Assembly (NCBI RefSeq): GCF_001832885.1 | Contig: NZ_MKIQ01000001.1 | Coordinates: forward strand, 37,017 to 101,016 | From: Floricoccus penangensis | GTDB taxonomy: Bacteria > Bacillota > Bacilli > Lactobacillales > Streptococcaceae | Direction of reading: 5' to 3' | Length of the DNA: 64,000 nucleotides | Shown: in pieces, positions 1 to 64,000 of the stretch | Layout of the letters: each line of letters opens with the position of its first letter | Position numbering within the stretch: the first letter of the stretch is position 1 | The notes under the pieces: model-generated | What the model was told of the DNA's origin: nothing | Databases searched by the model: none | Seen by the model: the letters and a program-made list of their open reading frames with translations, nothing else | Made by a program: the position numbers and the translations under genes

Positions 1-399
1 GAGCTTATTGACCGTTTTGGAGAATATCCAGATGCAGTCGCCTTCTTGTTAGAAATTGGATTACTCAAGTACTATGCTGATAACGCCTTGGTTGACAGAA
101 TGCTTAAACAAAAAGATATAATTGTTTACACCATGTCTATGGCAGCAAAAAATGTTTACCTTCCTCAAGATTATTTTGATGCCTTATCAAAAACTAATCT
201 TCCTGTTAAATTAGGTGAGGAATCAGGAGTTATGGTTCTTCGCTTCGATATAAAAAATAGAAGTGATGCTAATTACCTGTCTGAACTTATTAGCTTTACA
301 GAAAGACTTAGTGAAATCAGAGATGAAAAAGATTCGCTTAAGAAAGTCTCCCAAGAAGAAAATGAATTAGAAGAGACATCAGAGGATGGAAATGATTAG
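1..399 (+). CDS. mfd: Transcription-repair coupling factor Mfd, C-terminal fragment (5' end outside window)
   Basis: Frame is open from nt 1 (ELIDRFGEYPDAVAFLLEIGLLKYYADNALVDRMLKQ...) and matches the TRCF C-terminal domain. Followed by a YabM-like flippase as in mfd-spoVT-yabM neighbourhoods. Confidence 0.75.
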   Translation, partial: ELIDRFGEYPDAVAFLLEIGLLKYYADNALVDRMLKQKDIIVYTMSMAAKNVYLPQDYFDALSKTNLPVKLGEESGVMVLRFDIKNRSDANYLSELISFTERLSEIRDEKDSLKKVSQEENELEETSEDGND

Positions 400-1864
400 G
401 CGCTTGAAGGGAATTAATATTTTAATAATTTCTAGTTTGATTGGAAAAATATTATCAGCCCTTTACCGCTTTCCTTATCAAAATATTGTAGGTGATTTAG
501 GATTTTATGCATATCAGCAGGTTTATCCATTTTATGCCATAATCACAACATTAAGTTTGACAGCTTTGCCTAATTTTCTTTCCAGCCTATTAAATACATC
601 TGATACAAGTGAAGAAGATGAAAGTCAATTCTTCCAAGTCACTTTGATAATATCTTTAGTAAGTTTCATTATTTTAACGGTTTTATCAATACCTCTTGCA
701 AGAGCCATGGGAACGGAAAAACTAGCAACTTCCCTGATATGTTCAATAACTCCCTTATTGTTAGTCCCTTTCCTCTCTCTTTACAGAGGTGTAAAGCAGA
801 GTCAGTTGGACATGACCACAACAGCAATATCACAGGTTCTTGAGCAAACAATCAGAGTTACAATGATTATTCTTGCAGCTTTAACATTTTTAGTTATTGA
901 TGAAGATGTTTACAGAGTATCATCACTAGCAATGCTAGGTAGTTTTCTAGCTGGTCTTGTAACTTTGATATATTTAATATCAAAATCTGATATTAAATTT
1001 AAAAATCTTTTTAAAGATTTTACTAATGTAAAGGCGAAATTTACAATCATAAAAAGATTTGGATTATCTTCTCTAGTGTTTGTCTTCTTCATGATTTATA
1101 TGCTTATTATGCAGCTTATAGATGTCTTCACTGTAAAAGATGCATTAGTAGCTAGTGGTATTTCAAGTGACCAAGCAGAGATTCTGAAAGGAATATATGA
1201 TCGAGGCCAACCATTTTTACAATTAGGTCTAGTTTTTGTAACCTCAATATTTACAAATGCATTGCCAAGACTTACACTTGATAAAAGTGAGAAAAAAATA
1301 AAAAATATTTTTGATTTAACCGTATACCTTTCACTCACCTTAACAGTTGGTTTGATGATTTTACTCCCACAAATGAATCAAGTTTTATTTAAGAGTAATA
1401 GTCAAAGTACAGCTTTAATTATCTTTGTTAGTCAGGTTGCATTAATAGGAATTGTTCAATTTTACCATCACTCATTATTTCTTGAAGGACGAAATAGGGA
1501 ATCGGGAATTATTCTTATCATAGGTTTGGTCCTTAAAATTTTCCTTAGCCCCCTTTTAACAAGGGAAATGGGATTAAATGGTGCTAGTCTATCTAGTGTC
1601 ATAAGCATATCATTTATTCTGATAGCTTATATCCTCATTAGTAAAAAATTCCCAACTCAAATATTCAATTTAAGATTTATTATTTCCCTAATTTTAATGG
1701 CTACAACTTTAATGATTGGATCAAATATGTTCCACGTGGAACACCGTTTTATGCAATTAATTAAGTTAGTAATTATAAGTGGAGTTTCTGCAGGAGTTTT
1801 CCTTCTATCTGCCAAGAAATTAAAAGCTTTCTCAAATGATTTGTGGGAAGAATTGGGATTATAA
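386..1864 (+). CDS. MOP-superfamily polysaccharide-biosynthesis/flippase-like membrane protein (YabM/SpoVB/MurJ-like), 492 aa
   Basis: About 14 predicted TM helices, typical length and position downstream of mfd. Overlaps the mfd stop by 14 nt. Confidence 0.7.
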   Translation: MEMIRRLKGINILIISSLIGKILSALYRFPYQNIVGDLGFYAYQQVYPFYAIITTLSLTALPNFLSSLLNTSDTSEEDESQFFQVTLIISLVSFIILTVLSIPLARAMGTEKLATSLICSITPLLLVPFLSLYRGVKQSQLDMTTTAISQVLEQTIRVTMIILAALTFLVIDEDVYRVSSLAMLGSFLAGLVTLIYLISKSDIKFKNLFKDFTNVKAKFTIIKRFGLSSLVFVFFMIYMLIMQLIDVFTVKDALVASGISSDQAEILKGIYDRGQPFLQLGLVFVTSIFTNALPRLTLDKSEKKIKNIFDLTVYLSLTLTVGLMILLPQMNQVLFKSNSQSTALIIFVSQVALIGIVQFYHHSLFLEGRNRESGIILIIGLVLKIFLSPLLTREMGLNGASLSSVISISFILIAYILISKKFPTQIFNLRFIISLILMATTLMIGSNMFHVEHRFMQLIKLVIISGVSAGVFLLSAKKLKAFSNDLWEELGL

Positions 1865-1893
1865 AAAAAAGTTGAGAGAAATCTCAACTTTTT
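1862..1893. terminator. Bidirectional rho-independent terminator (aaaaaaaaGTTGAGAgaaaTCTCAACtttttaa)
   Basis: Perfect 7-bp stem flanked by A-run and T-run, between convergent genes. Confidence 0.6.
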
Positions 1894-2422
1894 AATTTGA
1901 TGTAAAATACTCAATAATTTGACCAACTAGGCCTCCCAAAACTGCCCCTAGAAGCATTCCTAATATCATTAGAATGAATAATTTTTTTGTATTTAACTTT
2001 TTATTATCAGATTCGTAAATTTCTTTCATAAAGAATAGACTTGATAGTATTATATTTAGTAATATAGCCAACTCATACAAAAGTGCATTTTTAAGGTTAA
2101 TATTATAATTTATGACTATTCTAAACAAGAGTATTAGTGATAATATACTTGTTATTGAAATTGGAATATACCATTTCTTAAGTTCAAGTCTTCTTTCATT
2201 TTTTTTAATATTTTCGACAACATCAGATCCCTTTAATAATACATCATCTAGTGAAAGATTATAAAATTGAGCAAGATCAATCAAGCTTTCAATATCTGGA
2301 ATTGTTTTACTGTTCTCCCAGTTTGATATAGTTTGTCTACTTACAAAAAGTTTATCAGCTACATATTCTTGTGTATAAGCTTTTTCCAACCGTTTATCTT
2401 TCAAAATTTTGCCTAATTCCAT
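1892..2422 (-). CDS. XRE-family HTH regulator with C-terminal transmembrane domain, 176 aa
   Basis: N-terminal HTH_XRE signature (TQEYVADKLFVSRQTISNWENSKTIPDIESLIDLAQFYNLSLDDVL) followed by 3 hydrophobic helices. Confidence 0.7.
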   Translation of the reverse strand: MELGKILKDKRLEKAYTQEYVADKLFVSRQTISNWENSKTIPDIESLIDLAQFYNLSLDDVLLKGSDVVENIKKNERRLELKKWYIPISITSILSLILLFRIVINYNINLKNALLYELAILLNIILSSLFFMKEIYESDNKKLNTKKLFILMILGMLLGAVLGGLVGQIIEYFTSN

Positions 2423-2487
2423 TCTCTATATTCCTTATCACCTATTCATTGTTCCATAAAAATATTTATTTCGAAAAATATGCTAAA

Positions 2488-2773
2488 TTATTTAAATATA
2501 TGACCTGCTATTGCACCAATAATTAAGCCAACTAGGTCTCCAATTATTACCATAATAAAAAATGATTTTGTTTTAAAAGGTAAGCCTTTAATTTTATTCT
2601 CCTCTTTGGCAAAATAAAGTATAATAAATAAATTTGCAATCATAATTGCTAAGCATATGACAAAACTAACGATATCAACTTTTGGTGCTGCTAGTATTTT
2701 AAAGAGGAGTACCATATTCTTGAGTATAAGCTTTCTCTAAGCGTTTATCTTTTAAGATAGTTCCTAATTCCAC
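2488..2773 (-). pseudogene. Truncated paralog of the XRE-TM regulator: a 19-codon HTH N-terminus remnant fused out of frame to a 75-aa membrane-domain ORF
   Basis: Minus strand 2773..2716 encodes VELGTILKDKRLEKAYTQEYGTPL*, near-identical to the N-terminus of the intact gene at 1892..2422. It then shifts frame into ORF 2488..2715, whose C-terminus (FFIMVIIGDLVGLIIGAIAGHIFK) resembles the intact paralog's C-terminus (LFILMILGMLLGAVLGGLVGQIIEYF). The HTH-encoding portion is deleted. Confidence 0.5.
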
Positions 2774-2934
2774 TTGTTTAATACCCTTCTTCCTTGATAG
2801 ATTTATTATCTCAAAATGTAACCAACTGTCTATATAAGTTCTTTTACATATGCCAAATTTAAACGTTAAAGTGTTTCACCATAGTAAATATTATATAAAA
2901 AAAGAAGGTGTAATCCTTCTTTTTTATATAAATA

Positions 2935-5274
2935 TTATTGTTTTTTCTTTGAAATAATTATAAGTGATGAAGTTACAAGTATAAGACCTGTTGCTATGAT
3001 TACATAATTGTTTACATCTCCCGTTTTTGGTAAATGTTTACCTGAATTTCTTTTTGGAACATTAGAATTGTTATCTTCATTTGAACTACTGTTAATTGTG
3101 TTGCTAGACTCACTTGTTTGTGTTTGACTCTGTGGATCCTGTGCTTTATTTTTCTTTACAGCATCGTTTACTATATTGTCAATTTCATCTTTAGATATAG
3201 AGTTTTTAATTGCAAGAGTGAATTCATCTTTTTGTTTTTTATTTAAATTCTTAAGGTCATTTATTTCTTTGCTTGTTTTTTCTTTTAGTTCTGCTAATTC
3301 TTGCTCAAGTGATTTTATTTTATCATCTTGACTAGCATTCTTTAAAATAGCACTAATAGAATCATCAGAGTTTGCTTGTTTAATCTCCTCAATATATTTA
3401 GCTTTATCTGTTTCATTGATAATTTTTAAATTATTAATTTCTTTTATTGATTCTAATTTTTTATTTTCAAGTTTAGCTTCAGCTATTATCTTATTGATAT
3501 CTTCAACTGAGTTGGAAGATTGTATGTTATTAATATATTTTGTTTTAGTATCATCAGTCAGAGAAGAAAGTTCATTAATTGTTTTTACTGCATTTTCTCT
3601 ATAATCTAAGACTTCTTTTTTAATAGGAATGATTCTTTCATAAGGGAAGGGTTCTTTCCTATCTTCTGATATTTTTCCTTCATATTTTAAATAGTTAGTG
3701 AAAACTTCATCCATTGAAGGGCCTTCTTCACGAGCACCACCAAGCATGGTATAACCATCTCCACCTGCTGCTAAGAAATCATTTGTTGTTAAGTAATATG
3801 TTTTTTCTAAATTAACATCTTCGAACTGTTTTGATTGTCTATTAAGAAGTTGTACTTTGAGGACGCGTTGACCAGGTGTTTTTTCTTCAGGAACTTCACC
3901 TTGTAAATTTGAATCAAAATACACTTTTACAGAAGATGATACTTGCAAAAATCCACCATTTCTATCAAGAGCAGGTTGCCCTTTTTCATCTAGAACGATA
4001 TTTCCATTTTCATCTTTTAAAGCAATTGATCTTAGAGAATGTTCAAACATGTCATATAGTTGTTGACCATTTACTTCAATTTGTGAAATAGTATTTCCGA
4101 AAGGTAGGACTGATAAAATGTCTCCTTTTGTTATAGTTCCTTCTTTAATTGATTGACGTATCCCACCACCATTTATTATTGCAAGATCACTTTCATGTGT
4201 AAAGCCAGTTTGTCCATATTGATAAAGAGCATCACCGATTAGATTCCCAAGATTAGTTTCACGAGTTCTGACCATAGCACCTTTTCCTTCAAGGTTTACA
4301 GTATTTCCTTCTAAAACTACTTCAGACATATCGTTATTGAAATCACTAGCAACTTGGTTTACAAAGTTGTCAACGTTTGTATTAGCAGGTAATTCTTTTG
4401 CCTCTGAAAATGGTATTAATTTTGCATTTATTGAACTATCGGTGTCAGAATATTTAGCTTCAATTTCTCCTACATTATTTAAGTAGTTACCTGTCTGAGC
4501 TAAAAGAACATTTCCATATTTTTCGCCATTTGGTAATTCTGTATGCGAGTGACCATCGATTATTACAATTTTGTCTGTTGGATGGTTTTTACTCAATTCT
4601 TTGGCAAGAGTTCTACTTTGCCATTCTGTTGGTGTTGTTGCATCTATTCCTAGATGACTAAGAAAAATAAATACATCTGCTTTTCCCTTAAGTTCTTTCA
4701 TATATTTTTCAGCAGTAGGTATTGGATCTTCAAAGGTTACTCCAACGATATTATTTGGATGGGTTTTAGTTGTAGTTTCTGGAGTTGTAAGTCCAATGAT
4801 AGCGAATTTTTTGCCATCTTTCTCTATAATTTTATAGGGATCAAAGGATTGTTGACCATTTTTATATACATTTGCTGATACAAGTGGTGTATATTCTTTT
4901 AATTTCATTGCCTGGTCATATCCAAAATCAAATTCATGATTTCCTGCAGTAGTAGCATCATAAGGGATCATAGTCATACCTTTAGCCATTTCAATTCCTT
5001 TGCTATTATTAGAAATTGGAAGGCCTTGAACTGAGTCACCAGCATCTAGCATTAATGTTGGATTAATTTGATCTTTTAAGCTTTTCAATCGAGCTAAGCC
5101 GATTGATTTATTCTTTTCATCAAATTGCATACGACCATGCATATCATTTGTATGTAAAATAGTAAATGAGAATTCTTCAGCTAAGATTGTATTAGAAAAT
5201 AACAAAGTTGCTGAGCCAATTACTACTATGCCTATGCTTTTTAGGTACTTACCTATACGTTTTTTCTCTTTCAT
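2935..5274 (-). CDS. Cell-wall-anchored 5'-nucleotidase / UshA-family metallophosphoesterase (LPXTG), 779 aa
   Basis: Signal peptide, then metallophosphatase motifs (ILHTNDMHGR, GNHEFD) and a 5'-nucleotidase C-terminal domain. Long K/E-rich coiled-coil spacer. Ends with LPKTG + hydrophobic helix + KKKQ sortase signal. Confidence 0.85.
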   Translation of the reverse strand: MKEKKRIGKYLKSIGIVVIGSATLLFSNTILAEEFSFTILHTNDMHGRMQFDEKNKSIGLARLKSLKDQINPTLMLDAGDSVQGLPISNNSKGIEMAKGMTMIPYDATTAGNHEFDFGYDQAMKLKEYTPLVSANVYKNGQQSFDPYKIIEKDGKKFAIIGLTTPETTTKTHPNNIVGVTFEDPIPTAEKYMKELKGKADVFIFLSHLGIDATTPTEWQSRTLAKELSKNHPTDKIVIIDGHSHTELPNGEKYGNVLLAQTGNYLNNVGEIEAKYSDTDSSINAKLIPFSEAKELPANTNVDNFVNQVASDFNNDMSEVVLEGNTVNLEGKGAMVRTRETNLGNLIGDALYQYGQTGFTHESDLAIINGGGIRQSIKEGTITKGDILSVLPFGNTISQIEVNGQQLYDMFEHSLRSIALKDENGNIVLDEKGQPALDRNGGFLQVSSSVKVYFDSNLQGEVPEEKTPGQRVLKVQLLNRQSKQFEDVNLEKTYYLTTNDFLAAGGDGYTMLGGAREEGPSMDEVFTNYLKYEGKISEDRKEPFPYERIIPIKKEVLDYRENAVKTINELSSLTDDTKTKYINNIQSSNSVEDINKIIAEAKLENKKLESIKEINNLKIINETDKAKYIEEIKQANSDDSISAILKNASQDDKIKSLEQELAELKEKTSKEINDLKNLNKKQKDEFTLAIKNSISKDEIDNIVNDAVKKNKAQDPQSQTQTSESSNTINSSSNEDNNSNVPKRNSGKHLPKTGDVNNYVIIATGLILVTSSLIIISKKKQ

Positions 5275-5436
5275 TCCTACTCCTTTAAAAAAATATTATA
5301 ACAATACTCTAATTATAAGATATAACATTAGCTATGAAAAGCCTTTTATAATAAATTGATCTTAAATTTAACTCTATAGTTCGTATTTTTGGTATATTAA
5401 TATCTATTTGAATATTTATTAACTTTTACAAATTTC

Positions 5437-6036
5437 ATGCCACAATCTAAAAAGTTTGTTGAAAAAGAAGGTGATAAATGTGGCACAACTTCCGATAAAC
5501 AACTTTATTCAGGTCCTTATAAATTTGAAGGAAGGAATGGTACAAATGGGTCATTCAAACTTGTTAAAAATGAAAATTATTGGGATAAGGATAGTGTAAA
5601 AGCACCAGAAATTGATTTTGAAGTTGTAAAACAACCAGAAAATGCGGTCCAAATGTACAAGCAAAATAAACTTGATTTTGCTCCAATTGGTACACCAGAT
5701 TTGTACAATGATAATAAAAATGAAAAAGGTGTGAAATATGTTGCAGAGGCAACTACAGCATATATTCAATACTTACAAAATGGTAAAAATAAAGCTCTTT
5801 CTAATACTAAGATTCGTCAAGCATTAAACTTAACAACTAATAGGAAAGAATTAGTTGATCAAGTAACTGCAGGTGTTTCTAAACCAGCAACTGGATTAGT
5901 ACCTGCTGAACTTGCTAAAACAAGTGATGGAAAAGATTTAGCAGAATTTGTTAAACAACCTTATACATATAATGTTGATGATGCTAAAAAACTATGGGAT
6001 GAAGGATTAAAAATGAAGGAAAATCAAATAAAGTAA
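5437..6036 (+). pseudogene. Internal fragment of an oligopeptide-binding lipoprotein (OppA-like, SBP family 5)
   Basis: The 199 aa match only the middle of OppA/DppA-type binding proteins (NENYWDKDSVK, KQNKLDFAPIG, IRQALNLTTNRKELVDQV). There is no signal peptide or lipobox; the frame opens only at 5401 and stops at 6036. Confidence 0.6.
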
Positions 6037-6884
6037 AAGCTATTGATAACATCAGTTTTCAAATCCATAAAGGAGAGGTATTTGGATTAGTTGGTGAATC
6101 AGGTTCAGGTAAAACAACAGTTGGCAGAACACTTCTTAAGTTATATGAACCAACTAGTGGTGAAATTATTTTTGACGGTGAAGATGTGACAGCATTGAAG
6201 AAAAAAGAACTCTTTCAATTCAGGAAAAACGCTCAAATGATTTTTCAAGATCCTCAAGCAAGTCTAAATGGTCGAATGAAGATTAAGGATATCATTGCAG
6301 AAGGAATAGATGTCCACAATCTCGCCTCTTCTTCCGAAGAACGAGATAAAATGGTTGATAATCTTTTAAATCAGGTAGGTTTAAATAAAGATCATTCTTC
6401 AAGATATCCTCATGAATTTTCTGGAGGACAAAGTCAAAGAATAGGGATTGCTAGAGCATTAGCAGTTGATCCTGAGTTTATAATTGCTGATGAGCCAATA
6501 TCAGCACTTGATGTATCAATTCAAGCTCAAGTAGTAAACTTGATGCAGGAGTTACAACGTGATAAAGAACTTACATATCTATTTATTGCACATGATCTTA
6601 GTATGGTGAAGTATATTTCAGATAGAATTGCTGTAATGCATTGGGGTAAAATTTTAGAATTAGGTCCTGCAGAAGAAATTTATAATAATCCAATACACGA
6701 TTATACTAAATCATTAATTTCTGCAATTCCGACTCCTGATCCTGAAATTGAAAGAAGTAGGAAAATAGAAGTTTACGACCCAACTGCTGAATTAGATGGT
6801 CAAGAAAGAGAAATGCGAGAAGTTAGATCAGGTCACTATGTTCTATGTACTGAATCAGAGTTTTTAGACTATAAGAATGCTTAG
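6003..6884 (+). pseudogene. N-terminally truncated oligopeptide ABC ATPase (OppF/OppD-like) with no usable start
   Basis: Frame open from 6003. It encodes [28 protein letters not shown] (Walker A), LSGGQ (FSGGQSQR), Walker B (IIADEP) and an Opp-type C-terminal extension. There is no ATG/RBS before Walker A (first candidate is GTG 6186, downstream of Walker A). It abuts the OppA fragment, and no permease genes are present. Confidence 0.6.
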
Positions 6885-6929
6885 TATAAAAAATATCTCA
6901 TATGTTGAGATATTTTTTATTAAGAATAA

Positions 6930-6959
6930 TTGTTTTTAAGAATAAAAAATTGTGTTATA
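6930..6959 (+). promoter_or_regulatory. Promoter TTGTTT-N19-TGtTATAAT placed 6 nt before the yabO ATG (near-leaderless)
   Basis: Extended -10 TGTTATAAT at 6951..6959 and ATG at 6968. Confidence 0.4.
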
Positions 6960-6967
6960 ATCTAGGC

Positions 6968-7252
6968 ATGAGATTAGATAAATTTTTAAAAGTTAGCCGT
7001 CTTATTAAACGACGTACAGTCGCTAAAGAAGTTGCTGATAAAGGAAGAATAAAATTAAATGGTGTACTGGCTAAAAGTTCAAGCACTGTAAAATACGATG
7101 ATATTTTGACTATCCAGTTTGGAAATAAAATAGTTGAGGTACGCGTACTTGAAACTAAGGATAGTACAAAAAAAGAGGATGCAGGCAAGATGTATGAGTT
7201 GCTGAGCGAAACGAGGATTAATCAAGATGTCAAAGAAGAAGAGAGTCGTTAG
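6968..7252 (+). CDS. S4-domain RNA-binding protein (YabO / Hsp15-like), about 94 aa
   Basis: [33 protein letters not shown] is the S4 signature. Start chosen at the internal Met; the upstream 22 codons of ORF 6902 are a low-complexity extension. Confidence 0.7.
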
Positions 7253-7622
7253 ACTTAATAATGATTATACTAACGCTAGTATAGTAAAACAGCAAAATCA
7301 TATAAAAGAAAAATTACCCAGACGTAAATATATGGGAATTATTTCAGTCATAGCTGTTGTTTTAATGTCTCTTTCTGTGGTAAACCTTGTAAAAAGCTAT
7401 ACAGAGCTTGAGAGCAAGATGAAACTTGAGAAAAAATATACAGAAGAAGATAAGAATTTGGGTGCTTCTCTTGATATGAAAGAAAAACAAGTAGTTAAAT
7501 TACAAAATGATGATTATGTAGCAAAGTATGCGCGTGTTAAGTATCTATATTCAAAGGATGATGAGCTAGTCTTTACAACACCTGATTTGTTAACTACAAA
7601 TCAAGGAAATGAAAAAAAATGA
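7227..7622 (+). CDS. divIC: Septum-formation initiator DivIC/FtsB-like, 131 aa
   Basis: Short cytoplasmic tail, a single TM ([18 protein letters not shown]), then a coiled coil. Sits at the conserved position between yabO and the S1 protein. Confidence 0.6.
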
Positions 7623-7912
7623 TTGAAAATCAATACAAAATTTCTAATATAACTAAATTTGGTATATTTGTTGATTTAGATGATAATAGGACTGGTTTAG
7701 TTAGATGGTCAAATGTTCCAAAGAATGAGAAGTATCATATTGGTGATTATGTGAGTATCATTATATTAAATACTCATCCAGATGGAAAAATTGACTTGGA
7801 GATATCTACTGAAGATTTCAATGATAGGTTTGAAAATTTTATAAGTACTTCATATATTAGATTGGCTGAATTACAAGAGAAAAATAAGCACATAAGAGAT
7901 TTTATAAAATAA
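7619..7912 (+). CDS. S1-domain RNA-binding protein (YabR-like), 97 aa
   Basis: S1 fold signature (FGIFVDLDDNRTGLVRWSNV) and position upstream of tilS. Confidence 0.65.
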   Translation: MIENQYKISNITKFGIFVDLDDNRTGLVRWSNVPKNEKYHIGDYVSIIILNTHPDGKIDLEISTEDFNDRFENFISTSYIRLAELQEKNKHIRDFIK

Positions 7913-7950
7913 AAAAACTCCAGGTTACTACTTAATCTGGAGTTGAATTT
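7913..7950 (+). terminator. Rho-independent terminator (aaaaaaCTCCAGgttactacttaatCTGGAGttgaatttttt)
   Basis: GC stem plus T-run after the S1 gene. Confidence 0.6.
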
Positions 7951-7984
7951 TTTCAAGATATAAAAATTATAATTAAAACTAAAT

Positions 7985-8037
7985 GTTTACATATTTGTTT
8001 ACATTTATATTTACAAACATGTAAACATAAAATGATA
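7985..8037. promoter_or_regulatory. About 50-bp imperfect palindrome ATGTTTACAT-ATTTGTTTACA...TGTAAACAAACATGTAAACAT upstream of tilS-hpt-ftsH
   Basis: Inverted repeat read directly; half sites TGTTTACA / TGTAAACA repeated twice on each arm. Confidence 0.4.
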
Positions 8038-8049
8038 AAATAAATACTA

Positions 8050-9309
8050 TTGGGGGTAATTTTCATAGATAATTTGATAGAAAATAAGTTTTTGGAAGAA
8101 GTGAAAAATAATCATTTATTTGATGGTCACTCAAAAGTTTTGATCGCACTATCTGGAGGTATTGACTCACAAACATTATTCAACCTGCTTTACAAATTTA
8201 GAAAAGAATTGAATTTAGAGATAGGTGTTGCTCATGTTAATCATAAAGTTAGAGATGAAAGCGATGATGAGGAAAGAATATTAAGACGTAGAATGTCTGA
8301 AATTGAAGTTCCTTTTTATTGTGATTGCTTTACAGATGAGTTTACGGAAAGTAAAGCACGTGATTTTAGATATAGTTTTTTTCAAAAAGTTATGGGAGAA
8401 AATAATTATACTTGTCTAGTTACTGCTCATCATTCTGATGATGTTGTGGAGACAGTATTTATGCGTCAACTTAGGGGGAGTCGTTTGAGGCACCTCACAG
8501 GAATTAAACAGAAACAAAGTTTTGCTAATGGAGAACTCATTCGTCCTTTACTTAATTTTAAAAAATCTGACTTTGATACTAAAGATTACTTTGATGACTA
8601 TACAAATTATGAAAATGAATATTTAAGAAATCGTATTAGAAATCAATACATTCCAGAGCTAGAAAAAGAAAATCCAGCTTTTAAAAAATCAATTTTATCC
8701 TTATCTAAAGAAGTTGAAGCTGCAATGTGTGTAATTAACAATAGTATTAAGAATTTGAATTTTGAAAAAGATAAGATCGATTTAGAAAAATTCTTAAATC
8801 AAGACCAATCTTTACAATACTTTATACTGCAAGATTACCTTGATAATTATAAGGATATTAGTATTGGGCGAGATCAATTTGATCAACTATTACATATAAT
8901 TAGAAAAAGTGGACAATTTAACCAAAGGATAAATAAAAATTATTCCCTAATAAAGGATGATAAGAATTTTTATCTTACATCAGATAGTTTACCTGAATCA
9001 AAGGTAGAATATGAAGTTTCAAGAATCAAACCACAAAATCTTAACTATAAGGAAATTTATATCCCAAAAAATGCAAACTATTTTGTTCGAGGAAGAGAAG
9101 AAGGCGACCGTATTTTGTTAAACGGAATCAATAAAAAGGTCAAGAAATACTTTATTGAACAGAAAATTCCTTTAAAAATGCGAGAAATGGCTCAAATGTT
9201 AGTTGTTGAGGGCCAAATCTATGAAATTTTGGGAATTACGACAAGTGATTTGAGTAAATCGCTTAAAAATGCTAAAATGAATGATACTTTATACTATTTT
9301 GAAAGGTAA
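8050..9309 (+). CDS. tilS: tRNA(Ile)-lysidine synthetase, 419 aa (TTG start uncertain)
   Basis: PP-loop SGGIDS motif and length. Conserved order tilS-hpt-ftsH. Confidence 0.85.
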
Positions 9310-9313
9310 GAGA

Positions 9314-9853
9314 ATGTTAGAACAAGACATAAAAAAAGTGTTAATTTCGGAAGATGAGTTACAAGCAAAAGCAGTTGAATTAGGGGAAGTTTTGACTAAT
9401 GACTATGCAGGAAAAAATCCTTTAGTAGTTGGAATCCTTAAAGGTTCAGTACCTTTCTTAGCTGATTTAATAAAAAGAATTGATGCCCACTTGGAAATGG
9501 ACTTCATGGTAGTTTCAAGCTATCACGGTGGAACTTCTTCTAGTGGAGAAGTGAAACTAATCAAGGATTTAGATACGAGTGTGGAAGGACGTGATATTTT
9601 AATAGTTGAAGATATCATTGACACAGGTCGTACTCTTAAATACTTAGCTGAGCTTTTGGAACACCGCAAGGCTAATTCAGTTAAAATTGTTACTTTACTT
9701 GATAAACCAGAAGGTCGTGTTGTTGAAATTGATGCTGACTATGTAGGTTTCCAAGTACCTAATGAGTTTGTAGTTGGATACGGACTTGATTTTGATGAAA
9801 ATTATCGTAATTTACCATATATTGGTGTATTAAAGGAAGAAATTTATCAATAA
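9314..9853 (+). CDS. hpt: Hypoxanthine-guanine phosphoribosyltransferase, 179 aa
   Basis: PRPP-binding motif ([13 protein letters not shown]). Start at internal ATG 9314 with RBS AAAGGTAAGAG. Confidence 0.9.
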
Positions 9854-10012
9854 TTCAGTCTAAGGTACCATTGAGTAATAGTGGATATTGGACTATAATT
9901 TGTGAGGATATGGACTTAATCTAATTATTCTGATATTTAGATATCCATAGTTGGCATTTTTTTAAATTTTTTGCCATAATAAGAAAATATTAAAGGTTAG
10001 AAAAGGAAATAA

Positions 10013-12040
10013 ATGAACAATAAGAAAAATAACGGATTCGTTAAAAATTCCTTTTTGTATTTACTACTTATAGTAATTGCAGTTGTTGGTTTTCAATGGT
10101 TAATTGGTGATACCTCAACGGCAGTAAATAAAGTTAGTTATACGGAATTTGTAAAGGAACTCAAGGATGGTGACATTAAAGATTTAAGTTATCAACCATC
10201 TAGCGGTCTTTTAGAGATAAAAGGTAATTACAAATCTGAAAAAACTGTAAAGTCTGATCAAGACTTAAAACTATTTGGTGGAACAGCAACTACTAAAGTA
10301 AAAAAATATAAAACTTTAGTTCTTACAAATGATTCTACTATTTCAGAAATTCAAAAGTTGGCGGCAGACTCTTCTACTAAGGTTACGGTAGTACCTGAAA
10401 GTTCTAGCGGTATATGGTTGAGCTTCTTGATGTCATTCTTACCACTTATTTTACTTGTTGGTTTCTTCTATATGATGATGAATGCTGGTGGTGCTGGTGG
10501 TCGTGGTGCTGGTGGTACTATGAACTTTGGTAAATCCAAAGCTAAACAACAAGATAAATCTGCTAATAAAGTTAAATTTGAAGATGTAGCTGGTGCAGAG
10601 GAAGAAAAACAAGAACTTGTTGAAGTTGTTGAATTTTTGAAAAACCCTAAGAAATATACTAAATTAGGCGCACGTATTCCCGCAGGTGTACTACTTGAGG
10701 GCCCTCCAGGAACTGGTAAAACTTTACTAGCTAAAGCTGTTGCCGGTGAAGCTGGCGTTCCATTTTTCTCAATTTCAGGTTCTGACTTTGTAGAGATGTT
10801 TGTCGGAGTGGGAGCAAGTCGTGTACGTGATTTATTTGAAAATGCTAAGAAAAATGCTCCAGCCATAATCTTTATCGATGAGATTGATGCTGTCGGTCGT
10901 CAACGTGGTGCCGGTATGGGTGGAGGAAATGATGAGCGTGAACAAACACTTAATCAACTCCTTGTAGAGATGGATGGTTTCCAAGGTAACGAAGGTATTA
11001 TAGTAATCGCCGCAACTAACCGTAGTGACGTACTCGATCCAGCCCTTCTCCGTCCTGGACGTTTTGACCGTAAGGTTTTAGTTGGTGCTCCCGACGTTAA
11101 AGGACGTGAAGCTATATTACGAGTTCATGCGAAGAATAAACCTCTTGCGGATGATGTAAATCTTAAGGTAGTTGCACAGCAAACTCCAGGTTTTGTCGGT
11201 GCTGACCTTGAAAATGTACTTAATGAAGCTGCATTAGTTGCTGCTCGTCGTGATAAAAATCTTATTGATGCATCAGATATTGATGAAGCAGAAGATCGTG
11301 TAATTGCTGGTCCTGCTAAGAAAGATAAAAAAGTATCTGATAAAGATCGTGAGACTGTAGCTTATCATGAGGCAGGTCATACAATTGTTGGTCTTGTATT
11401 ATCAAACGCTAATATCGTTCATAAGGTTACAATTGTACCCCGAGGACGTGCTGGTGGATATATGATTTCACTACCTAAAGAAGATCAAATGCTTCTATCT
11501 AAGGAAGATATGCAAGAACGTCTCGCAGGTTTACTTGGTGGACGTACTGCAGAAGAAATTATCTTTAACCGAATCACAACAGGTGCCTCAAATGACTTTG
11601 AGCAAGCTACACAATTAGCTCGTGCTATGGTGACTCAATATGGTATGAGTGATAAACTTGGTACGGTTCAATATGAAGGTAATCAATCAGTCTTTATTGG
11701 GCGTGATTATGGTCAAACTAAGGGTTATAGTGAAGCAACAGCACTTGCTATTGATGAAGAAGTTCGTCGTATTATTAGCGAAGCCCATGAACAAGCTCGT
11801 CAAATAATTGAAGATAATCGTGAAGCGCATAAAAATATTGCTATGGCACTTCTTAAATATGAAACACTAGATGCTCGTCAAATTAAGTCAATTTACGAAA
11901 CTGGTAAAATGCCAGCGGATTTTGTTGATGATGAACCAGAAGTTGCTCAAACTTATGAAGAAGTTAAAGAACAGTATGAGAAGCACGATGAAGAACGTGA
12001 ACAAGAAGAAGAAAAAGAAGTGGGTGAAACAGCTGAATAA
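10013..12040 (+). CDS. ftsH: ATP-dependent zinc metalloprotease FtsH, 675 aa
   Basis: Two TM helices, AAA Walker [17 protein letters not shown] zinc motif and an acidic C-terminal tail. Confidence 0.95.
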
Positions 12041-12100
12041 TCTCAGCTGTTTTTCTTTTTGTCTATTTTTCCATTACTGAGCTCAGAAAAAAGAATCATC

Positions 12101-12133
12101 TTGCAATCTTAGGCTATTTTTTGTAAAATGAAT
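12101..12133 (+). promoter_or_regulatory. Promoter TTGCAA-N17-TAAAAT for the permease gene
   Basis: Spacing and consensus read from sequence. Confidence 0.45.
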
Positions 12134-12207
12134 AAATACTCAAAAAGTTAGAAAATTATGAAATATCACTTAAAGTAAGTGAAATTTTATTTAAGAAGGA
12201 TTTATTT

Positions 12208-13590
12208 ATGAACATATTTCGTACGAAAAATTTGACCGCAGATAAGACAGAGATGAAGCGAGAGCTTAAAACTTGGAATCTGGTAATGCTTGGACTTGGA
12301 GCGATGGTCGGAACAGGTATATTTACAATTACAGGTATAGGAGCAGCTATCTATGCGGGGCCTGCTCTAATAATTTCAATTATAATGGCTGCCTTTGCTG
12401 TTGGTTTATCGGGCTTATTCTTTGCTGAATTTGCCTCTCGCTTACCGGTTATAGGTGGTGCTTATGGTTATTTATATGCAGTTTTTGGAGAATTTATTGC
12501 TTGGATAGCTGGTTGGCTAATGATCATGGAATTTATGTCAGCAATATCTGGCGTTGCAGCTGGATGGGGTTCATATTTAAAAGGTATGTTCAATCTCAAT
12601 CTACCTTTGGCAGTTTCTGGTCCATTTGATCCTGCTAAAGGTACTTATATTGATATAATGCCCGTACTTGTTATTTTGGCAGTTACTGCTTTATTGCTGT
12701 TAAATTCAAAGCTTGCGCTTGGTTTTAATAGTGGTTTGGTTATTTTAAAATTCTCAGCTCTAATATTATTTATTGTTGTTGGGGTATTCTATATTAAACC
12801 AGATAATTGGTCGGACTTTGCACCTTATGGTTGGGGTTCATTCTTCGGGGGTAAGACGGGTATAATTGGTGGAGCAGCTATAATGTTCTTTGCCTTTCTA
12901 GGATTTGAATCAATAGGTACCGCAGTTGATGAAACAAAAGATCCTCAAAAATCAATTCCTCGTGGGATTATTGGATCACTTATAATTGCTACACTTTTTT
13001 ACATCATTATTACACTTGTGTTGACAGGAGTTGTAAATTATAAAAACTTAAATGTTGAGGATGCTGTAGCATTTGCACTACGTTCAGTAGGTGCTACCTG
13101 GGCTGCAAATTACGTTTCAGTTGTCGCTATCTTTACGTTGATTACTGTGTGTATTTCAATGACCTATGCTAATGCTCGAATGATTTATGGGATTAGTCGT
13201 GATGGACTATTACCAAAATCATTAAGTAAACTTACTGTAAAGTCTAAGATACCTAAAAATGCTACAATACTTGCTGGTTTGCTTTCAGCATTTGCCGCAG
13301 GCTTTACATCACTTAACCAATTAACTGAATTTGTAGTTATCTGTACCTTGGCTTACTTAATCTTATTAGCAGCTGGAATTATTAAACTAAGAAGAGATCA
13401 AGGAGCACCTAAAGAAGGACAATTTAAAACTCCTTGGGTACCTTTTCTACCTATTGTTTCAATCATTATTTGTATAGGATTTATGACACAGTTTGAAGCT
13501 AAAACTTGGATTGCATTCATAGTTGCATTGATAATTGCGGTAGTAATTTATTTCGCTTATGGTTATAAAAATAGTGAAATTAATGAGTAG
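12208..13590 (+). CDS. APC-family amino-acid permease, 460 aa
   Basis: 12 TM helices; N-terminal signature LVMLGLGAMVGTGIFTITG. Confidence 0.8.
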   Translation: MNIFRTKNLTADKTEMKRELKTWNLVMLGLGAMVGTGIFTITGIGAAIYAGPALIISIIMAAFAVGLSGLFFAEFASRLPVIGGAYGYLYAVFGEFIAWIAGWLMIMEFMSAISGVAAGWGSYLKGMFNLNLPLAVSGPFDPAKGTYIDIMPVLVILAVTALLLLNSKLALGFNSGLVILKFSALILFIVVGVFYIKPDNWSDFAPYGWGSFFGGKTGIIGGAAIMFFAFLGFESIGTAVDETKDPQKSIPRGIIGSLIIATLFYIIITLVLTGVVNYKNLNVEDAVAFALRSVGATWAANYVSVVAIFTLITVCISMTYANARMIYGISRDGLLPKSLSKLTVKSKIPKNATILAGLLSAFAAGFTSLNQLTEFVVICTLAYLILLAAGIIKLRRDQGAPKEGQFKTPWVPFLPIVSIIICIGFMTQFEAKTWIAFIVALIIAVVIYFAYGYKNSEINE

Positions 13591-13689
13591 TCAGTATTAA
13601 TTTATAAAGTCATCTGAATGTTTCATGTGAAACATTTAGATTTATAATTGATTGTATGAAAAAAGCAGTTTGGATTTTATTCCAAGCTG

Positions 13690-14580
13690 CTATTTTCTTT
13701 TTAAAATACTTTTTTTCTCTTTAACTTCATAAGTAAAACCACTTCCAACTATTTCATGGACATTGATAACTGAAATAAAGGCATTTGGATCAATTTCTGC
13801 GGTTAATTGTTTTACAGCTAATACTTCTTGCGGATTAAGAACTACATATATAATTTTTTTCTTATCACCAGAGTATGCGCCTTCTCCGTTAAGATAAGTT
13901 GCTCCTCGATCAATCTCTGCAACAATTTTTTGAGTTATTTCATCGTGTTTATCAGAAATAATAAGCATACCACGGACAGTATATCCACCAGTTTCAACAA
14001 GTCCTACAACATTTGAAAATACAAAGCTTGCAATTAATGTATACATCATATGTCTGATATCAATATACGAAAGACTTGCTAGTAGAACGATAGAGTCAAT
14101 AATTAATAAAGTTTTACCTAATTGAGCACCACGTTTAACTTCAAAAATCTTAGCAACAATATCTCCTCCACCTGATGTACCCCCATAGCGGAAGATTAAT
14201 CCGCTACCTACACCAGCAAATATTCCAGCAAGAAGTGCTGCAATAAGAAAGTCATTATCTATATTAATAGTGAAGTTAACTCTTTGGAAGAGATAAATAA
14301 AGAATGACATGGTTAGAGTACCATATACTGTATAAAATAGTGCTTTTTTCCCACCAAGATATTTATATCCCATTATAAATAAAGGAATATTAATAATAAC
14401 TTGAGAATAAGATGGATCTATGTGAAATAGGTTATACAAAATTAAAGTAATACCAGCTAGACCACCTTCAGCAAGATGATTTGCCATATTGAAGTTAACG
14501 AATCCAAAGGCATAGATAGCAGCACCAAGTGCAATCATGAAAAGATTGACCGGGTTAAAAATAGATTCATTTTTTTTCAT
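13690..14580 (-). CDS. YitT-family membrane protein (DUF161 + DUF2179), 296 aa
   Basis: Architecture and motifs (GGTSGGGDI..., C-terminal soluble DUF2179-like domain). Confidence 0.7.
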   Translation of the reverse strand: MKKNESIFNPVNLFMIALGAAIYAFGFVNFNMANHLAEGGLAGITLILYNLFHIDPSYSQVIINIPLFIMGYKYLGGKKALFYTVYGTLTMSFFIYLFQRVNFTINIDNDFLIAALLAGIFAGVGSGLIFRYGGTSGGGDIVAKIFEVKRGAQLGKTLLIIDSIVLLASLSYIDIRHMMYTLIASFVFSNVVGLVETGGYTVRGMLIISDKHDEITQKIVAEIDRGATYLNGEGAYSGDKKKIIYVVLNPQEVLAVKQLTAEIDPNAFISVINVHEIVGSGFTYEVKEKKSILKRK

Positions 14581-14621
14581 ATAAATAAGATTTTCCCTTT
14601 ATAAATTTATTAATTAGATGA

Positions 14622-15518
14622 TTAATCATCAACAAAATTCCCAAGAATTTTAACGTTTTCGGAAATTGAAACGAAGGCCTTGTCATCAACTTTTTTCATA
14701 ATGGCCTTGAAAAAAGAAAATTCAGCCCGAGTAATTATAGTAATTAAAACTGTTGTTTTATCATGTGTATATGCACCTTCAGCATTATTAATGATAGTCA
14801 CTCCACGATGAAGTTTGTCTTGTATGGCTTTACAAACTTCAGGAGCTTTTTTAGTAACAATCATAACCTGCATTCTCTTTTGCTTAGTATAGACAGCATC
14901 TGTAACGCGACTTGATACAAAAATTGTTAAGAGTGAGTAAAACATATACTTCCAACCAAATAGAATGCCGGTAATTAGGACTATAACGGTATTAAACATT
15001 AATGAAATGAAACCAACATTTCTTCCTGTTTTTTTTCTAATAGAGATACTTATAATATCAGTACCACCACTTGATATTCCGTTACGTAATCCGTAACCAA
15101 TCCCTGTTCCCATTGTAAGACCACCAAAAATAGCATTGATGATAGGATCCGTTGTAAGTGTAACCTCTGGAACAAGTTGGATGAAGATTGAACTAAGAGT
15201 TACAGTTAGGATGGTATAAATTGTAAACTTATGTCCAATTTTATACCAAGCAAGAACAAAAAGTGGAAGATTAAGTGCATAGAGGGTTACTGATACAGGA
15301 ATAGTATAACCTAACCAATTATGACTTAATGTAGTTAAGATTTGTGCTAAACCTGTAATACCACTTGAGTAAATGTGACCAGGTTGAAAGAAAAAGTTGA
15401 TAGCGACACTTGATAGTATGGCATAAACTACTGCAGCAGAGAAACGTTCAGTAAACTGCTCCATTGCAGTAGCTTTCTTCATAGTATCTTCAGGGGATTT
15501 TTTGAAGGTGAATTTCAT
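14622..15518 (-). CDS. YitT-family membrane protein paralog, about 298 aa (start ATG 15518 preferred over TTG 15545)
   Basis: Paralogous to 13690..14580 (GTGIGYGLRNGISSGGTDI). Tandem duplicate. Confidence 0.7.
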   Translation of the reverse strand: MKFTFKKSPEDTMKKATAMEQFTERFSAAVVYAILSSVAINFFFQPGHIYSSGITGLAQILTTLSHNWLGYTIPVSVTLYALNLPLFVLAWYKIGHKFTIYTILTVTLSSIFIQLVPEVTLTTDPIINAIFGGLTMGTGIGYGLRNGISSGGTDIISISIRKKTGRNVGFISLMFNTVIVLITGILFGWKYMFYSLLTIFVSSRVTDAVYTKQKRMQVMIVTKKAPEVCKAIQDKLHRGVTIINNAEGAYTHDKTTVLITIITRAEFSFFKAIMKKVDDKAFVSISENVKILGNFVDD

Positions 15519-15522
15519 AGTA

Positions 15523-17277
15523 TTAGTCTTTTTTCTTTTCCTCAACTGAAAGGCTTAATTCAGCAAGCTGTTTGTCAGAAACTAGGCTAGGAGCTTCTGT
15601 CATTGGATCAGTAGCTTTATTATTTTTAGGGAAGGCGATAACTTCACGAATATTATCTTTTTTAGCTAAAAGCATAGCAAATCTATCAAGACCAAGAGCT
15701 AGTCCTCCGTGTGGTGGGAAACCATATTCAAGTGCTTCTAAAAGGAATCCAAATTGGTCTTTTGCGTCCTCAGCAGTAAACCCAAGAGCTGTAAACATTC
15801 TTTCTTGTAATTCACGTTTGTTGATACGTAGGCTACCACCACCAAGTTCATAACCATTTAATACGATATCATAAGCAACTGCACGTACTTTTTCAAGATC
15901 TGATTCAAGATAGTGTGCTGTGTCTTCTGTTGGAAGTGTAAATGGGTGGTGAGCAGACATATAACGACCCTCTTCTTCGCTATATTCGAACAATGGCCAG
16001 TCGATAACCCATAGGAAATTGAATTTGTCGTTGTCAATTAAATCAAGTTCTTTAGCTAGACGACCTCTTAGGGCACCTAAAGTAGTATTAGCAACATCTA
16101 AATCGTCAGCTACAAATAAAATTAAATCTCCATTTTCAGCAGATAATTCTTCTAAGAAATCAGACGTTTTATCTGTTAGGAATTTAGCGATTGGACCAGT
16201 TAATTGATCGTTATCAACTTTTACCCATGCAAGGCCTTTTGCACCGAAATCTTTGGCAAAATCAGTAAGCTTGTCAATATCTTTACGTGAATATTTGTCA
16301 GCAGCACCTTTTGCAACGATTGCCTTTACAACTGGAGCTTCTGCAAATACTTTGAAATCAACTGTTTTTGCAAGTTCTGTCAAGTCTTGTAACTTCATTT
16401 CATAGCGTGTATCAGGTTTATCATTGCCATAGAAGTTCATAGCGTCATTATAGGCCATACGTGGGAAAGGAAGGGTAACATCAATATTAAGAGTTTCTTT
16501 CATTACTTTAGCAAGTAAACCTTCAGTGATATCTTGAATTTCTTGTTCAGATAAGAAAGAAGTTTCAAGGTCGACTTGTGTAAACTCAGGTTGACGGTCT
16601 CCACGTAAATCTTCATCACGGAAACATTTAACGATTTGATAATAACGGTCAAAGCCAGCATTCATTAAAAGTTGTTTTGTTAATTGCGGACTTTGTGGTA
16701 AAGCATAGAAGTGACCTTCCGAGATACGACTTGGTACAAGATAGTCACGTGCGCCTTCGGGTGTTGATTTAGTAAGTACTGGTGTTTCAACATCAATAAA
16801 GTTTAAATCATCAAGATAGTGTCTGATTGATTTAGTAATTTGATGGCGAAGTTTAAAGTTTTTAAGCATTTCAGGACGACGAAGGTCAAGGTAACGATAT
16901 TTAAGACGAGTGTCGTCATTTACAGTAACATCATCTTTAATTTCAAATGGAGTAGTTTTAGCAGTATTTAGAATAGTTAATTCGTTTACAGCAAGTTCTA
17001 TTTGTCCAGTTGGGATGTTGTTATTTGCTGATGCACGTTCAACTACCTCACCTGTAACTTCAATAACATATTCATTTCTTAAAGATTCGGCATCTTTCAT
17101 CAAGTCTTCTGATACATTTTCAGGATTAATAACCAATTGCATGATACCTTCACGGTCACGTAAATCAATAAAGATTAATCCACCAAGGTCACGACGACGT
17201 CCAACCCATCCTTTAAGAGTAACAGTTTGACCAATATTTTCGCTTCTTACATCACCAGCATACATAGTTCTTTTCAT
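15523..17277 (-). CDS. aspS: Aspartate--tRNA ligase, 584 aa
   Basis: Class II aaRS motifs, OB-fold N-terminus, GAD insertion, C-terminal ...GGLALGLDR. Confidence 0.95.
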
Positions 17278-18566
17278 TATAAAATCTCCTCTAATAGTTC
17301 ATCAAAAATTGGGTTAAAATCTTCATATACATTTTCAAGAGTTGTAGCAACTTCTCGACGATTTTCATTGTTTTTAACTATAATATTACCCGTAGTTGCT
17401 TCTTCTTCCCCTAAAGTGATAATAAGTTTAGCATCATATGCTTCAGCAGATTTGAATTGGGCTTTAATTTTACGTCCCAGATAATCACGGTCAGCAACAA
17501 AACCTTGTTCACGTAAACTTTGAACAACCTTTAATGCTGGGTAATTTGCTTCATCACCTAGAACCACAACATAAACATCAAGAGAATTAGCAGTTGGTAT
17601 TTCGATACCTTGTTCTTCCATAATTAGAAGAAGTCTTTCGATACCCATTCCAAAACCAAAACCTGGAGTAAATGGTCCACCAAAATATTCAACGAGACCA
17701 TCATAACGACCACCAGCACAGATTGTTAACTCAGACCCTTTAACATCAATCATAAATTCGAAGATTGTGTCATTGTAATAGTCAAGACCACGAACCATAG
17801 TATGGTCAATTGTATATTCAATATTAAGAGCATCAAGCATTGAACGTACTTGATTAAAATGATCAAGACTCGCTTCAGTTAAATAATCTAGTACTTTTGG
17901 AGCCTCAAGCACGATTTCTTTATCTCTTTTATCTTTGCTGTCAAGTATACGTAAAGGATTTTCGGTCAGTCTGCGTTTGCTATCATCAGACAATTCTTCT
18001 GCATAAGGAGTCAGATAGTCAACCAGTGCTTGACGGTATGCAGCACGACTTTCTTTGTCACCTAGGCTATTAAGGTGAAGTCTTACACCTTCTATACCAA
18101 GTTGTTCAAAGAATGCTTGAGCCATAGCAATTGTTTCAACATCAGTAGCTGGATTTTTTGACCCAAAGCACTCTACTCCGATTTGGTGGAATTGACGCAT
18201 ACGTCCTGCTTGAGGACGTTCATAACGAAACATTGGTTCAGTATAATAAAGTTTAACTGGCTTTTGAACCTCGGGTGCAAACATTTTGTTTTCAACGTAA
18301 GAACGAACAACTGGAGCAGTACCTTCTGGGCGAAGTGTTATATGGCGTTCACCTTTATCGTAGAAGTCATACATTTCTTTTGTTACGATGTCACTTGTAT
18401 CACCAACAGAACGACTAAATACTTCATAGTGTTCGAAGATTGGAGTACGGATTTCCTTATAGTTATAGCTTGAAAAAACAAGATTGGCTGTTTCTTCAAT
18501 GAATTGCCATTTGTTACTTTCAGTAGGGAGTATGTCATTTGTCCCTTTTGGTTTTTGTAGTTTCAT
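17277..18566 (-). CDS. hisS: Histidine--tRNA ligase, 429 aa
   Basis: Class II motifs and HisRS signature (RGLDYY, GGRYDGL). Overlaps the aspS start by 1 nt. Confidence 0.95.
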
Positions 18567-18600
18567 AGATATCCTTTCTGGTAGAGATATTTGTTTGTAT

Positions 18601-18701
18601 AGTCACTTAAAAATAGATTAATACATCGTTGACTCATCTCGATGAACGCTAGTTCTATCATCAATTCGTCGCCTTGTCTTATTTCTATTTTAATCAACTA
18701 T
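18601..18701 (-). repeat. BOX-like dispersed repeat, short form (copy A)
   Basis: Reverse complement is near-identical to 46667..46764 (1 mismatch in about 98 nt). Confidence 0.8.
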
Positions 18702-18744
18702 AATTCGAATACTGAGAGGTTGTTTCATCTTTTCTTGGGTATAG

Positions 18745-18925
18745 AAAAAGCCCTTGAGATTACTCAAGGACGTACAATTGACGTGGTGCCACCTTTATTC
18801 ACAGAAAATATCTGTCTCTAAAAGCTATAAGGTTGCTAGCCATATCTTACGTCACTTTTTTCTAATAAATTAGAAACTTATCTCAATGCATTCTCTCAGC
18901 TTACTGAATGCTCTCTTTTTCTAGG
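18745..18925 (-). promoter_or_regulatory. T-box riboswitch leader of hisS-aspS, with promoter TTGTTT-N17-TATAAT (minus strand, about 18958..18930)
   Basis: Minus strand carries the T-box core AAAGGTGGCACCACG (fwd 18782..18798), a stem-I region with an AGAGA motif, and the terminator CCTTGAGTAATCTCAAGGGCTTTTTC (fwd 18745..18770). Confidence 0.7.
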
Positions 18926-18974
18926 ACTCATTATAACAAAAGCATTATCATAAAACAATGATAAAATAGGGGCT

Positions 18975-19535
18975 TTAGGTATTTTTTACAGATAATATAC
19001 CTCTAAATGAATTAATGTTTACTAATCCGACAATGACTAGGGAAACGATTGGGATGAAAAAGGCAAAAACAAAGGCCAGAGCAAAACAACCATAGAAATT
19101 TTTAACCCATTTATTAGTTCTAGGTAAAGTATTTTCCATATCAGGATTATCTCTACATACTTGTTTGTTTAAAACAAAGAAACTTTCCACCCAAAGAATT
19201 TGGAGAAGAAGATAAGTTATCATAGGTAGTGTGGCATTGGTTTTTTCACTAATCTAAGAGGTCGTGAAAGGAACTAAGGTAAGTAGGAAGAGCCAAATCC
19301 CATTTAATAGGAAAACTTTATTTGATATGATTTCGGCATTCTTAAAGGTATTATGGTGAGAAAACCAAAAAAGATAAATTAAGAAAAAACTAACGATGTA
19401 GGCAAAAAGTACATGCCACTCAGAAAGTAGGTTACTTAATTTTACTCCATCAGGTGAATGAAGTTCTAAGACCATAATTGTTGCAGCTATTGCAATCATT
19501 GCATCTGTAAATGCTTCTAAACGTGATTTATTCAT
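18975..19535 (-). pseudogene. DUF1211 (TMEM175-like) membrane protein interrupted by a single in-frame TAG
   Basis: ORFs 19254..19535 and 18975..19223 are in the same frame, separated only by a TAG (fwd CTA 19254..19256) and 10 sense codons. The N-terminal FTDAMIAIAATIMVLEL is the DUF1211 signature. Combined length about 186 aa, which is family-typical. Confidence 0.6.
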
Positions 19536-19577
19536 AAATATACCTCCAAAATTTCTATTAAATTATACTATTTTTAT

Positions 19578-19601
19578 TTGTAAAGTAAAAATACTTTACA
19601 A
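19578..19601. promoter_or_regulatory. Perfect 10-bp inverted repeat TTGTAAAGTA-aaaa-TACTTTACAA in the divergent region upstream of rpmF-rpmG
   Basis: Read directly; no adjacent T-run, so more likely an operator than a terminator. Confidence 0.4.
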
Positions 19602-19699
19602 AACTCTTGTTTTTGTTTAATATTCATGTTAAGATACTAAAGTATTGAAATTTAGGATAAACCTAATCAAGAAAATATAATTAAAGGAGACATATAAAC

Positions 19700-19870
19700 A
19701 TGGCAGTACCAGCACGTCGTACTTCGAAATCTAAAAAAAATAAACGCCGTACTCATTACAAAATTTCAGCTCCAACTGTAACTTTTGATGAGACTACAGG
19801 TGATTACAACCGTTCACACCGTGTATCTTTAAAAGGATACTACAAAGGTCGTAAAGTTACTAAGGATTAA
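19700..19870 (+). CDS. rpmF: 50S ribosomal protein L32, 56 aa (Cys-less form)
   Basis: [21 protein letters not shown]...; RBS AAAGGAGA. Shorter than the 60-aa cutoff and therefore missing from the ORF track. Confidence 0.9.
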
Positions 19871-19882
19871 TAGGAGGCTAAT

Positions 19883-20032
19883 ATGCGCGTAAATATCATT
19901 TTAGAATGTAAAGAAACTGGCGAACGTATATATTTGACTTCAAAAAATAAACGTAACACACCAGACCGTTTAGAACTTAAAAAATACTCTCCAAAATTAC
20001 GCAAACGCGTAACTTTCAAGGAAGTTAAATAA
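19883..20032 (+). CDS. rpmG: 50S ribosomal protein L33, 49 aa (C-minus form with a single Cys)
   Basis: [49 protein letters not shown]; RBS AGGAGG. Confidence 0.9.
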
Positions 20033-20040
20033 TTTATTTT

Positions 20041-20066
20041 AAAACCCTTTCTAAGGGTTTTTTTCA
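20041..20066 (+). terminator. Terminator AAAACCCTTtctAAGGGTTTTTTTC
   Basis: Stem plus T-run after rpmG. Confidence 0.7.
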
Positions 20067-20222
20067 TTACTAAAAATTTTAATGAAAATTTTTATACAGT
20101 AAAATGTTATTTTGATCAAATTATGCTATAATTTTAGCTAGTAATTTTCATAAATTATAATTGATAAAATCTATAATTAAATAACACTTATTGTTTTATA
20201 ATAAATTTTTAGGAGCTCCAAG

Positions 20223-20666
20223 ATGACAGTCTATTCATATGAATATTTTAAAAATCTAGCAGAGACCAATATTAATTATTATCATGTTTTCTATGCAATT
20301 GCAGGGGTTGCTTTTGTAATCTTACTTTTTTTGCGTCTTCGCTCACATATTGCGGGACGTCATAGGGACTTGTTAATTATTATTGGTTTATCTTTTTTCA
20401 TTATTTCAGGTATTCAATACTCAAATTACACAAATGGTAAGACAAGTACTAACAATGCCAAGAATATGATAACTTTCCTGGATTCTGTAAGTGATAACAT
20501 GCATAGCAATATTAATAATGTATATGTAAATCAGACTTCAATGAAGGAAGGAATGGTAATAAAAGTAAATGATAAATTTTATAAAGTGACCTTTAATAAT
20601 GACTACTCTTCATATTTACTTGATGAAACATATTTACTGCAAAGAGGGGAGCTAGATATAAAATGA
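20223..20666 (+). CDS. Small membrane protein (DUF3290-like), 147 aa
   Basis: Two N-terminal TM helices. ATGA overlap with the downstream DUF421 gene, a pairing common in Firmicutes. Confidence 0.5.
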   Translation: MTVYSYEYFKNLAETNINYYHVFYAIAGVAFVILLFLRLRSHIAGRHRDLLIIIGLSFFIISGIQYSNYTNGKTSTNNAKNMITFLDSVSDNMHSNINNVYVNQTSMKEGMVIKVNDKFYKVTFNNDYSSYLLDETYLLQRGELDIK

Positions 20667-21388
20667 ATTATTATGAAACGTTCCTAAAGCTAGCAATTGG
20701 TATGATAGGATTAATCGTCCAAATAAATCTTTTTGGTAAGGGAAACCTTGCTCCCAATAATGCCATTGACCTTATTCAAAATTATATCTTAGGTGGTATC
20801 ATTGGTGCGGTTATTTATAATCCAGACATTACGGCATTCCAATTCGTCCTTGTACTGATGATTTGGACTCTCATTGTTTTCTTATTTAAGTACGCTAAAG
20901 ACCATAGCTATATTATAAAAAATATAATTGACGGTCGACCTGTTATTTTGATTGAAGATGGTAAAATCAAAGTTGATGAGGCAATGCGATTAGGGCTTGC
21001 GGCAGATGATTTAATGCTTCAATTAAGACAAAGTGGTGTAACTAATTTGGAACAAGTCCATTACGCTATAAGAGAGCAAAATGGTCAAATTACTTTAATC
21101 AAGTATGATGACAATGACTTCTACTTACCTGTCATTACTAATGGAAATGTAAATAATCATGTCTTAAAACTTATAGGTCGTGACAGAGATTGGATTGAAT
21201 ATGAAATGAAAAGGCAGATGGTAAAATTACGGAATGTCTATCTTGCTGAATATATTGATGGGGAAGTAAGTTTTACACTATACAAAGATACATTAAAACA
21301 TGATCTGTGGGTAAAACAGAATGCCCGACTAAAAGAAAAGAAAGAGGCTATTCTTGCTGAAGTAGAGCAGATAATAGAAGATGAGTAG
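20663..21388 (+). CDS. DUF421 / YetF-family membrane protein, 241 aa
   Basis: N-terminal 3 TM plus the conserved C-terminal domain (DGRPVILIEDGKI...LRQSGVTNLEQVHYAIREQNGQITLI). Confidence 0.75.
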   Translation: MNYYETFLKLAIGMIGLIVQINLFGKGNLAPNNAIDLIQNYILGGIIGAVIYNPDITAFQFVLVLMIWTLIVFLFKYAKDHSYIIKNIIDGRPVILIEDGKIKVDEAMRLGLAADDLMLQLRQSGVTNLEQVHYAIREQNGQITLIKYDDNDFYLPVITNGNVNNHVLKLIGRDRDWIEYEMKRQMVKLRNVYLAEYIDGEVSFTLYKDTLKHDLWVKQNARLKEKKEAILAEVEQIIEDE

Positions 21389-21392
21389 AAAA

Positions 21393-21428
21393 AAAGAATT
21401 GTAAATTATACTTACAATTCTTTTTTGT
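21393..21428. terminator. Bidirectional terminator aaAAAGAATTGTAAattatacTTACAATTCTTTttt
   Basis: 12-bp stem between convergent genes. Confidence 0.65.
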
Positions 21429-21474
21429 ATAAATTTACAAGTATTTTTACAACGTTCTTTACAAGTGTGTAAAT

Positions 21475-22151
21475 CTAATTTATTTCTTCAATAAGCAATT
21501 TAGCTACCGCCCGTGGAGAAAATGGATTTTGACCAGTAATCAATCTTTGGTCAGATACTGCAAATTCCTTATAGGCTCTTTTTTTCTGGAAATTGGCACC
21601 ATGTTCAGTTGCAACCTCCTCATTTAAAAATGGTACGATTGATTTTTTGCCGGCTAAAACTTCTTCAGAGGTTGTAAAGCCAGTAATTTTTTTGCCTTTA
21701 ATAAGATATTCATCATTTTCATCTTTAATATTTAGAAGACCAGCAATTCCATGACAGACCGAAGTTATATAGCCACCATCATTGTAAATTGATAAGGCAA
21801 TCTCTTGTAATTCATGGTTATTTGGAAAATCCCACATCACACCATGACCACCAGTATAGTAGATGACAAAATAATCAGAGGGATTAATATCAGAAGGCTT
21901 AAGGGAGTTACTTAGTGCTTTCTTTTGAAAATCAGGTCTTTCATAAAATGAGAGAATAGATTCATCAACATACTTCATGCTTCGAGGATCTAAAGGTACA
22001 AATCCCCCTTTTGGACTAACATAGTCTACTTCAATTCCTTTATGTTCTAATTCTTCAATGAATTCGGTAGCTTCACCCAACCATAAACCAGTGGGTTCAG
22101 AGTTTCTCCGTAACGAGTTTCATTTGTTAGGACAACCAAGGCTTTTTTCAT
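21475..22151 (-). pseudogene. DJ-1/PfpI (class I glutamine amidotransferase-like) gene with a -1 frameshift near 22088..22100
   Basis: ATG at 22151 (RBS AGAGGG) encodes MKKALVVLTNETRYGETLNP, then runs into a stop. The -1 frame continues ...EPTGLWLGEATEFIEELEHKG... to 21475 with the catalytic CHGIAG. The junction is consistent with one missing A in cccAct. Confidence 0.65.
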
Positions 22152-22483
22152 TTTTTATCCCTCTTTCTAATAACTTCTTTTATATCATTGATAAACATTT
22201 CCATCTTATCAATCTCAACAAGATCGTGAGAAAGAAAATAGTAATTTTTAGTACCAACACGAGAGTAATCAACAACATGTGCATCTTTTAAAATCTTTAA
22301 ATGATGCGAGATAGCAGGACGCGATAGTTGAGTAACCTCAGTTAGATCATTTACACGTAAACCCTCACATGCCTTATCTTCCAAAAGTGCTAGAATAATA
22401 GCCTGTCTTTTTTCATGCCCTACTGCTACTAGGAATTTCCTTAGTCCGTCAAAATCCTTTTTAAGTTTTTTTAAGTCTTGCAT
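22148..22483 (-). CDS. ArsR/SmtB-family transcriptional regulator, 111 aa
   Basis: HTH (LTEVTQLSRPAISHHLKILKDAHVV). Stop overlaps the DJ-1 start (ATGA). Confidence 0.75.
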   Translation of the reverse strand: MQDLKKLKKDFDGLRKFLVAVGHEKRQAIILALLEDKACEGLRVNDLTEVTQLSRPAISHHLKILKDAHVVDYSRVGTKNYYFLSHDLVEIDKMEMFINDIKEVIRKRDKK

Positions 22484-22622
22484 AATTACCTCTTAATTTA
22501 ATTGGTTGATATTTTTAAACCATTTAATCATATACTAACTTAACTGTCAATTTATAAGATTTTGGAAATATAGATAATCTTTCATATGCTATAATTGATA
22601 GTGCGAAAGGTGGTGAATTCAG

Positions 22623-23555
22623 ATGGAAGTTAATAAAATCTTGTCAGAAATTCCTTCAAGTGAAGGTTGGAAGGTAATTGAAGAGATAAAATATGGTTGG
22701 TCAGAAGATAGAAAATTCTATGTTGAAACCGAAGATGGGAAAAAGTTGTTAGCTAGGTTAATACCAATTAGTTATCAAGAAATTTATAATGATACGAAAA
22801 TTCAATACGAATTTATCAAAGAATGTAATAAACTTGATGTCAAAGCGTGTAAAGCTATTGATTTTGGAAAAGTTAACAATAAACCATATCTTTATATGAT
22901 ACTATCATATGTTGAAGGCGAGCCATTAGAGAATATGCTGAGAAATTTATCAAATGAAGAACAGTATGATTGTGGTAGTCAAGCAGGTAGAAGTTTACGA
23001 AAAATCCATGATTTAGATTATGGAGAGCAATTTGATGGTAAGGCAAAATTACAGAGATATTTTGATAGAAAAAAGATGCAACTGGAAAACTATACTAAGT
23101 CTGAATTACGCCTTGAAGACGATGAGGGAATCATAGAATTTGTATCTAAAACCTTACCTGATGTAATTTGTAGACCAACTACTTTTTTACATGGAGATTA
23201 TCATCTAGGTAATCTTATATATACACCAAATGGAGAAGTTGGAGTGATTGATTTTAATGCCTCCGAATTAGGCGATAGATATGAAGATTTTTACAGGTTA
23301 GAGATCTTATTTGGGAGCAAATTTTTTATTAGAGGGTTGATAGACGCTTATTTTGAAATAGAAAAAGAAATACCAGACGAATTTTGGAAAATGTTTAAAT
23401 TCTATAATTTACATGCTGCTTTGTGTGCAATATTATGGGCTAATAATTATTCCAGTGAAGAAGCTGAGAAGATGTCTAAGCGTTCAATACGAACATTAGA
23501 ACACTATGAATACGGCAAATTATTAATTCCATCATGGTATGAAAGGAAAGAGTAG
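22623..23555 (+). CDS. APH/choline-kinase-family phosphotransferase, 310 aa
   Basis: Brenner motif HGDYHLGNLIY and the DFN metal-binding loop (VIDFNASELGDRYEDF). Confidence 0.7.
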   Translation: MEVNKILSEIPSSEGWKVIEEIKYGWSEDRKFYVETEDGKKLLARLIPISYQEIYNDTKIQYEFIKECNKLDVKACKAIDFGKVNNKPYLYMILSYVEGEPLENMLRNLSNEEQYDCGSQAGRSLRKIHDLDYGEQFDGKAKLQRYFDRKKMQLENYTKSELRLEDDEGIIEFVSKTLPDVICRPTTFLHGDYHLGNLIYTPNGEVGVIDFNASELGDRYEDFYRLEILFGSKFFIRGLIDAYFEIEKEIPDEFWKMFKFYNLHAALCAILWANNYSSEEAEKMSKRSIRTLEHYEYGKLLIPSWYERKE

Positions 23556-24437
23556 ATGCAAAAAATAGCAATACTTTCTGATGTTCATGGAAATGTGACT
23601 GCTTTACAAGAAGTTGTCAATGATGTAAAGAAAGAAAAGTGCACTGAAACATGGTACATAGGAGATTTGATGAGGCCAGGTCCTGGTGTCAATGATTTAA
23701 TTGAACTTCTTAAGTCAATAAATATGACTACTTTTGTTCGTGGTAATTGGGATGATGTGGTCCTTGATTCACTAAAAGGAATATCTCAAGGAAAGAAAAT
23801 TTCTCCCGATAATCCTGAGATTGTATATGTGACTATCTTAAACAAATATGTTTTAGAAAATATCAGTCCTGAGAACTTAAAGCTTCTGGAAGATACCAAA
23901 TTAAGAGAGGTTAAAGAAATTGAGGGTTTGAAGATTTCTTTGACACATAATTTACCACATGATGCATATGGAGGGGATCTTTGGATTACAAATCCAACTG
24001 AAAATTTTGATAAGCTATTTACAAATGAGGAAGGTCAAATTGATGAGGATATTGATATTGCAGTGATTGGTCATACCCATCGTCAACTTATGAGATATTC
24101 TTCAAAGGAACAATTGATAATAAATCCTGGGTCTGTTGGAATGCCTTTTTCTAAGAGGGAGAGGTTTCAGGAGAATTTAGATGCTCATTATACAATTTTA
24201 GAGATTGAAAACGGTAAAATTTGTGGTGTAAATTTTAAGAGGGTTCCTTATGACCATAATGTTGAACTTAAACTGGCAAAGGAGAGAAATCTGCCTTATA
24301 ATGAGTTGTATAAATTACAGATGGAGACTGGTGAGCCTCATATTCACGATGTTGATATGCTAATTGATGTCAATGAAAAATATGGATATAGGGAGCAAGT
24401 CATGGATTTTCTGGATGATTTGGATTTAGATGATTGA
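23556..24437 (+). CDS. Calcineurin-like metallophosphoesterase, 293 aa
   Basis: ILSDVHGN, GDL, GNWD and GHTH motifs. Confidence 0.7.
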   Translation: MQKIAILSDVHGNVTALQEVVNDVKKEKCTETWYIGDLMRPGPGVNDLIELLKSINMTTFVRGNWDDVVLDSLKGISQGKKISPDNPEIVYVTILNKYVLENISPENLKLLEDTKLREVKEIEGLKISLTHNLPHDAYGGDLWITNPTENFDKLFTNEEGQIDEDIDIAVIGHTHRQLMRYSSKEQLIINPGSVGMPFSKRERFQENLDAHYTILEIENGKICGVNFKRVPYDHNVELKLAKERNLPYNELYKLQMETGEPHIHDVDMLIDVNEKYGYREQVMDFLDDLDLDD

Positions 24438-24447
24438 GGTAGAATGT

Positions 24448-25266
24448 ATGAAACATAAGATAGCGATTATTTCTGATGTTCACGGTAATGTAACTGCTTT
24501 ACAAGAAGTTGTCAAGGACGTAAAGAAAGAATGTTGTACAGAAGCTTGGTACATGGGTGATTTGATAATGCCTGGCTCTGGTACAGATGATTTACTTAGT
24601 TTGTTAAAGGAAATAAATACGACAACTTACGTTTTAGGTAATTGGGATTCTTATTTATTTGAGGGTAATGAACCTGATAGACATGAGGATCCTCAGTATG
24701 TATATTTTTCGACATTAATTGATTATGTAAAACAAAATATGGGTACTGAAGGCATTGATTTTATCAAGTCATGGCCTATGCAAGTCATTAAACATGTGGG
24801 CCCATTGACTATTTCTCTTAGTCATAATCTACCAGATAAAAATTATGGCCATGATTTGAGACCAATGAATAACACTGAAAACTTTGAAGAGTTATTTGCA
24901 GCAGATGATTCAATTGATATAGCAATTGTTGGTCATACACATAGACAGTTTATGCGCCCTACTACGGGAGGTCAGATAGTTTTAAATCCAGGTGCAGTCG
25001 GGCAACCATTTTCGGATCGAGCAAAATTGTTTTCTGATTTAAGATCTAGGTATTTAATTCTTGAAATTGATGAAACAGGTCTTGCTGATGTTGATTTCAG
25101 ACGTGTGCATTATGATCGACATGCTGAATTTGAACTTGCTAAAATACGTAAGTTACCTTATATTGAATTGTATGAAAAGCAAATGGATACAGGGGTTACT
25201 TATACCCATGACCGCGATGTATTAAAAGGTCTTAATGACAAGCATGGTTATAATTCATTTGAATAA
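24448..25266 (+). CDS. Calcineurin-like metallophosphoesterase paralog, 272 aa (tandem duplicate)
   Basis: MKHKIAIISDVHGNVTALQEVVKDVKKECCTEAWYMGDL matches MQKIAILSDVHGNVTALQEVVNDVKKEKCTETWYIGDL of the upstream gene. RBS GAGGT. Confidence 0.7.
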   Translation: MKHKIAIISDVHGNVTALQEVVKDVKKECCTEAWYMGDLIMPGSGTDDLLSLLKEINTTTYVLGNWDSYLFEGNEPDRHEDPQYVYFSTLIDYVKQNMGTEGIDFIKSWPMQVIKHVGPLTISLSHNLPDKNYGHDLRPMNNTENFEELFAADDSIDIAIVGHTHRQFMRPTTGGQIVLNPGAVGQPFSDRAKLFSDLRSRYLILEIDETGLADVDFRRVHYDRHAEFELAKIRKLPYIELYEKQMDTGVTYTHDRDVLKGLNDKHGYNSFE

Positions 25267-25295
25267 AAAATTATTAATTTAGGAGATGAAAAGAA

Positions 25296-25484
25296 ATGAA
25301 TAAGGAAGAGTTACAGGCAAGAATTCGCAAGGAATTAAATATGCCATATTTTAAGGCACAAGTTGCTGATGATATTGATTTTACAGAAGATGAGTATCAA
25401 GAATTTAAAAATAATTTAGTTTCTTATTATAAGGACTATGTTCAAGATATTGATATTGATTTTCAAGGTGGACTTGATAAGTAG
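25296..25484 (+). CDS. Small acidic hypothetical protein, 62 aa
   Basis: ORF with RBS AGGAGATG; no recognisable domain. Confidence 0.35.
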   Translation: MNKEELQARIRKELNMPYFKAQVADDIDFTEDEYQEFKNNLVSYYKDYVQDIDIDFQGGLDK

Positions 25485-25704
25485 GATGATATATTTGTAC
25501 TAAAAAAGTTGGAATTTGTGTCTACAGATTTCGATTTTTTTTATAAAAATTTTAAAATTTCATATTGTATTGATTTAATTTACATAGTAAAATGTGTTTA
25601 ACGAACTATATAATAGCAAATAGGAAAATCGTTCGTATTTTATTTATTTAGCAAGAGAAGCATAGGCAATTGACTTCTCATCTGAAATATTAAGGAGTTT
25701 TTTT

Positions 25705-27654
25705 ATGAAAAAATGGTTTATAGCCATTTTATTGTTGTTTTCTATTACTCTCCCACTTAATGTTAATGCAGGTGCGGATCAACTCAAGGATCAGGAGCTA
25801 ATTAACTCAGCTCCATACATTAAACCTTTAAAAGAAAATGGTAAGAAAATATTATTTGATAATACACATGCTCAGACAGCTGGAGCTGCTGATTGGGTCA
25901 TTGATGGAGGATTTTCTGATTTTGCTGATGGTCTTGTGAAAGAAGGTTATTACGTAAAGGAACTTCGAAAGTTTACTCCTATAACCCTTCAAGACTTAGA
26001 AGACTATGATGTATTTGTAATACCTGAAGCTAATATCCCATATAAAGCAGAAGAGCAAAATGCAATAGCTGCCTATGTTTCAGGTGGAGGTTCTGTATTT
26101 TATATAGGTGATCACTATAATGCCGATCGAAATAAGAATAGGATTGATGCACCAGAAGCATTTAATGGTTTTCGCAGAGGTGCATACACAGATATGACAC
26201 TTGGTATGGATGATGGAGAGCGTAATTCCCAGGCCATGCAAGGAGTAGTTAGTAGAGATTGGTTAAATGATACATTTGGTGTTCGTTTTAGATATAATGC
26301 GCTTGATAATATTGATGCCCCAATGATTATGGAAAATACATTTGGCATTTTAGACAATGTAAGTGATGTTGCTTTGCATGCTGGTGGAACAATTGCAATA
26401 ATGGATAATAAACGTGCCAAAGGAATTGTTTACCCTCCAGAAGGACTCACAAAAGAAACTAACCGTTGGCCTAACGCTACTGATGATGGAGTGTATAATG
26501 GTGGTGGAGTTGCGGAAGGTGCTTATATTGCCATCAGTAAAAAAGATAAAGGAAAGGCAGCCTTCCTTGGAGATTCTTCACTAGTTGAAGATGCTAGTCC
26601 TAAATATAGAAATGAAGAAACTGGAAACTTGAAGAGGACATACGATGGTTACAGCGAAAAAGATGATTCTCGTCTCTTGATGCAACTTATTAATTGGCTA
26701 GCTATTCAAGAAGATTATTCAGATTTTAGTAATAAAGGAATAAATTTATCAGAAAAAACTAGTTTACATGATTTTGAGATTCCAGAAAATAGTACAGAGC
26801 CACAAGCAGAGCCTTGGGGGAAACCACAAAAGGGTTATAAATGGTATGACCGTTCTACTTTTGCAGCAGGAAGTTATGGATCAAATATTGATCCAGATAA
26901 GTTACCTAAAGTAGAGATTATTTATGATAACTTGCCTGTTGTGGGTGAAGAGGTAAAACTAAAAGTTATTTTTACTAACTACAAAGCAAATACAGTTTTG
27001 AAGGACTATACTTTAGGTATTTACAATCCAACCGAAGGACAGAATGGTCTTAAACAAGGTGAGCAAGTTGCTGATACAAAAGTAGGAGAAGGTGAGTGGA
27101 AAAATAATAAATCTTATTCAAATACTTTTGATATCCAGACGGATAAGTACGGAAATGCTGAACAAGAAATCACCGTCAAAGTAGATATTGAAGGAAATTA
27201 CAATATTAGATTGAAACAAGGCAAAAATAATGTTATAACTGATACTATAGTGTTCGCTACTCAGAATGATGTCGAAAAACCACAACCTAATATTGATGTT
27301 GAATATTCAAATAGGATTGCAGTAGGTAAGGAAAGTAAGGTTTCAATAAAGTTTACCGATTTTAGTCCTAATACTGATCTAAGAGACTATGTTTTAGATG
27401 TATATAGTCCAGTCTCTTATTTGGGAAATGAAGCAGGAAGTGGTTATGCTTTTGTTAAATCAAGTGATGGTAAATGGAGCAACAAACGTGATTCATCTGA
27501 ATCATTTGATGTTTTGACAGATAAAGATGGTAATGCCTCTATAGAGTTAACTATTCGTACAACTGACGCAGGTGACTTTATTCTTCGTTTGCGAAAGAAC
27601 AATGAAGAGCAATTTAGTAGTAAGATTCAATCTTTATGGTATTTACCAAGTTAA
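25705..27654 (+). CDS. Secreted protein, 649 aa, with an N-terminal ~340-aa domain and two C-terminal ~125-aa tandem repeat (beta-sandwich-like) domains
   Basis: Signal peptide MKKWFIAILLLFSITLPLNVNA. Internal repeats (KVIFTNYKANTVLKDYTLGIYNP...ITVKVDIEGNYNIRLKQ versus KVSIKFTDFSPNTDLRDYVLDVYSP...ELTIRTTDAGDFILRLRK). Confidence 0.55.
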   Translation: MKKWFIAILLLFSITLPLNVNAGADQLKDQELINSAPYIKPLKENGKKILFDNTHAQTAGAADWVIDGGFSDFADGLVKEGYYVKELRKFTPITLQDLEDYDVFVIPEANIPYKAEEQNAIAAYVSGGGSVFYIGDHYNADRNKNRIDAPEAFNGFRRGAYTDMTLGMDDGERNSQAMQGVVSRDWLNDTFGVRFRYNALDNIDAPMIMENTFGILDNVSDVALHAGGTIAIMDNKRAKGIVYPPEGLTKETNRWPNATDDGVYNGGGVAEGAYIAISKKDKGKAAFLGDSSLVEDASPKYRNEETGNLKRTYDGYSEKDDSRLLMQLINWLAIQEDYSDFSNKGINLSEKTSLHDFEIPENSTEPQAEPWGKPQKGYKWYDRSTFAAGSYGSNIDPDKLPKVEIIYDNLPVVGEEVKLKVIFTNYKANTVLKDYTLGIYNPTEGQNGLKQGEQVADTKVGEGEWKNNKSYSNTFDIQTDKYGNAEQEITVKVDIEGNYNIRLKQGKNNVITDTIVFATQNDVEKPQPNIDVEYSNRIAVGKESKVSIKFTDFSPNTDLRDYVLDVYSPVSYLGNEAGSGYAFVKSSDGKWSNKRDSSESFDVLTDKDGNASIELTIRTTDAGDFILRLRKNNEEQFSSKIQSLWYLPS

Positions 27655-27705
27655 TTAAGATAAATAAATTTTATTTATAAAAAAATATAGGAGAATTTTT
27701 TAAAA

Positions 27706-28761
27706 ATGAAAGCAAAAAAATTATTTGCAACTAGTATGGTAGCTGTTGCTACGGCTGCACTTTTGGTTGGTTGTGGTTCTAAGGAATCAAAAACTAAAGA
27801 ATCTGATTCAGGTTCTAAAGCTCTTGATGAGTTAAACGTGATGTTTGTACCATCTAAGAATCCTGATGATATTAAAACTGCGACAGAACCTTTGAGCAAC
27901 TTATTAAAAGAAGAGTTGAAAAAAGAAGGTGTTGAAGTTAAGGATGTTAAAATCTCTGTTGGTACTGACTTCCAAGCAGTAGGTGAAGCTTTAAGTTCAG
28001 GAACTGCTGATGTGGGCTACGGAGTGCCAGGTGGAACTTATGCAGTATACAAAGATGAAACTGATGTTATCTTGACTGCTACACGTAAAGCTTTAAACAA
28101 AGATAGTGAAAAAGCTAAGGACTGGAATGATGGAAAACCAACTGTAGCAACTGATGAAGAAGCTAAATCATACCGCTCGCTTTTAATTGCTGGTCCTTCT
28201 GCAAAAGGTCAAGAACTTGCAAAAAAAGTTAATGCTGGTGAAGAACTTACATGGGATGATCTAAACGGAGCTAACTGGGGACTTGCATCACCTACCTCAT
28301 CTGCTGGATATATTTATCCTTCTCTATGGTTGAATGATAATGTAAAACATAATATTACTGAACTTAAATCAACAGTTCAAAATGATTCATATGGTTCAGG
28401 TTTTGCTCGTTTAGCTTCTGGTCAAATTGATGTTATGCCTGTTTATGCTGATGCACGTCGTGACTTTGAAAAAGCATGGTCTTCTGAATATGGTAAGAAA
28501 GATATTTGGACTGAAACTAATGTAATTGGTGTTACTGTTCCTATTTACAATGATGCTATATTAGTTTCTAAAAAATCTGATAAGATGGATGATAAAGTCA
28601 AAGGAGCATTGCAAAATGCTTTGATCAATATGGCAAAAACTGAAGAAGGTAAAAAAGTTATTGCTGTATATTCTCATACTGGATATGTAAAGGCTACTGA
28701 TTCTGACTATGATACAGAAGTTAAAGCTCAAGAGCTTATGAAATCACAAAATAAAAAATAA
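27706..28761 (+). CDS. phnD: Phosphonate/phosphite ABC transporter substrate-binding lipoprotein, 351 aa
   Basis: Lipobox LLVGCGS, PhnD-like SBP fold, and operon with phnC/phnE. Confidence 0.8.
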   Translation: MKAKKLFATSMVAVATAALLVGCGSKESKTKESDSGSKALDELNVMFVPSKNPDDIKTATEPLSNLLKEELKKEGVEVKDVKISVGTDFQAVGEALSSGTADVGYGVPGGTYAVYKDETDVILTATRKALNKDSEKAKDWNDGKPTVATDEEAKSYRSLLIAGPSAKGQELAKKVNAGEELTWDDLNGANWGLASPTSSAGYIYPSLWLNDNVKHNITELKSTVQNDSYGSGFARLASGQIDVMPVYADARRDFEKAWSSEYGKKDIWTETNVIGVTVPIYNDAILVSKKSDKMDDKVKGALQNALINMAKTEEGKKVIAVYSHTGYVKATDSDYDTEVKAQELMKSQNKK

Positions 28762-28775
28762 GAGAATTTAAAGCC

Positions 28776-28812
28776 GAATATAGACTGAGCATTCGCTCAG
28801 TCTATATTTTGC
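28776..28812 (+). terminator. Intra-operon hairpin ATATAGACTGAGCattcGCTCAGTCTATATTTTG (attenuating terminator between phnD and phnC)
   Basis: 13-bp perfect stem followed by a T-rich tract. Confidence 0.55.
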
Positions 28813-28833
28813 CTATTAATAAGGAGTACATTT

Positions 28834-29595
28834 ATGATTAAAATGGAACATGTTTCCAAAGTTTATCCAAATGGAACTGTTGGTTTGGATGATATAAATT
28901 TAGAAATTGAACAAGGTGAGTTTGTAGCTATTATCGGTACAAGTGGGGCCGGTAAATCTACTTTGATTCGTACTATTAATCGATTGACTGATATTACAGA
29001 TGGTAATTTAACAGTAAATGGAACCGATGTTGCAAAATTAAAACGTAATGATTTACGTAAGTTTCGTCAATCTATCGGTATGATTTTTCAATCGTATAAT
29101 TTAGTTCCACGTATTTCAGTTATTAAGAATGTTTTAAATTCTCGTGTTTCTCAAATGAATTTTTTATCTGTATTATTCTCTCGATTTTCAAAAGAAGATA
29201 AACAAATGGCTTTGGAGTCTCTTAACCGTGTGGGAATTTTAGATAAGGCGTACGTTCGTACAGATGAACTATCTGGAGGACAGCAACAGCGTGTATCTTT
29301 AGCAAGAACACTAGCTCAAGATCCTCAAATCTTACTTGCAGATGAACCAGTAGCAGCACTTGATCCAGTAACAGCAAATGAAGTTATGGATAACTTTAAG
29401 AAAATTAATAAAGAGTTGAATAAGACTGTATTGATTAACATTCACCATGTCGATTTGGCACTTAAATATGCTGATAGAATTATTGCTATTAAAAAAGGAA
29501 AAATAGTTTTTGATGGACCAAGTAGTGAAGTAACGCAAGAGATCTTGGATGAAATTTATCAAAAAGAGGATGGCGTAAAAAATGACAAAGTATAA
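28834..29595 (+). CDS. phnC: Phosphonate ABC transporter ATP-binding protein, 253 aa
   Basis: Walker A GTSGAGKST, LSGGQQQR and Walker B LLADEP. Confidence 0.85.
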   Translation: MIKMEHVSKVYPNGTVGLDDINLEIEQGEFVAIIGTSGAGKSTLIRTINRLTDITDGNLTVNGTDVAKLKRNDLRKFRQSIGMIFQSYNLVPRISVIKNVLNSRVSQMNFLSVLFSRFSKEDKQMALESLNRVGILDKAYVRTDELSGGQQQRVSLARTLAQDPQILLADEPVAALDPVTANEVMDNFKKINKELNKTVLINIHHVDLALKYADRIIAIKKGKIVFDGPSSEVTQEILDEIYQKEDGVKNDKV

Positions 29596-30403
29596 GAGAA
29601 TAGCTCAATCAAAAGAATGGGTACTTGAAGATGGGTCAGTAGTTAAAGAAAAAAAATCCCATACATTCATCTATGCACTATTTGTCTTAGCTATAGTTAT
29701 TTTTTCACTTTATATTGTGCAGTTTGATTTTGAAAAAGTATTCAAAAATTTCCATAATTTTTGGTCTATGCTTGGATCAATGTTTCCACCGAATTGGGAA
29801 TACTTAGGAGCAATAAAAAAACCTTTACTAGATACCATTAAAATGAGTATAGTAGGTTCATTTTTAGGTAGTATTCTTGCTGTTCCATTTGCATTTCTTG
29901 CTGCTAATAATATTGTAAAGAATAAACTGATTAATGGAGTAATTCGTTTTATATTTACAGTTCTACGTACATTACCCACACTTGTTACAGCTTTGATTGC
30001 TACTTATATATGGGGACTTGGAACTTTTGCTGGTACAATAGCTATCTTTATATTTTCTTTTTCATACATCGGAAAACAACTTTTTGAACAAATTGAAACT
30101 GTAGATATGGGACCTTTTGAGGCTATGGAAGCTTTGGGAGCTAGTAAATCAAAAGCTGTCGTGGCAACAATCTTTCCTCAACTTATGCCTATGTATATTT
30201 CAACTACTCTCTTTAATTTCGAAGGAAATGTTCGTTATGCAGCTATCTTAGGTTATGTAGGTGCAGGAGGAATTGGTATAATCTTGAATGAGAATATTGG
30301 TTTACGCTACTACACAAATGTTGGAATGATTTTAATTGTATTATTTATAGCAGTGACTATTATTGAGCAATTTAGTCAATTTGTTCGAACTAAATTATCA
30401 TAG
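29582..30403 (+). CDS. phnE: Phosphonate ABC transporter permease, 273 aa
   Basis: PhnE-type permease with EAA-like loop (FEAMEALGASKSKA). Confidence 0.8.
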   Translation: MTKYKRIAQSKEWVLEDGSVVKEKKSHTFIYALFVLAIVIFSLYIVQFDFEKVFKNFHNFWSMLGSMFPPNWEYLGAIKKPLLDTIKMSIVGSFLGSILAVPFAFLAANNIVKNKLINGVIRFIFTVLRTLPTLVTALIATYIWGLGTFAGTIAIFIFSFSYIGKQLFEQIETVDMGPFEAMEALGASKSKAVVATIFPQLMPMYISTTLFNFEGNVRYAAILGYVGAGGIGIILNENIGLRYYTNVGMILIVLFIAVTIIEQFSQFVRTKLS

Positions 30404-30421
30404 ACAATTGAAGGAGAGAAA

Positions 30422-31249
30422 ATGCAAGTAGAAAATAAAAATAATTCAATTGTCGAGATGTTAGAAAAAGAAAAAAGTAATAAAGGATACTACATGATGA
30501 TTGCTGTAGCTATTTTGGGATTACTAATCTGGTCAATGTCTGTAATTGAAGTGAAACCCCTTTCGAAAGATGGAATGGTTATTGCTAAGAATATATTTAA
30601 AGGAATTTTTCATCCTGATACTTCGTTCCTTTTCAATTTTACTAAACAAGGAGTACCATTTTTACTATTAGAAACAATTGCTATAGCGGTATTAGGTACA
30701 CTATTCGGTGCAATATTAGCTCTTCCATTAGCTTTTTTATCAGCAACTAATATTGTACCAAAACCAGTTGCATTTATAATGAATTTTATTAATATGGCAA
30801 TTCGAACTGTGCCACCTTTTGTATATGGTTTAATGTTTATACGTGTTACAGGACCTGGAGCTTCAGCAGGAGTATTAACACTAGCAGTTGCTTCAATAGG
30901 GATGATTGCTAAGATGTTCACCGAAACAATTGAAAATTTAGATCAAGGTATTATTGAATCAATGGAGGCATCAGGAGCTAGTTTATTCCAAAAAATTCGT
31001 TTTGGTATAATTCCACAATTGAAGCCTGATTTCTTGTCACTATTACTATATCGTTTTGACATGAATTTGAGAGATGCTACTATTTTAGGTTTAGTAGGTG
31101 CAGGAGGAATCGGAGCACCATTAATTTTTGCAATGAATGCTTATCGTTGGAATCAAGTTGGTTCAATATTAATTGGATTATTCCTACTGATATTTGTAGT
31201 TGAAGCAGCTTCATCACGAATTCGTCGATTTTTAATACAAGGAAAATAA
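30422..31249 (+). CDS. phnE: Phosphonate ABC transporter permease 2, 275 aa
   Basis: Paralogous PhnE permease (IESMEASGAS). Confidence 0.8.
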   Translation: MQVENKNNSIVEMLEKEKSNKGYYMMIAVAILGLLIWSMSVIEVKPLSKDGMVIAKNIFKGIFHPDTSFLFNFTKQGVPFLLLETIAIAVLGTLFGAILALPLAFLSATNIVPKPVAFIMNFINMAIRTVPPFVYGLMFIRVTGPGASAGVLTLAVASIGMIAKMFTETIENLDQGIIESMEASGASLFQKIRFGIIPQLKPDFLSLLLYRFDMNLRDATILGLVGAGGIGAPLIFAMNAYRWNQVGSILIGLFLLIFVVEAASSRIRRFLIQGK

Positions 31250-31265
31250 TTTTAAATAAATATAA

Positions 31266-31297
31266 CTCGTAGTTTGATTGGACTACGAGTTTTATTA
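31266..31297. terminator. Bidirectional terminator AACTCGTAGTttgattggACTACGAGTTttatt
   Basis: Perfect 10-bp stem between convergent phnE and the flotillin gene. Confidence 0.7.
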
Positions 31298-32704
31298 TTA
31301 TAAGTTGCTATTGTTCTTCGAATTTTTATCATTATTTCGTTTTGTGGCATCATCTTTATTTTTAATAAGTTCTTCAAAATCAATACCAGTTGCATCTTTA
31401 ATTGCTTGGAAAGTTCGATCCATACCTATTTTTCCTAATTTTTCGATTCGATTTGCTTCAGCTTGCGCTGCTAATTCAATTTGTCTTGCTTCAATTTCTG
31501 CTTTAGCAATTTGACGAGCTTTATTTGCCTCAGCTTCCTGAACAGCAACGTAATGTCTTGTTTCAGCTTCTTTACGAAGAAAATCAGAATTGAACTCTTT
31601 TTCTCGTGCTTCTGCTTTCTTTTCTAGAAGCTCAATTTTCTTTTCTTGTTCTTCATATTCTAATTTCAACTGCTCCATTTTAGATTTTAGCTCAATTTGT
31701 GCTTTCAAAATTTCACGATCTTTTATAATATTAGCTTTTTCAATTTCTTGCATTTTTATCAAATTAGCTTGTTCAATTTGACCATCTTTCTCTATATTAG
31801 CACGTTCGATTTCACGATCTTTTTCTATATTAGCACGTTCAATTTCTTGATTTTTTATTATATTTGCTTGCTCAATTTCTTTGTCCTTCATCATATTAGC
31901 TTTTTTAATTTCACTTTTTACACGTTCTTGGACTTTTGCAATTTCTTCATCTAAATTTATTTTTATTTCTTGAAGTGCTTGTTCTTTTCGTTCTTCAGCA
32001 ATTTCTATGCTTCTCTTAATTTCTTCAAGCTGTGCCGCTTTATCATCTTCGGCTTGTTTAATACGGGTTTCAAGATCGGCAGAAGAGTATTCAAGCTGTG
32101 CCTTTCTTTTGTTTTCAACTATCTGAAGTTTAGTGATTGCATCTATGTAACCATTGCCATCATTAATTTCTTTTATTGAAAGTGATAGTAATTCGATTCC
32201 CATTTTTTTAAGTTCAATTGAAGCCATAGCTTGTATCTGTTCAATTATATATGATTTATCTGTATATATATCTTCCTCTGTCATTGTACTTAAGACAGCT
32301 TGTATCTGTTTTTCAATGATTTCCTTAGCATCTTCTTCAATTTTTTTTGAAGGCTCTCCTAGATAATGCTCTACAGCATTTTTAATATACTTGTCTGTTG
32401 TTCCGATTCTTACCAACGCTGAAGCAGTAGCTTGAAAAGGTATCCCTCCATCCATATATATTTCATTGACTTCAAGATCAATTTTTTTAGTTAGAAGGCT
32501 GAGCGTATGTGCTTTCTGTAAAAATGGAACTATATATGTTCCTCCATCTGTAACTACCCTGACTCCCTCTTTATTTTTAAGATTTTTCCCCGAAACTACA
32601 AGTGCTTGATTTGGTTCTCTCTTTACATAAGTTGCTACAAGTAATACTGCAATTAAAATAAAAATGATTAAGATTACCATTAATACAATTAAAATTTTTG
32701 ACAT
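31298..32704 (-). CDS. Flotillin-like SPFH/band-7 protein (FloT/YuaG-type), 468 aa
   Basis: Start moved to ATG 32704 (RBS GGGGGAAAAT). N-terminal TM, SPFH domain, and long E/A/K/Q coiled-coil C-terminus typical of flotillins. Confidence 0.8.
   Translation of the reverse strand: MSKILIVLMVILIIFILIAVLLVATYVKREPNQALVVSGKNLKNKEGVRVVTDGGTYIVPFLQKAHTLSLLTKKIDLEVNEIYMDGGIPFQATASALVRIGTTDKYIKNAVEHYLGEPSKKIEEDAKEIIEKQIQAVLSTMTEEDIYTDKSYIIEQIQAMASIELKKMGIELLSLSIKEINDGNGYIDAITKLQIVENKRKAQLEYSSADLETRIKQAEDDKAAQLEEIKRSIEIAEERKEQALQEIKINLDEEIAKVQERVKSEIKKANMMKDKEIEQANIIKNQEIERANIEKDREIERANIEKDGQIEQANLIKMQEIEKANIIKDREILKAQIELKSKMEQLKLEYEEQEKKIELLEKKAEAREKEFNSDFLRKEAETRHYVAVQEAEANKARQIAKAEIEARQIELAAQAEANRIEKLGKIGMDRTFQAIKDATGIDFEELIKNKDDATKRNNDKNSKNNSNL
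31725..31925 (-). repeat. In-frame 33-bp tandem repeat (about 6 units) inside the flotillin gene, encoding EIE(R/Q)ANI(I/E)K(D/N)x 11-mers
   Basis: DNA units ...tattagcacgttcgatttcacgatcttt... reiterated; protein KDKEIEQANIIKNQEIERANIEKDREIERANIEKDGQIEQANLIKMQEIEKANIIKDREI. Confidence 0.7.
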
Positions 32705-33217
32705 ATTTTCCCCCAATTTATAAGTTTTAATAATGATTTTACTTTTTTTTCTAAACTGCAACATGAAAAAAATTTTGAAATTAATCAATCTACAATTATT
32801 TCATTAAAATAATAAAATAATTAAATTTTAAACTCCCCACAAATTTAAAATTATAATTTTAAAAACTCAAATGTATGTATTTTGTTAACAATTAAGAAAA
32901 ATGCAGTAACATCCTATTGATTAGTATTATAATGCAAAAGTTTTTTTAAACAAAATAAAAACTCATTTTAGAGTATCAATGAGTTAAATTTATAGTAAAA
33001 ATTTGTATAAATTTGATGATTTTTAATTTCTAATCTTTTTTTACTTTTATAAAATATTTGAAGTATTGTACTCTCTGGAAATTTGTTGGAATGCTTCATG
33101 AATTGGAAGTAAATAGGAGAAAAATATCGCAGATAGGGTACAAAAAAACAGCTATCAATTGATAACTGTTTTTAAGTTTGTACCTTATATCATATAAAAT
33201 TAAGATATCATATAAAA

Positions 33218-33460
33218 TTAAGCTTTTTGCTCTGCAATATAGTCAACAACATTACCGATTGTAATTATACGATCAGCATCTTCGTCTGAAATTTCAATAT
33301 CAAATTCATCTTCAAGGGCTAGAGTAAATTCCATGATTGAGATAGAATCAGCATGAAGATCATCTACAATATCAGTTTCAAGTGTAATCTGATCTGGCTC
33401 AATTTCTAAGCTTTCAGCCAATGTATCTTTGATTTGGTTAAAAATTTCTTCTTTAGTCAT
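33218..33460 (-). CDS. acpP: Acyl carrier protein, 80 aa
   Basis: [11 protein letters not shown] phosphopantetheine-attachment region; immediately downstream of plsX. Confidence 0.8.
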
Positions 33461-34466
33461 TTGTATGTGTTTCACTTTCTTTTTGATAATAATCTACAAG
33501 TTGTCCAACAACATTGCTTTCAAGCATTCTGTTGATTTGTTTAATTGTTGAATAAATAGCTTGCTCTTTTGAAGAACCATGTGATTTGATAACTGGAGCT
33601 TTGACACCGAATAGCACAGCACCGCCAGCCTTTTCATAATCCATTTTATCCTTCAAACCAAGCAGTCCATTTTTTAGGAGAAGAGCACCAGCTTTACCTC
33701 TAAGACCACTTTCAGTAATTGCTTCTTTTAATAACTTCATCATATTTGATGCAGTGCCCTCAATTGTTTTAAGAACAGCATTTCCTGTGAATCCATCAGT
33801 AACAACAACATCAGCAATCCCATCAAGAAGATCACGCGCTTCTATGTTACCGATGAAATTAATCGTTTCATCAGCTTCTAGAAGTTTAAAAGCTTCTTTA
33901 GTTAGAGGAGTCCCTTTTCCAGGTTCTGTCCCGTTATTAAGTAGACCTACTCGTGGATTTTCAATACCACGAATGTTTTTAGCATAGAAGGTACCAAGAG
34001 TTCCGTAGTTGTGGAGGTGTTTTGCTGTATTTTCAGCATTGGCACCTAGGTCGAGCATATCGAAACCAGTCCCATCAATTGTAGGCAAAGTTGAAAGTAA
34101 TGCTGGTCTTTCAACTTGTTTAATTCGTCCAATGACAAATAGTCCACTTGCTAATAAAGCACCTGTATTCCCAGCTGAAAGTAAAGCATCTGCATCGCCG
34201 TCTTTCACAGCTTGAGCAGCACGAACCATACTTGAATCTTTTTTCTTACGAATTGCTTTAACGGGTTCATCAGTACCTTCTATTTTTTGGGTAGTATGAA
34301 CGATAGAAATATTTTTATTTTCTTCGTCAAGACATTCTTTGATTTTTGCTTCATCTCCAAAGAGAATGAATTCAAGATTTGGAAAATCTTTGCTGGCAAG
34401 TTTCACTCCATCTACAATAGCTTTAGGAGCGAAATCACCACCCATTGCATCAACTGCAATTTTCAT
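33453..34466 (-). CDS. plsX: Phosphate acyltransferase PlsX, 337 aa
   Basis: Full-length PlsX signature ([18 protein letters not shown]...). Confidence 0.9.
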
Positions 34467-34548
34467 ATGTATTCCTCTTATATAGTTTATATTTTAATGC
34501 AAGAATAATCCCACAAATTATTTCTTATATATATCGAATAAAATTGTA

Positions 34549-35349
34549 TCACAAATGTATTATTTTTTCAATTTCATCGATTACAGCACCAGCGTTATGA
34601 TGCCCAATTATATTTTCACTAACGCTTTTAACTTTTTCACGAGCATTGTCAACTGCATACGAATGGCCTGCATACTCAAGCATTTCCAAATCATTATGGT
34701 TATCGCCAAAGGCTGCAATTTCATTAGGATTTATATTCAATTTTTCAGCTAATTTTTCGAGTCCGGTCGCCTTATTTATATGGCTTGGGATAATATCAAG
34801 TCCCTCGAACCCAGTGGTAACAGCGCGATAGTCACCAATCCTAGAATTAAGCCAAGATTCAAACTCTAAAATATAATCAGCCGGCAAGTTTGCACTAAGC
34901 TTCAAGATCTTGTCATCAACCTCATCAAGACTTTTAATAATAATGAGATTTGAATAGTATATTTTCGATTTTTCTATGTAATCAGGGTCTGAGTTTTCAA
35001 AAATGTAAAAGCCTTTTTCACCAGATAAGAGGATTTTTTGTCCTATAAATCTTTCATTTTGAGAAACTAGGTCGAGGATTTTTTTAACATCATTCATTGA
35101 CATAACTTCTTCAAAAAGAATTTCATCCTCGTATGTCACAATTGCTCCATTCTCTGCTACAAAAGCCATTTGATCTTTGAAATCAGAAAAAACATTTTGT
35201 AGGGAAAGTAGCTGTCTTCCACTTGCAGCAGCAAAAACAACTCCTTTTTTATTTAGTTGATTGAGCACCTCTGAAAAACGTTCTTTATCGTATGTACTTG
35301 CGGCATTTAGAAATGTTCCATCCATATCTGTTGCGATTAATTTTATCAA
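34549..35349 (-). CDS. Cof-type HAD-IIB hydrolase, 266 aa
   Basis: DMDGTFL motif I and GDNHND motif IV. Confidence 0.8.
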   Translation of the reverse strand: MIKLIATDMDGTFLNAASTYDKERFSEVLNQLNKKGVVFAAASGRQLLSLQNVFSDFKDQMAFVAENGAIVTYEDEILFEEVMSMNDVKKILDLVSQNERFIGQKILLSGEKGFYIFENSDPDYIEKSKIYYSNLIIIKSLDEVDDKILKLSANLPADYILEFESWLNSRIGDYRAVTTGFEGLDIIPSHINKATGLEKLAEKLNINPNEIAAFGDNHNDLEMLEYAGHSYAVDNAREKVKSVSENIIGHHNAGAVIDEIEKIIHL

Positions 35350-35378
35350 TTATTCACTCCTATCCATGTTTGTTATGG

Positions 35379-35596
35379 TTGATTAAAATAGAAATAAGAC
35401 AAGGCGCTTCGCTGTGCTACGATGTCCATAGAACTTAAATTGCTAAAGCAATTAGTTCTAATGGCGACGAATTGATGATAGAACTAGCGTTCATCGAGAT
35501 GAGTCACTACGCCTTGCTCCGATGTCGATTATACTATAATAAGCAAGCTTATTAGTATAAATCGCAACGATGTATTAATCTATTTTTAAGTGACTG
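35379..35596 (+). repeat. BOX-like dispersed repeat, long form (copy B) with two extra internal modules
   Basis: Same termini as the other copies (TTGATTAAAATAGAAATAAGACAAGGCG ... CGATGTATTAATCTATTTTTAAGTGACT), with 60-nt and 59-nt insertions relative to the short form. Confidence 0.8.
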
Positions 35597-35608
35597 TAAA
35601 ATAAGAAA

Positions 35609-35640
35609 CTCATCAATTTGAAGTTGATGAGGATCTTTTT
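35609..35640. terminator. Terminator CTCATCAAtttgaagTTGATGAG flanked by T-runs (terminates the ABC-F gene on the minus strand)
   Basis: 8-bp stem; T-rich on both sides. Confidence 0.6.
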
Positions 35641-35653
35641 ATTTATTTAAGTA

Positions 35654-37276
35654 TTAGTTATTCCAAAGTTCTTTTACTTTTGCTTGAACTTCATCATTTT
35701 CAAGGAACTCGTCATATGTTTCATCTATCCTATCAATAACGCCATTCTTAGAAAGAACAACGATATGATTAGCTAGTGTTTCAATAAACTCATGGTCATG
35801 ACTGGCAAAAAGGATGCTTCCTTTGAATGCTTTCAATCCATCATTTAGAGCTGAAATTGACTCAAGGTCTAAATGGTTTGTTGGATCATCAAGAACAAGG
35901 ACATTTGACTTAAGTAACATAAGTTTACTTAACATTACACGTACTTTTTCTCCCCCTGAAAGAACGTTAACTGATTTATTAACTTCTTCCCCAGAGAATA
36001 ACATACGTCCAAGGAAACCACGTAAGAATGTGTTGTCGTCTTCTTCTTTGCTTGCGAATTGACGTAACCAGTCAAGTATAGTTTCTCCTCCAGCAAAATC
36101 ACGTGTATTATCTTTTGGAAGATATGATTGACTTGTAGTAACACCCCATTTAACTTCACCAGTGTACTCAATATCATTCATAAGAGCACGCATTAGAGTA
36201 GTAGTTTGGATATCATTTTGACCAATAAAGGCAACTTTATCGCCTGGTTTAAGGATAAAGTTGATATTATCAAGAATTACTTCACCATCAATTTCAACTC
36301 GTAAGTCTTTAACTGAAAGAAGATCATTACCAATTTCGCGTTCTGGTTTGAACCCAATAAATGGATATTTACGGCTACTTGGAACAATTTCTTCAAGTTC
36401 AATTTTATCAAGCATTTTCTTACGAGATGTTGCTTGTTTAGATTTAGAAGCGTTGGCAGAGAATCTTGCAACGAAATCTTGAAGTTCTTTGATCTTTTCT
36501 TCAGCCTTACGGTTTTGATCACCTTGAAGTCGAAGTGCAAGTTCACTTGATTCTTTCCAGAAGTCATAGTTACCAACGAAAAGTTTAATTTTTCCAAAAT
36601 CAAGGTCGGCCATGTGTGTACAAACTTTATTTAAAAAGTGACGGTCATGGGATACGACAATAACAGTATTTTCAAAGTTTATCAAAAACTCTTCTAACCA
36701 GTTGATAGCTTGAATATCTAGTCCATTTGTTGGTTCATCGAGTAGTAAAACATCTGGTTTACCAAATAGAGCTTTAGCAAGTAGTACTTTAACGTGTTCC
36801 CCAGCTGTTAGGTTAGCCATTAAATCAGAATGTTGACTAGCTGGAATACCAAGGTTTTGTAAAAGTGAAGCAGCTTCACCTTCAGCCTCATAACCACCCA
36901 TTTCACCAAATTGTGCTTCAAGTTCAGCAGCATGCATGAAATCATCATCAGTTGAGTCAGGGTTCATGTAGATAGCATCTTTTTCTTCTGCAATCTTAGC
37001 AAGAACTTCATTACCTGACATTACAACTTCAAGTGGAGTTTGTTCTTCATAGTCAAAGTGATTTTGACGAAGAACTGAAAGACGTTCATCTGTACCAAGT
37101 GAAACATGACCTGTTGAAGGCTCAATATCACCAGCTAAAATTTTTAAAAATGTTGATTTACCAGCACCGTTGGCACCGATAAGTCCATAACAATTTCCTG
37201 GTGTAAATTTGATGTTTACTTCATCAAAAAGTTTACGGTCTGAAAATTGTAAGCTAATATCGTTAACTGTAAGCAT
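35654..37276 (-). CDS. ABC-F family ATPase (two ABC domains, no TM domain), 540 aa
   Basis: Two Walker A sites (GANGAGKST, GQNDIQTTTL degenerate), two LSGG signatures and an inter-domain linker. ABC-F translation-factor-type architecture. Confidence 0.85.
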   Translation of the reverse strand: MLTVNDISLQFSDRKLFDEVNIKFTPGNCYGLIGANGAGKSTFLKILAGDIEPSTGHVSLGTDERLSVLRQNHFDYEEQTPLEVVMSGNEVLAKIAEEKDAIYMNPDSTDDDFMHAAELEAQFGEMGGYEAEGEAASLLQNLGIPASQHSDLMANLTAGEHVKVLLAKALFGKPDVLLLDEPTNGLDIQAINWLEEFLINFENTVIVVSHDRHFLNKVCTHMADLDFGKIKLFVGNYDFWKESSELALRLQGDQNRKAEEKIKELQDFVARFSANASKSKQATSRKKMLDKIELEEIVPSSRKYPFIGFKPEREIGNDLLSVKDLRVEIDGEVILDNINFILKPGDKVAFIGQNDIQTTTLMRALMNDIEYTGEVKWGVTTSQSYLPKDNTRDFAGGETILDWLRQFASKEEDDNTFLRGFLGRMLFSGEEVNKSVNVLSGGEKVRVMLSKLMLLKSNVLVLDDPTNHLDLESISALNDGLKAFKGSILFASHDHEFIETLANHIVVLSKNGVIDRIDETYDEFLENDEVQAKVKELWNN

Positions 37277-37380
37277 TTTTTCTCCTATAAAATATGTATA
37301 TATGCCACCATTTTACAGGTTTTTTAATGAAAAGTAAACGTTTGGGAACTTTTAGCTACCTTTTATGAATTCTTACATAT

Positions 37381-37409
37381 TTGTAAGTACCACTTTAATT
37401 CAGTATGAT
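37381..37409 (+). promoter_or_regulatory. dlt operon promoter TTGTAA-N17-TATGAT
   Basis: Lies 12 nt upstream of the dltX ATG. Confidence 0.45.
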
Positions 37410-37420
37410 ATAATAATAGT

Positions 37421-37570
37421 ATGAAAAAATTAGAAACAATTTTCACTGAGAATCGTGGGGTTAATTTTTTAGCCCGTACAGCATTATACTTTGTAATTTT
37501 ACTTGGTTTGCTGTATCTATATCACTATTCTGGTATAGGCCAAGGTGGCTTTATGTACAATGAATTTTAG
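37421..37570 (+). CDS. dltX: DltX small membrane protein, 49 aa
   Basis: MKKLETIFTENRGVNFLARTALYFVILLGLLYLYHYSGIGQGGFMYNEF has the DltX-type C-terminal F(M/I)YN(E/Q)F motif. Directly precedes dltA; missing from the ORF track because it is under 60 aa. Confidence 0.7.
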   Translation: MKKLETIFTENRGVNFLARTALYFVILLGLLYLYHYSGIGQGGFMYNEF

Positions 37571-37584
37571 AAGGAAATAACACT

Positions 37585-39054
37585 ATGTTAACAAACATTA
37601 TTAAGACAATTGATGGACACAATAAAGATGCCCTAGCATATGACTACCTAGGAGAGTTACATACATATGCAGAATTAAAAGAAAAGTCTGATCAATTGGC
37701 TGCTTATCTAATTGAACAAAACCTTCCTGAGAAAGCAGCGATTATGGTTTATGGAGGACATGAATTCGAGATGATGGTTGCATTTCTTGCTTCTGTTAAG
37801 AGTGGTCATGCCTACATTCCAGTAGATGTTAATTCATCGAATGATCGTATAGAGGGAATTGTGGAAGTAGCAAAACCAGCAGCACTTATAGCTGTCAATG
37901 AGCTTCCAATAGAAATTGATGTTCCTGTTATTAAACTTGATGAGAACATATTTACAGGCTCTGTTGAATTAGATGAATCACTTCAAGTAACGGGTGATGA
38001 TACGTATTACATAATATTCACTAGTGGAACAACTGGTAAACCAAAAGGTGTTCAAATAAGTCACGATAATCTTTTAAGTTTTACAAATTGGATGCTTGAA
38101 GATTTTAATTTGAAAAAAGAACCAGTAACATTAGCACAACCTCCATATTCATTTGATTTATCCGTAATGGAATGGGCACCAACATTAGCTCTCGGAGGAT
38201 GCTTAAAGGCACTTCCAAAAGAAGTTGCTGATGACTTTGCTCAACTATTTACAGTTTTACCTAAAATGGACTTAGAGGTATGGGTATCAACACCATCATT
38301 TTCTGAAGTTGCTATGCTTAGCCCAGAATTTAATCAGGAAAATTATCCTGAATTAAAGCATTTTCTTTTTTGTGGTGAAGAATTAACAGTAGGAACTGCA
38401 AAAAAACTTAAGGAAAGATTCCCTGAGGCGCAAATTTTCAATACTTATGGACCAACTGAAGCAACAGTTGCTGTAACTCGTGTTGAAATTACAAATGATT
38501 TAATTGAATCAAGTGATCGTTTACCTATTGGTTATGTAAAACCTAATACAACAATTCATATTGTTGATGGTGAGATTGTAATTGCTGGACCAAGCGTTTC
38601 TAAAGGATATATGAATAATCCTGAGAAAACTGCAGAAGCATTTTATGAAGTTGATGGGGAGCCTGCTTACCGTACAGGTGACTTAGGAAAATTTGATGAA
38701 AATGGTCTTCTTCATTATGGTGGGAGAAAAGATTTTCAAATTAAACTTCACGGATATCGTATTGAGCTTGAAGAAGTGAATCACTTTTTGAACCTATCAA
38801 AATACGTAAAATCAGCAGTTGCAGTTCCAAAATATGGAGCAGATCATAAAGTTCAGGCGATGGTTGCTTATGTAGTACCAAAAGAACACGAATTTGAAAA
38901 AAATATTCAATTAACAAACGCTATTAAAGCTGAGTTAAATGAAATTATGATGCCATATATGGTTCCAAGTCGTTTTAAATATGTAGATAGTCTACCAATC
39001 TCTCCTAATGGGAAAATTGATATCAAAGCTGTGATTGCTGAGGTGAATAAATAA
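37585..39054 (+). CDS. dltA: D-alanine--D-alanyl carrier protein ligase, 489 aa
   Basis: Adenylation motifs (TSGTTGKPKG, YGPTE). Confidence 0.9.
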   Translation: MLTNIIKTIDGHNKDALAYDYLGELHTYAELKEKSDQLAAYLIEQNLPEKAAIMVYGGHEFEMMVAFLASVKSGHAYIPVDVNSSNDRIEGIVEVAKPAALIAVNELPIEIDVPVIKLDENIFTGSVELDESLQVTGDDTYYIIFTSGTTGKPKGVQISHDNLLSFTNWMLEDFNLKKEPVTLAQPPYSFDLSVMEWAPTLALGGCLKALPKEVADDFAQLFTVLPKMDLEVWVSTPSFSEVAMLSPEFNQENYPELKHFLFCGEELTVGTAKKLKERFPEAQIFNTYGPTEATVAVTRVEITNDLIESSDRLPIGYVKPNTTIHIVDGEIVIAGPSVSKGYMNNPEKTAEAFYEVDGEPAYRTGDLGKFDENGLLHYGGRKDFQIKLHGYRIELEEVNHFLNLSKYVKSAVAVPKYGADHKVQAMVAYVVPKEHEFEKNIQLTNAIKAELNEIMMPYMVPSRFKYVDSLPISPNGKIDIKAVIAEVNK

Positions 39055-40268
39055 TGATGGATTTTTTACATAAGATACCGAACTTGGACGCTTATGGGAA
39101 TCCTCAGTATTTTGTTTATCTGGCTATCGCGCTATTACCTATAGTCATAGCTATGTATCATCAGAAAAGATTGCATGTATATGAAGCTCTAGTTCAATTT
39201 GGTTTTATCTTTGTAATGTTTACTGGGGTAAAATGGCACCAGGGCATGGCTCTACTTGCATATATAGCCTGGGAGTTTATAATAGTTGGTGGATACATGA
39301 CATATAGAAAAAAAGCTAACAATAGTATTGTTTTCTACGTCATGACCTTCTTATCGGTGCTCCCTTTGCTTATGGTTAAGCTTACACCAGCACTGCTAGG
39401 TCATCATTCGTTCCTAGGATTTATGGGGATTAGTTATTTAACTTTCCGTGCTACCGGAATGGTAATGACTGCACGTGATGGTGTAATAAGTGAATTTAAA
39501 CCGGCCATGTTCTTTAAGTTTGTATTATTCATGCCTACTTTTACTAGTGGTCCAATTGACAGATATGAGCGCTTCGAAAAAGACTATAACAATATTCCTG
39601 ATAAGGAAGAGTATCTTGATATGCTTCAAAAGGCAGTTTGGTACGTTATGCTTGGCTTCCTATATAAATTCTTAATTGCCTATGTACTAAAAGAGTATTT
39701 CCAAATCTTTTTGGAAAAAGCAGCCATTGCTAAAGGTGGACTTTCATGGCCATTAGTAGGGTATATGTATGTCTATGGACTAGATTTATATTTTGATTTT
39801 GCAGGATATTCAATGTTTGCTGTCGCTATATCTTATTTGTTCGGGATTAGATCACCTATCAACTTCAATCGACCATTTATCTCTAAAAACCTTAAAGATT
39901 TCTGGAATCGTTGGCATATGAGCTTGAGTTTTTGGTTCCGTGATTTCGTCTTTATGAGATTATCTTTTCTTCTCATGAAGAAAAAGGTATTTAAGAGTCG
40001 TGTTACAACAGCAAACGTAGCCTATATCTTCAATATGCTATTAATGGGATTCTGGCATGGAGTTACATGGTATTATATTGCATATGGTCTCTTCCATGGA
40101 GTTGGACTTGTCATCAATGATGCGTGGCTTAGATACAAAAGAAAACATAAGAAAGAAATACCACATAATAAGTTCACAGAAATATTTGCAACCTTTATAA
40201 CTTTACAGGCTGTATTTGTAGGATTCCTAATATTCTCAGGAATTCTAGATAAAATATTTTTTAAATAA
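39054..40268 (+). CDS. dltB: MBOAT-family D-alanyl transfer protein DltB, 404 aa
   Basis: Polytopic membrane protein with the conserved His (FWNRWHMSLSFWFRDF). Confidence 0.9.
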   Translation: MMDFLHKIPNLDAYGNPQYFVYLAIALLPIVIAMYHQKRLHVYEALVQFGFIFVMFTGVKWHQGMALLAYIAWEFIIVGGYMTYRKKANNSIVFYVMTFLSVLPLLMVKLTPALLGHHSFLGFMGISYLTFRATGMVMTARDGVISEFKPAMFFKFVLFMPTFTSGPIDRYERFEKDYNNIPDKEEYLDMLQKAVWYVMLGFLYKFLIAYVLKEYFQIFLEKAAIAKGGLSWPLVGYMYVYGLDLYFDFAGYSMFAVAISYLFGIRSPINFNRPFISKNLKDFWNRWHMSLSFWFRDFVFMRLSFLLMKKKVFKSRVTTANVAYIFNMLLMGFWHGVTWYYIAYGLFHGVGLVINDAWLRYKRKHKKEIPHNKFTEIFATFITLQAVFVGFLIFSGILDKIFFK

Positions 40269-40293
40269 TTAAATTTCGAGAGGAAAAATAAAA

Positions 40294-40533
40294 ATGGAAA
40301 ATGTAAAAAATGGAATTATTGATATTATGGAAGAAGTTTCAGGAGAAGATGTAACTTCGATGATGGACGAAAATTTTTACGATAATGGTTTGCTTGATTC
40401 AATGGCAACTATTGAAGTATTAATGAGTATCCAAGACGAATTTGGTGTAACAATTCCTGTTTTAGGTTTTGTTCGCGAAGAGTGGGATACTCCAAATAAA
40501 GTTATAGCTAAGGTTACGGAGATGTTAGGATGA
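40294..40533 (+). CDS. dltC: D-alanyl carrier protein, 79 aa
   Basis: LDSM phosphopantetheinylation-site motif. Confidence 0.9.
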   Translation: MENVKNGIIDIMEEVSGEDVTSMMDENFYDNGLLDSMATIEVLMSIQDEFGVTIPVLGFVREEWDTPNKVIAKVTEMLG

Positions 40534-41813
40534 AACTAGTAAAACGCCTGTGGTGGATTTTTGGTCCATTAGTCATTGCAGCAGGTATTTTATTTAGTTT
40601 ACTAGCTTTTACTAATTCAGATGTAAGGTATTCAGATAAGGTTTTAAATAAAGCAGCTTCATCACTTGAGACACGAGTTTTTAAAGGACGTGCATTAAAA
40701 AAAGCGGCATTTCAGAATAAGGAAAAAAGGTATGTTCCTTTTATGGGTTCGAGCGAATTAACACGTTTTGATTCATTCCACCCATCAGTTCTTGCTGATA
40801 AGTACAAGAGAGACTACACTCCATTTCTTTTAGGATATATGGGTACTCAATCATTAACACAGTACTCAGCTATGCAACCAATTCAAGATGATATTGCTGG
40901 TAAGAAAGTAGTCTTCAGTATCAGTCCTCAATGGTTTGATCCAAAAGGACAAAATAAGGCAGCCTTTCAAACTTTCTATTCAAAAATTCAAGGAATTTAT
41001 TTCCTAAAAAACGCTACTAATTCTGCAGAAGATAGGTATGCGGCTCAAAGATATTTGGATATGGGAATTCAAGACGATGACCTTTTCAGACAAGTTGCTA
41101 AAGGACATCCATTAAGTGAGAAACAAAAAAGAAAAGTTAGTTTTGACTTAGGAATCTTGTCTAATGAAGATCTCTTATTTTCTCGTTTCGACTTAAAAGA
41201 TAACTATAAGAAAAAAATTATACCTATGGAAAAACCACTTCCAGATACTTATAATTATGAAGAATTGGATCAAATAGCTACAGATCAAGCTAAGGAAAAT
41301 ACTACAAATAATGATTTAGGCATTAAAAATAGTTTTTATAATGAGCGTTTAAGGGCTAATGTCGGTCGATTAAAAGGTTCTCAAGCACATTTTGACTATA
41401 CAAGATCAAAAGAATACAATGATTTTCAGTTAGTTCTTGATGAATTTGCTAAACAAAACATTGAAGTTCTATTTGTAATTCCGCCTATTAATCAAAAGTG
41501 GATTGACTACACAGGTTTAAGCCCTAAGATGTATCAAGATACTGTGAAAAAAATTAAACATCAATTAACTGAACAAGGTTTTAATAATATTGCAGACCTC
41601 TCTAATGAGAGTGATAAACCATATTATATGCAGGATACAATTCATATAGGATGGCGTGGATGGCTTGATTTAGATAGATATATCAATCCATTTCTATCTA
41701 AAAAGTATATTAAGCCTGAATATGAAATTGATAATGATCAATTCTTGTCTAAGGATTGGGCAATGTTAGAACCTGATAAAATTGGACAATCAACTTTAAA
41801 TACAGAAAATTAA
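40530..41813 (+). CDS. dltD: D-alanyl-lipoteichoic acid biosynthesis protein DltD, 427 aa
   Basis: N-terminal anchor plus DltD SGNH-like domain (FMGSSEL). Confidence 0.9.
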   Translation: MKLVKRLWWIFGPLVIAAGILFSLLAFTNSDVRYSDKVLNKAASSLETRVFKGRALKKAAFQNKEKRYVPFMGSSELTRFDSFHPSVLADKYKRDYTPFLLGYMGTQSLTQYSAMQPIQDDIAGKKVVFSISPQWFDPKGQNKAAFQTFYSKIQGIYFLKNATNSAEDRYAAQRYLDMGIQDDDLFRQVAKGHPLSEKQKRKVSFDLGILSNEDLLFSRFDLKDNYKKKIIPMEKPLPDTYNYEELDQIATDQAKENTTNNDLGIKNSFYNERLRANVGRLKGSQAHFDYTRSKEYNDFQLVLDEFAKQNIEVLFVIPPINQKWIDYTGLSPKMYQDTVKKIKHQLTEQGFNNIADLSNESDKPYYMQDTIHIGWRGWLDLDRYINPFLSKKYIKPEYEIDNDQFLSKDWAMLEPDKIGQSTLNTEN

Positions 41814-41826
41814 AAGGGGACACATC

Positions 41827-42540
41827 ATGGCTTTTTTTAAAAATTTGTTTGTAAAAACTCCAAAGACAATAAAAACAGGAGTACATTGTCCGGCAATTTT
41901 TATTCCAGGGAGCTCTGCAGGTAAAAATCGCTTTGATTTAACCTTCAAAATGATGAATATAAATCCCAAGAATGTTCTTAAACTTGTTGTAAACTCAAAT
42001 AAAGTTATCTCGACAACGGGAGTTTTCAAAGGCTATGTAGTCATAGCTTTTGAAAATAACCGTGATGGTTATGAAAATATTAAAGAACAAGCTCGATTAT
42101 TGGATGCAGCATTCGCATATCTAGTTTCGCGCTTTGATTTTGAGGAATTTAATGCAGTAGGTCACTCCAATGGAGGACTAAACTGGACCATTTTCTTAGA
42201 AAAATATTTTGGAAATTATGATAAGACAGTTCTTAATTTGGTTACAATTGGTACACCTTTCAACCTTGATAGAAAAGATGGGAAGAAAACACCAATGCTT
42301 ATTGATCTGATAAGAGAAAAGAATAATATTCCTAAAAATCTTAGAGTCCATGCAATAGCAGGCTTAGATGATGGGATAGTTGCTAATAGAAGTGCTTGGG
42401 CTAGTAAAGATATTTTCTACAAGACAGTTGCAGATTTTACTGAACTAAATGTTTCAGGCCTTACAAGTTATCATTCAGCTTTACCTCAAAATCAACTAAT
42501 AGTTGATTCATTGACTTCAATACTAAGAATACCTCAATAA
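41827..42540 (+). CDS. Alpha/beta-hydrolase (DUF915-type cell-surface hydrolase), 237 aa, co-transcribed with dlt
   Basis: Nucleophile elbow GHSNGG; 13-nt gap after dltD with RBS AAAGGGGA. Confidence 0.6.
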   Translation: MAFFKNLFVKTPKTIKTGVHCPAIFIPGSSAGKNRFDLTFKMMNINPKNVLKLVVNSNKVISTTGVFKGYVVIAFENNRDGYENIKEQARLLDAAFAYLVSRFDFEEFNAVGHSNGGLNWTIFLEKYFGNYDKTVLNLVTIGTPFNLDRKDGKKTPMLIDLIREKNNIPKNLRVHAIAGLDDGIVANRSAWASKDIFYKTVADFTELNVSGLTSYHSALPQNQLIVDSLTSILRIPQ

Positions 42541-42632
42541 TATATGAGGTATTTTTTATAAAAAATAATATGGCTTTACATTCCTAATCTAACACAAGCA
42601 TGTGATTATATAATATAAATCGGAGGAAAATA

Positions 42633-43046
42633 ATGAAAAGTAGATTTTTGGTCCCTATCTTAACCCTAGGAACAATCGTTCTTCTTGTGTTTGCATTTTT
42701 TACTTTTTATCAAAATAAGAATGAAATTGTTGACCGTATAAATCCGTTAATGAAAATGACCTATGGATATGCTACACTTCCACCCGAAGTAACCTATAAT
42801 GGTGGAAAAGCCTACGTAGAAAAGTCTAGTCAAACACAAATTCCAGACAATTATGTAGAACCTGTCTATGATAAAGCAGGAAAGAAACCTCATACTTTAA
42901 CTTTTTCGGGAGGACAATCACCAGAAGGTAAAAATTATGGTAAGTTGGAACATAAAGGTACTTACGTGAAATATTTAGAGTTTGTATCTTGGGATGAGAT
43001 ACCTAAAGATTTACAAAAAGTTATGAACAAGGAATATAAAAAGTAA
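42633..43046 (+). CDS. Membrane-anchored small protein (YxeA/DUF1093-like), 137 aa
   Basis: Single N-terminal TM and K-rich ectodomain. Family assignment is from memory only. Confidence 0.35.
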   Translation: MKSRFLVPILTLGTIVLLVFAFFTFYQNKNEIVDRINPLMKMTYGYATLPPEVTYNGGKAYVEKSSQTQIPDNYVEPVYDKAGKKPHTLTFSGGQSPEGKNYGKLEHKGTYVKYLEFVSWDEIPKDLQKVMNKEYKK

Positions 43047-43144
43047 TATTTTGGACAAATTGGACATAGTGAGTTAAACTTGAGGCTACAATATTAATTA
43101 AATTAATTGATAGATGTTGTAAATAAATTTCAAAGGTGGTAAAA

Positions 43145-43738
43145 ATGAAATTTTTACGTGATTGGGGTATATTTATACTTATTTTAGCCCTATACTTTCT
43201 ATCTCGAATCTTTTTATGGGCACCTGTCATAGTGTCGGGACCTTCAATGGATCCTACTTTAGCAGATGGTCAACGTCTAATTCTCCTTAAAACGGAAAGA
43301 TTGGAGCGTTTCGATATAGTAGTCGCAGAAGAAACCGATGATAATGGCGATAAGAAGGATATAATCAAGAGAATTGTTGGATTACCAGTAGATAAAATTT
43401 CTTATAAAGATGATACTTTGACTATTAATGGTCAAAAGTATGATGAACCGTATTTAGATGACTACAAACAAAAACTTAGAACAGAAAAGCTACAAAAAGA
43501 ATACTCATTTAATAGTGAATTTCAAGAGTGGGCAAGAGAAACCAAATATTTTACTTTGGATAAAGATGCTAACTCAGAATTTGAAGTAACTGTACCCGAA
43601 GGACAATATTATTTACTTGGAGATAACCGATTAATCTCGGAAGACAGTCGAAGAATAGGTTCTGTTAATAAAAAAGATATTTTAGGTAAAGTCAAATTTA
43701 GAGTATGGCCATTTAAATCAATTGGAACAGTAAACTAA
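43145..43738 (+). CDS. Signal peptidase I, 198 aa
   Basis: SGPSMDPTL (Ser box), KRIVGLPVD (Lys box) and GDNR. Start ATG 43145 with RBS AAAGGTGG. Confidence 0.85.
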   Translation: MKFLRDWGIFILILALYFLSRIFLWAPVIVSGPSMDPTLADGQRLILLKTERLERFDIVVAEETDDNGDKKDIIKRIVGLPVDKISYKDDTLTINGQKYDEPYLDDYKQKLRTEKLQKEYSFNSEFQEWARETKYFTLDKDANSEFEVTVPEGQYYLLGDNRLISEDSRRIGSVNKKDILGKVKFRVWPFKSIGTVN

Positions 43739-43770
43739 CTTAATTGATTTTAGATCAAGAAATCTTTAGA

Positions 43771-43799
43771 TTGACAGGTATGTAGATTACTTATATAAT
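43771..43799 (+). promoter_or_regulatory. Consensus sigma-A promoter TTGACA-N17-TATAAT for the trpS leader
   Basis: Exact hexamers at 43771..43776 and 43794..43799. Confidence 0.7.
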
Positions 43800-43805
43800 T
43801 TATAT

Positions 43806-44060
43806 TAATAAGAGCGAAGAAAAGTAGCATTTGGAATGATTTCAGAGAATTGGCGGGTAGTGCGAGTCAATATCATAAAAAGTGTGAATGGGCTTTGCTT
43901 AAAATCATGATTTGAAAAAATAAAAATCACGGTAGTCACCGATATCAGACAATTGTTTTGTAAGACAATTAGAGGGAATAGATATGTTCCGAATTGTGGT
44001 GGTACCGTGTCGTGAGACGCCCGCATATAGATTATTAATCTATATGCGGTTTTTTGTTTT
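43806..44060 (+). promoter_or_regulatory. T-box riboswitch leader of trpS
   Basis: T-box core GAATTGTGGTGGTACCGTGTCG (43991..44012) overlaps the 5' arm of the terminator CGCATATAGATTattaATCTATATGCGGTTTTTTG (44019..44056). Upstream AGAGA-containing stem-I region. Confidence 0.75.
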
Positions 44061-44105
44061 TCGAATCGAAGAACTTAATTATTATTTATTTATAAGGAGA
44101 AGAAG

Positions 44106-45134
44106 ATGACATCAAAAAAAATTATTTTAACAGGTGATAGACCAACAGGTAAACTTCATATTGGTCATTATGTTGGTTCATTACGTAACCGAGTACTTTT
44201 ACAAAATCAAGGTAAATATGATTTATTTGTCTTTCTAGCTGACCAACAAGCATTGACAGACCATGCAAAAGAGCCTCAAAAGATTATTGAAAGTGTTGGG
44301 GAAGTGGCACTTGATTACTTGGCAGCAGGTCTTGATCCTTCTAAATCAACTATCTTTATTCAAAGCCAAATTCCAGAACTTGCTGAGCTTTCTATGTATT
44401 TTATGAACTTAGTTAGTCTTGCTCGTTTGGAACGTAATCCAACAGTAAAAACGGAAATTTCTCAAAAGGGATTTGGAGAAAGTATTCCAGCAGGTTTCTT
44501 GGTTTATCCAGTATCTCAAGCAGCTGACATTACTGCATTTAAGGCTAATCTTGTTCCAGTTGGTAATGACCAAAAGCCAATGATTGAACAGACTCGTGAG
44601 ATTGTTCGTTCATTCAATAACGCTTATGATACTGATGTATTAGTTGAACCAGAAGGAATTTATCCGGATAATGAAGCAGCAGGACGTCTACCTGGACTTG
44701 ATGGTAACGCTAAGATGTCTAAATCATTAAATAATGGTATTTACCTATCAGATGATATTGATACGCTTCAGAAGAAAGTTATGAGCATGTATACTGATCC
44801 TAATCATATTCGTGTTGAAGATCCAGGACAAGTTGAAGGTAATATGGTATTCCATTATCTAGATGTCTTCGGAAATGCTGATGATGCTCAAAAAATTGCT
44901 GAGATGAAAGAACAATATGCAGCTGGTGGTCTTGGGGATGTTAAAACTAAGCGTTATTTACTAGAAGTTCTAGATCGTGAGTTAGGACCAATACGTGAAC
45001 GTCGCTTAGAATATGCTAAAGATATGGGACAAGTTTACCAAATGCTTAAAGATGGTAGTGAAAAAGCCCAAGCAGTTGCTGCTAATACGCTTGATGAAGT
45101 AAAAGATGCAATGGGATTAAATTATTTTAAGTAA
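44106..45134 (+). CDS. trpS: Tryptophan--tRNA ligase, 342 aa
   Basis: Class I HIGH (TGKLHIGHY) and KMSKS (KMSKS) motifs. Confidence 0.9.
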
Positions 45135-45304
45135 AAAATTCATGCCTAACTATTAATTTGATTATTTAAAAACAAAAGAATAACTCTTAGTAAGATGTGG
45201 ATAGAAAATATTTTCTGTCCATATTTTTTTAGATTATATTAAGATTTTATCCACAATTTATGATAGAATAAAACTCCACAATTTAAGAAAAGAGGTGATT
45301 ACCA

Positions 45305-46621
45305 ATGAAGAATTCTCAGGAGCTAAATCTTAGAGAAATTTCAAATTTTGCAGCAAATATTCATTCGAATTTTAATGAAGGTCATGATTTTGAACATATC
45401 CAAAGGGTAGTGGAGTTAGCTAAGGAACTTTTACAAGATTATCCACAGGCAGATGAATTTTTAGTTTTAGCAGCATGCTATCTCCATGATACTTATGATG
45501 AAAAGTTATTTGATGATAGTATCAAACAAAAAGAAGCTGTAAAAGAATTTCTAGAGTCTTTAGGACTTGGTGATGATATTATTAGGCAATTATTTTCTAT
45601 TATTGATAATATGAGTTTTGCAGCCAGTCTGGATGGTAAGGCACCTCTTGATCTTAATGGACAAATAGTACAGGATGCTGATAGGATTGATAGCCTTGGG
45701 CCGATAGCTGTTACACGTGCTCTACAATTCGGCTGGTATCATAATATTCCTCTTTATAATCCAGAGGAAGTAGCTCAGACTTTTACGTCCAAGGAGGATT
45801 ATCGTAAGGCAGATAGTAGCACCATAACTCACTTTAAGGAAAGATTATTTCTTTTAAAGGATATGCTTAATACAAAAAAGGCTCAGGATATGTGTTTTGA
45901 GCGTGATAAATTTATTCGTGATTTTGTAGCAGCTATTGAAGCAGAGTGGGTTATGGATAATCCTGACTTAATAAATGATGAGAAATTAGTAAAAATAAGA
46001 GATTTTGCCTATAACATTCATTCCGAAATTAATGATGGTCATGATTTTAATCATATTAGACGAGTAGCTGGTTTAGCTCAAAAAATTCTAGAGACTTATT
46101 CACATGTGGATAAGTTTACAGTCCTAGCTACGGTTTATCTACATGATTGTTATGATCAAAAGCTTTTTGTGGATAGTTTGGAACAAAAAGCTAAGGTAAT
46201 CGACTTTCTTTCCAAGCTAGAAATTGAACAAGATATAATTGATAAGATAATCTATATTATCGACAATATGAGTTTCTTTGCTAATATCGATGGTCAAAAG
46301 AAATTGAATTTAGTTGGACAAATCGTTCAGGATGCGGACCGTCTTGATAGTATGGGAGCTATCGCTATAAATAGAGCTCTTGAATATGGATGGTCACATA
46401 GTCGTAAATTATATGATCCAAGTGTTAAGCCTCGCCAAGATTTATCAAAGGATGAATATCGTAATTCAGAAGGAACTACAATAAATCATTTTTATGAAAA
46501 ACTATTTTTATTAAGTGACAAGTTGAATACTGAAGAAGCGCGTGAACTTGCAAAAGGTCGTAATCAGATAATGCATGATTTTGTCACAGGTATTGAAAGA
46601 GATTGGATTGAAGTTAGCTAA
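45305..46621 (+). CDS. Tandem HD-domain phosphohydrolase, 438 aa
   Basis: Two homologous ~215-aa halves, each with the H...HD...D pattern (GHDFEHIQRV...YLHDTYD and GHDFNHIRRV...YLHDCYD). Confidence 0.65.
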   Translation: MKNSQELNLREISNFAANIHSNFNEGHDFEHIQRVVELAKELLQDYPQADEFLVLAACYLHDTYDEKLFDDSIKQKEAVKEFLESLGLGDDIIRQLFSIIDNMSFAASLDGKAPLDLNGQIVQDADRIDSLGPIAVTRALQFGWYHNIPLYNPEEVAQTFTSKEDYRKADSSTITHFKERLFLLKDMLNTKKAQDMCFERDKFIRDFVAAIEAEWVMDNPDLINDEKLVKIRDFAYNIHSEINDGHDFNHIRRVAGLAQKILETYSHVDKFTVLATVYLHDCYDQKLFVDSLEQKAKVIDFLSKLEIEQDIIDKIIYIIDNMSFFANIDGQKKLNLVGQIVQDADRLDSMGAIAINRALEYGWSHSRKLYDPSVKPRQDLSKDEYRNSEGTTINHFYEKLFLLSDKLNTEEARELAKGRNQIMHDFVTGIERDWIEVS

Positions 46622-46625
46622 ATAA

Positions 46626-46653
46626 AAAGGTGTGGAAAATCCACACCTTTTTC
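46626..46653 (+). terminator. Terminator AAAAAGGTGTGGaaaatCCACACCTTTTTCG
   Basis: 9-bp GC-rich stem plus T-run; bidirectional. Confidence 0.8.
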
Positions 46654-46666
46654 GTTTATTATATAG

Positions 46667-46764
46667 TTGATTAAAATAGAAATAAGACAAGTCGACGAAT
46701 TGATGATAGAACTAGCGTTCATCGAGATGAGTCAACGATGTATTAATCTATTTTTAAGTGACTA
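46667..46764 (+). repeat. BOX-like dispersed repeat, short form (copy C)
   Basis: TTGATTAAAATAGAAATAAGACAAGTCGACGAATTGATGATAGAACTAGCGTTCATCGAGATGAGTCAACGATGTATTAATCTATTTTTAAGTGACT. Confidence 0.8.
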
Positions 46765-46777
46765 TAAATTAAAAATT

Positions 46778-47416
46778 TTATACATAGAGGTAGACTGAGA
46801 ACCACATAAGCATTGCTGCTGCCATAACGAACAGGTGCCAAACGACGTGGTTGAAGGGAAATTTGACTGTGTAGAAGAAGGCTCCACTTGTATAGACGAC
46901 ACCACCCGCTACTAGGAGCCAGAAGGCTGTAGGATTTAGGGTGTTCCAAAGTGGGACGATCATTCCGACACATAGCCAGCCCATAATGATATAGATGACT
47001 GTTGAAATTTTTGGTACGCTGTCCATTTTCGGTAAGACGATGCTTTTGTAGACGATGCCAGCAATGGCAAGAAGCCAAATAGCTACCATCATTGAAGTTC
47101 CGAGCCATCCGCCGACAGTTACTAGGCAATATGGTGTATAGGTACCCGCAATCAAGAGATAGATTGATGAGTGATCAAATACTTGGAATACCTTGTTTGC
47201 CTTGGTGAAAATTAGGCTGTGGAAAAGTGTTGAAAAGAGGAATAAAAGAGTAAGACACGCTCCGTAGATAGTGAAGGATACGGTAGCTAAAGGTCCCATA
47301 TGAGCACCTTTGATGATTAAAAGCACTAATCCAGCAACTGCTAAACCAAAACCGATACCGTGTGTTACCGCGTTAAACACTTCATTAGTTATTCTGTAAG
47401 CTCTACTTTCTTGCAT
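46778..47416 (-). CDS. Hemolysin-III family (PAQR/YqfA) membrane protein, 212 aa
   Basis: 7-TM architecture with a conserved His cluster (HSLIF, HVVWHLFV). Confidence 0.85.
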   Translation of the reverse strand: MQESRAYRITNEVFNAVTHGIGFGLAVAGLVLLIIKGAHMGPLATVSFTIYGACLTLLFLFSTLFHSLIFTKANKVFQVFDHSSIYLLIAGTYTPYCLVTVGGWLGTSMMVAIWLLAIAGIVYKSIVLPKMDSVPKISTVIYIIMGWLCVGMIVPLWNTLNPTAFWLLVAGGVVYTSGAFFYTVKFPFNHVVWHLFVMAAAMLMWFSVYLYV

Positions 47417-47513
47417 TTTATGCCTCCTAATTTAATACTTTATCCTATTCTACTACTTTTTTGTAGAATTAATAGCTTTAGTATATAATTGAAGCAAAAG
47501 TTAGGGGGAGAGT

Positions 47514-48380
47514 ATGAGGAAAATTTATTTACAATTTAAAAATCAACTAGCAAAACTTGCTAATGCTTATGAAAATATAAATTTATCTTTAAGACGCTCA
47601 CGCCTTAAGAAAAAACTGAATTTAAATGGCAAAGGTGATTTGCAAATCTTTGCTCACCGAGGAAGTAAGTCAAATCGACCAGAAAATACACTAGCAGCCT
47701 TTGAAGAAGCAGTCAGAGTTGGAGCAGATGGGATAGAGCTTGATGTTCATATGACAAGGGACGGAGAAATTGTTATTATCCATGACGAGTCAATTGATAG
47801 AACCAGCAATGGACATGGTTTTGTCAGAAATTTAACCTTAAGGGAAATTCAAAAATTTGATGCAGGATCATGGTTTGACAAAAAGTATAAAAATGAGAAA
47901 ATTCCATCCTTAAAAGAGGTTTTGGAACTATTAAAAGAGTTAGATTTCAAAGGTATATTGAATATTGAGATAAAGACAGATAAATATTACTATCCAGGAA
48001 TTGAAGGAAAAGTATCAGAATTGATGCTTAAGGAAAATTATCCTTTTTCTCATATATATTGTTCATTTAACTATAAAAGTCTTGAAAAATTGCATGATTT
48101 AGAGCCAGACACAGAGTTAGCATATCTAGCCAAGAATGAAAAAGATAGAATTATTAGAGGTTTAGACTCACCATTTGCAAATAGCCTTCATCCAAGAATT
48201 GACTGGTTATATAAAAATATCGATAAGCTTGATAAATCTGAAAAGTTCTTTAGGTTTTGGACCATTAATAATGATTTAGATATTAAAATTGCACTTTCTA
48301 GTCCGAATGTTTTAGGAATAATGACAGATTATCCAGAACGTGCTGTGAAGATTAGAAATGAATACAAAAAAGAGAGTTGA
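47514..48380 (+). CDS. Glycerophosphodiester phosphodiesterase, 288 aa
   Basis: GDPD motifs (HRGSKSNRPENT, ELDVHMTRDGEIVIIHD). RBS GGGGGAG. Confidence 0.75.
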   Translation: MRKIYLQFKNQLAKLANAYENINLSLRRSRLKKKLNLNGKGDLQIFAHRGSKSNRPENTLAAFEEAVRVGADGIELDVHMTRDGEIVIIHDESIDRTSNGHGFVRNLTLREIQKFDAGSWFDKKYKNEKIPSLKEVLELLKELDFKGILNIEIKTDKYYYPGIEGKVSELMLKENYPFSHIYCSFNYKSLEKLHDLEPDTELAYLAKNEKDRIIRGLDSPFANSLHPRIDWLYKNIDKLDKSEKFFRFWTINNDLDIKIALSSPNVLGIMTDYPERAVKIRNEYKKES

Positions 48381-48382
48381 TT

Positions 48383-49183
48383 TCAACTCTCTTTACCATT
48401 TTCTTCAATTTTTCGTGTTTGTCCTAAATCGGTCATTAAATTTGACCATGAATCCATTTGATCTAAGAATTTCTTAGGCTTGAGATGTATTCCAACATAT
48501 TCCTCATATAATTCGTCAATAAAGAGGCGAATTTTCTTTTTCAAGTCATCTTTTAATGAAATGTTTTGTATCTTATTTAAATCAACGTGCATAAAGAGAT
48601 TTGCAAAATATATGACATTTGGATCCAGATGGCTACGTCGTTCATCTTCATTGAAGTGATTAACGCAGAGGCAACCATTGTATTTGAAGGAGTAATCCAT
48701 TGGCAAGTCGGTTCTATGACAAAAGACACATTGTGAAAAATCAATACTAGAGCCAAAGTGTCCCATGATCTGTAATTCAAAAATATTTGTTACTACTTCC
48801 CTATCAAATCCCGAGTCAATTAACTCTAAACTTTTTGTTAGAAATTCAAATAAGGGAATATCTTTAATATTATCTGATATGGATGCATCAGCAAGAGCTA
48901 CTAAGTAACTAGCGTGGGCATTGAGAAAAATATCTTCGTTAATATTTTTGAAAATCCTTACTTCGCTAATATCGTTAATGAATGAAAAACCAGTATCATT
49001 TATTTGAAAAATCATATTTGCAGAAGTTAGTGGCTGAATTCCAAAATTTAAACGAGACTTAGACGGATTCTTTAGGAAAAACATTCTTTTGCCGTGCTTC
49101 TTGGTAAATATTTTTACCAACTTGTCCTGTTCCTTGTAATTTTGAGAGTAGAGGACAAGAGCATTTGATTCCATTTGAGGCAT
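48383..49183 (-). CDS. recO: DNA repair protein RecO, 266 aa
   Basis: N-terminal OB-fold region plus a C4 zinc motif (CVFCH...CLCVNH). Confidence 0.8.
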   Translation of the reverse strand: MPQMESNALVLYSQNYKEQDKLVKIFTKKHGKRMFFLKNPSKSRLNFGIQPLTSANMIFQINDTGFSFINDISEVRIFKNINEDIFLNAHASYLVALADASISDNIKDIPLFEFLTKSLELIDSGFDREVVTNIFELQIMGHFGSSIDFSQCVFCHRTDLPMDYSFKYNGCLCVNHFNEDERRSHLDPNVIYFANLFMHVDLNKIQNISLKDDLKKKIRLFIDELYEEYVGIHLKPKKFLDQMDSWSNLMTDLGQTRKIEENGKES

Positions 49184-49192
49184 AGTTAAACC

Positions 49193-50365
49193 TTACTTAT
49201 TTTCTTCCATATATTCTTTTAGACGACTCATAGCTGTTTCAATAGTTTCCATGCTAGCAGCATAGCTAAGACGTACATATCCTTCACCTAGTTTACCAAA
49301 AGCACTTCCCGGTATAAAAGCTACTTGTTTCTTTTGAGCAAAATCTAATAAGAATTTAAATGAATTTTGTTCATACCCAGCTGGTATTTTAGCAAAAATG
49401 TAGAAGGCTCCGTCAGGTTTGATGATCTCAAAATCAAGTGCAGTCATTTTTTCTACAATATAATCACGACGCTTGATATACTCCACTTTCATAGGATAAG
49501 CATCATTTTTTCCTGCAGTTAAAGCTTCAATTGCCGCAAATTGAGCGTTAGTAGTAGCAGCAGTAACCAAATATTGATGGGTCTTGATAAGTTGAGCAGT
49601 GATAGCCTCAGTTGCTAGGATGAATCCAATACGCCAACCAGTCATAGCATGTGATTTTGAAAGTCCATTAATGACAATTGTTTGCTCAGGAATAAATTCA
49701 GCAATCGACACATGTTCTTCACCAGTGTAGTTCAGTTCAGAATAAATCTCATCACTGATAACAAAGACTTCATATTTTTTAAGAACCTCAGCAAATTCCT
49801 TAATCTGTTCTCTAGAATAAGTCACACCCGTTGGATTAGATGGGTAGTTTAGAATGATAGCCTTAACACTTTCACCACCATCAATTAGTGATTGTTCTAG
49901 TGTCTCAGGTGTTAGGATAAAATTATTTGGTGTAGTATCAATGGTAGTAACCTCGCCACCAGCCAAAGTAATAATAGGTTCATAACCTGGATAGTTAGGA
50001 GCAGGAATAAGTACCTTATCACCTTCAACAAGAATTGAAAGAAGACTTGCTGAAATTGCTTCAGTAGCACCTACGGTGACCAAAATTTCATTGTCAGGAT
50101 TATAAGATAAATTATATTTTTCTTTCATAAACTCACTGACAGCTTGACGAAGTGGAAGTAAACCACTCATACCTGTGTAGTGACTTTGATTATCAGCAAT
50201 TGCAGCAATACCTGCAGCTTTAACTTCTTCAGGTGTATTAAAATCAGGTTCTCCAAGTGTTAATTTAATAATATTTGGAATCTTAGAAACCTCTTGGTCA
50301 AATTGTCTAATTTCAGAAACAGCAATTTTATTAATATTTTGATTAAAACGGTGTGATAAATCCAT
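49193..50365 (-). CDS. Class I/II PLP-dependent aminotransferase, 390 aa
   Basis: PLP lysine motif SKSHAMTGWRIGF; NP(S/T)NPTG-like YPSNPTG. Confidence 0.8.
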   Translation of the reverse strand: MDLSHRFNQNINKIAVSEIRQFDQEVSKIPNIIKLTLGEPDFNTPEEVKAAGIAAIADNQSHYTGMSGLLPLRQAVSEFMKEKYNLSYNPDNEILVTVGATEAISASLLSILVEGDKVLIPAPNYPGYEPIITLAGGEVTTIDTTPNNFILTPETLEQSLIDGGESVKAIILNYPSNPTGVTYSREQIKEFAEVLKKYEVFVISDEIYSELNYTGEEHVSIAEFIPEQTIVINGLSKSHAMTGWRIGFILATEAITAQLIKTHQYLVTAATTNAQFAAIEALTAGKNDAYPMKVEYIKRRDYIVEKMTALDFEIIKPDGAFYIFAKIPAGYEQNSFKFLLDFAQKKQVAFIPGSAFGKLGEGYVRLSYAASMETIETAMSRLKEYMEENK

Positions 50366-50481
50366 GTTATCCTCCTAGATTATATGATGCTTAGCAATGA
50401 TTTTATCAGTATTTTCAGAATTATTCAATGCTAATTAGTAGACAACAAAAAAACTTCAACAATTGCTGAAGTTTTATGAGA

Positions 50482-50553
50482 TAGTCCGTACGGGATTCGA
50501 ACCCGTGTTACCGCCGTGAAAAGGCGGTGTCTTAACCCCTTGACCAACGGACC
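50482..50553 (-). tRNA. tRNA-Glu (UUC)
   Basis: Minus strand reads GGTCCGTTGGTCAAGGGGTTAAGACACCGCCTTTTCACGGCGGTAACACGGGTTCGAATCCCGTACGGACTA. Cloverleaf with anticodon UUC. Confidence 0.9.
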
Positions 50554-50570
50554 AGGGTAAATATATAGTG

Positions 50571-50632
50571 GTTTAAAATAGATTAATACTTTGTTTACTT
50601 GTCTTATTTCTATTTAAATCAACTACGACTGT
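50571..50632 (-). repeat. BOX-like repeat, minimal form (copy D: two termini only) between the two tRNA-Glu genes
   Basis: AAAATAGATTAATAC...GTCTTATTTCTATTTAAATCAACTA, same orientation as copy A. Confidence 0.6.
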
Positions 50633-50659
50633 AGTTGTGTATAAATCATTAAGATTTAA

Positions 50660-50731
50660 TAGTCCGTACGGGATTCGAACCCGTGTTACCGCCGTGAAAA
50701 GGCGGTGTCTTAACCCCTTGACCAACGGACC
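50660..50731 (-). tRNA. tRNA-Glu (UUC), second identical copy
   Basis: Identical 72-nt sequence. Confidence 0.9.
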
Positions 50732-50882
50732 AAAAACACTACTTGAATAGTATACCCCGATACCCTCTACTTTGTCAACAACTTTTTAGAAATTTTTTGT
50801 ATTTTTTTAAAAAAAGGTTTATAATAATTTTGTCTGCTCTGCTTTTTTATTTTTAAGCAATTTTGCAAGCGTATTCAAGTTC

Positions 50883-50911
50883 TTGAAAATTTAAAAATTT
50901 AATGGTATTAT
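50883..50911 (+). promoter_or_regulatory. Strong promoter TTGAAA-N17-TGgTATTAT (extended -10) driving the sRNA candidate
   Basis: Hexamers at 50883..50888 and 50906..50911 with TG at -15/-14. Confidence 0.6.
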
Positions 50912-50918
50912 ATACACA

Positions 50919-51118
50919 GATAAAGGTACTGGAATGTGCGAATCAGCTCATCTTTTTTGACCGACTAAATCGTATTGCTTTGGGATTCGAAGACATCTTA
51001 CAGCGTGCATACCGAACATCCGGGAGCTAGTCTTAGTAAGAGCGAGAAGCCCACCTTGTCTATTAGGCGGGTTCAATACACGGGTTGATATACGGCATTC
51101 AATCAGTACTTTATTTTT
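50919..51118 (+). ncRNA. About 200-nt structured sRNA candidate (6S RNA-like) ending in a T8 run
   Basis: Has its own promoter. The 5' end (GGTACTGGAATG) pairs with the 3' end (CATTCaatCAGTACT) to form a closing helix, followed by TTTATTTTTTTTG. There is no ORF or RBS, and the size fits 6S RNA. Confidence 0.45.
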
Positions 51119-51133
51119 TTTGAAAAAATATAT

Positions 51134-51161
51134 TGAAATTTATAACTTAAGTGCTATAATA
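51134..51161 (+). promoter_or_regulatory. Promoter TTGAAA-N16-TATAAT for tRNA-Lys
   Basis: Read from sequence. Confidence 0.5.
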
Positions 51162-51190
51162 TTCAAGTAAGCTTATTAAAGTTTTAACAA

Positions 51191-51263
51191 GCCTTCTTAG
51201 CTCAGTTGGCAGAGCAGTGGACTCTTAATCCATGGGTCGTAGGTTCAAATCCTACAGGGGGCA
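51191..51263 (+). tRNA. tRNA-Lys (CUU)
   Basis: GCCTTCTTAGCTCAGTTGGCAGAGCAGTGGACTCTTAATCCATGGGTCGTAGGTTCAAATCCTACAGGGGGCA. Anticodon loop CU-CUU-AA, T-arm GTAGG/CCTAC; CCA not encoded. Confidence 0.8.
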
Positions 51264-51270
51264 CTAAGCA

Positions 51271-51303
51271 GACCTTCTATGAATCCTTTCATAGAAGGCT
51301 TTT
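51271..51303 (+). terminator. Terminator CCTTCTATGAAtcctTTCATAGAAGGCTTTTTTATTG
   Basis: 11-bp stem plus T-run after the tRNA. Confidence 0.8.
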
Positions 51304-51597
51304 TTATTGTTTTAAATGTGAGTTGCCCACTTTTTGTTCTAGTTAATTTTATATTTTAAATCATATTGTAGATTTTTCGTATGCTATAATGAATTATGAA
51401 GATGAGATATTAAAGAATCTATGTTATACAGAGCTTGTATATCCTAGAATTAATAAAAAACTAGCATTTAACATTTATAACATAGCAATTGAAAATTTAA
51501 TTCTTACACATATAGAGTAATAACAGTTAATAGATTTTAAATTGCAAACCATATGTCCGACTTAGGTCATTTATTTTATATATTAAAAGGAAGATTT

Positions 51598-52284
51598 ATG
51601 AAATACAAAACTTTACTATTTGATCTAGATGATACGATTTTAGATTTTGGCGCTGCTGAAGATTACGCTCTAGCTAAGCTATTTGAAGATATGGGTGTTG
51701 AGTTAACAGATGATATTAAAGACTATTACTTAAAGATAAATAAGCAAGCTTGGAAGGATTATGAAGACGGTAAGATAAGCCGTCAAGAAGTTACAGATAA
51801 TCGTTTTTCTAATTTATTTTCTACATTAGGTATTGAGGTTGATGGTCCAAAAATGGATAATAAGTATCGCTCTCATTTAGCAGAAAACCCTCAATTTTTA
51901 GGGAAAAGTCTTGAAGTACTAGAAAAGTTGTCGCAAGATGATTATAAAATGTATATTTTGACTAATGGAGTATCTGTCACTCAACATAAGAGACTAAAAG
52001 ATGCTGATTTATACCGCTTTTTCGAAGATGTTATTGTGTCAGAGGAGACAGGATATCAAAAACCAATGGTAGAATTTTTTGACTGTGCTTTTGAAAGGAT
52101 AGAAAATTTTAATCCTGATACGACATTAATGATAGGTGACACATTATCCTCTGACATTAAAGGTGGTAATAATGCAGGAGTTGACACAGTATGGCTTAAT
52201 AATAAAGATGCTGAAAACTTAACCGATGCCGTACCTACATACGAGATAAATGATATAGAAAAAATCTATGAAATTTTAAAATAG
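51598..52284 (+). CDS. HAD-IA hydrolase (YjjG-like nucleotidase family), 228 aa
   Basis: Motif I FDLDDT; start at internal ATG with RBS AAAGGAAG. Confidence 0.75.
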   Translation: MKYKTLLFDLDDTILDFGAAEDYALAKLFEDMGVELTDDIKDYYLKINKQAWKDYEDGKISRQEVTDNRFSNLFSTLGIEVDGPKMDNKYRSHLAENPQFLGKSLEVLEKLSQDDYKMYILTNGVSVTQHKRLKDADLYRFFEDVIVSEETGYQKPMVEFFDCAFERIENFNPDTTLMIGDTLSSDIKGGNNAGVDTVWLNNKDAENLTDAVPTYEINDIEKIYEILK

Positions 52285-52391
52285 CTCTCAAGTCCTTACT
52301 TAATAGTAGGGGCTTTTATTAACCTTATTTTTACAAAGATTTAATAAAGAATTTACACACAAATAAGTTTTAAATCTTTATACTACAAATA

Positions 52392-52471
52392 TGTGAAATC
52401 ACAAACATTGTAATTGAAGTTATTGTTTTAAGTTAAGGGTGTTTTTAAGTGTTCTTTTTGTGAAAATCACA
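52392..52471. promoter_or_regulatory. Two palindromes, TGTGAAATCACA (52392..52403) and TGTGAAAATCACA (52459..52471), flanking/overlapping the GDPD-MFS promoter (extended -10 TGATATAAT at about 52489)
   Basis: Perfect 5-bp arms TGTGA/TCACA, twice, 67 bp apart. Confidence 0.45.
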
Positions 52472-52535
52472 TTTAAAGGAAGCGTTTTCATGATATAATA
52501 TTTGATGTTGGAAAATTTATTGGAGGATTTATATA

Positions 52536-53288
52536 ATGCATAAAGGTAAAAAGATTATTGCGCACAGGGGATTACCAGTCTTAGCACCTGAAAACACAAT
52601 GGGTGGTTTTAAGCTAATGGAGAAATATAATGTAGATTGGTTTGAAACTGATGTTACTTCGACTAGTGATGGGGAACTTGTAATTATTCATGATGACTAT
52701 CTTGATAGAACGACAAATAAATCAGGAGAGGTTTCAAGAATGAATTATTCAGAAATCAAAGATGCAGATACAGGTTTCTGGTTTTCATCAAAATATGATG
52801 GTGAAAAACTGCCAACTATGAGAGATATTGTTGATTTTGTTAATGAAACAAAAATTAATTTGAACATTGAGCTCAAAGGAATTACGGGTCCTGAGGGTAA
52901 TAAACTAGCAGATAGCTTAGTCCATAAATTAAAAGACTTCTTAGATCAGATTGATCCTAATATTGAAATTCTTATTTCTAGTTTTAATTCAATAATGTTA
53001 GCTAAGATGCATAATATTGCTCCTGAATATGAATATGCTATTCTTTTTGAACAACATACTTTGTACCCAGATTGGCAATTAATTGCTGATGCATGTGGAG
53101 CAAAGACAGTTCACTTAGAGAGTGAAAGATTAACATATGATATGATTTCAGAGATCAAAAAACGAGGCTATAATGTTAATGTATGGACGGTTAATGATCA
53201 TGGAAGAGCAAATGAACTTTTCAACTGGGGAGTTGATGGAATTTTTACAGATGTAGCAGATACATTTGTTGGAGAGAAAGGGGAATAA
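52536..53288 (+). CDS. Glycerophosphodiester phosphodiesterase, 250 aa
   Basis: GDPD motifs (IIAHRGLPVLAPENT, ETDVTSTSDGELVIIHD). Confidence 0.8.
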   Translation: MHKGKKIIAHRGLPVLAPENTMGGFKLMEKYNVDWFETDVTSTSDGELVIIHDDYLDRTTNKSGEVSRMNYSEIKDADTGFWFSSKYDGEKLPTMRDIVDFVNETKINLNIELKGITGPEGNKLADSLVHKLKDFLDQIDPNIEILISSFNSIMLAKMHNIAPEYEYAILFEQHTLYPDWQLIADACGAKTVHLESERLTYDMISEIKKRGYNVNVWTVNDHGRANELFNWGVDGIFTDVADTFVGEKGE

Positions 53289-53289
53289 G

Positions 53290-54576
53290 ATGAGTTTTAG
53301 TCAAACGATAATGAATAAGATAGGCTTCAAAGATAAGAAAAAATTTTTAGGTTTTCTGACAGTTGTGAGTTCTGGACAGATTATTTACTCAGCTTTTGAA
53401 GCTTTTAAGGGTACATTTTATAATACTTTGCTGGAAGTTTTCAATTTAAGTAATGCACAGTTAGGTACAATTCTTGGCGCACTAGGAATATCAACATTTC
53501 TATATATACCTGGTGGATGGATAAATAATAGATTCTCCACTAGATCATTATTGATTACAGGTATGCTAGTAAGGTTTTTAACTATAAACTATATGTTACT
53601 TTTCACTCCAGGATTTGAGCAACTAAAATTCATTGCTATGATTTGGGGTGTAGTAGATGCGTTCTTTTGGCCTGCAGTTCTTAACGGAGTAATACTCACA
53701 ACAAACGAAAGCAATAGATCTATAGGCTTTGGCCTATTAGAGTCGGTTCGTAGAGCATTGGAAGTTTTAATGAATTTCATTCTTGTGACTGTTATGTCAG
53801 TTGCTGGAGGTTTGGCAATATTTAAAGGTGGTATGTTTGTTTATAACTTACTATTGATACCTCTATGCTTCTTAGTAATGAAATATATTCCTAAAAATGG
53901 TATTTCAGCTGAACATGAGGGAGAGGGAGCAAAAGCTGCAGATGCACTAAAAGGACTGATTGCAGTTATGCTTAAACCAAAAGTTTGGCTAGCCTCACTT
54001 TCTGCATTGACTGTGTACTGGTGCTACATCATACTTATATATACTGTGCCATATCTTCAAGCTGTTTATAAAATCAATTCATCACAAGCTGCATTATTTG
54101 GTATTTTTAATACGGGGGTTATGGGAATCATATGTGGTGTATTAGCAGGTTATATAGCATCGAAAGTTCTTAAATCATCATCATTATTAATGGGACTAGC
54201 TCTACTTGTCACTGCTGCATCACTTGGTTTAACTTTAATAGTTCCAAAAACGAAAGAAGCACTTCTTCCAGCTGTAATAGTATTATTCCTATTTTCATTT
54301 TCAATTTTCTTAGCAAAAAGTATCATTTTAGCTCCTGTTGCAGAACTTGATATAGATTCTAGATATTCAGGATCGGCTATGAGTGTAGGATCATTCTTAG
54401 CGTATGCACCAGTTCTCCTTGTCTATTCAATGAATGGTCGTATTATAGATAATAATCTATCAGATCCAGTAGCTGCATATAAAACTATCTTTTTAATTGG
54501 AGTAGGAGTTGCATTATTTGGTGCATTCTGTTCATTTGTTTTAGTTGCCTTAGGTAAGAAAAGTAAGGCAGCATAG
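53290..54576 (+). CDS. MFS transporter, 428 aa, co-transcribed with GDPD (likely a glycerophosphodiester / glycerol-3-phosphate-type uptake pair)
   Basis: 12 TM helices; RBS GGAGAGAAAGGGG; 1-nt gap after GDPD. Confidence 0.7.
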   Translation: MSFSQTIMNKIGFKDKKKFLGFLTVVSSGQIIYSAFEAFKGTFYNTLLEVFNLSNAQLGTILGALGISTFLYIPGGWINNRFSTRSLLITGMLVRFLTINYMLLFTPGFEQLKFIAMIWGVVDAFFWPAVLNGVILTTNESNRSIGFGLLESVRRALEVLMNFILVTVMSVAGGLAIFKGGMFVYNLLLIPLCFLVMKYIPKNGISAEHEGEGAKAADALKGLIAVMLKPKVWLASLSALTVYWCYIILIYTVPYLQAVYKINSSQAALFGIFNTGVMGIICGVLAGYIASKVLKSSSLLMGLALLVTAASLGLTLIVPKTKEALLPAVIVLFLFSFSIFLAKSIILAPVAELDIDSRYSGSAMSVGSFLAYAPVLLVYSMNGRIIDNNLSDPVAAYKTIFLIGVGVALFGAFCSFVLVALGKKSKAA

Positions 54577-54599
54577 TTAAAACAATATAATAATAATTA

Positions 54600-54626
54600 A
54601 GGGTTGCTGAGAAGCAGCCTTTTTCA
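54600..54626 (+). terminator. Terminator GGTTGCtgagaaGCAGCCTTTTTC
   Basis: Stem plus T-run. Confidence 0.55.
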
Positions 54627-54755
54627 TCAAGTAAATTTACTAATGGCTTATAAACAACTATTTGCAAGAAATTTTGTTATAATTAGTAAACATTATTACT
54701 TATAAATAAAATAGTATTTCTTTTTATGAGTTTAATTTTAGGAGAGGGGTGAATT

Positions 54756-56207
54756 ATGTCACTTGCAACATTTTATAGCATATTAGGTACTTTGGTTTCT
54801 ATAAATGCTGTTTTAGCACTTATAACAATTTTTCGTAAGCCAAGGTCAATAGCAAGTATCTTTGCTTGGTCTTTGATTCTTATATTCTTACCCGGGGTTG
54901 GTTTTATTGCCTATCTATTTCTAGGTCGAGGTCTTGATAAGAAAACAGTTGAGCGTTTTGCTGTAGAAAACAAACAAGATTTAAGTGCGATTCAAGAAAA
55001 AATTGATCAGATGAATCATTCTGTCGAGAAGAAAGTTATGACCCCTCAAGAACGTCAGCTAAAACGTTACTTTAGCAATATTGAGCGTACGCCATTATGT
55101 AGAGGGAATGACGTTTCTTTTTACCTTAGTGGAGAAGAAAAATTTGCAGCTCTATTTGAAGACATTAAAAATGCCAAAGATAATATTCATGTTGAATATT
55201 ATGCATTCTTTAGCGATAAAATAGGTACTATCTTCCGTGATCATTTGATTGATAAAGCAAAACAAGGTGTCGAAGTAAAACTTATCTACGATCCATGGGG
55301 TGGCCACACTAATTCTAGTTTCTTTAAACCTCTTGAGGAGGCAGGGGGAGAAGTTATTCCATTTATTACTGCGCGTGACATTATTCGTAACACTCGTTTG
55401 AATTATCACCTACACCGTAAAGTAGTGGTAATTGATGGGCAGATTGGATGGACTGGTGGCTTTAATGTAGGTGACCAATATATTTATGGTAGTGAAAAAT
55501 TTGGTTTTTGGCGTGATACTCATGGCCGAATGGTTGGAACAGCAGCTTTTGGTCTACAAGAAACATTTATTCGTGACTGGAATGTATCTGTCTCTGATGA
55601 AAAAGATAAGCTTAAAAGAAAAGATAACTACTTTGTAGTGCCAGAAGAACCTGTTGGAGATGTTGATATTCAAATCGTATCTGATGGACCTGAAAGTGAG
55701 TCTATGACTTTAAGAACTGGTTTTATGAAGATGATTATGGATGCTGAAGATTATATCTGGTTCCAATCTCCATATCTAGTTCCTGATGACCCGATGATTA
55801 CAGCACTAGTTGCTGCAGCCCAATCAGGAGTCGATGTAAGGATAATGGTTCCTGATATGCCTGACCATCCATTTATCTTCCGAGCGACTCAGTATTATTC
55901 CAATTATTTACATAAACATGGTATTAAAATTTATAACTACAATAATGGATTTATACATTCAAAAACGGTTGTTATGGATGACAGATTAGGAGTATTTGGA
56001 ACAACCAATCAAGATATTCGTAGTTATGATTTGAACTTTGAAGTTAGTGCTTTCTGTTATGATGAAGGTGTAGCTAAAGAAATGGCAGAAATTTTCAAGA
56101 ATGACATGAAGAAATCTACTGAATTAACTGATGAAATAATTAGTAATCAATCACTTTGGCTTAAATTTAAACAAAATTTCTCAAGGCTATTAAGCCCAAT
56201 ACTTTAA
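54756..56207 (+). CDS. cls: Cardiolipin synthase, 483 aa
   Basis: Two N-terminal TM helices and two HKD motifs (HRKVVVIDG, HSKTVVMDD). Confidence 0.9.
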   Translation: MSLATFYSILGTLVSINAVLALITIFRKPRSIASIFAWSLILIFLPGVGFIAYLFLGRGLDKKTVERFAVENKQDLSAIQEKIDQMNHSVEKKVMTPQERQLKRYFSNIERTPLCRGNDVSFYLSGEEKFAALFEDIKNAKDNIHVEYYAFFSDKIGTIFRDHLIDKAKQGVEVKLIYDPWGGHTNSSFFKPLEEAGGEVIPFITARDIIRNTRLNYHLHRKVVVIDGQIGWTGGFNVGDQYIYGSEKFGFWRDTHGRMVGTAAFGLQETFIRDWNVSVSDEKDKLKRKDNYFVVPEEPVGDVDIQIVSDGPESESMTLRTGFMKMIMDAEDYIWFQSPYLVPDDPMITALVAAAQSGVDVRIMVPDMPDHPFIFRATQYYSNYLHKHGIKIYNYNNGFIHSKTVVMDDRLGVFGTTNQDIRSYDLNFEVSAFCYDEGVAKEMAEIFKNDMKKSTELTDEIISNQSLWLKFKQNFSRLLSPIL

Positions 56208-56264
56208 CATATTGTTTAGAATTAGTAGATCGTAAATTAATTATAAAAACTATAAAACTATGAA

Positions 56265-56960
56265 ATGGGGACTTGTATTATGGTGAAAAGAAGAGAGTAT
56301 GATCAAACATTAAAAAATTTAGTTGTTGCTTTATATTTAGCTGGTATGCCACGAGCTGATATTTTAAAAGAGTTTGGCTTGGACGAAACGACTTTTGACA
56401 GTTGGGTGAAACATGCTGAAAAATTAGAATATACACCGAACTTGAATGATATATTAGCCGGAGCAGAAGGAAATATAAATGCAGATTTAAAATCTGAGAA
56501 TCAAAAAAATGAATTAAAATTAGTATCTATTATTGTAGACCTTTTTACTGCACTGAGAAATTATGGTATAGATGAAGGAGAGCTTAATGGACATGATATT
56601 GATATTTCATACAATAGAGATGAAGAAATATTTAGAAATGAAGGACTAGTAAATTTAGTACTCTCAATTGATTTTACGACTTGGAATATAAATTTTAAAA
56701 CAATTATTCTTAGTGAAGTTAAAGTAACTAGTTATAAAAAATATAAAAACCTAGATGAACTTATGAAAAAACGTATGAAAGATTTGATTAGTCCGAGCAT
56801 TTCAAAGGCAAATTTAATGATTTCAAGTATGTTGACAGATATGATTGGTTTTCCATATACAGTAAATCTATTTGAAGAATTTGCAAATGAATTAAGCAAA
56901 GATTATTTTGATAGTGATGACTTTACTGATAGCCATTTAATCGATTTATTTGATAACTAA
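56265..56960 (+). CDS. Hypothetical protein with an N-terminal transposase-type (IS3 OrfA-like) HTH and an acidic C-terminal domain, 231 aa
   Basis: KRREYDQTLKNLVVALYLAGMPRADILKEFGLDETTFDSWVKHAEK resembles HTH_Tnp_1. There is no DDE domain and no flanking inverted repeats. Confidence 0.4.
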   Translation: MGTCIMVKRREYDQTLKNLVVALYLAGMPRADILKEFGLDETTFDSWVKHAEKLEYTPNLNDILAGAEGNINADLKSENQKNELKLVSIIVDLFTALRNYGIDEGELNGHDIDISYNRDEEIFRNEGLVNLVLSIDFTTWNINFKTIILSEVKVTSYKKYKNLDELMKKRMKDLISPSISKANLMISSMLTDMIGFPYTVNLFEEFANELSKDYFDSDDFTDSHLIDLFDN

Positions 56961-57245
56961 TAAATTAAAAATATGTAATCCCAAATCCTTAGATGATTTG
57001 GGATTTTTGGGTAATTATTACAGACTCAGAAACTCAAGTAGAAACAATCAAGTTTTATAGTGAATATGTTGTACGTATCCTATATTAAAAAATTAAAATT
57101 TAAAGGGTTCTTTCAAGGGTCATTCTTCATAAAATTTTGACTGATTTATTAAAGTAGGATATTATAAAAGAAAATAAGTCTTTGAAAGGTAATGCCAATT
57201 TATGTAATGTTTTTTAGAAACAATTCCGATATCTATTAAACTTTT

Positions 57246-58547
57246 GTGTATGTAAAAGTCTTTTTTATGTTACACAAGTTGAAGAGGGAAACCTTATTTA
57301 GGAGAATAAATGTTTTTAAAAATAATAAATTATATTACCAATGGCGTAGTCTTGAATGGATTAGTATGCTGGGTGATAGTTTTTACTATATCGCCCTTTT
57401 ATCATATGCTTCAAACTTATCTAATCCAAAAATAGCTATAATGATAATCAGTATCTCTGAGATTTTTCCAAGAGTTTTTGAAGTATTTCTTGGAGTTCTA
57501 GCTGATTCGACTCGGCAAAGAACAAAGAGATTTTTCCAATCAGGAATTTTTAGGGGATTTTGTTATCTCTTGATTGGAATAATAATGTTAAAATCAAATT
57601 CCATTATAGGAATACTTATAATTGGTATATTAAATGCACTCAGCGATTTGTTTGGTTCATATGTAGAACTATGCATATCACCATTTATCAAGTTGATAGT
57701 AGATGAAGATGATTTGGAGAAATCACTAGCTATTAACTCATTCTTTCATAACTTTATTTATATGTTTGCTAATTTAATTGGTGCAGCTTTGTTAGGAGTA
57801 TTAGGAATTCAACTACTGGCTTTTTTCAACGCATTAACTTTCTTTTTTGTTGCTTTTGGTGTAAAGGCAATAAGTAGTAAATTAATTTAGGTTGAGAAGA
57901 AGATTGAAGTTAAGAACTTTACTCATTTTAAGGATGTTGTAAATCATATTTTATATAGTTTGAAAGATTTAATTAGTGAAAAGTCAATCAGGAATTTTTT
58001 CTTATTTGCTGCTTGCCTTAATAGTTTTTCGCAAACCACTATTCCTGTATTGTCAATCTATTTATCTCAAAATAAAGGTTTTCAAATTATAAATTTAGCA
58101 TATTCGGTAGCAATAACTCAGGGATTAATTGTTATATCTGGGCTTTTAGGTAACTTTTTAGGACCAAAATACTTTACAAGGTTGTCAACCAATAATATTC
58201 TAGCTATCTCCTATGTTGGGAATATGTTGTTTTCTGTTTTTATATTTAAAAATTTACCAATGTTAGCAGTTTTGAGTTTACTGATAAGTACATTTGCAAT
58301 AGGGATATTTAACATTAGATTTAGCGTAATTATATTAAAGAATACACCATTAGAGAAAATGGGAATTATAAACTCCTGTATGAATACCTTTTTTACAGTA
58401 ATCCCAGCTCTAATATCAACAGTGTCAATAAGTTTGGCTACTAACTCGATATTTATATATGCTTTATTTGTTGGTGTGATTTCCATTACTGCATTCTTAA
58501 TTTTGTTTCTAACAAGAAATACAAAATTAGATATAGGAAAAATCTAA
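57246..58547 (+). pseudogene. MFS transporter split into two same-frame halves (214 + 195 aa) by TAG 57888 and TGA 57903
   Basis: N-half has 6 TM with MFS motif-A-like GVLADSTRQRTKR; C-half has 6 TM. The 69-nt junction carries two stops in the shared frame. Confidence 0.5.
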
Positions 58548-58661
58548 AAAATTTAGTTTATAAATCTAATATATATAAGCATGTAACAGCTTTGTTGCTT
58601 GTCATTTACTCCAGTTTACAGATAATAGAATTATAAAGAGAAAGGTAAAAGGAACTCAAAA

Positions 58662-59228
58662 ATGGCTTTAGGTGAATCATTAAGTAAGGCTCGTAAAGAT
58701 AAAAATCTTACACAGGATATGGTAGCTGAGCAATTATATGTAACTAGACAGACCGTATCTAGATGGGAGCAAAATAAGACCATGCCTAACATATATGTAC
58801 TTAAGGAATTGAGTTTACTTTATGGCCTATCTCTTGAACAGCTTGTTTCTGAGAAAACAGATTCGAGTGATGAAATAAATTCTATTGAATCGAGGGAAGA
58901 GAAGATGACAAGAAAGAAAATTAACTGGTTTGCCCTAATTGGAGTGCTAATATTTAATATTTTATTAATATTAACCGTGTTTACAATAGTAGGAGGGGTA
59001 TTGTTCTGTATATGGTTGTTGGATATTGTTTTTATAGCAAGTCCTTTGATTTTAGCCTATGCAAATATATCTGGTGCTCAAGCTTACGCTAATGATCAAA
59101 CCATTTATGCAATTATTTTCTTTGTTATTGGAATAGTGGCATTTCCGATAATGATAAAGATAACAAAATTACTTGTAAACTTCTTTGTAAAGTACGTAAA
59201 GTATAACGTAAAGGCAGTTTATAACTAA
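58662..59228 (+). CDS. XRE-family HTH regulator with C-terminal TM domain, 188 aa (paralog of 1892..2422)
   Basis: TQDMVAEQLYVTRQTVSRWEQNKTMPNIYVLKELSLLYGLSLEQLV plus 3 TM helices. Confidence 0.7.
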   Translation: MALGESLSKARKDKNLTQDMVAEQLYVTRQTVSRWEQNKTMPNIYVLKELSLLYGLSLEQLVSEKTDSSDEINSIESREEKMTRKKINWFALIGVLIFNILLILTVFTIVGGVLFCIWLLDIVFIASPLILAYANISGAQAYANDQTIYAIIFFVIGIVAFPIMIKITKLLVNFFVKYVKYNVKAVYN

Positions 59229-59254
59229 AAAGTCAGATATCTGGCTTTTTTTTA
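59228..59254 (+). terminator. Terminator AAAGTCAGATATCTGGCTTTTTTTT
   Basis: Stem plus T8. Confidence 0.6.
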
Positions 59255-59268
59255 GTTATATTTAAGTA

Positions 59269-59331
59269 AAGTACAATATCATAGTGTACTTAAGCTTAAT
59301 TCTTGCAGTAGGTTTAATCTTTTAGTAAAAT
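59269..59331 (+). promoter_or_regulatory. Promoter TTGCAG-N17-TAAAAT (59303..59331) preceded by the inverted repeat AAGTACA-N9-TGTACTT (59269..59291)
   Basis: Read directly; RBS GGAG before the EAL gene ATG. Confidence 0.45.
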
Positions 59332-59387
59332 CATTGTAATATAATACTATAGTTTCTATGTATGAATGCGTATAAATGGAGTGAAAA

Positions 59388-60092
59388 ATGAATATCTTTG
59401 ATGACTTATACTTACTGTTTCAACCAATAGTTAATACAGAATCTACAATGGATTTTAATGAGTTTGAGATTCTGCTTAGAACCCATGAGACTAATTCATT
59501 TCCAGAAAGTTTATTTACTAGATTAATGAATGATGAAGGTTTATATATAAATTATTTGGACTGGTTCCACAAAGAAATTAAAAAAAATATGGATGCATTT
59601 CCTAAATATAATTTTTCTTTGAATCTTTTTCCTAACCAAATAACCAAGGAAGCAACATGGAAATTTTTGAATGAATTAAAATCATATTCATCTCAAATTA
59701 TGATTGAAATAACTGAACATATCAAACCATTTCAAAAACAGGTTGATCATATGAACAATCAAATTGACATGGAATCCTATTTGATTAAAATGAGAGGACT
59801 TGGATATCAAGTTGCTTTAGATGATATATCTACAGGTCAGAATAATTTGGAGTTTGTTTTAAACAATATTGAACATATTGATACAATGAAATTTACTTTG
59901 ACAGCTTTTATGGATGCACAGATGGAAGACGTTAAAGATTTTATATATGCATGGAAACATGTAGCTATGAGACACGGCAAAAGATTTATCGTTGAAGGCG
60001 TTGAAAATGAGGAAATTAGCAAGAGGCTATCAGATTCTGGTTTTACCTATCAACAAGGATATTACTGGCCATTTATAAAAGATATGTGTTAG
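59388..60092 (+). CDS. Standalone EAL-domain protein (putative c-di-GMP phosphodiesterase), 234 aa
   Basis: EAL landmarks in order: LLFQPIV, FEILLR (E-x-L-x-R), EITE, DDISTG (DDFGTG variant), EGVE and QQGYYW. Confidence 0.8.
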   Translation: MNIFDDLYLLFQPIVNTESTMDFNEFEILLRTHETNSFPESLFTRLMNDEGLYINYLDWFHKEIKKNMDAFPKYNFSLNLFPNQITKEATWKFLNELKSYSSQIMIEITEHIKPFQKQVDHMNNQIDMESYLIKMRGLGYQVALDDISTGQNNLEFVLNNIEHIDTMKFTLTAFMDAQMEDVKDFIYAWKHVAMRHGKRFIVEGVENEEISKRLSDSGFTYQQGYYWPFIKDMC

Positions 60093-60114
60093 GGTACTGG
60101 AGAACCCTTGAAAA

Positions 60115-61302
60115 ATGAATATGATTATTACTTTAATATTTTTTATTCCCATTATATTAACCAGTCTTCTTTTATCTTTCTACTCTATTTCAAGGACAAC
60201 TGGACGTACTAAGTTTGCTAGAATAGAAAAGTATGCATTGCTACTAGTGTTATATGCAATATATGAATATTTTATATTAAGCTTCACTTATACTTTTGTG
60301 GGATTCTATTGCTTTGAGTATACCTTAGCGATATTTATCTCTTATTACTGCCTACCTAAAGAAGGAAAGTACTTATTCCTTATAACCCCTTTATTATTGA
60401 TGGCCTACTATAGTTTCTATAATTTTGATTATTCAGGCTCTGAAATTAGGATTATCTTAATAGGAATAATTCATTTTATTGTATTTTCCGTCTTGCAAAG
60501 CATGGAAATTAATCAGAAGAGATGGGTACAAATAATATTTCTCCTTATGATTGATATGGTGATATCTTTAGGTTCAGATTCGGCTGCTATTAGCATAGAA
60601 GGCAGAAGCATTAGAATAGATGAAGAAGTTCTGGTATTTCTAGGTTCGCTAGTTGTTGTTTTTCTATATAGAAGGTTCCATACGGTACAGCTACAAGATA
60701 TTAAGGCAATGAATGATGCAATAAAGAAATCTCAAATTGATAGTTTGACTGGGGCTCATAATTTTTCTGGTTTTACTAAGTTATTGGAAAATTTTCCAAT
60801 GAACACTAGCATAGTCACTGTAGCTATGATTGATTTGGATTACTTTAAAAAGGTTAATGATACATATGGTCATATAGAGGGAAACAATTTACTGATTTCA
60901 TTAGTTCGTATGATTCGAAATTATATGAACAGTCAACTAAATGAAGAGGAGTATTATATATTTCGCTTTGGCGGTGAAGAATTTTGCTTGGTTTTTTTCA
61001 ACCTTGATTCAAAAAAAGTTAAAAATCTTTTGGATGATTTTAGAATGTCTTTTGTTACTTACTATGATAGTGTGGATGATTATGATAAGGTTCAAGTTAG
61101 TTTTTCAGTAGGTATATCAAGTAAAGTTATTGATGGTGATAAAGAAGTAGTTCATATAGCTTTAGAGGAGGCTGACAAGGCACTTTATAAGGCGAAAAAT
61201 AATGGACGAAATCAAGTAATAATATATAAAGATGATGAACAAAAAAATGAACAACTAAATTTATTAAGTTTTTTAAAGGTGAATAATAATGAAAAAAAAT
61301 AA
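60115..61302 (+). CDS. Membrane-embedded GGDEF diguanylate cyclase, 395 aa
   Basis: About 6 N-terminal TM helices, then GGDEF with an intact A-site RFGGEEF and upstream DLDYFKKVNDTYGH. No RxxD I-site. Confidence 0.85.
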   Translation: MNMIITLIFFIPIILTSLLLSFYSISRTTGRTKFARIEKYALLLVLYAIYEYFILSFTYTFVGFYCFEYTLAIFISYYCLPKEGKYLFLITPLLLMAYYSFYNFDYSGSEIRIILIGIIHFIVFSVLQSMEINQKRWVQIIFLLMIDMVISLGSDSAAISIEGRSIRIDEEVLVFLGSLVVVFLYRRFHTVQLQDIKAMNDAIKKSQIDSLTGAHNFSGFTKLLENFPMNTSIVTVAMIDLDYFKKVNDTYGHIEGNNLLISLVRMIRNYMNSQLNEEEYYIFRFGGEEFCLVFFNLDSKKVKNLLDDFRMSFVTYYDSVDDYDKVQVSFSVGISSKVIDGDKEVVHIALEEADKALYKAKNNGRNQVIIYKDDEQKNEQLNLLSFLKVNNNEKK

Positions 61303-62431
61303 AATTTTACCAATTCTATTATTATTTTTTTTAGTAGGATTGATAGTAATTGGAGGGCTTCGAATAATAAAAAATAATAATTCAAATCAAAAAGATGTGG
61401 AAAAAATATATGAAGCTTGGTCTAGTAAATATATGTCAGACAGTAGCCAAGGGAGCTTTGTAAATACGGGTAAAGATAAGAGAATGACAGTCTCAGAAGC
61501 ACAAGGTTATGGAATGCTTATTGAAATTGAGGCGTCAAAAAATGGTTGGTCTAATCAAGAAAATTTTGATAAGCTAACTGAATATTATAAAGCTCATACA
61601 ATTTCTGAAAACAATAATTTAATGGCTTGGAAACAAACTGAGGCTGCAAATTCAACGTCAATGCTGACAAGCAATGAAAACAATACTAGCGCTACTGATG
61701 GTGATTTAGATATAGCTTATGCCCTATTTGAGGCTGATGATCTATGGGGTAGTGATGGGAATTATAATTATAAAGAAATTGCAAATTCTATCCTTAATGA
61801 TTTATTAAAATATAATTATCAATCAAGCAACAATCTTTTGCTAGTTGGTGATTGGTCAAGGTCAACTGAGGATAAGAATAGCTTAGTAAGGACATCTGAT
61901 TTGATTGTTCCTTATTATCAGTATTTCTACAAAAAGACTGGAGTGGATACGTGGAAGTTAATTGCTGACAAGTCGATAAAAGTTTTAAATGACCTAAGCT
62001 CAAAAACTGATACAGGCTTGATGCCAGACTTTATTCAAGTTTATGGGGATGATGTGCAAATAGCAAATGGTAAAGTACTTGAAAGTGAACATGATGGTGA
62101 TTATTACTGGAATGCTAACAGAGTACCTTTACGCTTAGTAGGAAGTGGAGATGAACTTGCTCAAACCAAGGAAAAGCTACTTACTTTTTTCTCTAAACAG
62201 AAATCAATAAGTGCTGGTTATGGACTAAATGGGCAAGCTTTGGTAGACTATTCTTCAACTGCCTTTACATCACCGGTTGCGGTTCTTGCTAATCAGGAAG
62301 ATCCTAAAAGCAATTTGGCTTTGAAAAGCAAAAATGAGACTTTGAAAAATGCTTTGGGGAGCAGTTACTATGCAGATACTTTACAAGTACTATCTGCCTT
62401 TACTATTTTAAATATGGAGGAAAAAAATTGA
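61289..62431 (+). CDS. Membrane-anchored glycoside hydrolase family 8 (BcsZ/PssZ-like endoglucanase), 380 aa
   Basis: N-terminal TM anchor; GH8 catalytic-region motif TVSEAQGYGMLI, plus ATDGDLDIAYAL. Overlaps the GGDEF stop by 14 nt. Confidence 0.75.
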   Translation: MKKNKILPILLLFFLVGLIVIGGLRIIKNNNSNQKDVEKIYEAWSSKYMSDSSQGSFVNTGKDKRMTVSEAQGYGMLIEIEASKNGWSNQENFDKLTEYYKAHTISENNNLMAWKQTEAANSTSMLTSNENNTSATDGDLDIAYALFEADDLWGSDGNYNYKEIANSILNDLLKYNYQSSNNLLLVGDWSRSTEDKNSLVRTSDLIVPYYQYFYKKTGVDTWKLIADKSIKVLNDLSSKTDTGLMPDFIQVYGDDVQIANGKVLESEHDGDYYWNANRVPLRLVGSGDELAQTKEKLLTFFSKQKSISAGYGLNGQALVDYSSTAFTSPVAVLANQEDPKSNLALKSKNETLKNALGSSYYADTLQVLSAFTILNMEEKN

Positions 62432-64000
62432 ACATGCTGAATTTGAGCTTTCAACAAATTCTGATATTCGATGTAATTTTTGCCCTGGTCGTTTTTATAA
62501 TCTATCGACTGGCAATTCGTTATCAAATCTTTAAGAATACAATTATAATTATTTATTGGGTAGCAATGGTTGTGTATCTGGTATGGAGGCTCCTCTTTAC
62601 TATGCCACACGACAATATTGTCAATCTAATTGCAGGAATCTTACTATACGCAGCTGAAATCGGGGGATTTTTCCTGTCTACGGTATTTTACTTGTTATTT
62701 GCTAAGAAGCATAAACGTCCAGTTAAGACTCTAGCGGAGTTTAAGGATGGTAAATATCCGACTGTCAACGTCTTTATTGCAACATATAATGAAGATGAGA
62801 TGATTCTTAGTCGTATCATTACAGCAGCCAAGAACATGACTTATCCAGGGATTCATAAAGTCTATGTTTTAGATGATGGTCATCGTGATGAGATAAAAGT
62901 TCTTTCTGAAAAACTTGGTGTAAACTATGTAAACCGAGATAACAATGATCATGCAAAAGCAGGAAATCTTAATAATGGCCTAGATGTTACTGATGGCGAA
63001 TTGATTGTTACAATGGACGCAGATATGGTTCCACGTTCAGACTTTTTATTAAGAACGATTGGTTATTTTGCTGATGAAGAAGTTGGATTCATCCAATCAC
63101 CACAAACATTCTTTAACAATGATCCGTATCAATTTAACCTTTTTTCAGAAGGTCTTATAGCCAATGACCAGGACTTCTTTATGCAAAGTATAGAAGCGCA
63201 AAAAGATGCCTACAATGCAACTATGTATGTTGGTTCAAATGCTGTATTTAGACGTAAGGCTCTTGAAGATATCGGAGGATTCTCAACAGGCGTCATCACA
63301 GAAGATATGGCGACAGGAATGTTAGTTCAGGCTAAAGGCTGGAAGACAGCTTTTGTCAATGAGAACTTAGCCTCTGGTCTTGCTCCTGAAACATTCGGTG
63401 ACCTTATAACACAAAGAGACCGATGGGCACGTGGAAATATTCAAGTAGCTCGCAAATGGAATCCAATTTTTACCAAAGGTCTCACACTGATGCAAAGAAT
63501 CATCTATATGGACGGAATTCATTATTGGGTTTCAGGAATATATAAGATGATTTATCTCTTTGCCCCAATAGTCTTTCTTTTATTTGGAGTTTATAGTTTA
63601 CGTGCCTCACTCGCAGGAATCATGCTTTTTTGGTTTCCAGCCTTCATCACGTCACAGCTCGCCTTTAATACAGTAAGTGAAGGTCGTCAAACAATCATGT
63701 TAACCAACGTTTACGAGACTGTAATGGCACCGTATATGTCCTTTGCGGTAATGCGTGAAGCCCTCTTCTTGTCAAAAAATAAATTTGCTGTAACCAGAAA
63801 AGGTGTAAATACAGATGAAACTTATTATAACTGGCGACTAGCCATGCCTGTACTTGTAATTCTAGTACTGTCAATTTTAGCTTTGATCAAGGGAATTCTA
63901 ATAATGTTTGGAATTGTACCATTTAAGGAGCCTGTAAATGCTGTTTACATTAATGTTTTCTGGCTCTGCTATAATATTTCAGCTCTTGCTCTTGCTGCCT
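62428..64000 (+). CDS. BcsA-like processive family-2 glycosyltransferase (cellulose/EPS synthase catalytic subunit), N-terminal about 524 aa; 3' end beyond the window
   Basis: TTG/ATG start at 62428/62434 after GGAGG. TM helices flank a GT-A domain with DDG (YVLDDGH), DxD (TMDADM), TED (ITEDMATG) and QxxRW (QRDRWARG). Frame is open to nt 64000. Absent from the ORF track because no stop is reached. Confidence 0.85.
   Translation, partial: MNMLNLSFQQILIFDVIFALVVFIIYRLAIRYQIFKNTIIIIYWVAMVVYLVWRLLFTMPHDNIVNLIAGILLYAAEIGGFFLSTVFYLLFAKKHKRPVKTLAEFKDGKYPTVNVFIATYNEDEMILSRIITAAKNMTYPGIHKVYVLDDGHRDEIKVLSEKLGVNYVNRDNNDHAKAGNLNNGLDVTDGELIVTMDADMVPRSDFLLRTIGYFADEEVGFIQSPQTFFNNDPYQFNLFSEGLIANDQDFFMQSIEAQKDAYNATMYVGSNAVFRRKALEDIGGFSTGVITEDMATGMLVQAKGWKTAFVNENLASGLAPETFGDLITQRDRWARGNIQVARKWNPIFTKGLTLMQRIIYMDGIHYWVSGIYKMIYLFAPIVFLLFGVYSLRASLAGIMLFWFPAFITSQLAFNTVSEGRQTIMLTNVYETVMAPYMSFAVMREALFLSKNKFAVTRKGVNTDETYYNWRLAMPVLVILVLSILALIKGILIMFGIVPFKEPVNAVYINVFWLCYNISALALAA

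Follow-up and report, generated by a model that had tools for sequence, protein, structure and literature searches.

A probable deletion remnant of an Opp/Opt-type peptide ABC importer operon in Floricoccus penangensis

The Opt (formerly Dpp) peptide ABC transporter is said to have been characterised by Lamarque et al. in 2004 and by Sanz et al. in 2001. In one published account (PMC5736914), the Opt operon of Lactococcus lactis has the gene order optSABCDF. The intact operon of Floricoccus tropicus has the same layout, with a tandem pair of family-5 binding-protein genes ahead of B, C, D and F, and the Lactococcus loci share 67–70% identity with Floricoccus in OppF, 72–75% in OppD and 56–65% in OppB/OppC. 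This likeness to lactococcal Opt, as opposed to streptococcal Opp, is one of gene layout, and orthology to Opt in particular is only putative. In a scan of one genome per species, the OppF frame described below best matched F. tropicus DF1 (98% identical) and then streptococcal OppF (76% aa). These closest OppF proteins outside Floricoccus come from oppABCDF loci such as those of the S. equinus/gallolyticus group, which are intact and contiguous (oppA-B-C-D-F) with a single oppA, and which lie in another chromosomal neighbourhood. The ABC_tran domain and oligo_HPY C-terminal extension of E. coli OppF/DppF (PDB 8z21_D, 8z1v_D) also align with this frame, over residues 36–285 of the OppF chain 8z21_D; the frame differs from them in lacking the N-terminal strands and an initiation codon.

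The intact Floricoccus operon belongs to the Opp/Dpp (PepT) ABC importer family (TC 3.A.1.5). We analysed a 64-kb stretch of F. penangensis DNA (the window) and found that its copy, in contrast to Lactococcus Opt, consists of 36% of one binding-protein gene and 95% of oppF, with which no transport is possible. Comparison at the sequence level indicates that the region is very probably what is left, now non-functional, of an operon oppA1-oppA2-oppB-oppC-oppD-oppF for an Opp/Opt-type peptide ABC importer.

The close comparator is one genome, F. tropicus DF1, whose contig L001 (NZ_MKIR01000024) is syntenic with the window at 90–95% DNA identity by blastn, which fits the published ANI of 93.7% between F. 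penangensis and F. tropicus (PMC11758030). The opp genes are not discussed in that genome paper. The gene order in L001 is nt5(−), oppA1, oppA2, oppB, oppC, oppD, oppF, S4, divIC, S1, tilS, hpt, ftsH. Thus, the intact six-gene opp operon, on the plus strand, sits between a minus-strand gene for an LPXTG-type cell-wall 5'-nucleotidase and the S4-domain/divIC/tilS/hpt/ftsH block, and both flanks are common to the window. The distance between the nt5 start (5274) and the S4 gene start (6968) is 1.7 kb in the window, against 7.9 kb in DF1. Window and L001 align in three collinear blastn blocks separated by two gaps (Table 1). Because the match to the intact DF1 operon is collinear, of high identity and found at the corresponding place in the chromosome, the window copy derives from a member of the Opp/Opt/Dpp importer family, although it retains none of the complete sets of subunits, set out below, that make a functional member.

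Table 1. Features of the opp locus in the F. penangensis window and in the intact F. tropicus DF1 locus. Positions are those of the window unless L001 is given.
Feature	Position	Strand	Basis or description
Retained intergenic DNA, left flank of deletion 1	5275–5406		= DF1 L001 3049–3179; blastn and alignment
Deletion 1 junction	5407–5414		Two blastn segments overlap; base-by-base comparison
Internal oppA2 fragment (family-5 solute-binding protein)	5407–6012	+	Codons 184–385 of 554, DF1 orthologue
Mechanical ORF, 199 codons	5437–6036	+	ORF list, translation, junction alignment
Deletion 2 junction	6012		blastn segments and base-by-base comparison
oppF fragment, codons 17–306 plus stop (290 codons plus stop)	6012–6884	+	DF1 OppF alignment
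A+T-rich hairpin and T run directly 3' of oppF stop	6887–6924	+	RNA fold
Block 1	2713–5414 = L001 487–3187		90.6%; blastn
Block 2	5407–6012 = L001 5664–6269		93.7%; blastn
Block 3	6012–13591 = L001 10001–17578		94.6%; blastn
oppA1	DF1 L001	+	Product 551 aa
oppA2	DF1 L001	+	Product 554 aa
oppB	DF1 L001	+	Product 304 aa
oppC	DF1 L001	+	Product 365 aa
oppD	DF1 L001	+	Product 359 aa
oppF	DF1 L001	+	Product 306 aa

Contiguous oppA(A)BCDF was found in 46 of 46 other OppF loci recovered, save for loci cut by a contig end, and the intact arrangement is therefore taken as ancestral. The preliminary description had expected alignment to intact relatives to map the breakpoints, which it did; the order of the reference loci is oppA(A)BCDF, not oppDFBCA as named there. 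Among the loci recovered, opp adjoins the S4/divIC/tilS block only in Floricoccus, as might be expected if F. tropicus had gained the operon by insertion and the window preserved the ancestral state. An empty site, however, would not hold in-register pieces of two operon genes with 98% amino acid identity to DF1, and gene fragments that lack starts or ends derive only from complete genes. We rejected an operon insertion in F. tropicus on account of the gene fragments in the window, and regard gain in that direction as next to impossible. The in-register internal pieces of two genes mean that the event was a loss in the window, not a gain in DF1.

At the first gap, 2,484 bp are missing relative to DF1. 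Its junction carries an 8-bp microhomology, TTTGAATA, which can be assigned to either flank. At the corresponding edges in DF1, TTTAAATA (L001 3180–3187) and TTTGAATA (L001 5664–5671) match at seven of eight positions, and the direct repeat flanking the deletion is an imperfect one of 8–9 bp. The DNA retained to its left lies upstream of the divergent 5'-nucleotidase gene. The missing segment held the predicted opp promoter region, all of oppA1 and codons 1–183 of oppA2. At the second gap, 3,732 bp are missing, with 1 nt common at an almost blunt junction; here, codons 386–554 of oppA2, the whole of oppB, oppC and oppD, and codons 1–16 of oppF are gone. The two promoter-like sites that ranked best in a consensus scan of the DF1 locus, TTGACA-17-TATCAT (L001 3216–3244) and TTGACA-17-TAACAT (L001 5049–5077), are consensus matches that both lie inside deletion 1, and a consensus scan of the plus strand found no promoter-like site upstream of 5437 in the window. 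Two copies of the octamer ATGAAGGA, 15 bp apart, lie on either side of the second junction (5998–6005 in oppA2 and 6013–6020 in oppF), neither of them at the junction itself.

A single deletion, running from the oppA 3' end through oppB, oppC and oppD to the oppF 5' end, had been proposed in the preliminary description. Alignment with DF1 bears out this span but not the number, as there are two gaps; the additional one, upstream and 2,484 bp long, explains why the 5' third of the OppA fragment is missing too. In the window's lineage, 6.2 kb were very probably lost, either through two separate deletions or through a single complex event that spared 606 bp in between. The first deletion, between imperfect direct repeats, accounts for the missing 5' third of oppA2, for oppA1 and for the promoter region; the second, near-blunt, accounts for oppD, the two permease genes, the 3' third of oppA2 and the first 16 oppF codons.

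Gene remnants left by deletions with a few bases of microhomology at the junction are common. The locus resembles microhomology-mediated deletion pseudogenes in its short direct repeat, its near-blunt second junction and the truncated pieces left in place, and only the 606-bp island left between the gaps stands out. The event is ordinary gene loss, of which the locus offers a clean microhomology-associated example.

A further deletion remnant lies nearby on the minus strand (2491–2773), in a second gene for an XRE-type HTH/membrane protein. The gene is intact in DF1 (L001 35–547, 170 aa); in the window, residues 1–20 correspond to 2773–2714 (100% identity) and residues 95–170 to 2718–2491 (97%), and a stretch of about 227 bp, whose length is not a multiple of 3, has been lost at a CATA microhomology. 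A paralogue with 56% identity is intact at 1892–2422(−). In all, three deletions relative to DF1 (227 bp, 2,484 bp and 3,732 bp) fall within about 3.5 kb of the window.

Such clustering could also be the mark of a contig that was mis-joined or collapsed in a strain with an intact operon, as could the absence of any decay in the remnants, and oppA1 and oppA2, paralogues with 74% amino acid identity over the fragment, are of a kind that can confuse assemblers. However, neither junction joins homologous positions of the paralogues, the first leading from intergenic DNA to mid-oppA2 and the second from mid-oppA2 to the start of oppF. The microhomologies, of 1–8 bp, are much shorter than the k-mers that assemblers use and are what genuine illegitimate recombination typically leaves, and flanking collinearity is perfect over >10 kb. 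We rejected a repeat collapse of oppA1 with oppA2, as the junctions lie at non-homologous positions, and consider an assembly artefact of any kind very unlikely. Metagenome scans with the exact sequence of junction 2, and with a degenerate pattern to its left that would catch both intact and deleted alleles, returned no match.

Both retained pieces correspond to fragments of genes that are intact in DF1. The OppA-like frame is open from 5401 and ends in a stop codon at 6034–6036. It had been described as the middle part of a binding protein, and it indeed matches Pfam SBP_bac_5 over profile positions 88–277 of 368 only (E = 1.2e-33), in keeping with the oppA2 codons listed in Table 1. Its NCBIfam matches are weak and all fall in the mid-region of 500–550-residue peptide- or nickel-binding proteins. 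In a protein homology search, the closest match to the OppA fragment was 63% identical, in a database evidently without Floricoccus proteins. Exact look-ups of four window proteins (the products of the 199-aa and 232-aa ORFs, TilS and FtsH) retrieved no record. Compared with DF1, the oppA2 fragment has 4 non-synonymous and 34 synonymous differences in 202 codons.

The preliminary description had allowed that the 5437–6036 product might be a complete small domain protein and that the ATPase might have a validated upstream start. We rejected the former, as the product is an internal, in-register part of the 554-aa orthologue: the ATG at 5437 encodes Met194, inside OppA2, and the last 8 codons of the ORF (6013–6036) are oppF 5' sequence read out of frame to a chance stop. 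No Shine-Dalgarno-like sequence was found before this ATG.

For the ATPase, no such start emerged. The −1 frame opens at 6003, overlaps the OppA-frame ORF by 33 nt and ends at a stop codon at 6882–6884. Its coordinates and its assignment to an OppF-type ATPase are as first described: Pfam finds ABC_tran (E = 5.3e-34) and the Opp-specific oligo_HPY region, and the best full-length-type NCBIfam matches are OppF models, aligned from about position 33 of 334. Neither these matches nor those of the OppA-like frame can be put down to chance. The frame is 97.6% identical in amino acids to residues 17–306 of DF1 OppF; by this count 16 N-terminal residues are missing, close to the 15 or so originally estimated. 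Walker A (GESGSGKT), the signature motif, Walker B and the oligo_HPY C-terminal region are intact. As had been claimed, the stretch from 6003 to Walker A contains no ATG, GTG or TTG, and the first in-frame candidate, GTG 6186, lies downstream of Walker A. The fragment therefore has no start codon, and it has no ribosome-binding site. The hairpin that follows the oppF stop (RNA fold −16.5 kcal/mol, z = −6.2 against shuffles) was missed by a G+C-dependent terminator scan; it is a retained terminator-like end of the former operon. An Rfam scan of the window placed no RNA family in 5275–6930.

A functional importer of this type needs a complete family-5 extracellular binding (lipo)protein that has both lobes and its N-terminal signal, two permease subunits (OppB and OppC; BPD_transp_1) and two translatable ATPase subunits (OppD and OppF). 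The oppA2 fragment lacks the signal peptide/lipobox region and the C-terminal lobe, so that only one partial lobe remains, and no other family-5 binding-protein gene (oppA) was found in the 64 kb. The absence of permease genes noted in the preliminary description was confirmed by tblastn with DF1 OppB and OppC (E <= 1e-5), which found no homologue of either in the 64-kb window; the only BPD_transp_1 genes there (29582–31249) belong to a phosphonate-type system. oppD is absent as well, and the sole OppD match at the locus by tblastn is a paralogous one (45%) to the oppF remnant, which has the ATPase motifs without being translatable from its own start. With no export or lipidation signal, a partial lobe, no permeases, no oppD and no start before the P-loop, there can be no working transporter.

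The remnants show no sign of decay: over 1,473 nt, there are 0 stop codons, indels or frameshifts. Nei-Gojobori estimates against DF1 gave dN/dS = 0.024 for the oppA fragment (dS 0.34, dN 0.008) and 0.044 for the oppF fragment (dS 0.24, dN 0.010), and the intact neighbour genes gave 0.0 (hpt), 0.026 (ftsH) and up to 0.27 (S1). The 11 non-synonymous differences in the remnants are approximately what a functional gene would show at such divergence, with an excess over the functional baseline of about 1–2 substitutions, so that, as a rough estimate, no more than a few per cent of the divergence would have built up neutrally since the deletion. Given intact frames and dN/dS of 0.02–0.04, we take the loss of the operon to be recent, and possibly strain-specific. 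Accordingly, the pseudogene marks that come from relaxed selection (internal stops, frameshifts, raised dN/dS) are absent, and those that come from loss of the start codon, promoter and partner genes are present, the promoter being judged by consensus evidence only.

Low dN/dS and intact frames are also expected under continued selection, and we attribute them to recency; the remnants could instead be expressed and have kept or gained a function, as a cytosolic OppA'-'OppF fusion made by −1 slippage or as an orphan ATPase started from a non-canonical codon. The 33-nt overlap with OppF in the −1 frame, an A5 run exactly in this overlap, the junction-created TTA-AAA-A at 6007–6013, and the intact ATPase motifs together with low dN/dS would all suit such a product. 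However, the site, A-TTA-AAA, departs from the canonical X-XXY-YYZ slippery heptamer, and no obvious stimulatory structure accompanies it. The missing Shine-Dalgarno at 5437 and the deletion of both predicted promoters speak against expression, the permease partners are absent, and a product from GTG 6186 would have no Walker A. Moreover, the junction is a by-product of deletion and is absent from the only close relative. We therefore hold a functional remnant to be highly improbable. In its most specific form, a chimeric gene would start at the Met194 codon (5437) and shift by −1 on TTA-AAA-A to give a selected, soluble fusion of an OppA lobe with the OppF ATPase. Such a fusion would account for the undecayed frames, and we give it very little credence; a weaker variant would have the 606-bp island retained for carrying something useful. 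On the preferred reading of a recent loss, the remnants are probably silent and biologically inert.

For annotation, the ORFs at 5437–6036 and 6186–6884 should be flagged as pseudogene fragments and not as 'peptide-binding protein' and 'ABC ATP-binding protein'. The loss would mean that this Floricoccus strain or lineage recently gave up one peptide-uptake system that its sibling species keeps, a finding of little general importance. It may have consequences for nitrogen supply on plant surfaces, where the main source is perhaps free amino acids and not peptides.

Loss of the opp promoter may have left the downstream housekeeping genes unaffected, since the S4-domain gene has its own extended −10-like sequence, TGTTATAAT, at about 6953–6961. 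The ORF of this gene was called from ATG 6902 (116 aa), and its start is probably ATG 6968 (MRLDKFLKV...), which places the −10-like sequence before the start and inside the longer ORF call. The S4-domain protein is 100% identical to its DF1 counterpart.

Elsewhere in the window, the other ABC systems are the phosphonate-type importer (27706–31249) and an ABC-F protein (35654–37276). Directly upstream of the former, a 649-aa ORF (25705–27654, +) has no Pfam match above threshold, and its sub-threshold match is to ABC_transp_aux (E = 6e-6, 26 bits against a cut-off of 34.7). Tandem paralogues of a YitT/DUF2179 membrane protein (296 and 307 aa; 13690–15545, −) adjoin aspS-hisS (15523–18566). A T-box leader (43808–44027, +; 101.8 bits) lies upstream of the ORF at 44106–45134, and there are three tRNA genes, at 50482–50553 (−), 50660–50731 (−) and 51191–51263 (+).

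What the first reader, a model, noticed from the sequence alone, without database searches (positions are those of the whole stretch)
18567..18745. Repeat element inserted inside the hisS T-box leader, between the terminator/antiterminator and the start codon
Going 5' to 3' on the minus strand the order is: promoter, stem I, T-box core, terminator (18770..18745), the 101-nt repeat copy (18701..18601), then a 34-nt spacer before the hisS ATG (18566). The repeat is therefore transcribed as part of the hisS-aspS mRNA leader after the regulatory decision point, where a stable hairpin could affect mRNA stability or ribosome access.
Basis: seen in the sequence. Interest (0 to 1): 0.5.

Follow-up and report, generated by a model that had tools for sequence, protein, structure and literature searches.

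The report
Correia-like mobile repeat in hisS leader
The repeat in the hisS-aspS leader is a recent, strain-specific insertion of a small non-coding transposon (MITE) related end to end to the Correia elements, which the papers I read describe only in Neisseria, here in a Gram-positive Floricoccus; it probably has little effect on hisS.

Summary
On the minus strand the order is: extended -10 promoter, T-box leader, terminator (18771-18742), a 101-nt repeat (18700-18600, flanked by TA/TA), 33 nt holding the ribosome-binding site, then hisS-aspS.

The repeat is a MITE. The window holds three more copies (60, 101 and 221 nt). Floricoccus tropicus DF1 has at least seven.

Six other Floricoccus hisS leaders lack the insertion. 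Two other window copies have clean single-TA empty sites in DF1, so the element was recently mobile and duplicates TA.

New here: a profile built only from about 105-nt Correia elements from Neisseria-type contigs matches the hisS copy end to end (model 1-106 of 107, E 7.5e-8). The two ends match end for end. A Moraxellaceae MAG carries a MITE with the same 23-nt left-end core.

Papers I read call Correia elements unique to Neisseria and their mobilising enzyme undetermined.

Effect on hisS is inferred only. The element is co-transcribed after the T-box decision point and folds into its own hairpin (-25 kcal/mol). It has no terminator tail and no convincing promoter, and it leaves the ribosome-binding site free. 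The likeliest role is a tolerated passenger, possibly an RNase III substrate as in Neisseria.

The parts
18930..18938 (-). Likely leader promoter: extended -10, TGtTATAAT
   Evidence: This is the only 6/6 -10 hexamer with a TGn extension in the leader region. It is inferred from sequence, not mapped.
18763..18945 (-). T-box leader of the hisS-aspS operon
   Evidence: Rfam RF00230 scores 50.3 bits, E 5e-10, below the gathering score of 93. The distal Stem I helix has 2 compensatory pairs across Floricoccus and the ESL strains. The core and terminator are invariant in 4 genomes.
18781..18796 (-). T-box core AAAGGUGGCACCACGU with a UGGC bulge (antiterminator 5' strand)
   Evidence: Read from the sequence. 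It aligns to the T-box consensus in the cmscan alignment.
18742..18771 (-). Intrinsic terminator of the T-box (the regulatory decision point)
   Evidence: The terminator scan finds a 9-bp stem with 5 G-C pairs, a 4-nt loop and a TTTTTCTATA tail.
18598..18702 (-). Correia-like MITE, 101-nt A-B-C form (18700..18600), plus flanking TA/TA
   Evidence: It is absent from six other Floricoccus leaders. A Correia-only nhmmer profile aligns to 18702-18599 over model positions 1-106 of 107, at 30.1 bits, E 7.5e-8. The RNA hairpin is -25.3 kcal/mol, z -3.7.
18572..18578 (-). Shine-Dalgarno GAAAGGA of hisS, untouched by the insertion
   Evidence: Read from the sequence. The local pairing is the same with and without the element.
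17277..18566 (-). hisS (histidine--tRNA ligase)
   Evidence: TIGR00442 at 518 bits. It is 99% identical to F. tropicus HisS.
15523..17277 (-). aspS (aspartate--tRNA ligase), overlapping the hisS stop codon
   Evidence: NF001750 at 866 bits.
35376..35596 (+). Second copy: 221-nt composite form A-X-B-Y-C
   Evidence: The site is empty in DF1 (GTTAAAATAAG, a single TA) and in ESL0687. X and Y are related hairpin modules of about 58 nt.
46664..46764 (+). Third copy: 101-nt form, 99% identical to the hisS copy
   Evidence: DF1 has an empty site with a single TA here (TTATTATAAATT).
50566..50625 (-). Fourth copy: minimal 60-nt A-C form between two identical tRNA-Glu genes
   Evidence: The tRNA genes are listed.

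Best explanation
The repeat is a non-autonomous transposon (MITE) of the Correia (CREE/nemis) kind.

It has imperfect terminal inverted repeats that begin TAGTTGATTAAAAT. It inserts at TA and duplicates it. It carries no gene, so a transposase acting in trans must move it. That transposase was not found here.

In this one Floricoccus strain a 101-nt copy landed 43 nt downstream of the T-box terminator of the hisS-aspS operon and 33 nt upstream of the start codon, in the sense orientation.

Shown here:
- It is an insertion, and it is private to this strain.
- The family is recently mobile and is flanked by TA.
- It is homologous end to end to the approximately 105-bp Correia class.

Inferred:
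- The T-box decision is taken upstream of the element, and the element supplies no terminator and no convincing promoter. hisS-aspS therefore probably stays under T-box control.
- Read-through mRNA gains a roughly 100-nt imperfect hairpin in its 5' UTR.
- The hairpin leaves the ribosome-binding site free, so the insertion is most likely a tolerated, near-neutral passenger.
- If it has an effect, the most likely one is cleavage of the hairpin by RNase III, as reported for Correia elements in Neisseria mRNA leaders. That would change the half-life of the downstream message.
For: **Insertion, private to this strain**
- Alignments A1 and A3 and megablast show about 97.7% identity to F. penangensis ML061-4 and about 95% to DF1 on both sides of the element.
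- The window has 104 nt where the six other leaders have one G.

**Mobility and TA duplication**
- The two other window copies that could be compared with DF1 have empty sites there, each with a single TA.
- DF1 instead carries an independent 282-nt copy about 40 nt away, in the opposite orientation.
- 8 of 10 copies have TA on both flanks.
- Copies are 98-100% identical to each other.

**Correia homology**
- A profile built from 22 Correia elements, with no Floricoccus sequence in it, hits six 101-nt Floricoccus copies end to end at E 2.6e-8 to 4.6e-6 (the longer composite copies match only in part). Nothing else in 218 kb is hit.
- The left end against the Correia 'TCAGGACAA' end scores 25, against shuffles of 5.6 +/- 1.9 (0 of 5000 reach it).
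- The right end against the 'CCGGTACGG' end scores 15, against 4.0 +/- 1.7 (0 of 5000).
- Cross-end comparisons are weak.
- Intermediates exist. A 107-nt subfamily in Neisseria-type contigs differs from Floricoccus at 2 of the first 35 nt. A Moraxellaceae MAG has a MITE with the same 23-nt left-end core.

**Properties of Correia elements, from the literature**
- TA duplication, polar ends, size classes of about 70, 105 and 155 bp, RNase III cleavage when transcribed in the mtrCDE leader, and an unknown mobilising mechanism (PMC2649163, PMC2229807, PMC10969869).

**Little effect on hisS expected**
- No promoter-like or terminator-like site lies in or after the element on the hisS strand.
- Only a weak junction candidate for a promoter exists.
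- The hairpin is self-contained and the Shine-Dalgarno pairing is unchanged.
- The spacer that received the insertion is missing altogether in ESL0687 and ESL0729.
- There is no orientation bias among the 10 copies.
Against: - No transcript data exist. Co-transcription, RNase III cleavage and neutrality are all inferences.
- The empty allele at the hisS site reads TG, not TA, in all six other sequences. A clean TA duplication at this site needs an extra private SNP.
- A Neisseria-only profile made mostly of 155-nt elements gave only weak E-values for Floricoccus (0.5-2), although every hit sat on an element end.
- No parent insertion sequence or transposase was found.
- Copy number seems low: at least 7 in DF1 by an exact-core scan plus one extra, against 90-250 in Neisseria.
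- The forward-strand hairpin is more stable than the reverse one (-25.3 against -19.0 kcal/mol) because of G-U pairs. This could hint at RNA-level selection that the 'passenger' reading ignores.
Confidence: 0.75

Rival explanations
1. The insertion creates a new promoter at its left junction. The terminal TATAGT would act as the -10 box and flanking native sequence as the -35 box, like the 'Snyder' promoter of Correia elements. This would give hisS-aspS a basal expression that bypasses the T-box.
For: - TATAGT matches the -10 consensus at 5 of 6 positions. It lies at 18702-18697, with GAAACA (3 of 6) 18 nt upstream.
- TAAAAT (5 of 6) lies at 18692-18687.
- Correia ends are reported to generate promoters at either end (PMC2649163, PMC10969869).
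Against: - It fails the consensus scan, which needs 9 of 12 matches.
- It has no TG extension, whereas the genuine leader promoter has TGtTATAAT.
- Its -35 box is poor.
- From general knowledge, promoters in low-GC Gram-positives usually need a near-perfect -10 with a TG extension or a good -35.
Confidence: 0.1
2. The hairpin is a selected post-transcriptional regulator of hisS-aspS. It would act as an RNase III or RNase Y/J processing site, or as a 5' stabiliser after processing, and would be kept because it adjusts synthetase levels.
For: - The hairpin is stable and stronger on the transcribed strand.
- There is a precedent: RNase III cleaves a Correia element in the mtrCDE leader (PMC2649163).
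- Another window copy (35376-35596) also sits between a terminator and a start codon.
Against: - The insertion occurs in only one of seven Floricoccus leaders, so it is young and not conserved.
- The family shows no orientation bias.
- The copy is identical to copies elsewhere in the genome, so it shows no local adaptation.
Confidence: 0.12
3. The element belongs to the streptococcal BOX-type modular repeats (boxA-boxB(n)-boxC, as in S. pneumoniae and S. suis) rather than to the Correia family, and the Correia similarity is superficial.
For: - The host is a member of the Streptococcaceae.
- The architecture is modular: conserved ends with optional internal hairpin modules X and Y.
- It shares the 10-mer CAAGGCGACG with the boxA primer BOXA1R (PMC7291552).
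Against: - The 41 nt of boxA recoverable from published primers align only weakly to the element: score 11, reached by 55 of 2000 shuffles.
- The Correia profile, by contrast, aligns end to end at E about 1e-7.
- Published BOX profile models found nothing in N. meningitidis (PMC3049150).
Confidence: 0.05
4. The repeat is a chance similarity or an assembly artefact.
For: None found.
Against: - There are four copies in the window, against 0 matches in shuffles.
- The same element occurs in independent DF1 contigs.
- The insertion junctions are precise.
Confidence: 0.01

Closest known systems
Correia repeat-enclosed elements (CREE / nemis) of Neisseria, 104-108-bp class
   Same: - The outer ends are nearly identical: TATAGTtGATTAAA against TATAGTgGATTAAA.
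- The subterminal GACAAGGCGACGAA is identical.
- The two ends are polar and match end for end.
- The length is about 105 nt including the TA flanks.
- It is flanked by TA and duplicates TA.
- It is non-coding.
- Size classes arise by gain or loss of internal segments.
- The transcript is predicted to form a long hairpin.
- It is often found 5' of genes.
(PMC2649163, PMC5039591)
   Different: - The host is a Gram-positive member of the Streptococcaceae with 33% G+C.
- The internal core is AT-rich and only loosely alignable.
- The right inverted repeat has drifted (TAGTCACTT).
- Extra X and Y hairpin modules give forms of 161-282 nt.
- Copy number looks low.
- No promoter of Black or Snyder quality exists at the hisS copy.
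- An IHF site was not examined. From general knowledge, Firmicutes lack IHF.
Correia element in the Neisseria meningitidis mtrCDE leader
   Same: A Correia-type element sits between a regulated promoter or leader and the structural genes. It is therefore part of the mRNA, where RNase III cleavage has been demonstrated (PMC2649163, PMC10969869).
   Different: In Neisseria the insertion uncouples the operon from its protein regulators and carries an IHF site. Here the regulator is a T-box riboswitch lying wholly upstream of the element, so control should be retained. Nothing has been measured.
BOX elements of S. pneumoniae and S. suis
   Same: The architecture is modular, with conserved terminal modules and a variable number of internal hairpin modules. 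The host family is the same. The elements are intergenic, and the folds of the internal modules are independent of the terminal stem (PMC3049150).
   Different: Sequence similarity to boxA is weak. The ends and the TA flanks follow Correia instead.
RUP (repeat unit of pneumococcus) mobilised by IS630-Spn1
   Same: It is a MITE of about 107 bp that targets TA and lives in the Streptococcaceae (PMC2229807).
   Different: RUP's inverted repeats match IS630-Spn1. No RUP or IS630-Spn1 sequence was available to compare, so any relationship is untested.

Membership tests
Correia / CREE / nemis MITE | Terminal inverted 'Correia repeats' beginning TATAGTGGATTAA | tested here: met
   The left end is TATAGTTGATTAAAATAGAAATAAGACAA. 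It matches 13 of the outer 14 nt. Together with the subterminal GGCGACGAA it matches 31 of 38 (my count from the alignment). It scores 25 against shuffles of 5.6 +/- 1.9, with 0 of 5000 reaching it. Reference repeats come from PMC5039591 and PMC9778887 and from real copies. The right repeat is more diverged (TAGTCACTTAAAAAT).
Correia / CREE / nemis MITE | Polar element with one TCAGGACAA-type end and one CCGGTACGG-type end | tested here: met
   Like-end comparisons score 25 and 15, with 0 of 5000 shuffles each. Cross-end comparisons score 10 and 8, reached by 31 and 242 of 5000 shuffles.
Correia / CREE / nemis MITE | Colinear sequence homology over the whole element | tested here: met
   An nhmmer profile of 22 Correia elements of about 105 nt aligns to window 18702-18599 over model positions 1-106 of 107, at 30.1 bits, E 7.5e-8. 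Five further 101-nt Floricoccus copies give E 2.6e-8 to 4.6e-6.
Correia / CREE / nemis MITE | Duplication of a TA target | tested here: met
   Empty sites in DF1 hold a single TA at two window insertion sites. TA lies on both flanks in 8 of 10 copies. At the hisS site the flanks are TA/TA, but the empty alleles read TG.
Correia / CREE / nemis MITE | Discrete size classes from internal deletions or insertions | tested here: met
   Floricoccus copies are 60, 101, 161, 221 and 282 nt. Neisseria copies are 69, 106 and 155 nt.
Correia / CREE / nemis MITE | High copy number (about 90-250 per genome) | tested here: inconclusive
   An exact 23-nt core found 6 copies in DF1, and one more was found by BLAST. 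The window has 4 in 64 kb. No whole-genome profile census was possible.
Correia / CREE / nemis MITE | Restricted to the genus Neisseria (as stated in PMC5039591) | tested here: not met
   The host is Floricoccus: HisS is 99% identical to F. tropicus, and the DNA is 97.7% identical to F. penangensis ML061-4. This is a statement about distribution rather than a structural criterion.
Correia / CREE / nemis MITE | The transcribed hairpin is bound or cleaved by RNase III | not testable with these tools
   Only a predicted hairpin is available: -25.3 kcal/mol, z -3.7.
Correia / CREE / nemis MITE | Outward or inward sigma-70 promoters at the ends (Black, Snyder) | tested here: not met
   No site passes the consensus scan. 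There is only a weak TATAGT with GAAACA candidate.
T-box leader (RF00230) | Covariance-model score at or above Rfam's gathering score | tested here: not met
   The score is 50.3 bits against a gathering score of 93, with E 5e-10 in a 651-nt search. The ESL0687 ortholog scores 49.8 bits.
T-box leader (RF00230) | T-box core with a UGGN bulge that can form an antiterminator competing with an intrinsic terminator | tested here: met
   The sequence AAAGGUGGCACCACGU...ACGUCCUUGAG-UAAU-CUCAAGGGCUUUUU is read directly. The terminator is found by the scan. This block is invariant in four genomes.
T-box leader (RF00230) | Stem I with an AG bulge and a distal loop | tested here: met
   The sequence is AGAGA-GCAUUC-AGUAAGCUGAGA-GAAUGC. 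The helix has 6 pairs, 2 of them with compensatory changes between Floricoccus and the ESL strains.
T-box leader (RF00230) | Specifier codon that matches the regulated synthetase | tested here: inconclusive
   No CAC or CAU was placed in a specifier position. A conserved GUGAC (Asp codon GAC) and a UGGC bulge suggest tRNA-Asp. hisS-aspS T-boxes elsewhere carry GACAC and are thought to read tRNA-Asp (PMC5313534).
BOX element | Sequence similarity to boxA | tested here: inconclusive
   Only 41 nt of boxA, recovered from primers, could be used. They score 11, reached by 55 of 2000 shuffles.
RUP / IS630-Spn1-derived MITE | Inverted repeats that match IS630-Spn1 | not tested

The most novel reading that the evidence does not exclude
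Correia-type MITEs are not confined to Neisseria. They would form a family that crosses phyla: Neisseriaceae, a Moraxellaceae MAG and the Gram-positive Floricoccus. Their transposase-binding ends are nearly identical across these hosts, which implies one horizontally travelling transposase that has not yet been identified.

Floricoccus has a genome of about 2.1 Mb. Its copies are 98-100% identical, and insertions differ between strains that are 95-98% identical. It should therefore still encode, or have very recently encoded, that enzyme. Comparing the transposase repertoires of the three hosts could name the enzyme that moves Correia elements. The papers I read treat that enzyme as undetermined (PMC2649163).
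Probability: 0.55. Interest if true: 0.75.

Novelty: new variant of a known kind. Interest (0 to 1): 0.58.

Why it matters
**For the finding as stated.** This is a natural insertion into the stretch between a T-box terminator and the start codon. It shows that this stretch tolerates 100 nt of structured RNA. It also offers near-isogenic comparison material: six leaders without the element.

**More broadly.**
- Correia elements are the first bacterial MITEs to have been described. In Neisseria they rewire promoters and mRNA stability.
- The papers I could read describe them as unique to Neisseria (PMC5039591) and their mobilising mechanism as undetermined (PMC2649163).
- A clear homolog that has recently moved in a small Gram-positive genome, together with a near-identical left end in a Moraxellaceae MAG, widens the host range across phyla.
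- It also gives a comparative route to the missing transposase.

Tried and rejected
- Rfam at a permissive threshold over 18450-19100 found only the T-box and nothing for the repeat.
- The exact left-end core and a degenerate left-end pattern found nothing in the viral contigs.
- The 230-nt composite copy found nothing in plasmids or phages at E 0.01.
- The exact window HisS is not on record, and neither is P0130. The window's own genome is therefore not in the collections. The closest is F. penangensis ML061-4.
- A profile made only from the first 12 Neisseria elements, mostly 155 nt, gave weak E-values for Floricoccus (0.5-2). It was replaced by a profile matched in length.
- A search for a parent insertion sequence looked for left and right ends 0.5-4 kb apart with nothing between them. 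None was found in any fetched locus.
- Scanning the viral contigs with the BOXA1R primer to obtain real BOX elements hit only an unrelated GC-rich contig. BOX could therefore be tested only with 41 nt recovered from primers.
- The DltD cluster representative P0121 gave only a 3.8-kb contig. The DF1 member P0126 had to be taken from the cluster list.
- My Stem I alignment cut the ESL sequences short of the GUGAC motif. The specifier codon is therefore not settled.
- The idea that the element is a transcription terminator was rejected. No T-run follows the hairpin on the hisS strand.

Full report
**Observation**

On the minus strand the region reads as follows.
- A likely extended -10 promoter, TGtTATAAT, at 18938-18930.
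- A T-box leader. RF00230 matches 18945-18763 at 50.3 bits, E 5e-10 in a local search. This is below Rfam's gathering score of 93, so it was absent from the whole-window gathering scan.
- The T-box core AAAGGTGGCACCACGT at 18796-18781.
- A 9-bp terminator with a T-run at 18771-18742.
- A 101-nt repeat at 18700-18600, flanked by TA on each side.
- 33 nt that hold the Shine-Dalgarno GAAAGGA.
- The hisS ATG at 18566, and then aspS overlapping the hisS stop codon.

The repeat is not a chance match.
- Pieces of it of 31-35 nt recur 2-3 times in the window, against none in 100 shuffles.
- BLAST finds four copies in the window:
  - 18600-18700 (-), 101 nt;
  - 46664-46764 (+), 101 nt, 99% identical to the first;
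  - 35376-35596 (+), a 221-nt composite;
  - 50566-50625 (-), a 60-nt minimal form between two identical tRNA-Glu genes.

**Organism and comparison material**

- HisS is 99% identical to that of Floricoccus tropicus.
- The DNA is 97.7% identical to F. penangensis ML061-4 (CP075561.1) and about 95% identical to F. tropicus DF1.
- The exact protein is not on record, so the window comes from a third strain.

**The repeat is a strain-specific insertion**

- The orthologous leaders of DF1, of ML061-4 and of four metagenome or SRA contigs are otherwise nearly identical. All read ...GTATTTGAATTGCAAACAAATAT... with no element.
- The window reads GAAT-TA-[element]-TA-CAAAC. It holds 104 nt where the other six have a single G.
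- The related strains ESL0687 and ESL0729 have the T-box but lack the whole spacer after the terminator. The stretch that received the insertion is therefore dispensable.

**The family is mobile and duplicates TA**

- The site of the 221-nt copy is empty in DF1. DF1 reads GTTAAAATAAG, with one TA. The window reads GTTA[TGGTTG...GACTG]TAAAAT.
- The site of the 46664 copy is also empty in DF1 (TTATTATAAATT).
- DF1 instead carries an independent 282-nt copy about 40 nt away, in the opposite orientation, between the stop codon of the upstream gene and its terminator.
- Among ten Floricoccus copies, eight have TA on both flanks and all are intergenic. There is no orientation bias relative to neighbouring genes.
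- Seven of the ten lie within about 50 nt of a predicted intrinsic terminator, and five within 6 nt. I did not test this against a null model.
- Copies are 98-100% identical.
- At the hisS site the empty alleles read TG rather than TA. A private SNP in this lineage is the simplest reconciliation. Another private SNP lies 10 nt away.

**Architecture**

- The ends are conserved: A is the left repeat plus GACAAGGCG, and C is the right repeat.
- The 101-nt form has a core, B.
- Longer forms carry one to three extra hairpin modules of about 58 nt, X and Y, which are related to each other.
- This modularity recalls BOX elements.

**Identity: a Correia-type element**

- The left end plus the subterminal sequence is TATAGTTGATTAAAATAGAAATAAGACAAGGCGACGAA. 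It resembles the Correia repeat TATAGTGGATTAAATTTAAATCAGGACAAGGCGACGAA.
- I checked the reference against the published repeat variants (PMC5039591, PMC9778887) and against real copies of 69, 106 and 155 nt fetched from viral contigs.
- Permutation tests:
  - left end against the Correia 'TCAGGACAA' end: score 25, shuffles 5.6 +/- 1.9, 0 of 5000 reach it;
  - right end against the 'CCGGTACGG' end: score 15, shuffles 4.0 +/- 1.7, 0 of 5000;
  - cross-end comparisons are weak, so the polarity of the element is conserved.
- A first profile made only from Neisseria elements, mostly 155 nt long, was weak (E 0.5-2), although every hit lay on an element end.
- A metagenome scan for left ends of non-canonical type returned canonical Correia variants and a 107-nt subfamily: TATAGTTGATTAAAATAAAAATGAGACAAGGCGAC...GCAACGCCGTATCATTGCAATTTTAATCAACTATA. 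Its first 35 nt differ from Floricoccus at 2 positions (my count). A close variant with TAGTGGATTAA ends lies on the same contig as a canonical Correia element.
- A profile of 22 such elements of about 105 nt, 20 canonical and 2 of the subfamily, with no Floricoccus sequence, matches the hisS copy over model positions 1-106 of 107 at 30.1 bits, E 7.5e-8 in 218 kb.
- Five further 101-nt Floricoccus copies score E 2.6e-8 to 4.6e-6, the longer composite copies match in part, and nothing else is hit.
- I take this as homology over the whole element.

**Wider distribution**

- The exact 23-nt left core occurs in only two species-level genomes out of 185,579: F. tropicus DF1 (6 hits) and a MAG labelled Moraxella sp. 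(4 contigs).
- In the MAG the core heads a GC-rich MITE of about 150 nt that ends ...TTTTAATCGACTATA.
- The DnaG gene next to one MAG copy has its best named relatives in Moraxella at about 50% identity, followed by Psychrobacter. The contig is therefore from the Moraxellaceae.
- The papers I could read call CREE 'unique to the Neisseria spp.' (PMC5039591). They say the mobilising mechanism has not been determined (PMC2649163).
- No Floricoccus paper that I read mentions transposases or MITEs.
- No parent insertion sequence was seen in any fetched locus.

**What it does in the hisS leader (inference)**

- The T-box decision between terminator and antiterminator is complete 43 nt before the element.
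- On the hisS strand the element brings no T-run terminator and no consensus-quality promoter.
- The only promoter candidate is the terminal TATAGT (5 of 6) with a 3-of-6 -35 box 18 nt upstream and no TG extension.
- Read-through transcripts should therefore contain the element, and hisS-aspS should remain under T-box control.
- The RNA folds into a self-contained imperfect hairpin. The energy is -25.3 kcal/mol with z -3.7 on this strand, against -19.0 on the other strand.
- In context, the hairpin pairs neither with the terminator nor with the Shine-Dalgarno region. The small local pairing there is the same in ML061-4, which lacks the element.
- The insertion is private to one strain, is identical to copies elsewhere, and lies in a dispensable spacer. 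A tolerated passenger is the best reading.
- By analogy with the Correia element in the meningococcal mtrCDE leader, which RNase III cleaves (PMC2649163, PMC10969869), RNase III processing is the most plausible effect if there is one. That is untested here.

**Rivals**

- A junction promoter that bypasses the T-box: about 0.1.
- A selected RNA-level regulator: about 0.12.
- A BOX-type element rather than a Correia-type one: about 0.05. The 41 nt of boxA recoverable from primers align only weakly (score 11, 55 of 2000 shuffles).
- An artefact: refuted.

**Side result on the T-box**

- The Floricoccus and ESL leaders share an invariant GUGAC and a UGGC bulge.
- I found no CAC or CAU in a specifier position, although I did not settle the specifier loop.
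- hisS-aspS T-boxes elsewhere carry GACAC and are thought to read mainly tRNA-Asp (PMC5313534).
- From general knowledge, tRNA-Asp has discriminator base G73, which would pair with the C of UGGC.
- The 'hisS T-box' here probably senses tRNA-Asp.

**Verdict**

- The element is a new, Gram-positive, modular variant of the Correia MITE family.
- Its interest lies less in hisS regulation than in the unexpected host range. It also offers a way to find the missing Correia transposase.

Noticed in passing
window 18796-18781 and about 18870-18860 (GUGACG); L002 and L003 leaders: The hisS-aspS T-box has a conserved GUGAC (Asp codon GAC) and a UGGC bulge. I found no His codon in a specifier position. 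It probably senses tRNA-Asp, as proposed for the GACAC-type hisS-aspS T-boxes (PMC5313534).
   Followed up: partly
window 50566-50625 (-), between the tRNA-Glu genes at 50482-50553 and 50660-50731: A minimal 60-nt A-C form of the MITE sits between two 100% identical tRNA-Glu genes, in the sense orientation. It would be part of the tRNA precursor.
   Followed up: partly
L035 17493-17774 (F. tropicus DF1), compared with window 46664-46764: The same intergenic region was hit independently in two strains. The insertions are at TA sites about 40 nt apart, in opposite orientations and of different sizes (282 and 101 nt), on either side of one bidirectional terminator.
   Followed up: yes
10 Floricoccus copies (window, L008, L010-L013, L035): Seven of ten copies lie within about 50 nt of a predicted intrinsic terminator, and five within 6 nt. 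This may reflect a target preference for terminator-proximal TA sites. I did not test it against a null model.
   Followed up: partly
L004, L006, L007 and L009 (MAG labelled Moraxella sp. S5R_Sa_41): A GC-rich MITE of about 150 nt has a left end that matches the Floricoccus element at about 33 of 35 nt, including an exact 23-mer. Its right end resembles Correia (GTATCGGTTTTATTTTAATCGACTATA). There are several copies per contig. The neighbouring DnaG is Moraxella-like.
   Followed up: partly
L039, L042, L046, L061, L066, L079-L085, L090, L092, L093 and L096; related variant at L043: A distinct 107-nt Correia subfamily occurs in contigs of 52-58% G+C. It has TAGTTGATTAAAAT ends and a core reading GTACAAATAGTAC. 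A close variant with TAGTGGATTAA ends lies on the same contig (L043) as a canonical Correia element.
   Followed up: partly
Correia 155-nt element, right arm, compared with boxA (primers BOXA1R and BOXA2R): The 41 nt of pneumococcal boxA align to the Correia right arm: CTACGGCAAGGCGACGCTGACGTGGTTT against CTAAGGCGAGGCAACGCCGTACTGGTTT. The score is 15, reached by 1 of 2000 shuffles. This hints that BOX and Correia may be distant relatives.
   Followed up: partly
window 18563-18697 (-): A 44-codon ORF (32 codons from its first ATG) starts inside the MITE. It ends with a TGA that overlaps the hisS ATG (ATGA). There is no convincing Shine-Dalgarno sequence, so it is probably coincidental.
   Followed up: partly
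window 18975-19223 and 19254-19535 (-): The gene upstream of the leader appears as two ORFs of 82 and 93 aa. DF1 has one intact 186-aa TMEM175-family gene here, and ML061-4 has a truncated 52-aa call. It is probably a pseudogene in this lineage.
   Followed up: partly
window 43808-44027 (+): A second T-box, scoring well (101.8 bits), lies upstream of the 342-aa ORF at 44106-45134. The DF1 ortholog of that ORF carries the Pfam domain tRNA-synt_1b.
   Followed up: no
window 31677-31940, inside the ORF at 31298-32788 (-): Six copies of a degenerate 33-nt period (11-aa repeats) lie within a 496-aa ORF. The gene at the corresponding position in DF1 is called as a Band_7 protein.
   Followed up: no
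window 25705-27654 (+) and 45305-46621 (+): Gene content differs from DF1. A 649-aa ORF is present here and in ML061-4 but absent from DF1. DF1 has an extra MatE gene between the trpS-like gene and the HD-domain gene.
   Followed up: no

Follow-up and report, generated by a model that had tools for sequence, protein, structure and literature searches.

A probable Correia-type MITE with BOX-like hairpin modules in Floricoccus

Copies of the repeat in a 64-kb window

Between the terminator of an ABC-F gene and the start of a Cof/HAD gene, a 64-kb stretch of DNA (the window) from Floricoccus, a plant- and bee-associated lactic acid bacterium, carries a 221-nt repeat. Three further copies lie in the same window: next to a hemolysin-III gene, in the 5' leader of hisS, and between two tRNA-Glu genes. 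All four are intergenic and have imperfect inverted ends in common. A scan of the 64 kb with an element profile found no further copies in the window. The copies and the features beside them are as follows.

35376–35596, plus strand: long copy, 221 nt, modules A-X1-B-X2-C, with variant ends TGG...CTG; between the ABC-F terminator and the Cof/HAD gene start, both genes on the minus strand
35609–35631, bidirectional: intrinsic terminator, 12 nt from the long copy
46664–46764, plus strand: short copy, 101 nt, modules A-B-C, terminal TAG...CTA; between the bidirectional terminator at 46624–46652 and the hemolysin-III stop codon (46778)
46624–46652, bidirectional: intrinsic terminator, 12 nt from the 46664–46764 copy
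18600–18700, minus strand: short copy, 101 nt, modules A-B-C, terminal TAG...CTA; within the 5' leader of hisS, past the T-box terminator and 33 nt before the ATG (18566)
18763–18945, minus strand: hisS T-box leader, a sub-threshold match (50.3 bits, E 5.6e-10), with its terminator at 18750–18771
50566–50625, minus strand: minimal copy, 60 nt, degenerate, consisting of diverged A and C ends alone; in the spacer between the two identical tRNA-Glu genes
50480–50554 and 50659–50732, minus strand: tandem identical tRNA-Glu(UUC) genes, 104 nt apart, with the 60-nt relic in the spacer

The two 101-nt copies are separated by a single base (99% identity), and the sequence likeness between copies ends exactly at the element borders. 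A preliminary description of this DNA had listed four dispersed intergenic copies with imperfectly inverted termini, short copies that are 99% identical, and a minimal copy that keeps only the two ends. All four copies do exist and have such termini, the minimal one as diverged A and C arms; the earlier coordinates were a few bases off.

Across Floricoccus, we found copies of 60, 101, 161, 221–228 and about 285 nt. The basic unit is 101 nt long (TAGTTGATTAAAATAG...CTATTTTTAAGTGACTA), its terminal inverted repeats read TAGTTGATTAAAATAGA versus TAGTCACTTAAAAATAGA, and the 101-nt copies are 96–100% identical among themselves. With lengths of 60–285 nt, four copies in the window and at least seven in the F. 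tropicus loci, the repeat has the general features of a MITE, namely a size below 300 bp, no coding content and multiple copies. Both orientations relative to genes are found among the copies. The peptide of an ORF borne by the element had no homologue in the protein database, and Rfam, searched at gathering and at permissive thresholds, gave no family for the element.

Modular structure and predicted folding

The order and lengths of the parts in the long copy are A(30)-X1(56)-B(44)-X2(58)-C(33), located as follows.

35376–35405, plus strand: module A, left inverted-repeat arm and GACAAGGC core; aligns to the Correia left end
35406–35461, plus strand: module X1, 56 nt, a 23-nt leader and then an independent hairpin; missing from the 101-nt copies
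35462–35505, plus strand: module B, central hairpin, present in every full copy
35506–35563, plus strand: module X2, 58 nt, a related leader and then a different hairpin
35564–35596, plus strand: module C, right inverted-repeat arm

The two extra internal modules of about 60 nt that had been noted in the long copy correspond to X1 and X2. X1 is also found in F. tropicus loci L001 and L037, and X2 in F. tropicus L001, L007 and L037, the last of which has two. The 23-nt leader is common to X1 and X2, and the hairpins after it are unrelated. Longer copies carry one to three of these extra self-folding modules at fixed points of the unit, two kinds of hairpin cassette being used across three points of insertion. 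Three observations on the modules are added here. The borders of X1 (35406–35461) and X2 (35506–35563) are without TA duplication; the X1/X2 leader resembles the reverse complement of the A core plus the C core; and in F. tropicus an X2-type module lies inside the A arm (L037 3930–4214).

In the predicted folds, the 101-nt unit forms one long imperfect hairpin on the plus strand (dG −23.3, z −2.7), and the minus strand reaches a dG of −19.5 (z −3.3). The long copy is predicted to form an A/C stem around three independent hairpins, X1, B and X2 (dG −58.8, z −3.9), with a z of about −4 on either strand. Folding of the copies agreed with the hairpin formation that had been proposed, the predicted hairpins being stable (z −2.7 to about −4), and the modular organisation that had been described takes the form of an A-B-C unit with independently folding inserts X1 and X2.

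Insertion sites and neighboring genes

Flanking genes were examined for ten full-length Floricoccus copies, and in every case the nearest gene end was 3–74 nt away. An intrinsic terminator stem lay at a distance of 0–13 nt in 5 of 11 copies (12, 12, 12, 10 and ~0 nt), and within ~55 nt for two more of the 11. The terminator-proximal insertions are located at 35597–35631 and 46624–46663 of the window, and at L005 3909–3947, L007 2175–2204 and L037 ~4215–4241 in the retrieved loci. This recurrence could reflect a target preference for terminator-proximal TA, or the survival of harmless insertions alone.

Two independent insertions, in the same orientation, separate a T-box leader from the start codon of an aminoacyl-tRNA synthetase gene, one at hisS (window 18600–18945, minus strand) and the other at pheS of F. 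tropicus (L004 1493–1842, minus strand); both T-box matches are below the Rfam gathering score (50 and 70 bits against 93). Both copies, the one at hisS being that of 18600–18700, must be co-transcribed with the gene. By likeness to CREE, a co-transcribed hairpin of this kind could serve as a target of RNase III or act as a stabiliser. The tRNA-Glu spacer that holds the 60-nt copy is presumably part of the tRNA precursor transcript. A consensus scan detected no promoter-like signal above chance inside the Floricoccus copies, and none of the Black or Snyder type; a TTGTCT-19 nt-TATAAT arrangement at the A end has a spacing outside the scanned range.

Several other features of the window were recorded. 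A TMEM175-like gene at 18975–19535 (minus strand) is split into ORFs of 82 and 93 aa in the window, is a single gene of 186 aa in several relatives, and comes to no more than 52 aa in F. penangensis ML061-4; the gene is probably in decay. A full-score T-box leader (43808–44027, plus strand, 101.8 bits) lies upstream of a class I aminoacyl-tRNA synthetase gene, whose product carries Pfam tRNA-synt_1b in relatives. Six head-to-tail periods of 33 nt with 61–74% identity, at 31677–31940, likely encode an 11-residue repeat in a minus-strand protein. A gene with an HD domain contains an internal duplication (45345–45873 versus 46002–46530, halves 66% identical), and its protein has 438 aa in the window versus a single annotated 222 aa in F. 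penangensis ML061-4 and F. tropicus. Two other segments, 23559–23753 and 24454–24648, lie ~900 nt from each other and are 77–78% identical.

Insertion polymorphism and TA duplication

Loci of relatives were obtained by retrieving orthologues through conserved window proteins. The relatives include F. penangensis ML061-4 (CP075561.1), F. tropicus DF1 and several Logan/ENA contigs, as well as two more distant relatives, the 'Streptococcaceae bacterium ESL' genomes. Apart from the latter two, the window has 94–97% identity to these relatives (about 96–97% to the two named species), against 96–100% among the 101-nt copies, and it therefore falls within this species complex. An exact search with the left end, covering one genome per species, gave six copies in F. 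tropicus DF1 and a single element in a MAG of Moraxella.

The long copy is flanked by a duplicated TA at 35374–35375 and 35597–35598, the window reading ...TGT-TA, then the 221 nt, then TA-AAAT... at this site. F. penangensis ML061-4 has the corresponding empty site with a single TA, CCATGTTTGT-TA-AAATAAAA. The 46664–46764 copy has a duplicated TA at 46662–46663 and 46765–46766; its site is empty in five relatives (L024, L036, L037, L038 and L039), and the insertion amounts to +103 nt, that is, 101 nt plus TA. Comparison of filled and empty sites therefore gives TA duplication at 35374/35597 and at 46662/46765. The 18600–18700 copy is flanked by TA at 18598–18599 and 18701–18702. In six related strains or contigs the hisS site is empty and reads TTTGTTTG-CA-ATTCAAAT, whereas the window has TA, the 101 nt, and TA; the CA in place of TA in the sister strains speaks against a simple TA duplication at this site. 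Among the 11 Floricoccus copies, the flanking dinucleotide is TA at 18 of 22 ends and another at the remaining 4, with TA on both sides in seven copies.

Two of the five relatives whose 46664–46764 site is empty, F. tropicus DF1 and the SRR27755636 strain, have instead a different, five-module copy of ~285 nt that the window is without. Its order is A with an X2-type module inside, then X1, B, X2 and C, and it sits at the TA of 46622–46623, ~40 nt away from the 101-nt copy and on the other side of the terminator at 46624–46652. At the site of the 60-nt copy, F. penangensis L036 has an identical copy and F. tropicus L037 a diverged one; this copy between the tRNA-Glu genes is an old, fixed relic.

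Because each insertion at these empty sites consists of the element plus one duplicated TA, the repeat is a recently mobile MITE, and its presence or absence among strains that are 3–5% diverged likewise indicates recent mobility. The unrelated flanks, together with the three empty sites in sister strains, show that the copies are independent insertions; the possibility that they were parts of larger duplications, which had been raised against the repeat, is ruled out. Horizontal transfer across genera, between F. tropicus and the organism of the window, was also considered and dropped because the two genomes are ~96% identical.

Similarity to Neisseria Correia elements

Correia elements (CREE, NEMIS), the first bacterial MITEs described, shape gene expression in meningococcus and gonococcus. 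The link to them was exposed by BLAST of the plasmid collection with the Floricoccus element, in which a gonococcal chromosome was the sole match. The entry concerned, PLSDB NZ_CP119140.1, is a 2.17-Mb Neisseria gonorrhoeae chromosome filed as 'plasmid' (L019–L023), and 11 CREEs were extracted from 240 kb of it. A Correia-like end at L019 20003 reads TAGTTGATTAAAAC, as Floricoccus does.

We aligned a 101-nt Floricoccus copy with a 102-nt short CREE globally, end to end, and obtained 70/106 identities. The score of this alignment was 59 versus −11.8 ± 8.8 for shuffles (z ~8), the controls being mononucleotide shuffles against which palindromic sequences score z ~4.4 in reverse orientation. The ends correspond (TAGTTGATTAA in Floricoccus, TAGTGGATTAA in CREE), an identical GACAAGGCGACGAA block lies at the same distance from the left end in both, and near the right end GAGTCAACGATGTA corresponds to GAGGCAACGCTGTA. 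The Floricoccus element has the 26-bp Correia repeat end (TATAGTGGATTAA...): TA followed by TAGTTGATTAAAATAGAAATAAGAC and TA followed by TAGTGGATTAACAAAAATCAGGAC line up from their first base on, with identity at about three quarters of positions.

When a profile of four short CREEs was run over the window, the top two matches were exactly the two 101-nt copies, end to end (E 0.0025 and 0.035). In the reciprocal search, six Floricoccus copies made up the profile, which was run over 240 kb of gonococcal DNA, and short CREEs were the top matches (E 5e-4 to 0.1). These nhmmer matches were confined to the elements, with modest E-values (~1e-3) from 4–6 sequences per profile. In MAFFT alignments the families are colinear over 105–107 columns, and the consensus hairpin has 9 pairs with compensatory changes on both sides.

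The likeness extends beyond the alignment. CREEs duplicate TA, fall into size classes of 104–108, 153–157 and 69–73 bp, and are mobilised by an enzyme that is unknown (PMC2649163). The Floricoccus element also duplicates TA, its short form has 101 nt versus 102 nt in CREE, and the ends of the two follow TAGT(T/G)GATTAA...ACTA. A whole-element hairpin, an intergenic location, minimal, short and long length classes, and an unknown transposase are further points in common. Unlike CREE, the Floricoccus element has a Gram-positive host of the Streptococcaceae, an AT-rich interior, long forms that arise from X1/X2 modules inserted at other positions, and a BOX-like modular build. X1 and X2 showed no similarity to the 50-nt IHF-site insert of long CREEs; IHF is not known from Firmicutes.

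CREEs have been described as unique to Neisseria (PMC2649163; PMC5039591). In the literature searched, we found no mention of Correia-like elements outside Neisseria, and none of repeats in Floricoccus. The restriction to this genus fails, given the Floricoccus host and the related elements in the Moraxella MAG and in S. suis described below. Judged by these alignments, the homology between the Floricoccus element and the Correia element of Neisseria is clear.

Relation to BOX elements and to repeats of S. suis and Moraxella

The preliminary description had compared the repeat to pneumococcal BOX elements. The BOXA2R primer sequence led to real BOX elements in streptococcal contigs, and the BOXA1R and BOXA2R primer sequences were confirmed in PMC7291552. 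The 10-mer CAAGGCGACG of the Floricoccus element lies within the BOXA1R primer, at non-equivalent positions in the Floricoccus and BOX alignments. As a probe in viral contigs, the BOXA1R primer gave only a GC-rich chance match. Local alignment of the Floricoccus element with real BOX elements scored no better than shuffles, the global z against BOX A1C1 was 2.2–2.4, and a search of 100 kb of streptococcal DNA with the Floricoccus profile was negative for BOX. The termini are wholly different (TAGTTGATTAA in Floricoccus versus ATACTCTTCGAAAATC in BOX), and the Floricoccus element has neither the boxA nor the boxC terminal module. Compared with boxB, modules B, X1 and X2 scored at chance level apart from a 9-mer, GATAGAACT.

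In architecture the two are alike: both combine constant ends with internal modules that vary in number and fold independently, and both have similar size ranges, intergenic positions, TIRs, a TSD and hosts in the Streptococcaceae. They differ in that the Floricoccus modules are not tandem boxB repeats but two hairpin cassettes at three insertion points. Of the BOX comparison, the 10-mer in BOXA1R and the modular build remain; direct membership fails because the alignment to BOX is at shuffle level and the termini and modules are unrelated, a lack of alignment to BOX being the refuting outcome that the preliminary description had itself named.

A 102-nt element of S. suis pBM407 with TA/TA flanks (L051 378–479) was also compared, as a single copy. 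Its local alignment with the CREE core scored 48 versus 16.3 ± 2.3 (z ~14), with a z of 5.4 against BOX A1C1 and a global z of 4.3 against Floricoccus. This element is of the S. suis BOX type (RepSU1-like); its ends, TAGTC...GACTA, resemble the Floricoccus C arm and it aligns to the Floricoccus unit almost without gaps, but its core is much closer to Correia than to Floricoccus. When the CREE profile was run over 100 kb of streptococcal DNA, the best match was an A1C1 BOX (E 0.0011). Both the S. suis element and the pneumococcal-type A1C1 BOX (L013 1–91, a streptococcal viral contig) align with the CREE core (AGCCGCAGACAGTAC..AGTACGGCAAGGCGA). Since the Correia core aligns with both, the families appear to be connected through Correia, and through this connection the BOX idea is right indirectly only. 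This suggests, with moderate confidence and from few sequences, that BOX-type and Correia repeats are homologous; the literature searched held no statement of such homology.

The Moraxella element has 147 nt (L003 2622–2768, MAG contig JAUNUB010000074.1) and lies in the aroC/dnaG intergenic region. Its left end is identical to the Floricoccus A arm for 26 nt (27/28 from the terminus), its right end is Correia-like, and its interior is unrelated and GC-rich. It aligns with Floricoccus and CREE at z 6.5–7.8. The near-identity of a terminus across phyla could point to a shared transposase or to recent transfer.

Search for a transposase or parent element

Neither a transposase nor a full-length parent with matching ends was found in the window or in the relatives' loci, and the same search in plasmid, phage, viral-contig and metagenome collections was negative. 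BLAST of the phage collection with the element gave no match. The exact A-end had no match in viral contigs or metagenomes, and a 16-mer of the element end gave 11 chance matches in viral contigs, with no partner end. No repeated IS-like segments were found among all Floricoccus loci, and Pfam analysis of ten genes flanking the F. tropicus copies revealed no transposase.

Discussion

Taken together, the repeat is very probably a non-autonomous Correia-type (CREE/NEMIS) MITE whose hosts belong to the Floricoccus penangensis/tropicus complex. It inserts at a TA dinucleotide, which it duplicates. Weighing against this reading are the negative search for a transposase or parent, the modest E-values of the profile matches from few sequences, the high reverse-orientation scores of palindromes in the shuffle controls, the CA at the hisS site, the four flanks other than TA, and the promoter scan of the copies, which gave nothing above chance. 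The transposase would act in trans and recognise ends of ~16–28 nt; our guess for the enzyme would be a TA-specific DDE transposase of the IS630/Tc1-mariner type. The copies within the leader of hisS, ahead of the HAD gene and within the hlyIII 3' region would be co-transcribed with these genes, and the long hairpin added in this way could alter mRNA processing or stability, by analogy with RNase III at Correia elements.

An IS630/Tc1-mariner-type DDE transposase as the mobilising enzyme, with the repeat being a RUP-like MITE derived from an IS630-family IS, is a possible but doubtful reading. RUP and IS630-family elements duplicate TA, as is seen here at the empty sites, and terminal inverted repeats are present. 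RUP, a pneumococcal element of 107 bp whose TIRs resemble those of IS630-Spn1, is likewise a MITE in Streptococcaceae (PMC3049150). For RUP a putative parent, IS630-Spn1, is known; for the Floricoccus element there is none. In the window and the relatives' loci no IS630-like gene or long element with matching ends was seen, and forty years of Correia work have passed without a link to IS630 (PMC2649163). Considerably less probable is that the repeat belongs to the pneumococcal BOX family proper, with boxA/boxC ends and boxB-like modules. The variable number of self-folding internal modules, the Streptococcaceae host and the 10-mer shared with BOXA1R favour it, as do the alignment of BOX A1C1 and the S. 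suis element with the Correia core and the existence in S. suis of BOX-type families made from other modules (PMC3049150). Against it are a local alignment within the range of shuffles, the low global z, the failure of the Floricoccus profile to find BOX in 100 kb, the entirely different termini, the lack of relation of X1, X2 and B to boxB, and the non-equivalent positions of the 10-mer.

A host-selected, non-mobile cis-regulatory RNA, terminator-type element or sRNA gene family would account for the stable predicted hairpins and for the recurrence beside terminators and in two aminoacyl-tRNA synthetase leaders. We consider it very unlikely: presence or absence among strains 3–5% apart, with TA duplication, largely refutes it through the empty sites, the copies face either way with respect to genes, Rfam gave no match, the element is without its own T-tract, and the same genes work without the element in sister strains. 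Equally hard to sustain is single-strand HUH transposition (IS200/IS605 type), in which the TA duplication would be apparent, produced by a TA-ending target beside a TA-ending element. The strongly hairpin-forming element and the clustering of insertions 10–12 nt from terminator hairpins agree with it, but the long terminal inverted repeats with symmetric TAG...CTA, the TA on both sides of 7/11 copies, and an architecture shared with Correia elements, which are regarded as cut-and-paste-type MITEs, do not. That the copies are pieces of larger segmental duplications has practically no probability left, with nothing in its favour beyond the repeats themselves and both the exact end of similarity at the element borders and the three empty sites against it.

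The Correia-type MITE reading leads to a wider proposal, to which we give about an even chance. Correia elements, the BOX-type repeats of S. pneumoniae and S. suis, the Moraxella MITE and the Floricoccus repeat may form one cross-phylum superfamily of ~100-nt, TA-duplicating hairpin MITEs, of which the Floricoccus lineage would still be transposing. Comparison of strains with and without new insertions could in that case reveal the Correia/BOX transposase. We know of no identification of the enzyme that mobilises Correia elements, and the same holds for pneumococcal BOX.

The Floricoccus family breaks the view of Correia elements as a Neisseria-only feature, and it shows the Correia family to have a far greater age, or a far wider spread by transfer, than had been supposed. 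With moderate confidence, the Floricoccus element links Correia and BOX-type repeats, and it is an example of one MITE scaffold acquiring BOX-like hairpin modules. Insertion beside terminators, and between T-box leaders and synthetase genes, suggests effects on neighbouring genes. Insertions that differ among strains only 3–5% apart make Floricoccus a tractable system for finding the transposase.

Follow-up and report, generated by a model that had tools for sequence, protein, structure and literature searches.

A stand-alone EAL protein of Floricoccus penangensis with a clade-specific loop 6 is a probable c-di-GMP phosphodiesterase of the Lmo0111/PdeD type

Introduction

Does an EAL domain protein that keeps its catalytic residues, and departs from the canonical sequence at loop 6, hydrolyze c-di-GMP or merely bind it? 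The question is raised by a gene in a 64,000-nucleotide stretch of the genome of Floricoccus penangensis (contig NZ_MKIQ01000001.1; hereafter the window, in whose numbering all coordinates below are given, each on the plus strand). Loop 6 has been linked to both dimerization and activity in canonical EAL proteins (Rao 2009, as cited in PMC6123363), where its motif is DFG(A/S/T)(G/A)(Y/F)(S/A/T)(S/A/G/V/T) (Rao 2009, quoted in PMC6123363), and proteins that fail this motif while retaining the catalytic residues are placed in a class of their own, class 2 of the published classification.

A sequence-only reading of the window had described the product of this gene as either an active phosphodiesterase or a c-di-GMP-binding receptor. 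On sequence alone such doubt was legitimate, because of the four class-2 EAL proteins tested in Lactiplantibacillus plantarum two (PdeA and PdeD) were active and two (PdeB and PdeE) had no detectable activity (PMC11880434); we liken these proteins to the Floricoccus protein by their published description, not by sequence. The analysis presented here does not leave the two possibilities evenly balanced, and it is the enzyme that is favored.

Results

The coding sequence was taken from the open reading frame list (59388..60092); it begins with ATG and specifies a predicted c-di-GMP phosphodiesterase of 234 residues, with a Shine–Dalgarno-like GGAG, read directly in the sequence, 6 nt 5′ of the start codon (59378..59381). 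The protein is 100 per cent identical to hypothetical protein BG262_00510 of F. penangensis. Pfam assigns the EAL domain (PF00563) to residues 6–227 with an E-value of 5e-22 and a score of 78.9 bits (cut-off 31.3), spanning profile positions 12–233 of 236, and finds no second domain in the 234 residues, so that the protein is stand-alone, as the sequence-only reading had described it. The dN/dS values of the gene against two Floricoccus orthologues are 0.14 and 0.17, and the gene is under purifying selection.

Residues were placed by aligning the protein with 128 other EAL domains drawn from an exhaustive HMMER search, which returned 2418 proteins at E ≤ 1e-3, of which 89 reached E ≤ 1e-10; 41 canonical multidomain EAL proteins served as the reference set for the residue columns. 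The ∼85 best HMMER matches are nearly all stand-alone proteins of 225–260 aa. The clade of Lmo0111/PdeD-like stand-alone EAL proteins referred to throughout was defined in this analysis and is not a curated family; its column counts use 72 members chosen at a length of ≤270 aa.

The residues that could be placed, and that are present in the Floricoccus protein, are Q12, E27 (of EIL), R31, N79, E107-I-T-E110, D145-D146, K168, E203-G-V-E206, and Q222-Q223. The columns of Q12, E27, R31, N79, E107-I-T-E110, D145-D146, K168, E203-G-V-E206, and Q223 are invariant in the 41 canonical EALs. The segment E27-I-L-L-R31 (59466..59480) holds the ‘EAL’ glutamate, which is a metal ligand and invariant in the clade, and the substrate-binding arginine, kept in 67 of the 72 members. 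The metal-binding asparagine N79 (59622..59624) is invariant in the clade and in the canonical EALs; it had been absent from the residue list of the earlier reading. In the match to the RocR structure 3sy8, RocR residues 228–376 lie opposite residues 74–227 of the Floricoccus protein, and N79 stands opposite what we take to be N233 in RocR numbering. The first glutamate of E107-I-T-E110 (59706..59717) binds metal and the second stabilizes loop 6, as these roles are labeled in PMC12900916, and each is present in 71 of 72 clade members. The conserved catalytic lysine, K168 (59889..59891), is invariant in both sets (72/72 and 41/41). The EGVE motif E203-G-V-E206 (59994..60005) carries the glutamate that acts as catalytic base (PMC12900916; PMC11880434), with E203 found in 71 of 72 members and position 206 occupied by E or D in 63 of 72. 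Lastly, Q222-Q223-G224 (60051..60059) contains the substrate-site glutamine Q223, found in 69 of 72 clade members and in all 41 canonical EALs.

The conservation of these positions is best seen against the divergence of the proteins that carry them. In an alignment of 68 clade sequences with a mean column identity of 32 per cent, E27, L29, N79, E110, D145, D146, G150, K168, and E203 are invariant, and Q12, R31, E107, T109, and Q223 are kept in ≥90 per cent of sequences. The Floricoccus protein has all of the metal ligands together with the lysine and the base (E27, N79, E107, D145, D146, K168, and E203), and also the substrate residues Q12, R31, and Q223 and the loop-6-stabilizing E110. The earlier statement that the metal-binding and base residues are all there is thus upheld by the alignment to 128 EAL domains, and the check for loss of the catalytic glutamate or lysine that had been proposed with it finds both retained (E203 and K168). 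A degenerate receptor of class 3 (the type of FimX, LapD, YdiV, and L. acidophilus PdeB) is excluded, since no catalytic residue has been lost. A glutamate near the ‘AEETG’ position is without conservation in the clade, where column 49 is N, S, D, or T; the correspondence to TBD1265 is approximate here.

Loop 6 is another matter. D145-D146 and the loop, DDISTGQNN (D145–N153), are encoded at 59820..59846, and the sequence-only reading was exactly right that this stands in place of the canonical DDFGTGYSS. The segment DISTGQNN fits the canonical motif at three of eight positions. With the motif failed and the catalytic residues kept, the protein is by its sequence a member of class 2 rather than class 1. 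Across the 72 clade members the loop profile is D-D-[V47 I19]-[G35 S13 D7]-[T27 S22]-G68-[Q26 I9, aliphatic]-[N65 H7]-[S32 T19 N11]-L, compared with D-D-F37-G41-T33-G40-Y32-S36-S29-L in the 41 canonical EALs (numbers are sequences carrying the residue). DDISTGQNN lies within the clade range at every position of the loop, with G150 shared by 68 and N152 by 65 of the 72 members. Relative to canonical EALs, the loop of the Floricoccus protein and its clade replaces F147 with I or V, Y151 with Q or an aliphatic residue, and S152 with N.

The novelty of this loop that the sequence-only reading had implied does not survive the comparison. About 70 stand-alone EAL proteins of Lactobacillales and Listeria, which all retain the catalytic residues, share the pattern DD[VI]x[ST]GxN[STN]L, and a scan for the loop pattern across 185,579 species, each represented by one genome, returned solely EAL genes of Lactobacillales. 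These alignments show the divergent loop to be characteristic of the clade and conserved within it, neither decay nor private degeneration. The non-canonical loop of Lactobacillus proteins has already been remarked on in print (PMC6123363; PMC11880434), and it is only a mildly new point that the ‘degenerate’ loop is in truth an alternative motif, conserved and confined to Lactobacillales and Listeria.

The clade has a second signature in its doubled glutamine: QQG, with Q222 as the additional residue, occurs in 58 of the 72 members and in none of the 41 canonical EALs. When the clade profile was used for searching, members scored 213–271 bits, while nothing outside the clade exceeded 101 bits (the Floricoccus protein is within the profile, so that its own score is circular). 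The Floricoccus protein shows the features of the group, being a single EAL domain of 234 aa (clade ∼225–260 aa) with DDISTGQNNL and Q222-Q223-G224. Named members come from Listeria, Oenococcus, Jeotgalibaca, Aerococcaceae, Lactococcus, Limosilactobacillus, Lactobacillus amylovorus, Liquorilactobacillus, Trichococcus, Vagococcus, Desemzia, Pisciglobus, Leuconostoc, Enterococcus, Streptococcus uberis, and Weissella.

Structural comparison leads to the same group. By sequence (phmmer) the best solved structure is 3KZP (E = 1.3e-31), and the next PDB chain follows at 9e-5, which places the Floricoccus protein closer to the clade than to any canonical EAL. The AlphaFold model has a pLDDT of 92.6, with loop 6 at ∼94–95 and a weak segment (60–70) at residues ∼111–130. 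In a Foldseek search with this model 3KZP was again the best match (TM 0.81), and the top 50 PDB hits were all EAL domains. The model matches the canonical EALs 3sy8 (RocR), 2r6o/3n3t (TBD1265), and 4lyk (YahA) with TM values of 0.65–0.76. The modeled protein shares the TIM-like fold of canonical class-1 EALs (RocR, TBD1265, YahA/PdeL, and PdeH), with which it also has the catalytic, metal, and substrate residues in common; it differs from them in the doubled QQG and in a longer β5–α5 segment, which corresponds to residues ∼111–130, the low-confidence part of the model. YkuI (2BAS), matched by the model with a TM of 0.73, belongs to the same formal class, with catalytic residues present and a non-canonical loop 6, and is compared here by fold. 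YkuI of B. subtilis has a C-terminal PAS-like domain and is not known to be active as isolated, whereas the Floricoccus protein has a single domain and an active nearest relative.

The chain sequence of 3KZP is identical to that of a protein named Lmo0111 in UniRef, and through this identity of sequence the structure can be assigned to Lmo0111/PdeD of Listeria monocytogenes. Chen et al. (2014; PMC4125290) gave Lmo0111 the name PdeD. In their work the motility of an E. coli ΔyhjH strain was partly restored by this protein, which, once purified with its His tag, produced pGpG from c-di-GMP in vitro (PMC4125290). For the clade, then, a crystal structure and biochemical activity are already known. 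The resemblance to the Floricoccus protein is close in kind, if not in overall identity (∼31–35 per cent): Lmo0111/PdeD is likewise a stand-alone EAL protein of ∼235 aa with the same catalytic residues, and its loop, DDVSCGLNS, matches the canonical motif at three of eight positions, which is equal to the count for DDISTGQNN. It has FQG where the Floricoccus protein and most of the clade have QQG. The genes also differ in setting, as lmo0111 is not encoded together with a cyclase, a glycosidase, and a synthase, whereas the Floricoccus gene stands at the head of a putative operon that contains them.

A second characterized relative is PdeA of Lactobacillus acidophilus, which lacks the conserved loop 6 and hydrolyzes c-di-GMP in vitro (He et al. 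2018; PMC6123363). Its cloning primer specifies MYKWHNVF as the first residues, which resemble the MCEWHDVF with which L. amylovorus clade members begin, and L. amylovorus proteins that are given as PdeA homologues in PMC6123363 score ∼240 bits in the clade profile; from these two observations L. acidophilus PdeA probably belongs to the same clade. Like the Floricoccus protein it is EAL-only and encoded beside a membrane GGDEF cyclase gene, dgcA, with which pdeA is co-transcribed (PMC6123363). The order there is dgcA then pdeA, and the synthase genes gtsA and gtsB lie in a separate operon with the degenerate-EAL receptor PdeB.

The genes around the Floricoccus EAL gene are arranged in a compact series. 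On its 5′ side, following a gene for a membrane-anchored XRE-type HTH protein, there is a terminator-like hairpin with a T-run (59227..59250; consensus match only), which suggests that the EAL gene is the first in its transcription unit. In the 160-nt leader no convincing sigma-70 promoter was found on the plus strand, where a TATAAT (59340–59345) is without a good −35 element, and a search upstream of the gene found no c-di-GMP riboswitch nor any other Rfam family, only a chance snoRNA match (E = 0.69). On its 3′ side, the EAL gene is followed by that of a membrane-anchored GGDEF protein of 395 aa (60115..61302; Pfam GGDEF 5.7e-26, TIGR00254 1.3e-28), a predicted diguanylate cyclase with GGEEF at residues 286–290, five hydrophobic segments within residues 1–184, and no RxxD I-site by motif reading of its sequence. 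Next come a GH8 glycoside hydrolase of BcsZ/PssZ-like type with an N-terminal membrane anchor or signal (61289..62431; Pfam Glyco_hydro_8 5.5e-30), whose match to the BcsZ model is weak (1.5e-17) and below cut-off, and a BcsA-like family-2 glycosyltransferase (Pfam GT2 and Cellulose_synt), the first 522 codons of which (62434..64000) are inside the window before the gene runs off its end.

The spacing of these genes is tight, with a 22-nt gap between EAL and GGDEF, a 14-nt overlap between GGDEF and GH8, and a 2-nt gap between GH8 and the synthase, and the four are presumably co-transcribed as an operon. The same order, EAL-GGDEF-GH8-synthase, is found at two other Floricoccus loci at 85–98 per cent protein identity. 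Adjacency of EAL and GGDEF genes recurs in many clade loci, often with BcsA-like synthase genes within a few kb; these loci are biased to the loop-6 motif, as the locus scan used a 13-sequence alignment with that motif as its pattern, the 68-sequence clade alignment being too diverse for the purpose.

The end of the synthase and its 3′ neighbors lie beyond the end of the window and were read in an orthologous Floricoccus locus (L003). The protein is 667–670 aa long in the other Floricoccus loci (667 aa in L003), matches E. coli BcsA (7lby) with E = 1.1e-85 and Rhodobacter BcsA with 1e-79, and has the QxxRW motif as QRDRW. It scores 480 bits against TIGR03030 CelA, below the cut-off of 699 bits. 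No BcsB-like gene adjoins the synthase in L003, where peptidase S11 fragments follow instead.

Whether this synthase could itself sense c-di-GMP bears on the role of the EAL protein. Pfam finds no PilZ domain in the Floricoccus synthase, whether given the whole protein or its C-terminus by itself, and a MAFFT alignment of synthase C-termini from several genera was misaligned and uninformative. At the level of motifs, RKAER (read from L003) stands opposite RRSHR of E. coli BcsA, the RxxxR motif, and DWNEIG stands opposite DFSDGG, the DxSxxG motif with S replaced by N. The RKxER form is common to the Floricoccus synthase and to a Trichococcus-type homologue that is positive for Pfam PilZ (locus L002). 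On this motif-level alignment, a C-terminal PilZ-type receptor domain on the synthase is probable.

Discussion

There is good reason to think that the Floricoccus EAL protein is an active c-di-GMP phosphodiesterase, and we hold this to be likely, with the catalysis deduced from an active homologue and from residue conservation. Its closest characterized relative, Lmo0111/PdeD, has an equally non-canonical loop and is active, and the catalytic residues vary little or not at all in a clade whose mean column identity is low. Binding by itself would not call for the lysine, the base, and a complete set of metal ligands. Conservation of the loop as a clade signature, as opposed to decay, also favors an enzyme, as does the synthase, whose probable PilZ-type domain would leave the putative operon already provided with a receptor.

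As an active phosphodiesterase, this cytoplasmic single-domain protein would open c-di-GMP to linear pGpG with the aid of a divalent metal (Mg2+ or Mn2+), removing what the co-encoded membrane GGDEF cyclase would make. The resulting level of c-di-GMP may gate the cellulose-synthase-like exopolysaccharide synthase through its C-terminal PilZ-like domain, and the GH8 enzyme may trim or process the polymer outside the cell. Both the PilZ-mediated activation of the synthase and the identity of the polymer are points that we infer.

It is conceivable that the protein is instead a catalytically silent receptor or ‘trigger’, in which an intact pocket binds c-di-GMP, loop 6 blocks catalysis, and the signal is passed on by contact with another protein such as the cyclase or the synthase. 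There are precedents of a sort: no activity could be detected for L. plantarum PdeB and PdeE, which keep their catalytic residues, and the first of them was captured on c-di-GMP (PMC11880434), while an EAL receptor, PdeB, exists in the gts operon of L. acidophilus (PMC6123363). The failure of Pfam to see PilZ in the Floricoccus synthase might likewise leave room for a separate receptor. However, L. acidophilus PdeB is without catalytic residues, unlike the Floricoccus protein (PMC6123363), the synthase has RxxxR and a DxNxxG motif at the PilZ positions of BcsA, and the nearest characterized homologue, whose loop is of this same type, is active. Catalytic residues that are near-invariant at 32 per cent mean column identity are, moreover, hard to explain without catalysis, and we regard a silent receptor as unlikely.

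Somewhat less likely again is an enzyme of low activity that awaits a partner, dimerization, or a metabolite, with the variant loop 6 as its switch. The connection of loop 6 with dimerization and activity in canonical EALs (Rao 2009, cited in PMC6123363) gives such a switch a plausible location, the variant loop has been conserved and not decayed, and the conserved adjacency to a GGDEF gene would suit local signaling. Yet Lmo0111/PdeD and L. acidophilus PdeA are active as isolated recombinant proteins (PMC4125290; PMC6123363), and the lmo0111 gene is not beside a cyclase gene (Chen et al. 2014; PMC4125290), so that proteins of the clade do not in general need a partner. Action on a different cyclic or linear dinucleotide, whose one argument is the departure of the loop beside the active site from the canonical sequence, is highly improbable given that the c-di-GMP-contacting residues Q12, R31, E27, N79, D145, and Q223 are conserved, that the characterized homologues act on c-di-GMP, and that a GGDEF cyclase gene adjoins the EAL gene.

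The reading of the protein as an active phosphodiesterase leaves the loop itself to be accounted for. One speculative account, which we put forward as doubtful, is that DD[VI]x[ST]GxN[STN]L is a solution in its own right, maintained by selection, and that it marks out a clade of stand-alone EAL proteins, specific to the Bacilli, with non-canonical oligomerization or activation. Such proteins could, for example, be active as monomers, or be gated by contact with the co-encoded cyclase or synthase in a form of local signaling.

The Floricoccus gene cluster can also be set beside an exopolysaccharide-controlling operon of Listeria, dgcA-dgcB-lmo1913(pssZ)-pdeC, which similarly joins cyclase(s), a six-hairpin or GH8-type glycosidase, and an EAL protein. 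The Listeria synthase (pssA-E) is encoded elsewhere and is activated through PssE, a degenerate-GGDEF I-site receptor. Floricoccus, unlike Listeria, has a BcsA-like synthase with PilZ-like motifs inside the same putative operon.

These comparisons bear on how such proteins are annotated. For the Floricoccus protein, annotation as an Lmo0111/PdeD-type c-di-GMP phosphodiesterase is reasonably secure. More generally, a ‘degenerate loop 6’ is unfit as grounds for calling EAL proteins of Lactobacillales and Listeria inactive, because this loop is an alternative motif that has been conserved, and at least one protein bearing it is active and has been crystallized.

No paper linking Floricoccus with c-di-GMP was among the top-ranked results of a literature search, and one may still exist. 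To our knowledge c-di-GMP signaling is otherwise rare in the Streptococcaceae. Floricoccus, as a member of this family, carries a compact c-di-GMP module of EAL, GGDEF, GH8, and BcsA-like synthase genes, and the module predicts that Floricoccus would make a cellulose-like exopolysaccharide under the control of c-di-GMP.

Stand-alone EAL proteins and their paralogues

The catalytic-base motif of the EAL family is not uniform, and in five members from the Lactobacillus amylovorus group (P0235, P0049, P0234, P0236, and P0238) LEAVR or LDAVR is found in place of EGVE. The position of the catalytic base is occupied by glutamate or aspartate in these proteins, while the glycine is replaced by alanine and the second glutamate by arginine (isoleucine in P0238). 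L. acidophilus PdeA, which is experimentally active, seems to have its closest relatives among these proteins.

In addition to its four-gene operon (L004), F. tropicus carries a second EAL–GGDEF pair on a separate contig (L001:10001-11889) that is 47 per cent identical and is not accompanied by glycosidase and synthase genes. Trichococcus species (L006/L007, L009, and L013) have several EAL-family paralogues per genome; some of these are separated by just 3–6 kb, with multiple GGDEF genes interspersed among them. At a further locus (L002) a similar EAL/GGDEF cluster adjoins type IV pilus/T2SS genes and the gene for a synthase that carries a PilZ domain.

Variation within the Floricoccus operon

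The BcsA-like synthase that begins at window position 62434 and runs to the window end has an orthologue at the related Floricoccus locus L003 (6426-8429), in which RxxxR and DxNxxG motifs are present at the PilZ positions and no PilZ domain is detected by the Pfam PilZ model. No BcsB-like gene lies 3' of the L003 synthase, where two peptidase S11 fragments come next. Judged from these sequence features, the Floricoccus synthase looks like a minimal Gram-positive type with a divergent PilZ domain.

The GGDEF gene of L003 (4104-5198) is called 31 codons shorter than its orthologue at window 60115-61302 (364 versus 395 amino acids), and similarity between the two extends beyond the L003 stop codon, so the C-terminal tail beyond the GGDEF domain seems to be dispensable or variable.

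Upstream genes and the leader of the EAL gene

Upstream of the operon, an MFS transporter gene (window 57246-58547, plus strand) is split by an in-frame TAG at 57888-57890 into two ORFs of 214 and 195 amino acids. Both Floricoccus orthologues (L003 and L004) have GAG (Glu) at this codon; because the stop arises by a single G→T nonsense change, the split gene either is a pseudogene or contains a sequencing error.

Next comes a gene for a 188-residue XRE-type HTH protein (58662-59228, plus strand), which looks membrane-anchored given its hydrophobic C-terminal half. L003 and L004 each have a counterpart at the corresponding place, with 88–96 per cent identity, and an HTH paralogue with 38 per cent identity is encoded near the window start (2114-2422, minus strand). 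When the spacer between this gene and the EAL gene (window 59229-59387) was compared with L003:2329-3242 and L004:6957-7866, the two related loci were found to contain ∼900 bp extra, which codes for a 245-residue CI-like HTH repressor. F. penangensis lacks the repressor gene at this spacer and has just a 160-nt leader before the EAL gene, a difference in gene content suggesting that regulation of the operon in F. penangensis may differ from that at the L003 and L004 loci.
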